From Balanoglossus misakiensis (lineage: Eukaryota > Animalia > Hemichordata), in NCBI GenBank assembly GCA_040954595.2, contig CM082594.2, positions 2,899,319 to 2,963,318 of the forward strand: a stretch of 64,000 nt of DNA, read 5' to 3'. Of this stretch, positions 1 to 64,000 are shown one piece after another. The position numbers and the translations under genes were made by a program. How positions within the stretch are numbered: position 1 is the first letter of the stretch; every line of letters starts with the position of its first letter. The notes below the pieces were generated by a model. The model had not been told where the DNA came from. It did not search any database and saw only the letters and a program-made list of their open reading frames with translations.

Positions 1-161
1 AGCTATTCTATGCTTATTTCATTCCCTGTTAACGTATGTGCTATGCCAGTAGATACTGATATTATTGTTAAGATTTTCCAGTGAAATAGCTTGCATTGCA
101 TCGTATTTAACGACACGTCAGAGTCCTCCCAAATTGCCTCTCATTTTATGGAAGAAAAAAA

Positions 162-1586
162 ATGGCTGTGTCCAAAATATCAATTCAAGAGCGAAGCATT
201 TATGTGCAACACTTGCCTTTTGAATGTACAAAGAAACATTTTAGAGAATTTATCGAGTTACAGCTTGGTTTGGCCCAGGTTGATCAAATTTATATTTCTG
301 ATAAAGATTCCGCTTTTGTCATATTTGAGAATATAGAATCAGCCACAGCCGCTCTGCCAGTAATACATAAAAGCACTTTTGAAGAAAGCAAATTACGGGC
401 AAGTCGTGTGACCACAGCCCGAGGGTTGGAACTGTGGCATTTAATTGAGGAAACCGAACAAAGTACTGGCCTAGATTACAATGAAACCAGTGATCCCAAG
501 ACATCCAAACCCAAAGCAGATGTACAGGAAATTATTAACATGTTGAGTTTACTGTCTGAAACAGATAGGAAAGCGGTTGCACAGGCCATATCACCTGCTC
601 CACTGAAACCAATCGTATCAACCCCTATGCCACAGCCGATTCCATTTCCAGCATTTCCAGTACCAACTTCAGTTGCAGATTCTTCACCATTTATTATGTC
701 TTCACCTGCCCAAGCAGCTGCTGCACAGCCAGCCACAGCCACTACTGCTTTTCACTCGGTGGAATTCCCAAGAATAGTCGTCTTCTCTGGCAAAGGTGAT
801 GTCACTTATGAAATGTGGCGATATGAAGTTCGAGCACTACACAGGGAGAATGTGTTTCCGGAGACCATAATTATGCAGGCTGTTCGGAAATCCCTACGAG
901 CGTCCGCTGCTGAAGTCCTACTACATATGGGAGAAGACATCACAGTGTCCCGATTGATGGCGAAGATGGACATGGTCTTTGGGAAAGTATTGCCACCGGA
1001 AGCAGTTTTGGAAAAATTCTATACAGCACGACAAACGAAGACAGAAAAGGTAGCAGAATGGGCCTGTCGCATCGAAGGACTTTTGGATGAACTCAGATCA
1101 GGTCAGTCCATCTCTAGTAATTCAGAAGAAACCATGCTTCGAACCAAATTCTTTTCTGGCCTGTCAGATGAGCACATTAAGAATGCAATCAGACACCGAT
1201 ATGATACGGGAGAAGATTATTCAGGATTGTTGCTAGCCGCAAGAAAGCTTGAAGTAAATAGGGAGACCACTACCAGGGTTCACCAAGCAACTGTTGCTGA
1301 CAAGACGATGATAACCAAATTGGAGGAACTTACCAAAGGTCTGAAGAACTTAGCTGAGAAGGTTGCTGAACTAGAGAAGCGAACTTCAACATCATCAACT
1401 CCAGAGTCTACTTTTCGCCGACGTGTCAACAATGAAAATGGCCGGGATCGGCGTGGCAACGATGGAACTCGCCAACCCAAACAAGTTTTCCCAGGCAACT
1501 GCTTCAAGTGTGGTGAACATGGACACAAAAAGACAGACTGTCCTTTAAATGGGGAGCGACCAGGCATCCGGAGGGACATGCGCTAG
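162..1586 (+). CDS. gag: Gag: N-terminal RRM-like domain, Pro/Ala-rich linker, PNMA-like capsid, coiled coil, CCHC zinc knuckle
   Basis: RNP2-like IYVQHL and RNP1-like DSAFVIF; capsid motifs FSGKGDVTYEMWRYEV and AVRKSLRASAAEV; knuckle CFKCGEHGHKKTDC. Confidence 0.93.
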   Translation: MAVSKISIQERSIYVQHLPFECTKKHFREFIELQLGLAQVDQIYISDKDSAFVIFENIESATAALPVIHKSTFEESKLRASRVTTARGLELWHLIEETEQSTGLDYNETSDPKTSKPKADVQEIINMLSLLSETDRKAVAQAISPAPLKPIVSTPMPQPIPFPAFPVPTSVADSSPFIMSSPAQAAAAQPATATTAFHSVEFPRIVVFSGKGDVTYEMWRYEVRALHRENVFPETIIMQAVRKSLRASAAEVLLHMGEDITVSRLMAKMDMVFGKVLPPEAVLEKFYTARQTKTEKVAEWACRIEGLLDELRSGQSISSNSEETMLRTKFFSGLSDEHIKNAIRHRYDTGEDYSGLLLAARKLEVNRETTTRVHQATVADKTMITKLEELTKGLKNLAEKVAELEKRTSTSSTPESTFRRRVNNENGRDRRGNDGTRQPKQVFPGNCFKCGEHGHKKTDCPLNGERPGIRRDMR

Positions 1587-1608
1587 GTCGGAACGGTAAC
1601 AGTCCCTC
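1544..1608 (+). promoter_or_regulatory. -1 ribosomal frameshift signal: slippery heptamer plus predicted pseudoknot
   Basis: T TTA AAT (1544-1550) in gag frame; after a 6-nt spacer, stems CGACC/GGTCG and GCAT/ATGC; loop GAGGGAC (1571-1577) complementary to GTCCCTC (1602-1608); the -1 frame is the pol frame. Confidence 0.8.
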
Positions 1609-4600
1609 TAATGTTATTGATTCTTTAATAGGCCACGCCAATGAAACTGAGATTGTGCTGGAAGGATCCTCGTGTATTGCGCTGATAGACACCGGGTCCA
1701 TGGTATCTACTGTTGCTGACACTTTTAACAGAGAGAAGCTACAGAAACCAATTCATGACCTGAACAACTTGGTGAAGGTAGAAGGGGCTAGTGGTACAGA
1801 AGTTCCTTACCTTGGTTATATTGAAGTTGAAGTGAAATTCCCAGATAGCCATGGACAAGAGATGTCTAAAGATATATTATTGCTTGTTGTTGAAGACACG
1901 GAATATAATCAGATGGTTCCAGTTGTGATAGGCACAAATGTTCTCCAACATTTTGTGGATGAAGATACACAGTACAGTACAGACCTATCCTCAGTATGGA
2001 GACTAGCATACCAAGCGACTATCCACCGGCAGAGGGCCGAAGGTAGGACATTTACAGTTACCACTACTAAACCCACAACCATTGGACCATACGAACGCAC
2101 AGTCATCCATGGATTTTGCAGAGTGGACCTAAGAAATTGTCAATCAGTAGTTGTGGTGGAACCAGAAAATGACAGACTTTTACCTGGTGGTTTACTTGTT
2201 ACTCCAGCCGTGTTGAAGTTAGAGCCTCGTGGTAATTCGTGTCGAATCCCAGTAATGGTGACCAACTATGGAGCACGTGCTGTCACAGTTCCCCCTAAAA
2301 GCACCCTATGTAACATGAACTTAGCATCTAATGTCTCACAGCCTTTAGATCCATATGGAGATGATATTGATACAAACTCAGATGGGACCACCTCACCAAA
2401 AGTACCCGATTGGCTGATAAAAGACCTGGGATTACAAGAGGCAGATACAGAATTAACAGAAATCCAGAAAGACCAAGCCTTGGCTACCATTGGTAAATGG
2501 CAAACCGTGTTCTCTACAGGTGAGAGAGATTTGGGACACACAACATTGGTAACACATTCGATAAAGTTAACGGATGAAACCCCCTTTAAAGATAAATACC
2601 GTCGAATCCCTATGGGTATGTACGAAGAATTGCAACAGTACCTGCAAGATATGCTACAGAGTGGTGTGATTAGAGAATCAAACAGCCCGTGGTCCTCAAA
2701 TGTTGTATGTGTCAGAAAACCTGATGGGAAGCTGAGGGTGTGTATTGATTATAGACGTCTCAACGCCAAAACCATTAAAGACGCTTACGCATTACCCCGG
2801 GTATTGGATACGCTTGATAACCTTAGTAACGCCGAGTGGTTTTCATCGCTTGATCTACGGTCTGGATATTACCAAGTAGAGATGGCGGAAGACGACAAAG
2901 CGAAGACAGCTTTCACGGTGGGAAACTTCGGCTTATTTGAATTCAACCGTATGTCTATGGGTCTGACCAACGCACCTGCAACTTTCCAGCGTCTCATGGA
3001 GAAGTGTTTTGGAGAATTGGCGTTCAGAGAATGTTGTGTGTATTTAGATGACATCATAGTATTTTCGAAGACTTTTGAAGACCACCTCAATAGATTGGAG
3101 CGGGTATTCCAGCGGCTGGCATCACATGGATTAAAGTTGAAGGCAACGAAATGTGTTTTATTCCAGAAGAAGGTGAAATATCTTGGACACGTGGTATCAG
3201 CCGACGGAATTACAACGGACCCAGACAAGGTAGCAGCTCTGAAGGAATGGCCAATACCCACTACTGTAACAGAACTGAGAAGATTTCTTGGATTTGCAGG
3301 GTATTACAGGAGATTTATCCAAAGCTACAGTAATATTGCCAAGCCACTTAACGACTTGCTGTGTGGACGTCAGTCAAGGAATAAGGCGGGAAAATTTGAA
3401 AAACTCCAGTGGGGACAACAGGAACAACAAGCTTTCGACACTCTGAGGAAGAGCCTAATGTCGTCACCAATACTAGCCTTTGCTGACTACTCACTTCCAT
3501 TTGAAATACATACTGATGCAAGTTCCACAGGTCTGGGAGCAGTGCTGTATCAACGCCAGAAAGGTATTCTCAGAGTAATTGCCTATGCAAGTAGAGGACT
3601 CACCAAGTCTGAAAGTAATTATCCAGCTCATAAATTAGAATTTTTGGCACTGAAATGGGCCGTCACCAAGAAGTTCAACGACTACCTGTATGGAAGCAAA
3701 TTCACTGTGTTTACAGACAACAACCCTTTGACGTATGTGTTAACTTCTGCGAAACTGGATGCGGTGGGACACAGATGGTTGTCAGACTTGTCATTGTACG
3801 ACTTCTCTATTGTTTACCGGAGTGGTAAGAAGAATATAGAGGCTGACGCTTTGTCTAGGATTCCATGGAATAGAGAGAATCCAGAGACGGAAACCAATCT
3901 GGGAGCCGATGTAGTCCAGGCGCTTTGTCGAGCAACAGAAGGTCCATACGTAACTTCATTCGGAATGGTAGCAGATGAGGACAGACCTGCAGTAGTTCAA
4001 GGTGGGGATGATGTGTTCTGGAAGACGGAGCAGTCCAAAGATTCAACAATACGGTATGTGACTGATCAGCTTGAAAAGGACCACAAACCACTTATGAGAG
4101 ATCATACAGGAGATATCAGACTACTTATACGAGATTGGAAACGCCTTGTTCTGAAGAATGGAGTCCTATACAGGAAATGCTTCATCGATGATATACAATA
4201 TTTGCAACTTGTCTTACCAGTACACCATAGAAAAGATGTCCTGGAGGAACTACATGATAAACTTGGACACTTTGGCCAAGATAAAACCCTGGATCTGGTA
4301 CGACGAAGATTCTACTGGCCTAGGATGTCGATGGATGTTCAAAAGAAGGTGGAACATTGTTTACCATGCATTCGCAGGAAAAGTTCAACTTCCTTACCCA
4401 GAACTCCCTTGGTTAATATTCACACATCACAACCGATGGAAATGGTGTGCATCGACTTTCTCCATATACCAACACCAGATCAAGGATATAGCAACATATT
4501 AGTGATGACGGACCATTTCACTCGATACGCTATAGCAGTACCTACAAAGAACCAGTCTGCCAAAACAACTGCCAAAGCATTGTTTGAACGTTTGATTTTG

Positions 4601-5803
4601 CATTATGGGTTCCCAGGACGATTACACGGTGACCAGGGGCGAAACTTTGAGTCGTCTACAATTCAGGAACTTTGCCGAATAACAAATATTAAGAAGTCCA
4701 GGACCACTCCATACCACCCCCAGGGAAATGGAATGTGCGAACGATTTAATAAGACGTTATTACAGATGCTTGGAACTATGAATGAAGACAACAAGACAAG
4801 ATGGGCTTCACATGTCAATACGATGGTTCATGCCTATAATTCTACAAAGCATGAAAGCACCGGATATTCACCTTTCTTTTTGATGTTTGGTCGTGAACCA
4901 AGACTGCCTATAGATGTATCTGGACATGCAGACCAGACCAACCTAGAATATGGTGGAACAGTTTCAGATTATGTGACGAAACTTGCCGAACGGTTGGATT
5001 ACGCCTATAAAGTAGCAACGGAACGGTCTGTTAAGTCTGGTGAACGGCAGAAGAAGTCATATGATAGAAAAGTGAAGGTGGCCATAATACAACCTGGTGA
5101 TACTGTGTTGGTGAAGAATACAGGACCTAAAGACAATTACAAATTGGCAGACCAATGGGAAAAGGATCCATATACAGTGATTTCACAGCCCATAGAAGAC
5201 ATTCCAGTATACGTGGTACAAAAACAAGTTAAGGGTGGAAGGAAGCGGACACTACATAGAAATTTGCTACTCCCAATACCAATAATTCCGGACGAACTGG
5301 ATGACGATGTTAACACCAAGATGACGCAGCGTGATGTTAAGCAGAGTGTACCGGGTGTTATCAACGATGCTACCCAGGATGCAGTGGACGAAGAGGATGA
5401 CGGCATTGGTAAATTGCAATTCGTGTCAACTATCAACTTGCCAACAGAACACAATGCTCTTAATCCTACTGCTGCAGAATTCATCCCATCCAGAAGAGAA
5501 AGTTCCCTGATGGACAACCCCACAAGTATGGTTAATCCGGATGGACCTTCTCAAGTACTTACCTCAGATTTCTCGAATCATATTTTGCAAAGTACGGATG
5601 GTTGGTCATCGAGCGATCCAGATGGTATCCCTCCTGCTACAACCAACATCAGTCCTGACTCCAGTAGTAGTACTCAACCTGAACCACGCTATCCTACACG
5701 ACAGAGACGACCTCCAGATAGATATAGTCCCGAACAATGGAATCTAAAACAGTTTGCTCATACGACTTTATCTTCTATACCATTTATTAATTGCCACTAT
5801 TAA
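1544..5803 (+). CDS. pol: Pol polyprotein (aspartic protease, RT, RNase H, integrase), probably made as Gag-Pol by -1 frameshift; ORF track starts it at GTG 1655
   Basis: ALIDTGS; CIDYRRLN, SSLDLRSGYYQV, YLDDII; HTDASSTGLGAVL; LHDKLGH...CLPC (HHCC); CIDFL / HGDQG / CERFN (DDE); frame stays open from 1544 to 1655. Confidence 0.96.
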   Translation, partial: FKWGATRHPEGHALGRNGNSPSNVIDSLIGHANETEIVLEGSSCIALIDTGSMVSTVADTFNREKLQKPIHDLNNLVKVEGASGTEVPYLGYIEVEVKFPDSHGQEMSKDILLLVVEDTEYNQMVPVVIGTNVLQHFVDEDTQYSTDLSSVWRLAYQATIHRQRAEGRTFTVTTTKPTTIGPYERTVIHGFCRVDLRNCQSVVVVEPENDRLLPGGLLVTPAVLKLEPRGNSCRIPVMVTNYGARAVTVPPKSTLCNMNLASNVSQPLDPYGDDIDTNSDGTTSPKVPDWLIKDLGLQEADTELTEIQKDQALATIGKWQTVFSTGERDLGHTTLVTHSIKLTDETPFKDKYRRIPMGMYEELQQYLQDMLQSGVIRESNSPWSSNVVCVRKPDGKLRVCIDYRRLNAKTIKDAYALPRVLDTLDNLSNAEWFSSLDLRSGYYQVEMAEDDKAKTAFTVGNFGLFEFNRMSMGLTNAPATFQRLMEKCFGELAFRECCVYLDDIIVFSKTFEDHLNRLERVFQRLASHGLKLKATKCVLFQKKVKYLGHVVSADGITTDPDKVAALKEWPIPTTVTELRRFLGFAGYYRRFIQSYSNIAKPLNDLLCGRQSRNKAGKFEKLQWGQQEQQAFDTLRKSLMSSPILAFADYSLPFEIHTDASSTGLGAVLYQRQKGILRVIAYASRGLTKSESNYPAHKLEFLALKWAVTKKFNDYLYGSKFTVFTDNNPLTYVLTSAKLDAVGHRWLSDLSLYDFSIVYRSGKKNIEADALSRIPWNRENPETETNLGADVVQALCRATEGPYVTSFGMVADEDRPAVVQGGDDVFWKTEQSKDSTIRYVTDQLEKDHKPLMRDHTGDIRLLIRDWKRLVLKNGVLYRKCFIDDIQYLQLVLPVHHRKDVLEELHDKLGHFGQDKTLDLVRRRFYWPRMSMDVQKKVEHCLPCIRRKSSTSLPRTPLVNIHTSQPMEMVCIDFLHIPTPDQGYSNILVMTDHFTRYAIAVPTKNQSAKTTAKALFERLILHYGFPGRLHGDQGRNFESSTIQELCRITNIKKSRTTPYHPQGNGMCERFNKTLLQMLGTMNEDNKTRWASHVNTMVHAYNSTKHESTGYSPFFLMFGREPRLPIDVSGHADQTNLEYGGTVSDYVTKLAERLDYAYKVATERSVKSGERQKKSYDRKVKVAIIQPGDTVLVKNTGPKDNYKLADQWEKDPYTVISQPIEDIPVYVVQKQVKGGRKRTLHRNLLLPIPIIPDELDDDVNTKMTQRDVKQSVPGVINDATQDAVDEEDDGIGKLQFVSTINLPTEHNALNPTAAEFIPSRRESSLMDNPTSMVNPDGPSQVLTSDFSNHILQSTDGWSSSDPDGIPPATTNISPDSSSSTQPEPRYPTRQRRPPDRYSPEQWNLKQFAHTTLSSIPFINCHY

Positions 5804-6029
5804 TCAAATATCTTTAACTTACTTTAAATGACGAGGACGCCATTTCTCCTCGCAGGGGTGCGTGTAACGGCCTTGTTGATCCATTGAATTTGTATACATG
5901 TATATCTGTATGTATGTTATACCTGTATCTTATAGTAATTAGTTATTCAATTATTCATATGACGTAATAGTACTTACCTTCAATTGGTTGATCTTAATTA
6001 TATGCAAACCACCTGGAAGTTTCATTTGA

Positions 6030-6106
6030 CCAATGAACACAAGCTAATCTGGCACTATGATGTAATTGCTGATATAAAAGGACATGGTGCATAAAATTGG
6101 TCAGTT
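6030..6106 (+). promoter_or_regulatory. LTR Pol II core promoter
   Basis: CCAAT 6030-6034, TATAAAA 6073-6079, initiator TCAGTT 6101-6106 with its A exactly 30 nt after the TATA start. Confidence 0.75.
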
Positions 6107-6422
6107 CACCTCTGTAGCCAGACCGGCCACACACGTTGGAACTGACATGTATTTGTTCCATTTCAGGTTAGTTTCCTTGTACCTTACCTGTTGCTTGAAG
6201 CTTTGTATTTTGGTGCATTCTACCGACTCATTTCAGCACAAGTAATTGGTGTCTTTAACTTGCGTCAATTTTCCAATTGTATGTCTATATTTTTCACTTG
6301 CATGAATTTTGGTGTATTCTGTTGGAAATGGAACTCCCATACATGTGTGTAATTTAGCAGTTCACCTCTGTAGCCAGACCGGCCACACACGTTGGAACTG
6401 ACATGTATTTGTTCCATTTCAG
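6102..6422 (+). repeat. Perfect 65-bp direct repeat inside the LTR (6102-6166 and 6358-6422)
   Basis: CAGTTCACCTCTGTAGCC...GTTCCATTTCAG is identical in both copies; copy 1 is followed by GTTAGT, copy 2 by TTATTAAA. Confidence 0.97.
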
Positions 6423-6795
6423 TTATTAAATGTAAGGCCTATGTCTTTGTTACCCGTAACCTGTTTGGTGTGAATATGTTGGAATGAACGGCGACAACCG
6501 TGACATAATTAATCAGTTAATGATATACTAAAAGTGGGCAGCTACTAGGGCTTTAATTTTGCCCGGCGTCTTGGACAAAATCCTTCTTTTCTTGACAGAA
6601 ATGACTCCTTCAGTCGTAGTTAGAGAGCTTTGATATTGATATCTTTCCGGCAAAATTAAAGTGTGTTTGTGTCCGGTAAGGGCAAACCCTTCTGCTCAGT
6701 TTAGACAGTGACGAGCAGTGCTATATTCGAAACGTTTTACAGTTTGGGCATCGATGTTTGAATGACGTTGCATTTGTTCACCGAGTAGTCGCCTA

Positions 6796-9395
6796 TTAGC
6801 AGCCAACTTCATCGCTACCGTCGTGGCAGTCCGCCCCTCCATCACAGCGCCAACTGCTATATGTGCACTGACCAAAGTATTGACATCGCCACTCTTCTAG
6901 CGCACACGGGCTTGAATCTAAACCCAAGAAAACATTATTGTAAAACATGTTTTTTGCCTCAGAATGACAACATTCTCAATTGGTCCACGTGAATAATAAC
7001 GTCACTCCATTAGAATGATATAAGATGTCAAATATAAGCATACCGTTGTCCAACTCATACATGGCCCACTAAACCCCCTGCAGCTGTATCTGAACAATAT
7101 GTGAGACCGTTAACACTAGTCTGGTCCCCTGCCCCAATCCCACCGCTGGCTGCGCTACGCTACAGGGAAAGGGCCAGGCACGGCCTATTGTAAACATGGC
7201 TCTCATTGGTCAATAAATACGAGCATTAAGTTGTAAGGCCTAAGTTGTTGTAAGATACTTATTTCCCGTTCTCTCCTTCACCTCCATGAATGTTTATCAT
7301 TAGATTTCCAACTTATCGACAAATGAAACGCCATAAACCGCCTGGACGAATCTTGACTGGCGTACGGACATTGGAGGCATCCATCTTGTTTATGATCACG
7401 TGGTCTGCTCAGGTTTCTGGGCATGATATCGGGCCGTACCTGACCCCTTTCCCTTTAGCGTAGTGCAGCCAGCGGTGGGATTGGGGCAGGGGACCAGACT
7501 ACGTTAAAGGTATACAGTCACTTCAAATTACATATTATTATGATATACCCATATATGGCTGAAATGGCATATTTGAGTGTTCTAAAGAACATATGGTGGC
7601 GCTCTTTTTTTCGCGTGTGCCACCCACTGAAAATCTGTGATTGGCTAGATCTCAATTTGCCATGGTAACTGTGGCTCATTTTCCATAGGTGACTGTATAC
7701 CTTTAACACATGGGAGCACAACGTACTAACTGGCTGTCATCGACAATGCATATGCGCGACTTTTCTGTTTATGAACACACCATCCTCACTGTTCCAGCAG
7801 TACACGTTATATCCGTTATATCAAACTAACCTGAAAATGTGATCAATATAATGATGCGGATTGTGTGTTATAAACAGAAAAGTCGCACATGTGCAGTTCA
7901 GACGAAACTTCCCCTTCAAGACTGTAGAATGCATGCCCATACACATGGCCCAGGCGTAATAGTTCGGTCTTTAATGTACGTATTAAAATCAGAAACTTAC
8001 TGCAGTGGGCTTCATCACTGTTGTCGCCACAGTCGTCGTAATTGTCACATTCCCAATGCGCAACTATACATTTACCATTGAAACATTGAAAGCCTGTGCA
8101 TGGACCTGCAATGATGGCAAGGAAAAGGCATATTGTTTCAATACAGTCCATTCTTTAGATATATACCCCTTATTTTGCAACACATTTCTGCTAGCACGTT
8201 ATGTCAAAAACTTTAATAATGGAGATATTACCTCAAACAAAAAATAAAATTGCACAATACAATACAATACAATACAATACAATACAATACAATACAATAC
8301 AATACAATACAATACAATACAATACAATACAATACAATACAATACAATACAATACAATACAATACAATACAATACAATACAATACAGCACAACACAATAC
8401 AATACAATACAACACAACACAATATGATACAATACTATACAATACAATGTAGCCGAGTAATTACAATGATAAAACAAAACAAACGGCAATAACACAAACA
8501 AGACAGCACAGATCATCAAAGCAATAATTACAACACATGACCCATCGCTCCATGATAGCAGGGTGCTCAGTAAATATAAGCCTATAGATATGCTCGGCTT
8601 AGCAGAAGAACTACAAATGGCTAGAACTAACAAGAGACATACGGACGAGATGCACAAAATCCACAAATATTTAATTGTCGCACTACGGTGAGCACTTACA
8701 ATTATTTTCGTCAGTACCATCCCCACAGTCATCGTAGTTGTCACATCGCCAGGTGTTATAAATGCATCTACCGTCATTACAGCGGAAGTTTGGGTAACAT
8801 TCATCCAGCGGTAGAACTTGAATGAAAACGAAACATTCAGAAGTAACATATGAAATACCTTGGATCCAGCAGACTGTATGGATTTTCAGAAACACTGTTC
8901 ACTCTTTCGACTGGTGACGTCATCTGGTCCCAACACGACGACATACAGACTATCGATACTATATATTCAGCAAGCGCGGGAACATCCAGATGCAATGTAT
9001 GTAAATGATAGAATCTAGCAGACGTGCTGGTGCTCAGCCAGCAGTATTTGCACATATGGCTACAATTTCCCTATTTAACACTGTTTTTACCCTGTTCCTA
9101 TTTTCTTGTGAAGTCAATGTTATCCACACGTTTCAAATGTTCTAGCACTCTGACAGGATTTAGCCAAGTTTTACACTACACAATATACGAGAGTACATTA
9201 TTTAGACCTTCAGCGGAATTACACATGTAGTCAACTTGAGCTGCAGACATGAGATTACAATTGGTTTGATTGAATACTCACGGACACACGACAGCTCGTC
9301 ATCCCAATGTGGACAGTCATATACCTGATCACATCGTTTCGACATCGGAATACACAATCCAGTCTTGCATTGAAAATCCAGCCCACATGGACCTG

Positions 9396-9428
<33 letters not shown>

Positions 9429-9954
9429 AATTGGTTTGCTTGAATGATCGATAGATGAATTGATCGTCTGGTTGGTTGGTTGGTTCATTTATTTATTGAT
9501 TGATTGATTGAAATGTGAATGACTGGAATAGCCGCTTCGTACATCCGATAGCCTATATCCGAAGTTGTTTATAAAATAACTTAGTTCATATTACTAATCA
9601 TATGTTAAAAATATTTATTATAAGATAGTTTGTTTATTTTCTGACACTTTAACCCCGTATAACGTAGGAATAATCCAAACTTTACCTAATCTGCTCAGTA
9701 TTTGGCATTTCTCTGATCACCTTTGCACAGTTTATAAGACAACAACCCATTACGCTATATACAGGAAGTGTTGTCGAACGCTGCCTATTTAGTGAACAGT
9801 ATTTTTATATGAAGATGGCATATTTCCGAAGCCGTCCCTGTATACTTACAGTTTGCTTCATCACTACCGTCAGTGCAGTCATCAAAGCCGTCACATCGCC
9901 ATTCCATTGGAACACATCTCTTGTTGTCACAAACAAAATCTGGGGCACAGCTTG
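6796..9954 (-). CDS. Gene A C-terminal exons: five LDL-receptor class A repeats, one per phase 1-1 exon
   Basis: [34 protein letters not shown]; [34 protein letters not shown]; [34 protein letters not shown]; [33 protein letters not shown]; [36 protein letters not shown]-stop. Confidence 0.93.
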
Positions 9955-12900
9955 CTGCGAACAGAACATTCATATAGAGAAGAATTTGTTATTATGTAGT
10001 GTAGTTTATACGTCGGTAAGGAATAGATCAACCACATGGCCAACAAAAGGATTAAAATACACATGTTCACCAACCCTATTCTAATTTCATACAAAGCTTG
10101 ACTAGTGTAGGCTAACAACCATTGCTACGGTTGTTAACCAAGATCTCGCAATGACCGCAGGCGGTCGATAACATCAAGGAGTTACCAACACAAGTGCGAC
10201 ATTAAACGCAATAAACTACAAATAAAATTCATTATATTACCATGGCCTGTGCGTCGCATTTTAATTGGTCGAGATGAACGACGACACTGACCACATATAC
10301 TCAGTAATGGTTTGTTTACATGCCCGTAATATTAGCAGACAGTTCAGTGAATACAACATTTTGCGTAACACAAGTTCCGGGGCCCCTAGTCTTTTGCGTG
10401 GGACATTTTCGTAAATTTTGACGGTTTTCTTGAGTTCGTTGGTAATATAATGGAAATAACCGACTCCGCCCTGGCCATTAACGTTTGTTTATGGGCTCGG
10501 GCTCGAGGAAAGCCAAAAGCCTCGCCCATAAAGTTTTGGCTTTCCCCTCGCCATTGCCCATAAACAAACGTTAATGGTCAGGGCGTCGGCCATTATTTCT
10601 ATATTTCACTGCACGTCACAGGAAAAAACGCGTCTCCTTTTTGGCATGTTTCCAATTTACATTGATATTTATCTTTTTGGGTTGGCTGAGTCTCATTGAA
10701 GAGAAGGGACAAAACGCAAATAGTGTGTTTACAAAAAGGAAAATCGCATATACGCAGTTATTGGGACGCTCAAGCTTGAACCATAAAACACAATCGAAGT
10801 GAGAAGAGGGGGTCAATGGTACTGAGGCTGATATACACACTGTAGACAAGTTGCCGCCAATATATATGCTGCGATCTGCGGCAAAATACGTGTATTTCGT
10901 GGAAGAAAGTATGATGAAGTTGTTTGAAGGCTGTTGGTTATGGGATATAGTAAAAAATTACTCACTTTTTTCTTGACATGCGAATTTCGTATAGTAATCG
11001 TTACAATCAGCATCGTTCATATTAGCCTCATTGTCGCTAAATTGACAAAACAGTCAACAAAACAAGATGATAATAAAAACAACAATAATTAAATAAAGAA
11101 TTATGTACATGTACGACCAAATGGCTTCCGTCAGGCCAGGGCCATAGCCACACGGTCGTACATGTACGATGCAATACCATGTATGCCACGATTCTTTATT
11201 TAATATACAGGCAGGTTATAAATACTGCACATTCCACATATTAAATACGACTGTATCAGAACAATTCGTCAGGGACCTGTGCTGTGAAAGAAGCCCTTGT
11301 TAAATAAAATATAATATTAGATAACCTAGCTAGATATGTAAATTGGGTAATGACCACTAATTTCATTTCTTCTTGATATATACTCCTTAAAGTTAAAGTG
11401 CTTCTACCACTAAATTATAAACCCGATGATTGTACATATGTTATAATTATTATTTTAACCCCTTAAACTTGTAATTAATTAAATAAAGAATTATTTAAAA
11501 ATATTTTTATTAATATGTATTTGGCAAATGAAAGCTTTCTTTCACAATGAGTTCATGAAGTCAACAAATGTGTTTCTCTCCAGCTTTTGGAAACATAAAC
11601 ACGCCGGAATCCATTATTAATTTTTTTCTGCTTATTTGCATTGAAAGACAAGACAAAACAAAGATTTACTAGCACTCACGCCAGGTGGATACAGTCTTCA
11701 TCGTACTCGTTATCTGGTTGGCCGCTATCCCATCTAAAATATGTCGCAGAAGTACCATCCGGATTTCTATAAACACCTTCATTGGATACATCGGTCATGT
11801 GGAACCATGCATTCAGATGTTCTGAAGGAGAGACAGTCATGGAAACACGAAAGAATACGTCTTTGGATACAAGTACTAGTAAAATCACATTAAATTGGAC
11901 TCATATATAACTTTCAAAATTGTTTCCTTGAATATGTTTGTGAACTAAGGCTACAGAAAACGAATGGATAAAATATGCCACGGGAATGGTCTGCATGTCT
12001 GTGGTGTAACGGGTGGGGCGCTAATTGGTACAATTGCCATCAAACAAAACACACACAACTGACTTTCTTTACAGTTTAGAGGGCATGTACGTACCGTTAT
12101 TTAGCATTCTTTGTTCATAATAAAAATACTGTAACAAACGTTGTTCATCTTCAAACGTCGGTAGGAAATACCCCCGAGTCTCACAATACGTGCGGGCATC
12201 GTACCAGTTCATGTCAGTTGTTATCAGCTGGTATTTGATAGTTTCTGAACAAAACAAAGCCACCCTAGCATGTGTTATTTATCTATGCGTCTTTTTGTCT
12301 AAAAATGTTCTACTAAGTCAATGTTCACGAAAACTATATAATTTACTATATTCTATTGTACGGATGATTTGGCTTATAAATATGCCTTTAGCACGGCCAG
12401 CCTGATACACGCCCTCGGTTATTGTTCAATACCTCATTTCTCGATTCTTAGTGTAATAGATCATATCGGGCTTCGTGTTGCTGATGTGAATCTGTCTATT
12501 ACACAAAATAAGGTATGACAGCCATGTGTTTATGAAAAGTTCAGGTGGTTGAAATCCCGTCTCTACTTACCCCCACAGGAATCAAACCATTTAGCGATAG
12601 GGAAAACGTTGCCGTTTGCAGTGTGCCAAAACCAGTTAGATTGGGCTGTCGGTACCACTTCGATGAAGATATAGGAGAAACTAGAGCACGTTTCGTGAGT
12701 CAAGTCATAACTTAGCGTGATCGGCACGGAGATAAGCGCATTGGTTTGAAAGGTCATGGGATCCGCTGGTAAGGTTGCTTCAACTCTGTCTCCGTTGTTC
12801 CAACCGGACAAGTATGTGTCAACTTTCAACAGATCCACCATTCGACCAGACAGCAGTCCTGTACTGTGGGACGCTGTGTTGATTGTAACTGTCAGATAGA

Positions 12901-15900
12901 AATCATTTGGGACTCCCATAACAACATCAACGGCTCCGCTAAATTGAACTGGACATGCCAGGGCCACTTCAACTAAATGAACGAAGTACAAAATAAAACG
13001 TGTATATGTTTACAGAGCATTTCTGTTAAATGTTAAGAAAATAACTGCGATCATAAAACAACGGCAGCCGAAACCACCCAGGCAGGAGGCGGGGTAGCCA
13101 ATAATCAAAATGCAAACAATATATATTCAATACAATGGAATATAAAATGTCATCCGTTCAATAGTGCTTTGTACAATACTTGAGACCATATCACATGGTA
13201 CAACCGTTGGACTTGGCGCTTTTCCCCTGAATGATATATTAGAAGGCCTCTACAGTCAGTTTTCTTCATTGATTTCAGCAAATAAAAGTGGCATGTGGTT
13301 GGTATTTGATAGTGTCTGAACAAAATGAAGCCGCGTTAACGTACAGGGTTCCTTTCTTTTCATTTACAAACTTTTTTCGTAACATGTATTCTATTAAGTC
13401 AATATTATATTGAGTCAAATGCTTTACAGAAATCTACATAATGGTGTTTCTTTAGTTTACAGCCACTGTACATGAAAATATAGATTTTCATGTACGGACG
13501 CTTTGGCTAATCTCGTACATGCACTCGGTTATTATTCAAGATTTTAATTTCTCGATTCTTGGTCCTAGGATCATATCGTGCTTCGTGTTTCTGATATGAA
13601 TCTGTATACTATACAACTTTGAGTGACATTTGTTTATGCATTTGTCAGGTCATTGAACCCTTATCTAGTGTACTTACCTGTGCAGGAATCAAACGGTACA
13701 CAGACAGGGCCAACGTAGCCGTTTGCGGTGTGCCAAAACCAGTTAGAGTCGGCTGTCGGTGACACTTCGACGCAGATTTGAGAGAAGTTTTCGCAGCTGC
13801 CTTGGGACATGTCAAAATTCAGGGTGATCGCCACGGAGATAAGCGTATTGGTACGAAACGTCAAGGGGTCCGCTGGTACGTTCGCTTCGACACTGTCTCC
13901 GTCGCCGTGTTTTGAACCGGACAAGAATCCATCGATTTTCAACAGATCCACCAGTTGACCAGATAGCAATCCTGTACTGTGAGACGCTGTGTTGATTGTA
14001 ACTGACAGATAGAAATCATTCGGTACTCCCATAACGACATCAACTGCTCCGCTAACTTGCAATGGACTTGCCAGGGCCACTTCAACTAAATGAAGGGAAT
14101 ACAGGGAAATATTTATATAGAGCATTACTGTTTATCGTTAGGAAAATGACTGCGATCATTCTCTTCCACAAAACAGCACAGCAACGTCATTCAAAGACAC
14201 CCAGAACATGGCATATGGTCAAAGAAGTGACGTCAGGTTTTTCGAAAATAGTTAAGTCACCATGCCTCATATGTGGCACCCGCCATATGTCAAAAGGAAG
14301 CTATAGTATGTGGTACACTTTACAGAAATCGTTGATATTCTTCTTGTACCATCTCCAGAATGTCAAAGGGAAATGTTACTGGGGGCGATCACCAAGGGAG
14401 ATAATTGTATATATGTGCCCTGGGAGGTGGGTTAGCCAATATGCAAATTGATATGCAATACAATAGGTTATAAAATGCCACCCGGTCAATAGTTCTTTGC
14501 ACCTATACTACATGTACATAGTTGAGACCAGGTCACATGATTAATAGAATCTCACACTCCCAAGGACCTGGGATCGTATGAGCCCAGGTCCTTGGTGTGT
14601 GAGATTCTTTTTCTCACACGACCAGAAATTTGCGATATTAACGTTTATTTACAATAAAAGAACTAAATCTATAAAATACCAACTGATAACTGCATGACCA
14701 GTCATATATTGATCCACCCCGCAAAACATAGTCCCCATTTCATCACGAGTTTACAGTACACACATGCTATAAAAATGTGCTCAACACATTAAAATATGGA
14801 GATTGTTTCCAGTGGCATAAATTCGCACGATATCTAGAAAATACAGCCGTTTTTTTAGTCTGTCGCCAACCACGTACACCACTGTCGTCTGCACATGACC
14901 TGATCACATTGTAGTTCCGGTTTGCGTACAACACATCGCACAATTGGATAATATTTGCTCGTTCTGAGGGGTATGGATATCATTATCCAATCAGAGCTCG
15001 TGTCAGATAACATTTGTCTGTGTGCGCATTAACACATACATGTAGTGTGGGATCAATTTGATCCCACACTCTCTATCCCACACTCCCAGCGGCCAGGAGT
15101 GTGAGAAACAACAGTCACACGTGGCGCTTTCCCTAAGAATGCACTATTTTAGAGCCTAACAAAGTCAGTTCGTTTCTTTGATTTGAGCAAAAACGAGTGA
15201 CTTGCTGTTGGTGAAAACGACTTCTCTGACTAACCAACCTCCCAGGACACATCTCCTGACAACTTGGCATAAAGAGAAAATTAATATGTTGTCAAATATC
15301 GTAAAAGTGGCAGCTATTCGGGCTTTAATACAAAAACAAAAACAAGTCCAGTCAACAACAGTGCTCCAATATACAGATATATGAAAATATCAATGAAAAT
15401 ATCGTTGAAATGGTTGTCACTTTACCGATACACGTCCAATTCACTGCCAGACAACCGGAAAGAACGTCGCCTCCAGACCATTTCCATGGAAACATGGAGT
15501 TACCACCAGGGAACACATCAATGCAGATAAACTTGACGTCGTCACATCCGATATCAACCAAGTCTGTTTCCATGAAAGTCACGTTATGCATGGACATTGA
15601 TATGTTCGGTGAGATAGACAAGGTACCGGAAGTGACGTTGATCGATGGAGAAGTCACAAGAGCTGGGTCTTCCTCGGTCGTTTTCAGGTTCAAATTCATA
15701 CTGAATACATTATTAATTTCATCTGCGAACTGTGCTGTGTCCGGTCCAATTGCAATGCTAACGTCGAGAGAAAAGATTTTCGATGAACCCATGACGAGGT
15801 CAACATTTCTATTGGTACTAACACTCACATCGAGAGATAGTCCGTCGAATTGATCTGAAGAGAATAAGAAAGCTATACGTATATCTGATGGCCCAATTAA

Positions 15901-18900
15901 CGTATGTCAGCCTCACGTTCTATGAACAATCATCTTCTACAAATGCACAACAGTCGTATATCTACAAGGAAACACCGAGTAAAGTTACCCAGAAATGGTT
16001 ACATCTCTGAAACTCTGATTTCGGATGGAAACTATGATTTTTATTTCTAACTCACCTGTACACGTTGTCACCTCAACACAATTTGTGATGTACCAGTCTC
16101 CGTAAAGCCACAAAAGAGAGGCGTCCTTCTTGGGAGAAACGTCAGCGCACACATACGGGTACCTCGCACAGCCCATATCACGGAGGTCGTACGTTGATGT
16201 CAGATTTTTCATGTTCACGTTGGAATCTGGACGAATGATGGCCACTGTTGGCGAGATATGATCAGCTGATACTTTCTTCGAGTGTGGATGCCCTGTTGCT
16301 TCGGCGGAGAAGTAGAGCTGAACGTCGAATAAGTTATCCTCCATACTTGTGTAGTCCCCCGTATCATTTCCAAGGTAGATGTCAACTCCAACGCGTAACA
16401 ACTGTGATGTTCCCATGGTTACGTTCATGTCGTCTGCAAACACTTGCATGGCAACTGGATCAATGGGGTCTGTGAACAAAGGGTCAAGAACTGTTCAATA
16501 GTTCATGTACGAATATAGCATTGTGCATTGAAACTTTCCTGGAAATGGGTTACCCGTGATTTCAGACAAACAGTTACGGCAGTACATTGCATTTAATGGG
16601 TATACAAAGTTCCGACTGGTGGTTTAATGCACGGGGATATGTATTTCCTAACAAGTGGTGCAAAAAACGTGACAAATGTACTCATGTGGTAACCACGAAC
16701 CAATTCTTCATGATTATTGAAACTGTTATACTCACAAAGACAATCTCCTATCTCAACACATGCAGTTCTCTTCGCGTCACCTGTCCAATGCCAAACATCT
16801 GTGTCAACGGGATAAATTTCAACGCAAATGAAGTTGTAATGGTCGCACGGTATAGGATCGAAGTTGGCCTGAACATCTACCAGCACAGCCATATGGTTAG
16901 AAAGTGTGACGTCATGTCCGGGTACAACAGCTGTTGTCCTGAGGGTGTGTGTTGCCCCCTCATCTATTGGTGTTATGAGCACTGATGTTTCTGTTGTATT
17001 GACGTGCACGTCGGTTGTTGGGTCTGCACCATTGGAAGTCCCAGTTTCCATTGTTATATTACCCAGAGAACTTTTCGAGGGCGCAGTCTCTTGGGAAGCT
17101 GTCGACGAAACCAAGCCACTCCCATCCGAGGTGACGTCAGACACTGCCAGGAAAACGCTGATTGAAAACAAATCCGATGCAGCGCCCTCTACTATTCGGC
17201 TGGCGTAATCGAACGGCAGTTCAACGTTCAAATGGAAGTCATTCTGCCGACCTTGCACAACATCCGGGATGTAATCGGGGTGGACGCGGAGGGTTGGAGT
17301 CGCACTGACCAATGCTTGAAAGGGAAAGAGGTTTAATTTTAATTTTACAGTTAAAGATTATGGTAAACAGGGTAATATGAGGTGGACAGTTAGTTGCTGT
17401 TACAAGACTACAGTCATTGGTGTTACAAACACACAGGTAAAGTGTGGCGAGAGCAGTGGCTAAAACTGGCCTAATATGGAACACAAAAAGACTATAAGGG
17501 CAGGTGGGAGCCGATATATTTATATGCACACAGGTATCAACAATCAGTGCCAACTATATACACAGTAACATTATGTTTATACACATATTTGCCAAAGGTA
17601 TTATTATGGTATTGTTAGTATTTGTTAAAGTGCGTAGCTCGTCTCACACAGCATGTTCCAACTGTAGCCGCTGACGAACAGTCAATCCCATAAGGCAGTG
17701 CTCACACAAGATAGCGGCAATAATAATCTGTGTCTAAGATCGGGAAAAGACACTCGCTTGGGTGAAAAGGAGGGACAAAACCAGAATCTACTTATACGGT
17801 GCGCATGAAATATGGAAGGAAGCGAAGGCAGTCCATTATTTGCATGCACCGAACGGAAGATTAACTGGGAAGTTACGCGCATGCTCTTTAACTTATTACA
17901 TTTGAATAATTGAAAATCCAACAGAATATTGTAAAGTTTGTATTGCTCAACTTTTGAAACATTCTTATCATCTTGACACATGGCAATTCTTTTGTACGTT
18001 TCATTTGAAAAGGATATTATGTTTTTAATTACCTGGACCCGATGATTGAGGTGCTACATGCAATATGGTTGTTGTCTCAACGGACATTCCTTTTTTACCA
18101 CGGTCAAACAGTCCGCCTTAAGGAAGGAAAAGACAAATTCATACCGATTGCTTAAACAGGTTCGTTTGATTATATACGAACGCTGAGAAGTTAATGTGAG
18201 GTTAAAGATGTTTGGGGAAGTCAGGGTGAACTAAATTTGTTCAAGTACAAGTGCATTAAATTTGTTCAAGTACCCCAAAAGTCAAATTATCTAACGTGAT
18301 TGTTTTATATATCCGTTTTCTGCTTATGTAACGTAGAACATGGGAAAATCAAAATAAATGCATGTAAACTATAATTCCCTCTTAACGAATGATTGGATAA
18401 GCCATCTTATTTAGAATGAGATTATAACATAACACTGGTTTGATCTAAGAGGAGAACTATTTGATTTCTGGGATGTCGGCATTTTTAGCCACTCTGATAC
18501 AGCATTTGTTTTTCACTCCATTACCTGTCTACCGCTTACTGCAAGGCGCTGTAGTAGAAATTATTTTCCTCGGCACCATCTGTTTTGTAAAATCCAACAA
18601 CCATCCCTCACCCCAGAAATCAAAAGATTCTCCCCTAACCATGATGTAGATGGATAAAACATGACATACCAGCATACAGTCCAACCACAACACAAACAAC
18701 AGTGAGTAGGAGCCCCGACGTAAGCAAGGCTGCGATGATAACTTTCCGTTTATGGCCTGTCTTGACACCTATCTGTGAAGTAAAGCAACGTACGTACTGT
18801 GTGTGTCGCTCGAAATTGGACAAAACAACTACTATCCGGCAACACTTGACTTGACGGCCGGTTGTCGTCCAGACTGCGACTGTGGGTATACATGTAGGTC

Positions 18901-21900
18901 CCATGCGACAACGTTTTCACAGAAAGGCGTTTTAATTAAAATAGGCGTACGGTGTAACTGCTACAATGTTCCCAAAGGAAAACAATATAGATGTTACTTT
19001 TTATTATTTTCATAGACCAGAGTGTGACGTCATACTACAGTAATATAAAATCGTCACTGCCAATAATTCTGCTGGAACTACTTTCAGTTTGTAAACAAAT
19101 AAAAAAATACTATTCTACGATGTTATTGCGTAATACTATAATAGTGGGTGGGCTTTGAAGTTTGTGAAATATGGGGTTACAAATAATAAAGCACATATCG
19201 CTTAATGATGTTCTATTTGTTTGCTCGATGTATTGAAACTATGGCGGTAAAATTTTGAGGCTGTCGTCTGCGCTTCAATTTTTTTGTTCGATCAAAGATG
19301 TCAGCGACAGAGCGGCACATAGCTATGTCGTCGAACGACATTGACGATTTTATAACGAGCCAAAGAAAGCAGAACACTGTAAAATCGACCAGAAACGCAG
19401 TGAAACAACTTAGATAATGTCTAGAGGAGACAGAAGATGGTTTAGCGACAGATATACATGCAATTCCGCCTGAAATACTGGACGTCTACCTGTCGAACTT
19501 CTTCATCGGGTCGAGACAGAGCGACGGGTCTGACTACGAGCCGGACACTCTCACAGCATACCAGCGTGGGATCGACATGTATTTAGCGGAGAATGGATAT
19601 AAATATTTCATTTGCAGGGATAAAATATTCACCAAATCGCAAGAAGCCCTGCGAGCCAAAAGATGCGAATTAAAGGGCAAGGGAATAAATCCCATGCGAT
19701 GGAACCACTGACCGACGATGAAATCAACATCATGCGTGAGAAGGGTATCCTTGGAAATCATAGTCCCGAGTCACTTCTGTATACGGTTTGGTGGAACAAC
19801 ACCACATTGTTAGGATTCCGAGCCTCCGATGAGAACAAGAAACTGCTCTGGGGAGACATCCAGCTAAAAGAAACGGCAGCGGGTCGGGAATATCTTGAAT
19901 TTAACGAGCGCGACAACAAAACAAATTCCGGTCAAGACGCAAGTTTCGTTCGCCCGTTTTGTCCAAAGATGTTTGCCGTAACCGATAAAGCCATCTGTCC
20001 GAATAGTCCTGTTTCATAAGTCAGGTCCATGACATATGTACCGACATCTGTGATTGGTCCATCTGGTAATCTTAGGTCCACTTGCGGCGCGCTGATTGGA
20101 GGGACCTTATGTGTTAGGTCTTATCATTATGTATTATTCACTAGACCTTGTAGGTTAGGTCTTATTACTATGTATTATTCACTTTACAGCTCCTTGATTG
20201 GTTAATGTGTAGGTCTGGTCCTCCAGTGTTCACTGCCTCATTATGCAGGACCTTGTAGGTTAGGTCTTATTAATATGTATTTATTCAATTTTCAGTTCCC
20301 TGATTGGTTAATGTGTAGGTCTCCAGTTTTCACTGCCTCGTTATGCAAAGTCTTTTGTACTTTCTGAATACTGTTGTCGTATTCTGTCTGGCATGCTACC
20401 TGCGCGTGGTCGAAGCTCGTGATCGATCCCAGTGTATAAAGAAAGGCACTCATATAATGATTGGATTGCACATTTTCCTTCACACTATTCATGGCATTTT
20501 ATGTGGAACTGTGAACTAGATACTCGAAATAAAAATTGCCAGGAGAAATTTCGCATTTATTTCCAGTGGCGGTTTGTTGAAAGTGGCTAGTGTTTTGTTA
20601 CGTAATGCCTTTCAGCGCATCACTTCATGTAACATCTGGCCATACAGACTGACACGTTAACCAATCAGGGAGCTGTATGGTGAATAAATACATATTAATA
20701 AGACCTAACCTACAAGGTCCTGCATAATGAGGCAGTGAACACTGGAGGACCAGACCTACACATTAACCAATCAGGGAGCTGTAAAGTGAATAATGCATAG
20801 TAATAAGACCTAACCTACAAGGTCTGGTGAATAATACATAGTAATAAGACCTAACACATAAGGTCCCTCCAATCAGCGTGCCACAAGTGGACCTTAGAGA
20901 AGCGGATAAACCAATCAGAACATGCAATACATGTGCATAGGACCTGTAATGTAGGTCATTTTGAAACAGGACTATTAATCACACAAGGCATACCGCTCTC
21001 ATCGACCACCAGAGCTATGTATACCCGAATCCCGTTTTTACCTTGCCATTAACTACAACCCAACAACCAACATGTGGTACAAGCGACAACCCATGGGAAA
21101 GAATAAACTAGAAAGCATAGTGCAGACCATGGCGACAAAAGCAGACATTCCAGGCCGTAAAACAAACCACAGCGCAAGGAAAACAACCATCCAAGAGTTG
21201 AACTATCGGCTCGGAAGGATACGGCCGCTATTGGGGAATCACTCGTCCCTCGCTGACGTAATACACGTTCGAAATACTGGGAGATTATATATAAAGATTT
21301 ATAGACAAAAGTTGACTCAATATTGAAATAAGTGAGGTAGAGACCATAAATTGCTTCACTGGATGTTCAGTCTTGTCAGCCTACAACTGTGGAGATCTAG
21401 TACATTTTACAAGTATTTCAGCGTGTTTCAAGCAGTCAAACACCAAGAACGGCGGCTAGCTTTTCATATCAAGCACAATTCATGGAAAAAGGCTCGAAAA
21501 AAAAAAACGACTTTGCCCCTTTAGATATATTTGTAATTTTGTGGGGACAATTTTGCTGCGCGCGATTGAATTTGTTTGATGTAACAATTTAAATTCATGC
21601 AACAATTGTTTTGACTGGACGGTTACAATTGCTTCAGTGATACTGCACATTTGTTACAGATGCTTTCTCAAGTTTGGAGTTGCTATCAGTTCGACGTCAA
21701 ATCCGATGATATAGCTGTATGTTTACCACGGCGAATATCTTGTTATTACACATTCATTTTATTTCATACACTTATTATCTGCCAGATTCTACGTTTCAAG
21801 TCCATAGTCACCTACCTTATCGCTATATGGTTGTACTTTACTGGTTTTCATCTCGGAAGTCAAATAAATCCTGTTTCGTCCCCTTCGTTACTATCACCGT

Positions 21901-22987
21901 GCTTCACTGTCGAGGAGCTTCTTTGACTTTGGCTGACGACTGCAAATCTCGCAATATCAAACAAGAACATCCAACGTCGTTCTCTGTTTTGAAACCGAAC
22001 CGCAGCACCTTTTAATATAACAGAGACTCGGAATGTTTGAAGGGCTATCATTTTTTCCGAAAATCTGCCACCGACGGCCAGCCCATACCACCTTAAACAC
22101 AGGAAAAATAACTGTGGGCAGCAAAACGTAACCAAGCAACACAAATTTTGTTTAGAATTGTATCAAACGAACATTTGTTCAGGTAGTACTTTAATGGGAA
22201 CCGATAAACACTTTTCACTTTTTCGAAAAGAACTTAGCCCAGTTGTCGAGTTTTAATTGAGACTACCACAGTGCATTGAGTAGAAAGGCTTATAATACAT
22301 ATAGCCTTTCCTAGGCTAATTGAATGGCATTGCTGTAATCCACTCAGACAAAGGACGAGCGGAGGTCTACTGTTTTATTCTTTTCCACTGTGTCCTTAGG
22401 TTAAAGCAAACCATAAAATAAGGCTTGTTTTTGTGGTACCATGTGGTTTAAAAGAATGCTGAGGGTGTTACTCCGTTCAGTAACCTCCAATTAAACTTTA
22501 TCAGCAAACAACACTGTCTGAAGTTGGCAGTGGAAAGTTTAATGCACTTTCTGATACACTTAAGGATATGTCTGTCGTGTTTACTGGAGAAATATAGCCT
22601 GGTCGTGTGCCAAACATAACATCTAGGGCATGCTCAACTCTGCCAGCAAGTATGCGTTATTTTACTTATTTTATGTTCAAACTTATGGTGACCCATTTAA
22701 ATGAGCTAGCTGATGAGTAAAGCAAACATATTATCAACCTCTGTTTGTGGCTGCACATAGAAATATCAACAAATTTAGTGTGGCGCGTACACCGAGAACA
22801 GCCAAGACAGAGAACAGAACAGCCAAGTCAAAGACAGAGAACGGAACAGCCAAAGACAGTGCCTAACTCTACACATGATATTAAGCAGGTTGATGTAATG
22901 GGGAGACCGCCAAGATAAAAAACTACCTGGAAATGTTACCAATTCTACTACCCCCATATCTTCATTATCGCCCGTTTTTCGGTACAT
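6796..22987 (-). CDS. Gene A: multi-exon type II membrane mosaic protein, about 1130 aa (short tail, TM, 5x uncharacterised Cys-containing beta domain, C-type lectin, 5x LDL-receptor class A)
   Basis: Phase-compatible GT/AG exons: 22927-22987 (tentative ATG exon), 18670-18768, 18033-18116, 16736-17314, 16056-16469, 15426-15854, 13678-14085, 12571-12972, 12095-12244, 11680-11821, 10966-11036, 9850-9954, 9282-9392, 8700-8816, 8001-8105, 6796-6917 (TAA); total 3399 nt, in frame. Confidence 0.82.
7117..7501. mobile_element. MITE with about 55-bp TIRs (TAGTCTGGTCCCCTGCCCC...) and a 9-bp TSD CGTTAACAC, Mutator-like by TSD length
   Basis: Long inverted ends; left flank CGTTAACAC, right flank CGTTAA[insertion]CAC; a solo copy of the TIR sits at 50071-50114. 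Confidence 0.85.
7508..7702. mobile_element. Kolobok-type MITE with TTAA TSD
   Basis: TTAA-AGGTATACAGTCAC ... GTGACTGTATACCT-TTAA. Confidence 0.85.
8254..8447. repeat. (CAATA)n pentanucleotide microsatellite, intronic
   Basis: Direct reading; degenerates at the 3' end. Confidence 0.98.
9397..9510. repeat. (GATT)n/(GGTT)n compound microsatellite
   Basis: Direct reading. Confidence 0.85.
10453..10599. repeat. Long imperfect hairpin, probably the end of a non-autonomous transposon
   Basis: GCCCTGGCCATTAACGTTTGTTTATGGGC pairs with GCCCATAAACAAACGTTAATGGTCAGGGC; inner AAAGCCAAAA/TTTTGGCTTT. Confidence 0.8.
10966..12244 (-). CDS. Gene A C-type lectin domain (3 exons), QPD motif
   Basis: [18 protein letters not shown]; [19 protein letters not shown]...[18 protein letters not shown]; [18 protein letters not shown]. 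Confidence 0.92.
11088..11204. repeat. Imperfect hairpin element
   Basis: ATTAAATAAAGAAT/ATTCTTTATTTAAT outer arms; GTACATGTACGACC/GGTCGTACATGTAC inner arms. Confidence 0.75.
12229..15208. repeat. Tandem duplication of an exon with flanking intron (about 12229-13299 and 13300-15208)
   Basis: Exons 12571-12972 and 13678-14085 are highly similar; shared intron blocks such as TGGTATTTGATAGT.TCTGAACAAAA and ATTTCTCGATTCTT...GATCATATCG. Confidence 0.9.
12571..17314 (-). CDS. Gene A: five tandem 134-193 aa beta-rich domains of unrecognised family, one per exon
   Basis: Shared pattern DVVMG...F.L.V.I ... C....(F/Y)ICV(E/D)V.P....W.W......C.....C in five phase 1-1 exons. Confidence 0.85.
14546..15107. 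mobile_element. Non-autonomous insertion with a terminal hairpin (14546-14608) and a matching inverted end
   Basis: AGAATCTCACACTCCCAAGGACCTGGG/CCCAGGTCCTTGGTGTGTGAGATTCT; far end GGAGTGTGAGAA; absent from the paralogous intron copy near 13190-13215. Confidence 0.65.
18670..18768 (-). CDS. Gene A transmembrane / signal-anchor exon
   Basis: KTGHKRK followed by [24 protein letters not shown]; basic residues N-terminal to the hydrophobic stretch indicate type II topology. Confidence 0.8.
19325..21200 (+). pseudogene. Decayed Crypton (CryptonA/DUF3504-type tyrosine recombinase, ZMYM/KIAA1958-like) ORF
   Basis: [98 protein letters not shown]; stop near 19415, frameshift near 19675, insertion at 20005, C-terminal catalytic Tyr region missing. 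Confidence 0.9.
20005..20973. mobile_element. Foldback-like non-autonomous TIR element with AT TSD (ISL2EU/PIF-Harbinger-like)
   Basis: AT-AGTCCTGTTTCA ... TGAAACAGGACT-AT; long internal inverted arms (about 20075-20310 vs 20657-20893) built from TAGGTCTTATTA-type subrepeats. Confidence 0.85.
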
Positions 22988-24058
22988 CACATCAGATAAA
23001 GGGGAAAATGTTTAATATTTTAATGGAAACTTCGTTTTAAAGCCGGACTTAAGGTTTGTAATGTACGGATTGTATACATTTTTTGTCCTCAAAAGATAAT
23101 CCCCTTACAGCTCATGCAACAGTAAAAATGAAACTTAAAAAACTAGCCAGTAAAACCACGCAGAAACACAACAAATTCACACAGACGATAAAAACATAGA
23201 CATTCAGGGATTATGATTTCTGATGGCCATTGGCACTAAGCTCTTGCTGAACCCCAGCTTAGAACACTTGATGCAACGATGTCTATGACCTGCGGGTAAC
23301 ATTTCAAAGCAGGAGTACAATGGAGGGTTTACATCAGCAGTGGGATCCCACTCAGTGTTGCACTATCGACAAGCTCTGTGAGAAACGGCGTGGCTCTCCT
23401 AATAATCTTAGATGCTATGTGGTTCGATGCGATTTATTCACAACAATATTGCAGACATTCAACGACACAGGGCCGTACGACACAAGTACATTATCTGGAT
23501 TTCAACACTTCGCAACATATGTGATCTTGGTATGCTAAACAACTTCACAATCACAACAACCAATGACAAACGTCACAAAATGCACCTGGTGAATGACACA
23601 GTTCGACTAGCCAGCCAATCGGATTAAAATCAGATGAAGGGAACGGCGACGTGGTTTTCTTATGCTGTCGCCTCACACAGTATAAGAAGTAGGCGACAGC
23701 AAAGAAAACCGTACCGCGTAAGTAAAAGACGTCACCGTAACCCACATCTGACTTTAATCAGATTGTCAGCCAGCGCACTTGTCACATGGTTAGTGAGGTG
23801 CCAGGTACCATCATTCGGAACTCAACTTTTGACGGACAAACAAAATGGCTGAATTAGTGACGAGAACGACCTATTCATAACGCGGAGCAATTTCTGACAA
23901 CCAAATGAAAGTGCACGTCATGACTGTGAGGATATGGACTGGATTTGCAAGATTCTGGTCGCCACATTGAAGATAGTTTACATAAAACATCTCAATGAAA
24001 ATCGAGGGTGCCTTGTCTACTGGCTTGCAGCACCAATTGCGAACATCCTCTACTTTAA

Positions 24059-24142
24059 CCCTTTCACCCCCAGATCCTCTTTAGTGGTTCATCCTTACCA
24101 TAGAAAACAATGGGTTTGGACTGAACAATGGTGGTGAAAGGG
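24059..24142. mobile_element. 84-bp piggyBac-like MITE with TTAA TSD
   Basis: TTAA-CCCTTTCACC ... GGTGAAAGGG-TTAA; same family as 40480-40563. Confidence 0.8.
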
Positions 24143-24300
24143 TTAAATTACGTCTTCATTTCAGTACGAGGCATACTAGTTTTCAGTAAGAGATTGTATG
24201 CGCAAAATGCACCGGTGCAAGAATTTTAATTCACCAACTCTTATCATACACCAGAAAAAAACGAATTGTTTACAATTCACAATTAATTTTCAAGTCTGTG

Positions 24301-27300
24301 TTAAAATGCATCGACATAAGACACAACATAGTTGTTAGAGTTGTACAGTCCGGCCTGATTAATGGCTGTGATAACCACGTGATACTCCTTGGACGGATCA
24401 ACATTATCCACTATTATCTGCGTTTCCATGGTTTCCAGCCATTTCAGCACGTCATTGCTCGAGTAGGCCGTACCAACTGTCAGTTCATAGACAAGGCTTG
24501 AGTTGCTGACGAAAGCACCAGTCCAGTTCAAATGCAAGGTGTCATCTGACAACCACGTGACCGACAGCTCAGGCTCTATGCATTACAAGACACAGGGAAG
24601 AAAAGATGACCATTGTTTATAGGGGAACAAACAATTTATAGGGGAACAAACAATTTATAGAGGAACAAACATTCTTGCATAAACAACACCTCGTGGTTTT
24701 ATTCTCTAACAAAATTGGAGGTGGTACCCATCCAGTATTTGGGCTATATATTCTCAGTATGTTTGTTTTGGAAATCAACTGTAGTTTCTTGTGTTACTCT
24801 GTCCAACGTAAAAAATAACAGTATCTGTTTTTACAACACACCTCTTTTGGTACAATCAGCATTGATAGTTGAAAATTCAGGACTTAATACTCAATTGCCA
24901 AATCGGCTTTGTTGAGACGCGAAAGACTGGTCATTTTAGTAAATCTCTCCAGAGTAGAATATGAAGACAAAGTAGATACATAGGATAAAAATACTAATTA
25001 TTGGTACCTTTTATTATTGGTGGTTCCGTTTCAATGGATAAGTTGGCAGAAACGCATGCGCTATAAATGTCTCCGTAATTGACGGCTCTGACAAGTATTC
25101 CATAGGTCTCGTAGGAATTCAGGTGAAAGCCGTGGACCAGGGCAAACGTTTCTCCACCTTCAGCAACGTCGGTCCAATCAAACACTTTACCTTCCTTACT
25201 GTGCATCGTACACTGGAATAAGTGAAAACAAAGAACAATGAACAGGATTAATTACAAACGGTCCTGAGTGGTCTCACAGTGAAAACCAATTCCACCAAAA
25301 TCAAGAATTACCTGGTAATGTGATAGGCCGGCAATATCCTGAAATCCTCGCCAAGAAAAATTCACTGAATTTGTTATTGATTGGTGATCTTCTCTTGTTG
25401 GATAGTGAGTTTCTGATGATATTATTAGTTCTACGATAGCATTATCAGCATCCGGGGCATCGGTTACTATGGTAACGCCATCGGTCATGACCACACTTGA
25501 CAATCCTATGTAATTGTGACAACGGATTGTAGAGAATAGTGTTTGTCCATGTCCAACTTGACCAGTCACATTAACCATGCTGTGATTCTTTTTGTCAGAT
25601 TGTGTGAAGTCTTGAATTTCTGAAGAGCCTGGGTCTAGACCTAAACACGTAAACAGGAGGATGGGTCATTAAAATAAATACTACTAGAAGATAAATGAAC
25701 AAACAACCAAATGAATGAATGAATGAATGAATGAAAGAATGAAAAACCCAAAGAAACAATCAAACACTGCCAGGAACGCACAATTGTCTCCATTTAAATG
25801 AGATCATTGACGTATGGGGCCTAACGTTATAGTATAACATTTACATTTTCCAGCTGATTAAAATCAGCTGAAGGGATTGGCTCCGTCTGTTCATTTACCG
25901 TGTTTTCGCTGTTCTCGTTATGTGTGGGAGATGCACCAGCAAATAAGACCTCGTATATAGACACGGAATCTAATCAGTTTTCTCACAGCTGATATTCATC
26001 AGACCCATATATATATCTTACCAACAGCACTCTCGCAGTAGTGAATCCCACTCTCGATATCTTCCACTGACCAATGAATTGATAATATCAACGAATTTTG
26101 ATAATCAATATCGTCTTCTCCGTCACCTTCCTGTCATATTAATTAGTAGAAATTATGAACTAGTCACACTAAAACAACACAATGAACGTTTGAAATTCAA
26201 TCTAACAGACAGTTGGTGTTTGAACCAAACAACCATTTGTAAAGACAGAACGAAATTTCCCGTTGTTAAACACGAAAAAGCTAGATATTACCTTCGCACA
26301 ACACAAGTTTGGAGCCGATGTGTCCACCACTGTTGCATCCGAATAAATGACAGATTCCAGCTCTGCTGCATTTCTTGTCACAACTGTAACAAAAACTTGT
26401 GATCCTTGAAAAAGTGTCAATCCATGACATGTAGCTGATGTTTTCTTTCCAGTCGACGTAAATCCTAGCAACTGGGTTCCTCCTGCAAGTAATTACGGAC
26501 AGTTCGAAGTCACAAAAGTGCTACAGACACAAACGTACATATTTATAACACTTAGTTTTTTAATGGCCAGTAAAGTCCAAGCTTGTCCAATTGACGCAAT
26601 CAAAACATCTAAATATGACTCATATAATGTTGTAAGCGATTTCACAACAGATATACATGTGGTTCTCCGAGGTTCGAAAATATTATGTTAAGGCTAAGAC
26701 TGAAAAGCGGGCAATAAATGTGACTTCATTTTCTTAGCCTTTCTGTTTCGCCTATTAAAGAACGTTTACCTTTAACAGTGCCAATTGCCCATATATTTTC
26801 TGTGATTGGACTTTCCACGTCAATAACGTCCCAACGTGCGTGTACTGAATACAATTCCCCAACATTCTGTATCTCAACATGAATGACACTCGAAAGGTCG
26901 TTCATCGGATGATTTGGATCTTCGTGTTGTCCCCGCTCTCCTTCACTGAGCATGCGTACCTCTACCTGGTCAATGGCAATTCCTGTTGGGGGGAAATGTT
27001 TTGTGTTGATGTCAAACGTTGTATAATGTGTGCATGGTCTGTGTAAATACAGTTGCGTATTTTTCCGCTGTTTATTTGTAGTGGGTATTTGTCTATTGAC
27101 AACTTTTCAACGTACCATTTTGACCTAACGAGCCCAGGGTCAATGTGGTTGCGTCATCTTCTGCGATGAAGTATTCTTGGTGTAACTCCCAAACCAGTTT
27201 GCTTTCATCGTTGGAGTCGCTGTCATGATCAAATCCACCTTTTCGTTGATAGAGTTTGAAAACTTGATTCACACGAGACACTCTCATAAAGCCTTCCTGG

Positions 27301-28620
27301 TTTAAGGCTGGTGTACTTGACCGAGGAATGTGGCTTGCATAGAATTGCATGCTATATTTTTCTCCGGCAGTTGTGTTGAAAGTTTGGGTAATTTCACCAA
27401 AGAGCATCGCGAAAGAATCGCCATGTTTGGCCACTTTGTAATGGCATGTGGCCGCGTGTGCTTTTCCATCCACCGTCCAGTGCTTGGGGGCGCCCTGTAG
27501 TACGCAATCGTCAACGTTGAAAGGCAAAGTGTCATTTGCAACGTCAGATTCCTCAAAAGATGGGTTTAAGAGTACGTTGTCACTGAAGTTGAATTTCTGT
27601 AACGCTTCAGGTGGACTTGTGTCTATGACGATTCCATTAGATGAAGAGGGGTCCGATTCCAGTCCAGCTGCGTCAACAGCAATAACCGTGGAGTACACCT
27701 TAGTCCCTAGAGAGAGAAAGTAAATGTCGCCAGTGTCAAGGCTTTTTCAGAAGAATTTTCTGATGCATGCGGAAAAAATCAATTGTAACGTTCACAAGTG
27801 TATACGCTGACTGAAAATGGCGAGCTGTTGTTTTAGATCCTACACAATTAATTCCGTGTTTATTTCGTACTCAGTTGAACTTTTCTTATTGAATTGTGTA
27901 GTATATTGATGTATGATATAAAGGACGCGTTCTGTAATTGTTTCTGACTATTTTTTTCAGTTTTTTTTTAATCGGCGTATAACTACATTTTCTTGTACTC
28001 CTCTCTATAGTATCCCAACACGACCTGGTCAGATTTGCTTGTCAACAAGTCACCATGTGTACCCATTGTTGATTTTGGTGACAGACGAATTCATGTCCGG
28101 ACTAGAATAAAATTTGTAACCATTTAACCCAGCCTCAGACAGCCAATCTACAAACAACGGTTGACAAACAAAATGAGAATACTAAAAAAACATGAAAGTC
28201 ACAAGTAGCGAACCCTTAATGACACCAGAGATTCTGTGTACGTAATGGGGGAAATAACAACAACTTTCGATTTACCAGATGCAAGTGGATGTCTTAAAGC
28301 CTGTGTCTGTGACACTTGCAGTCCAACCGAGTGGCAGGGAATGACATCTTCAGCACCAGGTGTTGTACCAACGCACCAGAGGTAATTGTCTATGAACGAC
28401 TGCAGATCAGAAAACCCATGCCAAGAAGCAGACATGACTGTGCTTGAATTCTGGTAGGCTGCATCGTAAATGTTTAGGCCATCATAAACAACGCCATTTG
28501 TTGGCCTGACTCTGTCGACCTTTCAATGAAAGAGAAAATTATACACATGGTGTTCATAGAAGTTTCATGAAACTGTTAGTATTATTGTTGCCGTTTTATA
28601 CATTGCTGTTGTAATGTTTG

Positions 28621-28652
<32 letters not shown>

Positions 28653-31600
28653 GGTGGTGGTTGTGATTTTGTTTTGTTCCTCTTTCTGTTTTATCGGTGA
28701 GGATGACGATGATGATTCACTTACTAGAATACCATCTGACGAAGCACTTGTATAAAGTCCCGAATGAGTGTAAGCCACAACATTTGCATAATAGCGAACG
28801 CCTGATTCCAGATGTAGATCAGAAAACCAAACCTCATATTCAGTAGCTGCATGACGAGAAAGATTGTAGGCTCTGACATCATCACCTGAAATTATAATAT
28901 TTCAAATGTCACTTTCTCTGTGTGCACCCTTTTGTAAAGCTATAGGCAGTGTGCAGGAGCGCCCGCACAGGAATGAATCTTTCAGTCTATCGTCACTGTT
29001 ACTTGCTTTGGCAAACATCATGGACTAGTGAATGGCGCTATTTACATCAGTGACTAACAGTGCGATATAAAGTTTGTTCTATGTAAGGAAAATCGTACAC
29101 TGGGTAACATATATGGTTGATTCTGATTTCACAGATAATACATCACTGGAACTCTCCAATCAAACAGAAAAAAGAAACTGGAAAAGTGTGTTAATTAACA
29201 ATACAGTGTAAGAACAGCCATTGGCAGAATCACAACCACATATCAGCTGAAGCATCTCTAATGAGATCTGAAGAATATTCTTTTCCATGACTTCGTTGTT
29301 TATTTGTTTGTTTTCAGAATGCGTATCTTTGCTAGTGCTGTTTAAATTTTAATGATATAGTAAAAGTTAATCAGCGCACCTCCTTTGTATGTACTGACAG
29401 AGACTTCAAAGAAAGCAATGTCGCCATTGAAAACATTCCTCCAGGAAACGCCCAGTGTTTCGGTTGATATTGTGTAGTCCATATCCACTGGCTCCGATAA
29501 ATTATGCAAATCCTTAACCTATGCGAGAAATACAGCATGTTAATATATCACCCGTACAACACAAATTCGCCATCCTAAAGAACCAGGATTGAAATATTAA
29601 AGTAATACGTACATGTCTCGATCCGGACACTGTTGGTGGAGTGAACTGGACCTTTACACCATTAGATGAAAATATAGTATACGTGTCCTCATTGTACCAC
29701 GCCTTTACATAGAACACGTACTCCACACCATTTTCCAAAGGATCTATACAATAACAATTACTTCTTGTTAAAGAACACCTTACGTGTCAAGTATTTTTGC
29801 GGGAAGATGAATTGTTATACAGTTGCAGCAGTAAGTAAATTACAATCAATTAATACTCATTACTGCATAAAAGTGTTACTTTTTATTGATAGAGCCGACT
29901 TGATGATTCTGTCCATCACCACTGATACTGGTAATTAATCATTGCAACTCACAAGATTCACGTTTCTGCAACAGTATCGCACCGGTTTCTAGACCCACGT
30001 CGTGCCAGACACGGTCATTAGCAAGGTCGAATAGACCTGTTCCTGGGTCGCTGCCTTTCTTTCCTGCACTCCATTCGTACCGTGTAACCCGGTTACCTAT
30101 ACAGCAAGACAATGTTTTGTATCTGTACATTAAAGTATAGACTCTCTCACTGCCCACGGTTCGCTACAAGGCTCTTCACTGACGCGCCCTCAACCGTTTA
30201 GCAAAGGAGACGCCCCGGGCACACATGCAATCAGACCATAAGCCTGACCGGACGGCGAGAGGGGCTGTGAGAGAGTCTAATTTAAACCACGAAATACAAG
30301 AGGATCAGATTTATTTTAAATTGTACACGGCTTTCTACATCAACCATCAAGACTTTAGCAGTGTATCTATTTTTGGCAACCATTATCCGAATGTCGAATC
30401 ATTATTCACCTTCGGACGTCTTCGGACGTGAAGCAAAAAGTTTGAGGACACTCACCATACGCACATTATTATATGAACTTAGCTAAAGCTGTACGTTTAC
30501 ATACCAGCGCTTGAATTTGACGTTGTCCAGACAGCTGCCAATGCGCACGCAGATGGTGTAGAATCAATATCGACATGCTCGTATGGAGTTGGTCGATAAT
30601 CAACAATATCGACCACTTCACTGCCTGAAAGAGTAGAGTTAGACGAATCAGAACGTGATTTCAAATCATGGTATTCATATATCATACACAAATTATGAAT
30701 GAGACACGTATACACGTATTCCACAAGTGTTACAGCATTTCTAGTAAAGCAACTCAACCAACCGCTCAAGCAAAGCTCTTCGTTCCCGTCACAAAGTTGA
30801 TATTGTGGTGCGCATGTGCAGTCCCCTTGGCATGTTTGTGATGAACAGCGCCTCATTTCCACAAGCACGCCTTCGTAGTCGTTCGATCTTACAACTTCAA
30901 ATGTATCGTGAGCTTCCATACTTCTCATTCCAACCTGTATGTAACAACAAGACGAGAAAAAAATCCTATGTTTGGGCTTTTGCTCCATGTATCAACACTG
31001 GATTCTTGAATAGTTTTATGAAATGTCCAGAGCCTTACAATGATGAGTAATGGTCATTGTTGCTATTGTCAAATGAATTCACGTCCGGACTTGAATTCAA
31101 TTTAACTCACTGCAATTCATTATTGACGGCTAAAAAAATCAGCAATTCCTATCTTTTACAGAGTATAACAAGACACAGAAGTTATTGCCTAAACAAAAAT
31201 CCCGAGAAAATCTTGAAAAGTTGGAGTTACTGGAGCTGGAGAGAGAAATCACTTCATAAAGCTCTTAAGCAAGAAGCGCTCGTACCGTATGATGCTGGAA
31301 ATCATAAATGAATAACTCGCATGAACGGCCCGGTATAACATGTACATGTCATGTTCACCTGTATGGGACATATCAAAGAAACTACAACCTACCCCATTCA
31401 CAGCCCATAAAGTTATGTAAATGAATTCTCCAGGCGTCAGATCCCTGTTGATAGGGACAACTCCAGTTTGAACAGTGCCTTCGTCTTTATAGGAAGCGCC
31501 TTCTTCATGGTTCAACATGTGTGGGCCATCCTGGAAATACACAAAGTTTAGCCAATAATGTTTCAGTCGCGAGTGAAATGGAAAATCAACCTTTCTTTTT

Positions 31601-34600
31601 GTTTCACCACTATATGAGCCTTTAATTTGGTTGATTTAATGTCCTTATTGACTGCGATCGATGAAGTAAAATGGAATTTACCCGAAAAATTGTAAAACAC
31701 ATAACACCTTCAACACATCAGAAATCAGATTTTCCCCAGAATGTTGGAGTTTACTTACTGGAGTTAATTCTCGACCACTGTACTTCGTTCCGACCGTTGC
31801 ATAATAATGCGATATTTCTGAATGTATATCCGAGAAGCCACTATGTAGAGTGGGTTATACACTCAATATCCCAAACTCTTATTAACTCACCTCAATCGAC
31901 GGAATGTCCAAGAATGATTGATGATGGGTGTAAACCGAAAGAGTTTGTTTTTCAATGGGGCTCTCAGGATCAAAGAATTTCCATGTGACTCTCAAAAGAC
32001 TTCTCCAAACCTGAAATAATAATTTGCACTTTAAAGAATTCTGATGCTATCCCTAGTGTAAATTGCACGACTTTTGATCAGGTTAATTTTGTCAAGGAAA
32101 TATTTCACTCTTTGCATCTGCCATCAAATCGAATACGTGGCCAGTATTACTGTACCGAAGAATTAGATTTTGAGTTGTATATGTAAAACATCATTACCTG
32201 GGATCCCTCAAGAATGGAGCCTACACTGTCGTCAAAGGTCACTTCCTTCACAACAAGTGGACCTGACACATCTACAGTCAAACCGTTGGACGACCTTTCC
32301 ACGGATAAGCCTTAAAAATAAAAAAGACTCATATTTGCTTTAAAATGCTTTGCTAATACAATTTTTATTCGCAGTATTATTTACACAATTCGTCAAAGTT
32401 ACAGTGGGAACTCATAAAGTTTCAGCTCCAAGGTTAATGTAAAATTAACCGCTTTATTTTAAAACTTGTTTTCTCTTACCGGCTCTGTTCACAGCTTTGA
32501 CTGTGCTGAATATGGGGACTCCTACTGGTAGCAGATTTTCAAGTTTGGGAATGTAGACCTCTTCAGTGATATGAAGTTGTCTAGCAGGTATGACGTCATC
32601 CCAACCAGGGAATGTCCCAACTCTAAATTCATAGTGCGATAATTGGCTGTGGTAGTCATGGAAGTTATACCAGTGAACAGCAAATCTCTCCCTGTCATGG
32701 ATACAATAAAACATGTCTTATTAATATCTCCCATACTACATGTGTGTATACACATACTGTCGTAAACTATGGGACTGGAGTCGTACAATAAGTCAGGCCC
32801 ATACGCTTAGACCTGTAGCTGGTCCAATACACGTCACTTACTAAGCCCTCATCCATACAGGGTCATATTTTGTGAAACACAGTAATGCGGTGTCGTATAG
32901 AACGAACAAACAAGTGTGTAAACAATACAACAAAAAACAGGAGACTACCTGGAAGCCTGATAAACCCTGTCGCCATCATTTGGTCCGTCGAATATAATTC
33001 CGGCCACGGGCGGCGAGTCATCAGGAATGACACCATCAGAAGAAACCGTTGTACACAACCCAGCCGCATTACACGCGGTTACAGTGGAATAGTAACGGAT
33101 CCCTGGTTGCAAGTTAAGGTGCTTTGCTTCTGCATCTAGTAATATCAGAGTAACAAAAATGTTGTGTGTGTTGTTTTCTGTGAGTAATGTTACAACACAA
33201 ATTAAGATTTGGTTACTAGGTCATCTGATGTCTGACTGGAACCATCACAGGCAAATCGCCCATGAAACTGGTACTGGATAATTGGACGTAACTTTGCAGT
33301 AACAACATGAAGGCCATAGCGAAGCCACCGTGTGTACAGGCCTGTTTTAATATTTTTGAGAAAAGAGCAAGACTTTATTGTCGCCGATACCAAGATTCAC
33401 GTTCTGGCGTCGTGACTGTCCGTGAGACTCAGAGGCAGTCCGATTTGCATTCTCCTCCTTCGGATGTCCCCGTCGGATATCTCCGGTAGGAATTCTTTTC
33501 CCATCGGCTCGCCCATCATAATATAAAACTATCTGACTTGTGACTCGTGGAGACAAAAGCGGACGTTTCAACAGCAGGAATTGTATTTTTCCCTTTGGGT
33601 TGTGCTGCAGTGCTATGATTTTAAGCGACATTTCACGGGTGAAATGTTGATATACATGTAAAATGGTTTAGAAAGGGTTTCAGAGCGTACTCGAGGCAAT
33701 ATTGACATAACCGTGACACAAAGTTTAAAAGATAGTGCTGGGCCATTGCTTACGGAGAATGACTCTCGCCCTAATATACAATAACACATAGAAAACCCGG
33801 AATTGGTAGAATATGGCCTGAAACCAACAGGAACAGGGGGTGATAGTAACGGTAAAGTTTTAATAAAAGCCTTCTCGTTTTTTTAAGAGAGGTAATCTCA
33901 CCAGTTCGAATTCCCACATTCTGTTCTTGCATGACGTCATCACAACCTTTGCATGTACCGACGAACCATTTATACTCAACGATTTGGGAGTGTGGGTCAC
34001 TGAATCCTTTCCAGAACACAGCGAGTGAATCCATGTCTGTCTGTGGAATGTTCACACAAAATAAACAGAATATCACACCAAGGGTAGCCAAGTCAACACA
34101 TTTGCTCTGGAAAGATAGCTAAGTACCCGATGCAAAACGGTGACTTACCTGGTAATCGATGTCTTTCTGGTCATGCGTGTTATTGGATCGTCCGTCATAT
34201 ACTACACCAGCATTCGGTGGTGACGAATCTATCACTATGCCCCACGTAGTCGCAACATTATTCAGGCCAGCACCATTGTATGCCTGTGGGTACAATTCAT
34301 TTTCATTTATTATGTCAACCCGCGTGTATTTGAAACAAAGTGTTGAAGATACGAATATATGTTCAAAGGAAAGCATTATTATTGTTTAGTACCTGTAGAA
34401 GTGTCAGTTACCACAGGAAACTTTCTGGCCATTAAAACGAAATGCAGCTAGGAGTATTCTTGTGGTTTTGTTGCGTTTCACAAAGTTTCAAATGTGTATA
34501 TTTTAATATGTCTGTCTGTCTGTCTGCCGGGGATCATTGCCAACACATGTCGCTTACCCTAACAGAGACATAGTATGAATGCCCATCACGTAAATCAAGT

Positions 34601-37600
34601 CCCCACGCAGTTGCTTGCTCATCAGTGGTCATCGTAAAAGGCGATACATCTGTTGCGCCAGGTTTGGAACCTATGCCCCATTCGTAGAATGAAATGCCTG
34701 CAGACACAGAAAGACAAAGACGGATAATAAGTGTGTTGAGAAAACCAAACTAAACCTGTTCAAAGACAAACAAAATCAGACAGGGGACTCACCACTCTCT
34801 GTATCTTGGAACACGCGTTCCCATGATGCACTTAAAGTAGTCGTGGATTGGTGATATCCGCCGCCCACGTGAATGGTTGCATCTGTCATGAAAGGTGGCG
34901 TAGTGTCAATAGTAACTCCAGGCGATCCAGCCTCAGTAGACAAACCAACAAAGTCGATACCTAAATGTTTAAAAGACAAAAATACAAAAATAAAAGAACG
35001 CAGAACATGACAATACACCTATCATAATTGTTTAATTTTTTAAATATTAAATGATTCAAAGTCTGCCGCGACTGATGGCATTGTCGGTTGAAGTTTGGTT
35101 GACCGAAGAGATTAAAAACAACCAGTACATGATATCCTCAATACGGATGATACACCATGCTACTCAACAAAAGAGGGATTAAAGCTTAATTGACATCTTT
35201 CACTGGAGTAGCATAATTAGTTACCTCTTACTGTAGCATAACACGTGGAGCCAGGCTGTAGCAACTGTGTGAGAAGGAAGACCCAATTGACGATACCAAC
35301 ATCTATGAATTCATGTATGTCCACACCACCGGGAGACGTTCCTGAAAAGGAAATAAGGTGAAAGTTGTCATAGAGTAACTCGCATGTGTATATATCCTCT
35401 ATGCTTGTAACTAACGTGAACTTACTTACCCACAGCCACTTCATAATTCCTTATTCCACTCTCATGAGAAATTTGTCCTGACTCTTCAACATCGACAAAA
35501 TTCTCCCAGTTGATAAGGAGATGCGATGTTGATGTCTGTAAAAGAATGTGTAGGCGAGTTCAGATGGTTAAGTAATGAACAAAAATGGAATGGAGTAAAT
35601 GATAAGGGTACGACTTCAATAAAATGGTGGAATCAATCATAAAAATATAAAATGTCGAAACAGCTTGCAACTGAGAGCAAGGAATAATATTTGAATAATA
35701 ATATTATTTGAAGAACATATATTTTAAAGTAAACATTGTAAAATAAAATAACCTGATATTGCATTCCCGGCCACCCTATCCAAATTTTACTGGCTGTTGG
35801 TGCTGACCAATCGACCGTAATGCCGTTTGAACATTCTGATATCTCTGGTGCTTGGTTGGAAATGTCTTCGTTGGTCGACAAACTGTTATTTGCATATATG
35901 CAAATGTAGGATCTCTGACCATGTCCAAGATTTAGGCTATGGACATTCACGAAGTTTTCCTGCCAACGGAATGAGTAAATTGATTTCAATTAGCGATGTT
36001 ATTAATTTCATACAAAATATTAAACGTTATAGGTTGACACTGCCGTTAGAAAATGTTTTGTTCTCAAAGATGTTATACGCCAAATCTCACAATTTCACAA
36101 ATATTCATGTCATTCCTGACTCAACTAGAGAAATTGAAAGAAAATGACTTTACATTTGTTGTCCCGCATGCCAGGACTTCAGGTGAGTCGCACTGAAATG
36201 TATGGTAATCTAACACGCCATCGGGTTCTGTATATGCCCAGCGTCTGATGGCGTCGTCAGAAACAACTTTCCATTGATATTCAATATAAAGAAGGGATGG
36301 CCAAACGGCTGACAGCTTATGCTTTGAGAGTGTGTACTCTTCGTCTGAATGTGGCCAGTCGCTGTTTACTTCCAAGTGGATATCCCTGTAGAGAAATAGT
36401 ATTGTCAGTGCATTTAATTCTCGAGCCAATAAATTATCCCAAACCTTAAAGCACCAATAGCCCCCAACTTTGTGCCATTTTCTTAGTAGTATTTTTTTGT
36501 GTATCAAATGTGGAGTGCAAAAAATACATGTTTTTTTTCACCCTATTTTGTATAAATCAACATTGTAAGTGTTAAAAATTGAATTCTTCTTCAGAGAAGA
36601 TTTTTTTGCCAACGATACCAGTGACTGTTACTCATGTCACGGTGCAGGTTTTGGTGGGAATTCAATCTAAGGCTCGAATATTTCATAAAGTTACCCAGAG
36701 TAAAATAAGCAACTGGAGTAGACACATGAGAGAAAAATACTGAAAAGTTGAGAAACAAACTCACTCCACATCTCCTTGATTATCAGATTCACCGACGGCA
36801 TCGATGACGACATTAGGAACAATGTATTTCGGATAGATGGAGTCACAGTCATAAATTTCTTGATAGATTGTTGAGTATAATCCGGCCTTGTTGTGACCGC
36901 GTATGGCAAGATACATGCATTCTGAGAAAACAAGCTTGTCTTCCAGGCTGGCTGTGTAGGTGAGCTAAATGGAATGACAATGTTATGTTAATATAAGCTT
37001 ACTAGCTGACGTTTAAGAGCAATTACATTTCCTTGTCTTAACATCCGTGTGTGGAGTGAACGCGTAAGTAGTTTCTAAATATTTCCAAAGTTTGTCATCT
37101 TATTATTCAATTTGCACGATACATTTAAATGCCATTAATATTTCCTTCACGTTGATTGAAATATACTACTGAAATGTCTCTGTTGTGCCGCATTGTGTAG
37201 ATTGTTGGTCAAACAAAGTCCGATCATGGAATAACTTTTGAGACGGAAAAAGACTGTTACGTAGTAATGTGTTAGACCCCGGTATAGGTATATCGTAATG
37301 TACAAAATCTGTAGGAATATATGTTACCATATTTTCGTGATACAACGGATTGGATACGTGTTTCCATTGATATAGAAAGTCACCATACGTTGAGGACTTA
37401 GTGTTGACAGCAATATTCCACTCATGATAATCCATATATTCAGCACTTTCCAATTTTTCAGTAACTTCACTGTTTAAAAATTCAAACCACGTGAATTCTA
37501 GATTCGTTGACCTGTCCAGGAAGAAATGTAAAACCTAACGCAATTTATTAATTATAACCTGATGATTATTGATGTTATTTATCATATACTAGAATGTATG

Positions 37601-40600
37601 TATGTATGTATGTATGTATGTATGTATGTATGTATGTATGTATGTATGTATGTATGTATGTATGTATGTATGTATGTATGTATGTATGTATGTATGTATG
37701 TATGTATGTATGTATGTATGTATGTATGTATGTATGTATGTATGTATGTATGTATGTATGTATGTATGTATGTATGTATGTATGTATGTATGTATGTATG
37801 TATGTATGTATGTATGTATGTATGTATGTATGTATGTATGTATGTATGTATGTATGTATGTATGTATGTATGTATGTATGTATGTATGTATGTATGTATG
37901 TATGTATGTATGTATGTATGTATGTATGTATGTATGTATGTATGTATGTATGTATGTATGTATGTATGTATGTATGTATGTATGTATGTATGTATGTATG
38001 TATGTATGTATGTATGTATGTATGTATGTATGTATGTATGTATGTATGTATGTATGTATGTATGTATGTATGTATGTATGTATGTATGTATGTATGTATG
38101 TATGTATGTATGTATGTATGTATGTATGTATGTATGTATGTATGTATGTATGTATGTATGTATGTATGTATGTATGTATGTATGTATGTATGTATGTATG
38201 TATGTATGTATGTATGTATGTATGTATGTATGTATGTATGTATGTATGTATGTATGTATGTATGTATGTATGTATGTATGTATGTATGTATGTATGTATG
38301 TATGTATGTATGTATGTATGTATGTATGTATGTATGTATGTATGTATGTATGTATGTATGTATGTATGTATGTATGTATGTATGTATGTATGTATGTATG
38401 TATGTATGTATGTATGTATGTATGTATGTATGTATGTATGTATGTATGTATACATGTATGCAACAATGCGTTTTATGTGAAGTGATAGATTTTTATTATG
38501 TAGACCTTGATGCTTACCCATTATATAAAATATTCTGAATTCCTTCAGAAACCGGAGGATATGGTGTTACCCAGACACCATCACTGTGTACAGGATGAAA
38601 GCATCCATCAGGATAGCAGAACTTGACAACTGTTCGGTAATGATTTCCTGCCATTAGATTCTGGTCCGTGAATTGCACATGTTTGTTAACGTGCATACGT
38701 TCATATTGGTGAACGGTACTCCATGTTGAGCTGCAGAACGAAATCGCGGCGTAAATACAACAACCTGGTAGGTCAATTCGCATACAGTTATAACATACTT
38801 TTTATTGTTAAATGGGAAGTCCAGTCCAGCTGATTTCTACATAATTTTGTAGCTTTGAGGTCACCTTTCAGAAAAAAAATTGTTTCGCCATGTATAAGTC
38901 GCGCGAGTATTAAAAAAAACGAGGGAAAGTTGTCAGAATTTCCAATATGGCGTTTAATGTAATTTGAATCATGGGAAAAGGGCACCAGGACCAACTGCCG
39001 CCTAACTTGGTGTGGGTGATACCATTTTCCCATTGGTGTCACTGCACGACAAGGTAGACGTATTTGTATATCTATTGTTTGTACTTTGCGTATGTGCACC
39101 TAGTTTGTGATAATATTTACACACACACCTGTTGTCTGAATCTTTCCTCTCGATGCTAACTTCAATAAAGGTGATGTAGTCCAATGTTTCATTGGGTAAT
39201 ACCCAGTGACCCATCACTGTAGACGTTGATGCTTGGTAATCAATGTCACCATCACAAGATGATCTGCTGGTATGGTCATGGTGCGTATTATTCAAATTAA
39301 CATCGCTTGTGTCTAGTACAAAAAATGAAGCGTAAGTGAACAGGACTAGTAAATATTACATATAACGAATTCAATTGATAATATTTTCACACCTTTATAT
39401 TAACTGACAATGGGCTATACAATGAAGACGTATACAGGCGTTGCATGTAAGCACGATTATAATCACTATTATAATCGCATTTATAGACATGCTTCTTAGT
39501 GATCAAGTTTTACAGTTTTCTATTATCCGACAGGGAGGTTTACAGCACTTTAGTCTCCGGGGGGGGGGAGACACTTCATGGAAGAGCAACTTCATTTTCC
39601 CGCCTTGACAATATTTGCAGTTTCCTATAGGGGGGAGTCAATACTAGGAACAGCCTTTTCCATTTTACAGCCGTGACTTCAAGACAACGAGCTGGTTCAT
39701 CTCCTCGAAATTTCACTCCCACCGCCTCCCCATCTACCTCCCCTACATAGGTCGTATGGGTCGGAGGTATATGTATTTTAGAGCTTACATGGACTTTGTA
39801 TCTTTATTTATCTCATTGTCGCATTGGATTGTAGTTGTTAGAGGCGTTTTTAGGCCCACACCTTTGTGGGAGATTCTTTATGTACCTATTTTACAGTGTT
39901 TAGTGTTATGTTAATTTTCCTCGCCAGTTGACCTTTGACCTATACCTACCTTGTTGAGGTTTTTGCTGTTTTATTGAGGCAGGCAACTGGCGAGGAATTT
40001 TTCATCATCTTTACACATTGTTAACCTTTGCAATAAAGGGTCAATATCTCTTGGCCATTTTTCGCCAATTCTGGTTGTGTTGTGTTTTTGTATCTCCCAC
40101 AAACAGAGCAAAATGACCAGTACAGGTCTATTCTGGTGCAGGGATATAAATGATAATATGTTATAATTATTATAATTATCCGTTACAGTGAAGTTTCACA
40201 AGCTTGAAGTAATCACCGCTATTCGAGCAACAGTGTTCGAAATTAAATTATCATCACCTTTCTTTTTACAGCTAGGGCCATCGAAAACTACAGCGTCCTC
40301 GATATAACTATTGTCTCCAATCACAGTTACTCCATCTGAGCTTGCAACCACGCTGCCAGATTCGGTAGTGGCTCTCACTGTGACATAATATTTCTTGGTT
40401 TGAAAAATAAAATACCAATACATTAGCACCATGCAGTCTATAGAAACTATTAGCAGCAGTGTCAGCAGTTTCAAATTAACCCTTTCACCCCAGTTCCCTC
40501 TATAGAGGTCCAACTTTACCATAGAAAACAATTGATTTAGGTCAAACTAAGGTGGTGAAAAGGTTAACACAGCGAGCCTGAGTATCTATGGCTTATTGAC

Positions 40601-43600
40601 AACCTGTCACTCAATACAACAGTCTTAGATTAAAGTTGAGACATTTATAAGTTCACTTGGCAACTATACACAGAGAAATTAACTATGCCCTCAGTGCAGT
40701 GTTCCAACACAAAGCTATACGGACCTTACCTGATAAAACTCCAGGTTTATTCCATAAATAGAGTGTTGGGTTTGTGCACCGACATCTTTGAAGTTCATGA
40801 TGCCATCATCGTCTGGTGTTGTACCAACGGCAATTTCATAGGTGACAGTCTGGTGGGGATGTTCAAACCCGTGCCAACGTGAATGTAGCTCTGTTGCTAC
40901 AGACTGGTAGTCTATGTCTGGTACCTCCTGCAGAAATCAATAGTGCTTTGGCTGAAAACTCTAACACGTTAACATGACGATACAGGCGTGATATAAACAT
41001 GGTCACAAAGTAATCGCACAAAATATTGTGGATAATTGTTAATTCAAAGAGGCGGACAGTTGGCAATATCACATATTCAGCAGTTACGTCATTATTATGT
41101 ATGTTCAAAAATTAAAGAAACAACGTCGCTTTTTGAACTTTATATGATAGCAAAAACACAAGGAATACTTGCATAAAGTATTTTGGTGCACAATAAGGGA
41201 GGTCACAAGTAAAAATTGCAAACAACCATTGCCACGGAGTATGTAAAAGCCGGTATCCGTATCTTTATGAAAGGTCCCGCCATAATACCAATAGAGATGT
41301 CATCACAATATACCACATATAGTCTGAACCATATGTAAAACGTGCATTAAGCATTGATTTCCTATTGCACTGTATATGTTTCGCCTGATTTATATGTGCG
41401 CGTGTCTAAATATTTTAAAACCTTCATCAGATCTTTAATCTAATATGTTTACCAGCAGAGTGGAGTTTGTTAACAGTTGATCGGTTGCAAGACGACCAAC
41501 AGCATAGATACCCACTTTATCAAAGAAAATTGACCACCTAGGTCAGAGCAGTTTTGTCCCTTTAAATAAGACACTGTTCAGAATTATGATGGTAATTCCT
41601 CACCCAGAATATGCTATTATCCTTTTCAGGATCCAAGGTATCCAGGACGACACCAATCGATGGCAGGCCAATTACATGTCTGTACGCTTCTGACGTGGCA
41701 GTAACACTCAAACCAGCAACATTTGCAACTTGGATCGACAAGTAGTAAATGTGTTCTCCATGGAGATCCCAATCCAAACTTTCTGTTGTTATGGCAACAC
41801 AAGACGGCTGCCTTGTTTCGTTACACACGCCGTTGTCAACTTCAGTCAATGGTGTAAATTGTAACAGCTGTGTACCGTACGGTGTGTTTCCTGTCAATAC
41901 GGAAGAGTAAGTATGTAAACAAGAAAACAAAACATTGTCCGTAAAGATAGATAATTTTAGTCCAATTTCCAACGGGCTTGACCATTGTTTATTTTCGTCA
42001 AAATCTCGAAATCGATGATAATTTATAACAATGAGGGGTGGGGGAGAGAAAGATTGTCCTGTTTTCCAACAAGTCTATCAAATCAAATGCCAATTTTGTC
42101 ATAATGAAAAGATCATTCGAGAGTTAAATTTCGCCGAGAGCTTCCGAGATTGCATTTGGTAGTTATGCCGCATAACAAACCTCAACAAAAATAGTTTAAA
42201 ACTTGACAAGAAAAACAGACTGAGACCACCCCAATTCTGCTCGTTTAATATTGGCACTGAGATAAACAGTTATGTTTCCAAAAAGGAATTTCTTGTAGGC
42301 CCTTGTTACATTTTACTTCGATTCCTTCAAGAGAGCAGACAATCTTACCGACTGCCACTTTATAATCTGATAGTGGTTCTGGGTCATCCTTTTCGAAGAA
42401 ATCATCCTCTTGCCACCGTGCAACCAGATATTTCTCATCTCCATGCTCTTCATATTGGACCCAAATAGTGCCGACAAATTCTGGGGGAGTTACTTCAACG
42501 ATAATTGGACCTACAACCTGTTGAGATATAGATGTGTTACGAGTCCACAGGCTTGAAATTATTTTGTTGTCATAAAAATGCAACTATATCACAATTGACT
42601 TCAGCTAGAGAATTTGAATCGAACTATCGGTTTGGTTGGCGCATGCGCCCGCCAACATCTGAATCTTTACAAAGACCGCAAAGAACCTGTTCAAAATCGC
42701 GAACGAAAATAAAAAAAATCAAATGGCGAAAATGCTTGGTGGTTGTGAGGCTTGTGTAACAGAAAAGCTTAATAAATATTAGAGAGATATGCAATAAAGA
42801 GAAAAGCACGGCATCACAAATGAGATACTTACCTTAGTAGTTGTCATCTGTGCCCTGTTTACTGATTCGACGATGATGTAAAAGGACAGCCCTTCGTTTA
42901 GGTTAGGGTGATAGGTAAGAAAGTTTGGTTGGGAATGAGTTGACGTCATGGGTAAGATATCGGCGTCCAGTCCTTGGTCTGTGCTGCTCAGGCCGACCAT
43001 GTAATCATATAGGCCACTCTCATCATCAGCACCTCTCCAAGAGACCGCCAGCTGCATATGAAGTAATGTATTAGAAAACAATGATATAATTTTATTCAAC
43101 AAATGCATCTGAGAATCGCTTGTACTAATGTTTTGACCTATATCTTAATGAACGGGGCAAAGTATACGTTTCTTGTATACATACCATGTTTTCATTAACC
43201 AAGAAAGTGTAATCCAGAAAGGTTCCAATTCTGATGCATTCCGAGTCACTCGCGCTTTCATTCTTCTGGGTACCATCGTTGTTTCGCAACAGGGGCCACA
43301 ATGTAACATCGTCCACAACAAGAGCAAGATGCCTACGTTAAAGTAACACCAAATATGTATTATTCGATTTAAACGAAATAAGCATAAGGACACGGACGTC
43401 TTCGTGTAACAGAAGACTGGCTTCCTTTTTCTAACGACAACATTATTGAGAGGCCGATTGAAATTGGAAGACAAGCATTATCAATGTTTAGTTACATGTA
43501 TAGTACACACCGTGGGAAACATTTGAAAAAAAAATATTACTCAAAATTTGAAATCGTGTGAACTTAACTGACTGAATTCAACAACCTTACTAGTGTAAAC

Positions 43601-46600
43601 AAATGGACTGAGAGTACTTCAAGCAATTTACCAGCATTCAGTAGAAGGATCGATGACCTTTTTTCGATATCCATCACTGTTTATCATCCAGACTGTTTGG
43701 TTGCCATCTGTAATAGCGCCACCATGTGTCTGTAGATTGCTAACATCAATCTCCTCTAGAATGGACTCAGATACGTCAATGGTTACGCCATCTGAACAAA
43801 CAGGGTCCGACGGATCAAGGGCTTGGTTGTAGGCTATGACGGTGCAGTGGTAGGTTCCTGGGTATGGAGCAGTCCAACTCGCGTGTGTCTTCGTGGCATT
43901 TATTAACTGGGTAGTGATAATCGGGAAAGCGTTATTTAAACAGCACATTTGTAATGTAAATGTTTCGCATCTAGGTTATCGACATTAATTATTACAGGAA
44001 GCTCGCTTAATACTTACAGGATTATTTGTCGGGAAGGTAATGCTGCTGACGTCATCAAAACATTCTTCTCCGAATATATACACATACATCAATACTCCAC
44101 TCTCTTTGTCAAAGAATCCTTCCCATCGCGCATGGATTGTCAAGTCTTGCTGATAGTCAATGTCAGGTTGACCTTCTAACCCTTCGTGGACAAATCCCGT
44201 CTCTGGTGGACTGGTGTCAATGGTCACCTGTTTGATAAACGTTTGCTATCATGTCCATGCAGGTAGATCTCCGCTATAAAAGCTCAGGACGTGACGTCAT
44301 TGTGTCCGAAATCAAGTATCAAGATGATCAAGTAAACCTGTTCATATAATTATAATCCACGTATATATTATGTTGTAATAGTAAACTTACAAGCAGTAGG
44401 CAACCAATCTTCACTAAATTAGTGTGCTTTACTTACGGAATAAGGCGAAGTCAAAATGCTGCTAGATACATATATCTACAATATCGTTCATTACATGAAA
44501 GAGATGCGCATGTCACTAGACTTTGTCATTACCTGTAATTCCAGACTTGCTGATATCCCGGCATCGTTTTCAGCAGCAACTGTTATAATGTAGTCATAGT
44601 CATGAGTTCCACTTGTGTTGAAGTGACCAGCATCCAAATCAATGGTGTATTCAGTCAAGTAACATTCTCCTTTAGGGATGCATATGCAGTTTGGCGTTGA
44701 ACAGTTTTGCGGCTGAAAAGTATAGTAAGAAAGTCACAGTGTCATGAATACGGGAAATTCAGTTCAACGGCCTAGATATACAACTCAGTAACAGCAAATT
44801 CAAATCCTTAATGCTCCAGGTTTTCATTTATATTTATTGTTTTGTGTATTTACTGCAGTATCTTGGTCAAAATCATGAAACATGATGAAATGCCCAGCAT
44901 TTATATATATTCAACACACATTTTATGTGTATACTCAACATGGTTGTTACGCAAAATTTGAATTCGTGTCCGAAATTGAATTTTTTATCAACAATAATAA
45001 TGGTCGTTACACATATACATATACAGGCTATGTTTACAAGTGGAGTACTGGGTATATATATTAACATGCTGTTTGGTGTAGAGAAAAGGTGTCCCTAACG
45101 CTTTATATAACAGTGAGTAACACATAGGCTAACTTTACCATAATTTTCTCAACAGCTATGGGCCCATCGCCAAGAATGTGCGAACTATCCGCCATGTCAT
45201 GTATGGTCCAATGTAATCGACGCAAGCCGCTATGTTGATCGTAAGCACTGAAAGTAATGCTGTCCCAAACAAGGAAAAGAGGGTAAGTTAGGGATAATTA
45301 TTAAGGCAATGAAAGGAAACACAATGATAAAATAAGCAATTATGCGTTTTAAATACAAATTTATATCTCGATGGTACACATTGTATATAATATATACTCT
45401 TCTTCTGACATTCTGCCCAGCCTCTGAAGAGAATGATTGTATGATAATTACTTCATTTCATACAATTCCGCAGAATTGTGTACAGCTAACTGTTCAACTC
45501 CGTCCTTTGAAAGCCAGAGATCACTTATCTCTGGAGGAGACGAATCAACGTGTATAAGAATGTTTTCCATTGCTGTATTATTCATAACATCGTATGACGT
45601 AATCCATATCCGTATGGAATCGCCATCTTCTCGTTCTATGTCGAAATATTGTTCTTCAACCTACGAAAGCAACCATGACACCAGTTGAAATTATGGTAAA
45701 CATACAGTCAAACCCCTGTTAGTGGCCACCCCTATATAGTGGCCACTTTGTTACAGTCCCTGTGCAATTCACATGTGCATTAATTAACCTCTATATAAAG
45801 GCCACCTGTACATGTATATAAAGGCTAGTTTAGGAAAGTCCCTTGACTGGCCACTACAGACAGGTTCGACTGTAGTTTAATGGGGATTTAATTGATTTTG
45901 TAATTCTTTGCGATTTGTCGAAAAGGTCTGTCCATGCGATAGAAAACAAAGCAAAACAAAATAATTTATGAATGTGGAAAGGATATCAAACGTATGTTCT
46001 GTAATACGTCCAGAGATGAAGTGATAAGACGTACCACGTTGCAAATACAAATAACATGTTTTTCATTTGTTCAATATTTTCTTGTTTTAACTTAGTTTAA
46101 TAACATGGAAATAGTCTGATTATACGATTGACTGGATGACTCACCGGAAAACCAGACACATCTTCCCAGTGGTGGTAGTCAGGCGGATCTAGAATTGATG
46201 CCCCGCCCTCGTGATCGACGGAAAACGCTGTTACTGTTTTCACAGTGCCATTGACATGAGGGATTTCTGCTACGGACCTATGCGTTGGAGGTTGGCCCAC
46301 TTTTTCTTCGTATGGTTCGGGAATTGGAGGCACATGTGGAGCGATGGCAGCCAAGTAATTGTTCATGTCATGATGTGTATTTGAAAAATGTCCTCCCCAA
46401 GTAACGTGTATCTGTGAGGTAGGTTTCAAGAATACTAAGAAGGCTATTTCAAACAGATAATTTAAGAATGCCTGCCTAAATTGTACATTCGACAATTATG
46501 AAAATCTATGTATGGAATTCTATGGATGATAGTATGGTTATATTGACTGTAGCTGGGACAGACTTGCCTATAGGTTAGGATTCCCAGTATTATAACGATA

Positions 46601-47501
46601 TCATTGCATGTGGTATGTACTCTGTTCGTCGTAATGTAGAACAATATTGACTCGAAACCAACTGCCGTACAAGAAATAAAAATCCTATTTGAATTCGTTG
46701 TCCTTACTTGTTCGCCTGCACCCGTCGAGTCCTGCAGATTTGTCACCCAAACGTCCCCTGTACTTGGATTAATGCTGGCATCGGTAACCTCAATAGGATA
46801 ATGTTCATTTGTTTCAACGAAACTTTCATTGTCAAACGTGAAAAACCTTCTCGCCTCTCGATAGTTGCTGGCAAAGTCATCAACAGTTAAGAGTACACAG
46901 TAGACACCTGTAAATATTTGAGTGAAATAAACACACAAATAAAAATAAGTGAAACCATAGGATGTCAGAACTGCCAATTCCTTTCTGACTCAAAAAGATA
47001 AAGACGAACTAAATGATTTTTCCGACTGCTATTTAAATAGAACTAATGTCAACGCAGCGATGTTTGTACAAAACGATGCGTCACTTCGGGTGGTCCCTAT
47101 CGACGTGCCAATGTTAACTGGCCTGTGATTGTGAAGAAAGACCTACGGGGATTTCGGTGTGCGGTCTAAAGCCTGCCCCTACCTGCCCCCATTCTACCGT
47201 TGCAAGCTCTGTGTAAACCAATAGCGGTTATTCCAAAATGTATATGGAAACCATGCTCGGTTTACAAGAGCTGTGAACCCATTTGAGAAAGACAGAGTAT
47301 CACAGATAACGCACCTGTTGTTGAAACGCTCCAAGTGAACCCATTTGACGTAGCATTCTCGACGCCACTGTCGACGTCTTCAGCAGTGGTTGTGTAATCC
47401 AGCTGTGTACCCTCACTTGTCAATTTGATAACATTCCATTCATATTGTTTGATTCCTGCGACATCATCCTGCCATCCGGACCACGTGACTCTTACATGCG
47501 A
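24301..47501 (-). CDS. Gene B FN3-like repeat region
   Basis: Recurring D.DYQ...W.GF.D.ESG...Y...VGT.PG..D......G..YY..V.A.N.AGL....SDGV.ID.TPP (for example SWHGFSDLQSFIDNYLWCVGTTPGAEDV and ARWEGFFDKESGV). Confidence 0.85.
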
Positions 47502-48217
47502 CTGCAATTGATGAAAGGAAATATTTACACTTACATGCATTTTATTTAAAGTCGAACCTATGCATTCGTCGTATGAGACAATTTGAGTCAAATACGTAAT
47601 TTGTAAAATCGCGTTGCATTTATAGTTACTCGGAGGACTATCAACGACAGCTTCAATATTTTACATCTCCTATACTATAGGAGACACGAATGGTCGCGCT
47701 AAACCTGCGTCTAGACTCATTCGATTGGTACTTTTATTGTGAAATAAATGAAAACAACATTTTCACCTTTCTTCTGTTTAAATAACAACCGTATGAATAT
47801 GCATGCTATATACTTACAGTTGTTGTGTATATATTGTCGATTTCGAGAAGACTGTCTTGACATGATGTTGAAACTGAACAGTGATGCGGAGCTAAAAGGT
47901 CCACGATGAACTCGGCGGATTTTTCAATCTCTTTCCCGCCGTAGTAGTGTTTCACGTCGAACCAGTTGCTTTCTTTGCTGTTGTCCTTGTCTGTTATGTC
48001 AATGTATCCACCATTACTTGCACGTGCCGTGACAAGAAGGCTGTTTCATAAAAAAGACAGTCTATTGCGTGATACTATAGATATGTAGCATAGTTTTGCG
48101 CAATAATGTAATCGATCGCGAATCAATGTATTTGCGAATATTAGCGACATTTCGACACCACTTACGGAGGCTGATTGTTCCGGCTTACACCCAGACTGGG
48201 ATTGGTAAGAAGAGTGA

Positions 48218-48250
<33 letters not shown>

Positions 48251-51200
48251 GTTTCGAGTAGCGGTTGTAGATGAATACTGCTTTAGTAATTGAACAACAT
48301 TAGGGATTTTACGTCAAGCGCTTTGATTCGTGATAACATGCTGCATTACATCTTGTAAAAGTGAAAAGCATTTTCCATGTAATATGTTTATGTAGGAGCT
48401 CATGCTGAAAATACCTGTCCTCGTTTTCCAGATCTTGCCCATCAAAACCATCACTTTTTACACAATTGTGGATTCCTTGGTTGGGGTCATCTTTACTATA
48501 GCCAAGTGAACATTGTACCGATCCCGATGCAATTTGCACATTGCCTGAAAATAGAAGTTTCTGACTGTAGATAAATCTTTATCCAATACAACCACATAAT
48601 GCGTATGTCTGTAGAGTAAGTAGACTATCAGATTTTCGAATAATTCATACAACTAAACAGTTTAACACATCTGTCAATTTGTACAGACTAACCTCTCATA
48701 TGTTCCCAGGTAAAAGATGCATCAACGATCCCAACGCTGAAGCCACTTACGTAATGTGCTGGTGGATAGTCAGTGGGGGACGGACCATAAAATAGAGATT
48801 GCCAATCGACTTCAATGACATTTAAATACGGTGTGATACCGTTGCCAATAAATGTTGTGCTATCGTCAAGGCATTCCAGATCTGCTAAGGTTGTCCTGGT
48901 TCCACTTTCATCTTGTATTAATTTAGTAAGACACCACAACCATTCAGGGTGCATCGTTACTATAAGGAGATAAAATGGTGAACTTCGTAAATTATAAAAT
49001 ATAAATAATCATGATCATCTATCTTATTTGTATGTATAATGCATGGAATGCGTAAACTGCCATGTTTACCGTAAAACGTATTTTCGAATTGGTGCATATA
49101 AATTGACAGCACAGGTATAAGACAACTCCTAAGAAATAAATGAACATTGAAATAATAATATAAATATAAATATGAAATAACCTTGACCGAAGTGCTGCAA
49201 ACAACTTACTTGTCTGACATTCTGCATCGCTATATCCCTCAGCGCACTGACAAGTATCTGCAGCATCCGGGCAAGTACCAGGGTAACACGTTGTGCTGTC
49301 ATCTCGCCACGAACATCTGGCTGTAGATGAGCAAGTAATGTCAAAGCCAGGTAGAAGATCTCCTCATGACTAATCAAAGTCAATGGTGGAGAAAGACAAA
49401 ACCCATCCAAAACAATTCGGTGCATGGTACCTAGCTACAGCACATACCAAAACAACCCACATCGTTCTCATAGATTACTCAAAGCAAATACTAAAATCGA
49501 AAACATATAGGTTCATGCAGTTGTGGACCGGTTGATAGCTGTCTTACTTAAAGGAACAAAGTCCCTCTCTCGCTGGCCTTTTTCCATTAATTATGTTTGA
49601 TACAAGACGCCGTTTATGTTATTCTACATGTAGATATATGGTGAATCAACATTCGACCACACACAACTTCCATCTCGTTTGTAGGATATGAGAGTAAAAT
49701 CTCGCCCAAAATGAATAAATGGTAAAGAACGATTATTCATTTTGGCGATTTTTTCACTCTCCTGTCTATAAGAGGGATGGAAGTTGTGTGTGGTTGAACG
49801 TTCCTTCACTATATATCCACATGTAGAATAAAAAACGTTGTCTCTTATCAAATATAATTAATGGAAAAAAGGGCAGCGAGAGAGAGACTTTGTCCCTTTA
49901 ATGACGTGCAACAGCGTGTCATACACTTGGGAGAGAGGGTCTCAGACTCCATCAAAATACAAGGATCAAGATTAATCCAATTGGACCATGAAAGCTCATC
50001 GATAAATTGAAACCCACAAAAGAAAGATGAATGAACCTCTGACACATTATATCAAGAAGCTATGTCTGATGCGTAGCGCAGCCAGCGGTGGGAATGGGGC
50101 AGGGGACCAGACTATTTTGAAAGCTGTAGAAGTATTCTGTCACACCTATTTTCCACTGATGACAGCATGACTTACCTTTACAAGTGGATACGGTTAATGA
50201 GTCTCGTATTATTGTATATTTACTTACCTCTGCAATACCTATCGGGATAACCATTCATATCGACAAGGTCGTAGGCACTTTCACATGTTGCCCAATCAGT
50301 GGGGTCATCGCACCCGTAGTTGTAATCGCATTTTCCAGCTGCGCACGTTTGGTCACTACCACTTGTGCATGAGACTTCGCTACAGTATTCGATTGTGGCA
50401 CATGCTGAACAAAATATCAATTAGAACAATTTCATTTAACTTTTCGCAGTGTACTCCCTGATAAAATATGCACATTGATCATGTGAATATTAAAATTAAT
50501 GTTAGGGCAACCAATAACCTTTCAGATTGTTTGTTTCAACCAATAACCTTTCAGATTGTTTGTTTCTCACAAAAGTTCAGTCTCCGTTGCTTTTCCCCGG
50601 GACGAACATAATCGGATCAAACTTGACTCTATTACAAATTAAGGCCTTTCTTACCATATTGACAACGTGACCCATAATACGGTATGTCATCACAGTCACA
50701 GTAATATGTACTAGCGCTGCAGCTTCCATCCCAACAGTCGTCGCAGTCTCCATTATTATAACATGGGTCCGAATCACAGTAGACATCTTGAAAAAAAAGA
50801 TAAAAATTAGACATTCCTCAATGGCAGGGTTTCACTACACGCTTTGTATAGGTGTCCAAATTTGCAAAGACATTTATCCTGATCGGAATCAAGCAATGAA
50901 GCCGACGGCGTGAAAATCAGGCAAAACGAGGCACAGTCTACATGTAGCTGTTGACGAATCACAGCATCATTACTGAACACCCATACGTCTCTATTGATAA
51001 GTAGATCTTTTTGGTTTTGGCCAAGTTCCTCTGCGACAAAAATTAATTAGACTTGATAGTAATTGATTTTTGTCTGTTTTTCCTATGGGTTGATGTCTAA
51101 GCATCGAAACATTTACCTGATTTTCGTTTGCAAATGTAGGGTTTCGTCCAATGGCATTCGACATCATACCAAGTACCATCAGATTTATATATCATAACAC

Positions 51201-54200
51201 ATTGCTCACGGTTATCACTATGTCCCCCATCGTCGGGCTCACCACCTGCCCAATTTCTAAAACAAAAATATAATTAGGGACCGTTCAGTTTTTACGGGCG
51301 GGGGGGGGGGGCGGCAAAATCCAGGGGGATAACTTAAATTTTGAAGTCCAAAAAGGGGGGGGGGGTCATCTGTTTTTTAAACGTTTAGGGGGGTCACATA
51401 ATTTTGCCACGGAACTTTTGCTTTTGAGTCCACAAAATTGCAGTTTCGCGCCCTTTATTTTACAAAAATTTCTAATGTGGGAGCTCGAGGGGGATACCCC
51501 CTCCCACACCCATCATTCTCCCCCACATTTCATTTTTGTCTGGTTTATCTAGTGTACCAGGGCAGAGTGCTTGCCACCCTAACCCCACCGATGATAATAT
51601 TTTACAAAGTAAATACAAAGTAAATACATAAAAGGAGAATAATCATTTTAACCATTTAGCATAACTGATAGTTTCGCGCTGCATCTTCTATATACTAGTT
51701 TTATAAATGTTGTCATGGCGAAGATGACGCCAAATCTTCTAACTTTGAGTGGAGTGGCAAAAAGTAAAATTAGTCCTCCCAAACATTGCGATAATTTGCT
51801 TTTGTGTTCATTAAAATGCAACTTTGAGCATCGTATTTTACAAAATTGACACCCCCTCCCACACCCACCCCCTCCATTCTTCGCCACATTGTATTTATTC
51901 ACTGGTTTGTCTAGTGTACCAGGGAAGACTTCTTGCCACCCCACCCCCGATGCTTACTTTGAATGGAGTGGCAAACTTAAAATTTGTCCTCCCTAACATT
52001 GACTTAATTTGCTTTTGAGTTCATTAAATTGCAACTTTGATCACCGTATTTTACAAATTTTACACCCCCTCCCACGCCCACCTCCGCCACTTTTCGTGTT
52101 TTACCAATTCTAGCAACTATTGTATTGACTTGTCATTTTAATTTGTTCATAGATTTCTTTATTGCAACGATATACTATTATATACTTCAATTACTTTAAG
52201 AAATTTATAATTGAGGTGTGAGGAGCCTCATTCCCTTTATTGCATACAGTTTACATCAGGATGGCGAATGTTCTCGGCGTGGGGAGTCATCATATTTTTG
52301 GGTCGTCAAAGGGGGGCGGGTCATCATTTTTTGCTCCTGGGCGAAGGGGGGGGGGGTCGGCCTGATTTTGAAAACCGATGACACAAACTTGCCGCCCCCG
52401 GCCGTAAAAAAACTGAACGGTCCCTTATTTGATATTCATAAACAACAGTGTCGAATGTAATATGATGTTCAGGGGAGTACAAAGAGCCTGACAAAGAAAT
52501 ATCAACTTGAACATTCTCACCTAATGGTGGTATGAACTTTCAGTTTAAAATTTTGATATCCAGAAGAGAAAATCCAGCGAGAATGTTTGCACATTTGGCC
52601 TTTTGCTATCACTTCCTTGAGTTTTGATAATCTCTGTTTTCTCAAACAGTAAAGAATATGTATTTTCGAACATGTTTTGATAGACTTTGTTTAGAATTAG
52701 ATTATAGTGTGCCATGTTAGGCTGCAAAGGTATCGATTGTTTATTTGCATTTCAAGGCCTCCGGTCCATTTGCAGTGGAGTTACACGTCAAAAATTACAA
52801 ATAATTTAACAGTACAGTATCCAATAACTAGTCTGTAATTACCGAACAGGATTGTCATCATTTAAATTACGAAAAATTTCTTTTCGCATTTGAAAAGATT
52901 TAAAAAGAAAAAAATACACAGGTTCTGTAGAACACATACATCAGAGGAACGCAATAAACGCTGAAACGTGCATATTGGGGTGAGTAAAGATATCTTTAGG
53001 TAAATAAATTAGTCTGATAGTGTGGGTCCGGGCTAAAATGAAAAGTCACTGTGTCTTACCTAACCGAGAAAAAAACATGGTATAAATTTTAAGCACTACA
53101 GATGTTGCCATAATTGATCAAACTCAAAGAGATTGGTCGCACATTTTGCAACCACGTACATTTTTGTATTTCTTTTTCTCGGTGCGGATAATACTCTGTA
53201 CCAGAATACGTTTTAGTCAATTAATTAATTTGGGTTGATGGCGGACGGCACGCGTACGGAGAGTGTTGCTCAATAAGTGCGATAAAAGTTGACGGGTCTG
53301 TAGCTTTCCCATTTATAATGCTATTCACCAATACATATTGAATAATATAGTCACATACTTGTTCATGTCCAAAAAACACCCGCTTCTAGCCCTATTGGTT
53401 AGCCTAGAATTAGATATGCACATAATGAATGAGGTTTACATAAGTCAAAGGGGTCCAGAAATTTGGCAAAATGTTTCATCCCACAGTAAATCATCTCTAA
53501 CCCTACTGGTAAGTCTGGAATTAGATGTGCACATATTAAATGATGACAACATAGCTCAGGGTGGTTCTAAAAATTTCATAAAATTTTAGTCCCAAACCAC
53601 TTCGTGTTAATAAACGAAGCGTCGAGGAGACTATGGTCCCATATAGAGATTACACAGGAAAAGGTTTACCCCAGAATACGTACATAGAGACAGACATGTA
53701 TACAGAGAGACAGCCATAGATAGTGACGATGGATTAGCCATTACAGACGTCACCCCGAGATCACCAGAAACATCAAGAAAGAAATCTGCCGAATAGTCAA
53801 AAAGTACGGACTCAAAATTATCATCGATGCTAATATTCTTCTCTAAAATAACTGCCCTATTTCTTTTAAAAAATCATTTGAGGGTGTGCAGTTTGTTTTT
53901 ATATATAAGAAATAGGACCTGAAAAAACTGCACCGGTAATCCTAATGGTAACCATTTGTGCGCATATTTAATAAGGGCAACATAGGTCAAGGGGGTGCCG
54001 AAATTTACAATGAAATTTTCGTACCATTGTTAGGAGTGCATGTTAAAAAAACGGCACGTTTTGCTCTTCTGGAAACCTCTAGCCCCATCGGTTGGCCTGC
54101 AATTAGCTATGCATAAAATAACGACGTGTATCAAAAGTAGCTCAAAGGTCAACTGCCCAAATCTTTAGAGTAATTGCAGGCTATGTTATTACCTTTGGGT

Positions 54201-57200
54201 TGATGCTGGTTCAGGAGAAGAAGGTTCTTGATATTTTAATGAGATTTTTTGAAAATCCAATATGGCGGCCAAACTTACTCTGTGACATAGGGATTGCACT
54301 AACTACAATTCAGTTAAGCTGATGGCCGCCAAATCACATGACTAATTAAAATTGAATGGTACGGTGCACGACTTCTTATTGGGCCCAACAAACGTGCCAA
54401 TTTTGAGAACCATAGCTGCAGCGGTTGTAGAGATCGAGAGCTCCAAAGAACAGCTATGACTGGAAGACGACGGAGAAAAAACGCGGCATAAAAAAACGGA
54501 TAATAACAATAGGGGTCCAAGCTGACTTGCAATACCAAAAGTTGTGACAGAAATAATGAAACCAATGCTATGCTCTGGTATGTATAGGTGAATGAAACTT
54601 GCGTGTTGTCTGTGATGCTGGTGTATAGTCGATCTACAGCCATATTCATATACGCATACGTTTGTGTCGCCATCTCCAGTTTGTTGTCTTTTTCCCCATC
54701 TTACGGGAAGTTATAAATTGCATTTTAGCCCGAAAGAAGGCAATTCGGGGTGATGGAATTGATAATTTGTGTTATATTTGTTTCAATGACGATATAAAAA
54801 AGTAAGTTTTTTTGTCGAAGGTTACATAAAACGGCGACGCCCATTCATGAGATCATATCAAAAGCATATGTGAGACTGTAGACTGTTAAAACCCCAAAAT
54901 GTTCCATTACTTACAAATACACGACACTCGTCCCATCATTCCACACATAGATATCTTTATGTCCTCCGTCGTTTAATCCATGAAAAGAGCTCTCGTCCAT
55001 ATTCGTTTTAATCCAGTCCTAGTAAAGACAACAATGTCAGGAGTATTTTTACCATTATTGATACGGAACTTAAAGATATGGAAATCGCCTTGCATACAAT
55101 TTATTTCTTTTACCCATCAGTTAAACAACTTGGCTGAAATTCTTGTACCGGTATGACACACAGTATATTTGTCTAACTAGTTTTCCTCATTTAGACCATC
55201 TTTTTATAACCTTATGCACCTTACGGTATATCTTGAAACAGTAATTCTTCAGTGAATGTATGCATGCTAAATTTTGCAGTTCTTGTTAGTTCACTGTGTA
55301 TGACTTTGATTTTCAATGCTTGTGCCAGAAGATGACGATGTTTTCTTTGGCTTATGTCAATGGTTCACTAAAGTTTTGGGAGGGTGGTATTAAGGGGAAA
55401 GCAGAAAATGGCATATAGCAGACTTGTTTATATTCGATGGAACAAATTACTGATATTGTAAACATAACCGTGGGGATAATAAATTAATCAATGTATAACT
55501 TGATGCGCATTGATAGTAAAATCAAACCAAAATACCACATGATCTTTAGCCGTCACATTTGAAACATGACTCAGTCATTTGCAGTGTTACTGACATAATG
55601 GCTTCATACCTAATTCCAAGTAGCATAGCATTTTACAACTGAGGGAAATGAATATGATTTCGTGAATGTCAAAATAGTTGGCCCATTATTTTCCAAAAAC
55701 TTATGACACACTACATGTTGACTTACATTTTCTGCACTTCCATGTATGCTGGCAAGATCGGCGTGAGTATCTTGTCTACGGCACTCATCTGCTGCATCAT
55801 CAAATTTTTTTAGAGCAGTGGAGAAATAGTAACAATAACCCGCATACAGCTTCCAATCACGTTTGCAAGCTATAGTTAAATAAAATGAAGTTATTTTTTT
55901 ATCAAATGGCTTAGCCTTAACCTGTCAACCAGCCTAGCACTAAAATAACAAATGAACCATTGACCAATTTGTCAAAAATTGAGTATTAATCAATCTAATG
56001 GAAGATTGCACGATGTCATTAATTTTATTATATATCGCGCCTAGATTGACAACATTCTTTGCTACACATTGCTGTTAGTTTTTTTTGTTGATAAGAGATT
56101 AAATTAAACTAAATATACAACATAAAACAAATGTCACAATTGTGGGTTGAAAAGAACAGATTGGCAGGAGAAGTTGCCTACCTCGATACTCCTTTTTACA
56201 AATAAATGTATGGCTGTCGTCACAGGATACATCATCCCACTTTCCATTGCCAATTTGTAGGAGAGCACAGTCATCATTACCCGGTTGACTAGAATCCCAA
56301 TTACTAAAATGAATAAAATGTGTGAGAAAGTATCTGCACTGCCAATCTGGTGTGTTGTCTGGCGATTTAATTTTTGTGTGTGTTAAAAAGAGGTAGATAA
56401 GGGTGAAAGCTATTTACCTTAGCTCGTTGGAATATATCTATGCTATTTAAAAGATTTTTGATAAATCTTGTATGCTTCATATCATTCAACTTTTACAATG
56501 GGTTAAGTAATAGTTCAAATCAAAAATCGGACAGTCCAATGTTCTTTCCGTCATTGATGTGAACTATAATAATACGTAATTGTCATACTCAGTAACACGT
56601 GTCAAGGACCATTTGTAGATAATAATGAAAGAAGAATGAACAGTTGTCTTACATGTAATCAACACCTGACCAATCACTCCATGAAAACCGACCGCTAAAT
56701 CCCGGCCCAATGGAAAATCCTGTATATGAATCATCATTTACACGCGCTTGCATCCAGTCCTATATAAACAGGTATAAATAACCCATAATTAAGACATAAG
56801 AAAAGATAAATATCATGTTTGATATGTACAAATACGGGCGATCGACGATTGGTTTTACCTGTGTACATTTTTATCGCACCAACCGGCACCAAAACTGTCG
56901 CGAGGTCGGCAGTGCTGAACTATTGTCGTCGCGCCATCGACCGAGCGTTAGGTACAAGATTGCGAAATTTATCACAAACCAGCGCAACTCCAACTACATT
57001 AAATCACCGAGTAACGAGCCAATACAACAGAGCATTCCGCTCTTTTTAACCATGGCTGCATAAATTAATGTGTGGTCTCAGCCAATCACGACACTGTGAT
57101 ACTGTTGCACTGATATAATATACAACAAGATAAACACTCACGTTTTCCTTTTCACTGTGTACGCTTGCAAGGTCCGTGTCGCTGCCATAACTACGGCATT

Positions 57201-60089
57201 CGTCAAGTGCGTCATACCAACTTCTTGCAGTTGTAGAAAAATAATACCAGTCGTCAGAATATTTATCCCATCCTGAATTATAGCCTGTAGGTTGGTTCCA
57301 GATAATCGAGATGTCAGTAAACTATTAGTCTGAAGTAGTCATACTGTTCATTCGGATTGAAATAAGTACAGTAACGGCGTAGACTAACGACATGCAAATG
57401 CAAACACAGGGACATTATGGGTTCCAGATGAATGATCAAGCCATGCGTCTTGTTTAATTAACTTGTTAAATTATCTTCATTGATATAAATAGAGATATTG
57501 GGCCAAATTTGATGAAACTCGTCAGAAGTATTGTTTTCACACGTATACATGGTATTAACCGTTAAACTCAATTATTAATAAACTGCAAATTCGCATATTT
57601 AATTTAAGTTTCTAATAAGTGACATATTACTGAAATTATTGCATGTACTGTTATTAAACAAGGTACAGATATAGATCTAACAGAGATCTTGATTAGTTTC
57701 TCATTTGAATATTTAAAAATCAGTGCAATTAAGCTATAAATGAGGGGTTATTAAACACATTTGTTGAAAGCAATGGGGGAATGTAGGTATGACAAGCGGG
57801 CGTCATAGCCCCTCCTACCTCATGACGAAACCCTCCAACTTAGAGTTAAGCATCATGAGGTAGCTATGGCGTGGTACCACAGGCGGCTGCAAACATTAAG
57901 GTTATAAATGGCGGAGTTCTGATCTTCATTTCCCCCCAATACATCTTTTTTGTAAACAGCATTCTGCTTTATATGTATAATGAAAATACGTAATAAAATA
58001 TAGGGTAACAGCGCTTGTTTTTGAAATACAGAGTTATGAATATAGTCGATGATAGAAGAAATATGCTGACTCAGCTTTTTTCACCAATGGTTTGTCTATT
58101 GGCAAAATTTTTAACGCAATTTATCTCAAAAATGAGCGCGGTGACCCCTATATTTCATATGACCAATGGATTTATATTTACTGGACTGAGCTATTGTGTA
58201 AAATTTCGTAAAAATGGCAATAGTAGAAGTTTGTTTTCTAGCAATTTTCAATGTAATCTTATGGAAAAAAGACGGGTGCGCGCAGTTTTCCGGTTTATGT
58301 TCTGCGCGTACATCCTTAAGTAACATTAAAACGCCCACATGTCCAGGTAGTAAATACATTTTACTTGGTACATGATAACCTTTAAAAAGAAACATTGTCT
58401 CCAACATACCATTTGGGGAGTTAAAGTTCTATACGAGTCCGTAATATGAGACATTATGTGTAATTCCTTTCTGCTCATCATACAATTAATTTGTCGATTT
58501 TTGCACTGGATTAATTTCCAATATTTACCCGTTTTGCAAATGTAGTATGCTGCCAATGAGCATTCGACGTCAGCCCAAGTACCATCGCTTTCAACCATAA
58601 AAACACATCGTTCGCGGTTACCAATATTTTGTCCCCCATCGTTAGGCTCTCCCAATCTCCAATTTCTGACACACAAAAATATATATACTAGTATTATGCA
58701 CATTTGTTGATATTTATAAACAGAGAGGTGAGTATAATTCTAAGGTAATGGAATCATTCTTTGGTTCAGTTGAGTCGTTGAATGCCCAATGTTTCGGACA
58801 CAAGGTATCCATGCGTAAATGAAATGTCTTTTCCTGAATAAATATGAATAATTAGTTAACTAAATAGAGAAAAATTTGAGATAAATACACCATGTCCCCT
58901 TGGTCTGTTTACTCATAAAACTTGTATATTCATAGGCTAGGGCCAATATATTGGTGATCTATGCTCTATTTAATCGTGGCTTGCATAAATTAAAACAGGT
59001 ACGGTTCGCATCTAAACACGACCTGTATTTCTGACACTGTTGCACTGATATAACATAAAGTTATTGAATTTATAAAGAATATTATTCATTTAAACAAGCT
59101 GGTTGTTGACTGCTAAAACCCCAAAATGTTGCTTAACTTACAAATACACGACATCCGTTCCATCACTCCACACATAGTTGTCTTTTTGTGCTGCGTCATT
59201 CAGTCCATTGAAAGAAGTCCCTTCCATATTCGCTTTAATCCAGTCCTATTAAGACAGAAGTGGCTCATTATTTGAACAAGTATTTTGTGCTTAAATTATT
59301 TAAGTACAAATTTCTTTGTATACATTTATTTTCCATTTCGTGTATCAGTTAAACAGCTCTGCTGAAATGCCCGATAGTATACTCTTTAAATACGCATACC
59401 AGCGCATTTGTAAAATGACATTTCCTGATTGTGCATTATATGGTTTATGTGAGTTCACTGTGATTAGTTCAAAGATTTGAAAACACAAATTAGAATGGCT
59501 TTAATCTCCAGTAGTTAACAAGATGAAGTTCACAAGTTTTTCTCTTTAATGTTTTGTTTATTGTCAATTAAAGTTAGAAAGTGCTGTAACGTACACTGAG
59601 ACCAATCTAATGACCGGCCAGAGAAGTCGGCCAATTATCAACATTCAACAAGAAAAGTACAATACAGGTACACCGTAGTCTACATGTTTTTGGTATGACC
59701 CATCTGTTATACATATCAAGGAATAATTAAGGTAGAAAATGGTCGATAACAAACTGATTGTAGGCCAGTGAAGAACTCATGCCACCTTGAAAGTATGGTA
59801 GCTACCCATTCACACGAGTGAATTTGCATGTATCTCGCTGTGCCTACGCCCCCTCCCTATTATAGTCGAATGCATCGCGGGCGTATCACAATTCGTTCTG
59901 GGTAATATTGCTCCTAGTGCATATGATGCGGTAAGCTTAAACTTTGACTTACATTTTCGGCACTTCCATGTACACTAACAAGAGCACTACCCTGTCTACG
60001 GCAATCGTCTCGTGCATCCTCAAAAGTTATTTGAGTGGTGGAGAAATAGTAACAGTAGTCTGCGTACAACTTCCAACCTGATTGACAAG
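24301..60089 (-). CDS. Gene B: giant extracellular mosaic protein, about 60 exons and 3600 aa (3x C-type lectin, EGF-like/Cys-rich, many FN3-like repeats, DUF642-like domain); 5' end not identified
   Basis: GT/AG exons 59953-60089, 59142-59245, 58529-58665, 57142-57284, 56653-56759, 56182-56303, 55727-55869, 54915-55018, 51117-51256, 50655-50786, 50228-50404, 49210-49320, 48693-48959, 48415-48544, 47818-48040, 47315-47501, 46708-46907, 46145-46411, 45452-45660, 45139-45259, 44533-44712, 44018-44227, 43632-43906, 43185-43332, 42833-43051, 42349-42517, 41604-41890, 40730-40927, 40258-40393, 39129-39312, 38518-38730, 37328-37511, 36765-36964, 36154-36385, 35753-35959, 35430-35535, 35225-35341, 34793-34960, 34558-34697, 34149-34283, 33902-34040, 32949-33135, 32480-32691, 32198-32310, 31891-32010, 31393-31530, 30763-30934, 30505-30624, 29962-30096, 29613-29743, 29380-29518, 28725-28885, 28276-28519, 27116-27706, 26770-26982, 26292-26482, 26022-26130, 25312-25640, 25008-25212, 24301-24575 (TAA). 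Confidence 0.88.
26900..27590 (-). CDS. Gene B DUF642/CBM4-like galactose-binding-fold domain
   Basis: NVLLNPSFEES...HWTV...HGDSFAML..EITQTFNTTAGEKYSMQFYA...WELHQEYFIAEDDATTLTL...IAIDQVEV. Confidence 0.65.
28618..28662. repeat. (TTG)n(GTG)n compound microsatellite
   Basis: Direct reading. Confidence 0.9.
30138..30279. mobile_element. Small MITE-like element
   Basis: TIRs TAGACTCTCTCACTGCCC / GGGCTGTGAGAGAGTCTA; no clear TSD. Confidence 0.6.
37594..38451. repeat. (TATG)n perfect tetranucleotide array, about 860 bp
   Basis: Direct reading; fills most of gene B intron 37512-38517. Confidence 0.99.
40480..40563. mobile_element. 84-bp piggyBac-like MITE with TTAA TSD, second copy
   Basis: TTAA-CCCTTTCACC ... 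GGTGAAAAGG-TTAA; shares core TTACCATAGAAAACAAT with 24059-24142. Confidence 0.8.
45705..45872. mobile_element. Tc1/mariner (pogo/Tigger-like) MITE with TA TSD
   Basis: TA-CAGTCAAACC ... GGTTCGACTG-TA; internal GTGGCCAC repeats. Confidence 0.8.
48219..48250. repeat. (AAC)n microsatellite
   Basis: Direct reading. Confidence 0.95.
49210..50786 (-). CDS. Gene B EGF-like and Cys-rich exons
   Basis: CDSDPCYNNGDC...YYCDCDDIPYYGSRCQ; CATIEYCSEVSCTSGSDQTC; CSWRDDSTTCYPGTCPDAADTCQCAEGYSDAEC. Confidence 0.85.
49552..49897. mobile_element. Near-palindromic Kolobok-type MITE with TTAA TSD
   Basis: TTAA-AGGAACAAAGTCCCTCTCTCGCTG ... CAGCGAGAGAGAGACTTTGTCCCT-TTAA; inverted copy at 62486-62802. Confidence 0.85.
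51117..60089 (-). CDS. Gene B three C-type lectin domains, 3 exons each: EPN (58529-60089), QPG (56182-57284), EPD (51117-55869)
   Basis: CQSGWKLYADYCYYFS...NWRLGEPNDGG...WADVEC...YICK; NWDSSQPGNDDC...WDDVSC...FICK; CKRDWKLYAGYCYYFS...NWAGGEPDDGG...WYDVEC...YICK. Confidence 0.92.
51277..52424. mobile_element. PIF/Harbinger-type non-autonomous element with TTA TSD and internal tandem repeats
   Basis: TTA-GGGACCGTTCAGTTTTTAC ... GTAAAAAAACTGAACGGTCCC-TTA; repeated blocks near 51500/51855 and 51745/51957. Confidence 0.88.
53725..53834 (+). pseudogene. Penelope-like retroelement RT fragment
   Basis: DDGLAITDVTPR, then frameshift to NIKKEICRIVKKYGLKIIIDAN, resembling the YRDDGL...GLKITI region of Penelope-like RTs. 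Confidence 0.55.
53840..54530. repeat. Probable non-autonomous Helitron/Helentron-like repeat, boundaries uncertain
   Basis: AAAATCCAATATGGCGGCC and ATGGCCGCC motifs and an AACAATAGGGGTCC end; resemblance only. Confidence 0.35.
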
Positions 60090-60711
60090 CTATAGTTAAA
60101 ATAAATGTAGTTAGTTATTTCTTAAAAAATGACCAAAAATTGATGCAATTCGCGGGTTCCGAGTTCTCAATAAAGTAGAAAGTTCATAGACTCTTGTCGC
60201 CTGGGGGCGTGCGAGTTGAGACAATTATTAATAGATTATTATTAGAAGAATGTAATATGTCACTCTTAAATATTGTGTTTATCTTTCGTTGTTATGTAAA
60301 AGCGCACTTAATATATTAATAACATTGAATAAACTGCGAAACTGCGAAGAGAGAGGTGTGGAACCCTTTTTATCTTATATATAGTACACGAATTCTTATG
60401 AAATTAATTTAACTACTTGGATTGTGAAGGATACGTAGAGAGGTAACCCCGCCATCTATCCAAACACCTCAACTGTTTTCTACCTAAGTACTTTGTACCC
60501 TCATATAGTACGTAATGTAAGTACATTTACATGTATACATACATATGTAGCAAGCCCTAAATTGTCATTATAATCCGACCTGAATGCACAAATTATTTTC
60601 TTGAAAGCACACAAATATTGTCAAATATATATAATAAACTATATATACGATTTGGGAGTTCGTTGCAAGTACTGCTGGCAGAGTGCTCGATGGTGTAAAT
60701 CCAGAGCTTGA

Positions 60712-60986
60712 TAGTAGAGTGTGCAGGGGAACTAAGGCTGTTTTGACATAGGCGGTGTATTACTGTTCAGTTTCGTGTAAGCGGGGCCTACACTCGTCAG
60801 ATACTGATGCCTGAATGATGGAGGGTGTGGACAACAGGGAATTTATACTGGGCAGGGTGAATATGCAAATGAGCCTACAATATGCAAATGAGCTGAGGTT
60901 AACCGTCCTTTTAATTCATCACAGGCAGACTGACAGTCAGAAGTCCAACCCTCAAAACAGCCTTAGTTCCCTTGCACACTCTACTA
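60712..60986. mobile_element. MITE with 35-bp TIRs carrying a 59-bp Gypsy pol fragment
   Basis: TAGTAGAGTGTGCAGGGGAACTAAGGCTGTTTTGA / TCAAAACAGCCTTAGTTCCCTTGCACACTCTACTA; 60890-60948 matches 61644-61702. Confidence 0.85.
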
Positions 60987-61196
60987 ATAAACTATATATG
61001 TATATTCCTTTCAAAGATGTACACACGAACTAATCTGGTTGTTTCAACTGTTTATTATCTTCGCACATCGTTTCGTCCTAAAAAATAGGACTTCATCAAG
61101 TGTTATCAACAGAGCAAAGATATCAACGACAGAATAAGCACACATGGTTGACGATGTAAAAACAGTGAAATGAAGTTGACATAACGGTACAAAAGA

Positions 61197-62270
61197 TGTT
61201 ACAGTGATCACAAAGTGGGTGAGGTTTTACCAATTGGAGTGGTGTAGATGGTGTGTGGCAATGAATTGGGTGTGCACCCGTGTATATATATATAGGAGTG
61301 TGTGAGGGCGTTGCATGTGTTAATAATAGGATCAAGAACAATGGGAACAATAGATGAGAATGTTTAGGCCTTTGGGTGATAGTGTGACACTATTCTCACC
61401 TGCATTTGCGCCCCTGAAATTACATACGATACACAGGCACAGGGAAATACTCACAAGGATAAGAACGCCTCTGGTCATTACGGAAGGAAACTTTAAACAA
61501 AAACATAACAAATTTTAAACAACCACAAATAATTGTATGTTCAACTCTATCTATTTCTTGTGACAAGACTGCCCCTGTAACCGTTGCACTCGCATCTGTG
61601 TCTAAAATGAATGGCCCTTTATCTGTAGGAAAAGCTAACACAGGAGCTGAGGTTAACAGTCCTTTTAATTCATCACAGGCAGACTGACACTCAGAAGTCC
61701 AAGAAAATAATGCATGTTTACGTGTTAGTTCAATCAAGGGCTTTGCAATAGTGGCAAAGACTCTAATAAAACGCTGATAGTATGAGGCCAAACCAAAGAA
61801 GCTACGCACTTCAGACACAGTGCTGGAAGTGGGCCAATTATTGATTGTCGCAACAGGTCCATACCTAAAATGCCAGCTGACCAATTCAGTGTGTCTGCCA
61901 CAAGGATGAATTTTAATCGTCACCCTACCCAATAGTGAGACGTGCAATCTGTTCGCCTGTATAAGGTAATTGACAACATCAATCAAGTGAGGACGCTCTT
62001 TTTCCGGAATGAGGAGGAAAAATTCCTTCGAAATTATTGAGTGCGTACAGCCGGTACCAACTAAATATTATTTCTGTGTAACACCATGTAAATTCACATC
62101 AATCAACATCATTCGAATGGATTCTGGACTGCTGCTACAGACGTCATCACCAGCTTTTGCAATAACGGGATTTTACATGCCCCTGGCTAACTTCTTTCTT
62201 AGTAAGTCACCTTCGATTTTTGACGAGACACGAAAACTCCTGACCGGACGTACACCAAATTGACTTTGCC
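61197..62270 (-). mobile_element. Internally deleted, decayed Gypsy retrotransposon relic with a short 3' LTR (61197-61388)
   Basis: Degenerate protease YLVGTGCTHSIIS joined to VRSFFGLASYYQRFI...IAKPL...FILDTDAS...GAVLSQ; PPT-like GCAGGTGAGAATAG then TGTCACA...TGTAACA with a TATA-like run. Confidence 0.82.
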
Positions 62271-62485
62271 GAAAAATGGGAGAGGCTGGCTGGATCTGGG
62301 AAAATTTGTCAATAACCAATTTGGAGGTACCAAAATACCAAAGGTGAAAGCCGATATCGAGATCAATTGAAATGTAAAATTTCTACACCAGGCCCTTTCC
62401 ATGTTGAGATCTGTAATAACTTACATAGAAGGTACACGCGAGTACACACCGCACATATTGTCTACTTATAATTTTTACTTATTAA

Positions 62486-62802
62486 AGGGACAAAGTCTCT
62501 CTTTCGCTGCCCATTTTCTATTATATACAAAACACCGTTTATATTATTTTACGTGTGGATATATAGTGAATCAACGTTCGACCACACACAACTTCCATCC
62601 CGCTTGTAGACACGAGAGTGAAAAAACCTGCCAAAATGAAAAATCGGTGTTTACCGTTTATTCATTTTGGCAAGATTTTTACTCTCATATCCTACAAACA
62701 GGATGGAACTTGTGTGAGGTCGAACGTTGATTCACTATATATCCACATTTAGAATAACATAAACGGTGTCTTGTATCTTGCAAACAAAATTAATGGGAAA
62801 AA
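62486..62802. mobile_element. Kolobok-type MITE, inverted and one-end-truncated copy of 49552-49897
   Basis: TTAA-AGGGACAAAGTCTCTCTTTCGCTG and shared internal palindrome CGACCACACACAACTTCCATC. Confidence 0.8.
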
Positions 62803-64000
62803 GACAGGGTGACAGCAAAACAAAGACTACTGACTTAACATTATACTCGGGCACTCAGACATAATATACAATAAATAAGACAACTGGTCAAAAAGTGACA
62901 ACTGCAAACTCCCATTCATGATCATGCAAGTGTTGCAAGACATTATAGAAAAAAATGATGTTAGTGGCTTGCAGGGTAGCCACCAAAATACGTATGGCGC
63001 CGTAAAATTGACATTTCCTTAATTTTTTTAATGTTTTATATGTACTTAAATGACTGATCTTCTCCACATTTGCAATGACTCAGGCTGGAGGACACGGTCA
63101 GAGAGAAAATTCGTTGTGGTGAATAAATAGTTAGAGCCACACGAAATCGCAGTAACTTACCCTAGTCACTAGTGACTGTAACGCGAGTGTTGTTCTTCAG
63201 ACTATCCAAAGGCCAATGACTATGTGTTAATGAAAGAACATCTGAATTTATAACCTGACCTACATTGTATACTGTGGGCTCTTTGCCAAGCTATCAAAGA
63301 CTGCTTAGATATAATCATGGGCGAGTGTCAAGATTTGACCTGTCTTGTCATACAACTGATGTCTGTACGGTTTGTGGTGCAATCCACTAATCGTGAGATT
63401 GTATAAGATGAGGACACGCACCAATCAGTTTGTCAGTGCAAACAATATTACGAGCCTAAAACTGAATAAAGTGGGTCCTACGTCGCTTAATTATTTTGAA
63501 TTAATTAGCAGCTTTAAAGACAAAACCGCGGGCATTTTATCGCCATCCTTCCACCTTGCTACGATCAAGCGCCACAAGTCGAGTTTGAATCGACGCGTTT
63601 GAAACGAGTTAAAATGCCTCTATTTTGTTCATACTTTTCTAAGCTAAGAGTTGCATTGGACTTAAATATCACAATTTGTTTGAAGCTTTATAGGAATGGC
63701 GACTTTGAAATGACCTTCGGCTGTTCACTGAGTGGACTTTAGCGACATCATTTGTATCTTATCTCAGTTAAACTTGATAAATACCACGTCGAGATATTTG
63801 TAGAGGACAAACTGTAAGATAAAGACATGATGGATCGATAATATTGATCGGTAAGAGATGATATCTATGGTGACGATAGCTTTACCGTTGTTCAATTCAG
63901 CATGAGTCAAAATGTTTTTTATCAGCCAACAATTGAAAAATACATAGTTGCAACATCACCGCCAGTACGCTTGTTCGCGACTGCATTGTCGCCAATCTGT

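Follow-up and report, generated by a model that had tools for sequence, protein, structure and literature searches.

The retrotransposon at the 5' end of the window

The window, that is, the whole 64,000-nucleotide stretch of Balanoglossus misakiensis DNA analyzed here, begins within the leader of an LTR retrotransposon whose 5' LTR and primer-binding site (PBS) lie outside it. The features of the element and its 3' LTR are as follows.

111..1586, plus strand: gag ORF (stop to stop), with an RRM-like N-terminus, a PNMA domain and a CCHC knuckle
1517..5803, plus strand: pol ORF in the -1 frame, with RT, RNase H and integrase in Gypsy order
5830..5862, plus strand: motif conserved upstream of the LTRs of relatives, and a polypurine-tract-like segment, both recognized from sequence
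5863..6505, plus strand: 3' LTR, 643 bp, with inverted ends TGTAACGG...CCGTGACA, delimited by contig ends of run X1
6041..6051, plus strand: arm in U3 with predicted pairing to the donor at 6164-6174 (11 bp, two G-U), which the RNA would carry solely at its 3' end
6073..6079, plus strand: TATA box, 29 nt upstream of copy 1
6102..6166, plus strand: copy 1 of a 65-nt repeat, the predicted exon 1, from an initiator-like TCAGTT to the donor (supported by boundary statistics)
6164..6172, plus strand: splice-donor-like site CAG/GTTAGT (from sequence; 6160-6170 is unchanged in a diverged contig)
6167..6422, plus strand: predicted 256-nt GT-AG intron, made up of a 191-nt T-rich spacer and copy 2 (from sequence)
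6358..6422, plus strand: copy 2, the predicted intron tail with the acceptor and predicted landing site of strong-stop DNA; a G precedes it at 6357
6423..6505, plus strand: 83-nt tail, containing the end of the RNA's terminal redundancy and U5
6425..6430, plus strand: poly(A) signal ATTAAA, with GU-rich stretches at 6441-6450 and 6462-6472 and a putative cleavage site

The element itself is an ordinary Gypsy retrotransposon (Ty3/Gypsy, Metaviridae) with a PNMA-like gag, and its relatives number thousands in fish and marine invertebrates. The Pfam domains of pol are in the order RVT_1, RT_RNaseH, Integrase_H2C2, rve (a DDE integrase); PNMA and zf-CCHC matches within 111-1586 place gag upstream of pol; and 5863-6505 has TG...CA ends behind a purine tract. 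What sets it apart from elements of this kind is that its LTR contains two copies of the predicted first exon around a GT-AG segment. The RRM-like match at the gag N-terminus is weak (E = 4e-4, just under the Pfam cut-off). Where gag and pol overlap in the -1 frame, a TTTAAAT heptamer (1544-1550) is a possible frameshift site.

Elsewhere in the window there is an exon-sized host-gene ORF on the minus strand (27096-27746), related to acorn-worm fibronectin type III proteins. It has four matches, of which the best three, at 39-48% identity, come from acorn worms, and which by themselves point to a probable invertebrate deuterostome host. Also on the minus strand lies what is left of a further retroelement, with an RNase H-like match (61423-62067). 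MITE-like elements with long terminal inverted repeats lie at 7117-7501, 20022-20946, 49579-49869, 60696-61002 and 62481-62777, and long simple-sequence arrays at 8194-8503 and 37414-38566 yield spurious ORFs.

The 65-nt repeat of the 3' LTR

The limits of the LTR are given by contigs of run X1, which begin at 5863 and whose match ends at 6505. An exact 65-nt repeat had been predicted within it, and 6102-6166 is indeed identical to 6358-6422 and can be extended at neither end. The landmarks lie where the original prediction put them: TATAAAA at 6073, TCAGTT at 6101, CAG/GTTAGT at 6164-6172, and ATTAAA at 6425. CTGAC is at 6142 and 6398. The repeat starts a single base upstream of the canonical initiator A. 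Among the window's two-copy exact repeats of at least 30 nt with a spacing of 60-1500 nt it is the longest; the sole other one measures 31 nt. A 5' stem pairing CAGTTC with GAACTG had also been proposed, and here the data did not bear the idea out, the fold being no better than chance (z = -0.71 vs shuffles); just two of 13 elements (the present one and the 12 relatives described below) have repeats that fold better than shuffles. Rfam gave no match in window positions 5800-6600 at E values up to 1.

Independent contigs came from run X1, the kind of which was not recorded, and run X2 from the same sample; depths are low and single differences may be errors. In X1 the repeat forms a 65-nt contig of its own with a depth of 7.8, as against 4.02 for U3, 3.78 for the spacer and 4.2 for the tail. 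This roughly twofold depth indicates two copies per LTR and so excludes an assembly artefact. Relative to the window, the X1 spacer has 10-nt and 1-nt deletions and two substitutions, and its repeat is identical. A diverged contig retains 6160-6170, the donor included, and has a changed CTGAC motif; in one diverged U3 contig three of the 11 positions of the U3 arm are altered (only the arm side is seen). A further family of X1 contigs shares window positions 6088-6129, with the TATA box at the same distance and with different flanks. No splice junction is present in the contigs of X1 and X2, although contigs are unable to demonstrate absence. Five raw RNA runs chosen by species label (X21, X4, X3, X5 and X7) yielded no matching read, an outcome that carries no weight for or against splicing.

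Recurrence of the layout in relatives

Relatives were sought with an alignment of 36 pol proteins as the query. The resulting 115 loci consisted of 35 from host contigs in bacterial bins and the best 80 of 559 confirmed metagenome stretches. Seven near-duplicates and 77 loci without a readable whole LTR were dropped, and the remaining 31 were classed by eye. The 35 loci (L001-L035) are animal-type Gypsy pol loci in bacterial metagenome-assembled genomes, and are probably host contamination of the bins. Scans of IMG/VR found no relatives.

The duplication, which the original prediction had proposed to look for in other family members, is present in 12 of the 31 non-redundant relatives (one of these, L050, is divided between contig ends, L007 shows rearrangement on its upstream side, and the U3 of L065 lies at the other contig end); since repeats of this kind may be collapsed or broken in short-read assembly, the count of 12 in 31 may be an underestimate. 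Nine others have an intron-like segment and no duplicate, and ten have shorter LTRs classed as lacking the duplicate, of which two (L041 and L085) have donor-like sites. The pol proteins of the relatives are 37-54% identical to that of the window, and PBS motifs follow their LTRs. The repeat sequences of different elements are unrelated (pairwise local scores of at most 23). Over the window and the 12 duplicated relatives the repeat ranges from 23 to 104 nt and the predicted intron from 153 to 620 nt. The two copies, predicted to be held identical, are exact in ten of the 13 elements and 96-97% alike in the other three. Copy 1 ends at AG/GT in all 13, matching the donor consensus of a GT-AG intron, and copy 2 ends in AG without a following GT. 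The layout U3 - copy 1 - GT spacer - copy 2 (AG) - tail is thus shown in the window and in 12 relatives; it is real, recurrent and precisely bounded.

The nine intron-like LTRs without a duplicate (L004, L009, L015, L019, L045, L047, L055, L078 and L115) have donor- and acceptor-like sites, a short terminal exon and often AATAAA, and measure about 600-2100 bp where the start could be located. In L009 both LTRs are present and are 99.7% identical. Judging from such sites, LTR-embedded introns may be common in this Gypsy group. The idea that the duplicate is a way to keep an LTR intron is partly supported: 12 of the 31 have it, but it is not required for an intron-like segment, given the nine with an intron-like segment and no duplicate, among which L009 in particular indicates that unspliced genome RNA is a working alternative. 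A search of eight non-duplicated LTRs for degenerate copies of exon 1 gave nothing convincing (the best was a 22-nt match in L115, reached in 4 of 200 shuffles), and inspection by eye of L007, a rearranged locus, did not reveal a pre-spliced two-exon copy.

On a quick, unrooted pol tree of 32 rows the duplicated state takes 8 changes vs 10.5 in shuffles, 35 of 500 of which were as low. It is therefore barely clustered, and on an unrooted tree the direction of change cannot be read.

Several loci deserve separate mention. A look for orphan acceptors in the ten short LTRs used a filter too loose for its hits to count as evidence; among these, L040 (6022 to the end plus 1-195) has a short LTR with an acceptor-like site and no donor, and is the tree sister of the duplicated L036; from its sequence it could be a collapsed form that has lost the intron. 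L052 (6968-7340) and the 3' ends of L043, L054 and L006 are truncated LTRs with a pyrimidine-rich AG/G(T) site; the L052 contig stops exactly at this site, as expected if assembly broke at a repeat. In L007 (12040-13600) foreign sequence breaks up the 3' LTR and recurs in inverted orientation ahead of the 5' LTR; a long reading frame there, on the minus strand, has a visual resemblance to a Polinton-type capsid gene.

Boundaries of the duplicates

Among 256 possible boundary classes AG/GT ranks first, with 13 of 116 sequences (two of them, L041 and L090, probably non-LTR hits) vs a mean of 0.55. In strand controls on the 116 sequences the counts were plus 15, minus 1, reversed 2 and complement 7 (mostly between element copies).

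The end of the repeat has the character of an acceptor. Its pyrimidine fraction is 0.71 (n = 13), vs 0.45 at the automatically chosen donors of eight LTRs that lack the duplicate (P = 0.0025) and 0.53 over 430 further AG sites; the AG-free zone has a median of 35 nt vs 10; and the terminus is YAG, as in acceptors, in 12 of 13 duplicated elements. The original prediction had read the repeat end as branch point, pyrimidine tract and acceptor; of these the pyrimidine tract and acceptor character stand, but the branch-point motif, found in 5 of 13 elements, is at background (42%).

The start of copy 1 lies in an initiator-like context. Copy 1 begins at a pyrimidine-purine step in 11 of 12 scorable elements, the exception being the window, by one base. 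TATA-like motifs are found in just 4 of the 13. The base before copy 2 is a purine in 11 of 12 elements and a G in 8 of 12 (expected 25%, P = 0.0025), or in 6 of 10 (P = 0.024) without L042 and L007; the four that lack the G include L001, the best-scoring named-genome hit. The addition of untemplated C by reverse transcriptase is cap-dependent. In the case of MMLV reverse transcriptase, the portion of the report used here describes untemplated C added at cDNA ends (PMC3877366). Copying of the cap would predict a G before copy 2. In four of the eight cases, however, this G is part of an AG, so that a relic acceptor is an alternative source.

Poly(A) signals and masking of the donor at the 3' end

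Rebuilding an intron in the manner set out below requires an unspliced 3' LTR, which must therefore escape splicing. Two predicted routes were found. First, in the window the predicted probability that the donor is unpaired falls from 0.33 to 0.03 when U3 is included, a value as low in none of 40 shuffled U3s; the strength of the duplex between the U3 arm and the donor was equalled in 8 of 300 shuffles. Such masking is predicted in only three of 11 elements (the window, L053 and L063), and not in the eight others. Second, AATAAA lies inside the repeat in four elements and at or just before copy 2 in two, so that in these six cleavage could precede the acceptor. In five elements a hexamer lies just after the acceptor (one of these also has AATAAA inside the repeat or at copy 2), and three lack a canonical poly(A) signal close to copy 2.

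A proposed self-renewing intron

From these sequence features we propose, with a probability of about 0.7, that the LTR works as a self-renewing intron, spliced at the RNA's 5' end, left unspliced at the 3' end and rebuilt during reverse transcription. Transcription would start at copy 1 of the 5' LTR, and removal of the cap-proximal intron (spacer plus copy 2), with a predicted 6166^6423 junction, would give an RNA that begins with copy 1, the tail and the PBS. The 3' LTR would be left unspliced, in the window through pairing of U3 with the donor and a poly(A) signal that abuts the acceptor, and in other families because cleavage would fall inside copy 2, ahead of the acceptor. The unspliced 3' end of this RNA would read U3 - copy 1 - spacer - copy 2 - part of the tail. 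Transfer of strong-stop DNA through terminal redundancy is established chemistry; here the DNA would anneal to its putative target, copy 2 and the tail up to the poly(A) site, and extension would copy the spacer, exon 1 (copy 1) and the promoter as an extended U3, restoring the full LTR. Copy 2 would be overwritten from copy 1 in each cycle, which would keep the copies identical and fix a G of cap origin ahead of copy 2. Exon 1 would have to end in a sequence that doubles as an acceptor, and mis-annealing to copy 1 would permanently delete the intron.

Such a scheme would explain both boundaries, the identity of the copies, the acceptor-like end of the exon and the G before copy 2. The core of the model as first put forward has comparative support in the layout with unrelated sequences in 12 relatives, near-perfect copy identity, the acceptor-like end, the initiator context and the excess of G, together with two copies per LTR in independent data; the 5' stem and the branch point do not exceed chance.

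Alternative explanations

The main rival, which we regard as unlikely, is that the duplication is a one-off by-product of splicing: an intron-bearing LTR would once have been copied from 5'-spliced RNA, and the element would thereafter have used unspliced genome RNA with a long R. Copy identity would then reflect young age or template switching between direct repeats. The nine intron-like relatives without a duplicate are a plausible source state; boundaries at an initiator and a donor, and a cap G, are predicted equally by this origin; and the duplicated state is scattered over the pol tree, where 8 changes and weak clustering are as compatible with repeated origins as a by-product as with a single origin followed by losses. 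What it leaves unpredicted is the acceptor character of the exon end, which is present in the duplicated elements and absent at the donors of non-duplicated LTRs. Exact copies in 10 of 13 elements would need many independent young events, and in X1 the spacer has changed and both copies have not. Direct repeats in unspliced retroviral RNA moreover tend toward deletion.

A poly(A) switch that works without splicing is a good deal less probable still. On this account the donor, with U1 bound, would hold back cleavage both around copy 1 and in the 5' LTR, the donor-less copy 2 would mark the 3' end, and the duplicate would persist because it controls 3'-end formation, in a variation on the foamy virus arrangement. 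Suppression of LTR polyadenylation by U1 is established in the accounts consulted in part here (PMC3694450; PMC12789967), and both the distribution of poly(A) hexamers (AATAAA inside the repeat in four elements and at or just before copy 2 in two, a hexamer past the acceptor in five) and the predicted masking of the donor by U3 in three of 11 elements fit such a switch. The acceptor character, copy identity and the G before copy 2 are all left unexplained by it. A poly(A) switch could also operate alongside a self-renewing intron.

Two further readings can be dealt with briefly. That transcription starts at copy 2, making this the ordinary R and copy 1 a passive piece of U3, would suit the position of copy 2 at the usual place of R, beside the poly(A) signal and U5, and is nevertheless very improbable: it is copy 1 that has the TATA box and the pyrimidine-purine context, a purine precedes copy 2 in 11 of 12 elements, and there would be no force keeping copy 1 identical or placing its end at a donor. 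Internal repeats are frequent in LTRs, and just one LTR lies within the window, yet a random tandem-like duplication in a single copy, or an assembly artefact, is largely refuted by the two copies per LTR in independent contigs and by the recurrence of the same boundaries in 12 relatives with unrelated sequence, far above controls.

Relation to known systems

The proposed self-renewing intron can be set beside several known systems. In retroviruses and LTR retrotransposons the transfer of strong-stop DNA is guided by an R region, which lies directly behind the cap and a second time ahead of the poly(A) tail, as set out in the sections consulted of PMC12789967. The likeness is that here too a cap-proximal sequence, repeated before the poly(A) tail, would guide first strand transfer; the difference is that R would exist only after 5' splicing, and that each LTR has two copies, one of them intronic. 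The foamy virus LTR has its major splice donor in R, and U3-dependent refolding conceals that donor at the 3' LTR (Schrom et al. 2013, PMC3694450). Both have a donor within the LTR upstream of the poly(A) signal; masking by U3 at the 3' end is, in the present case, a prediction that applies to three of 11 elements. Neither a duplicated R nor an LTR-closed intron is described in the parts of the foamy virus report drawn on. Penelope-like elements have a 5'-UTR intron in the terminal repeat that is kept through retrotransposition, the significance of this retention being called unknown (PMC8557442). Retention in a terminal repeat is the shared feature, but Penelope-like elements are of a different subclass, with pseudo-LTRs and a GIY-YIG endonuclease, and the portion of that report used here describes no exon duplicate. 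The window element is not itself Penelope-like, given its DDE integrase and true LTR.

Retention of a terminal-repeat intron (in Penelope-like elements) and masking of a donor (in foamy viruses) are therefore already known. For an LTR intron rebuilt by way of a duplicated first exon we found no description in the literature searched, which did not extend to Repbase Reports and most subscription journals, where such LTRs may be described. We consider it probable, if slightly less so than the reading for the window itself, that this is a widespread and undescribed strategy: many LTR retrotransposons would encode their first exon twice, use 5'-spliced, 3'-unspliced RNA as the genome, and rebuild the intron in reverse transcription, with the acceptor overwritten from exon 1 in every cycle.

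Implications

Passage through RNA is held to purge introns from LTR elements, a rule that underlies the standard retrotransposition reporters and ideas of host sensing of intronless RNA. If the proposal is true, an intron passes to the next generation of copies by way of an RNA that no longer contains it, and the layout is a simple way round purging that uses ordinary splicing and ordinary strand transfer. The element would gain the benefits of a 5' intron; protection from HUSH, part of the original rationale, is a vertebrate argument, whereas the neighbouring ORF of the window (27096-27746) has its best matches in acorn worms. There would also be a mechanism for the concerted evolution of two short repeats, and a mark of the cap, left in the DNA, would report the start site. 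The annotation of U3, R and U5 in such LTRs would change.
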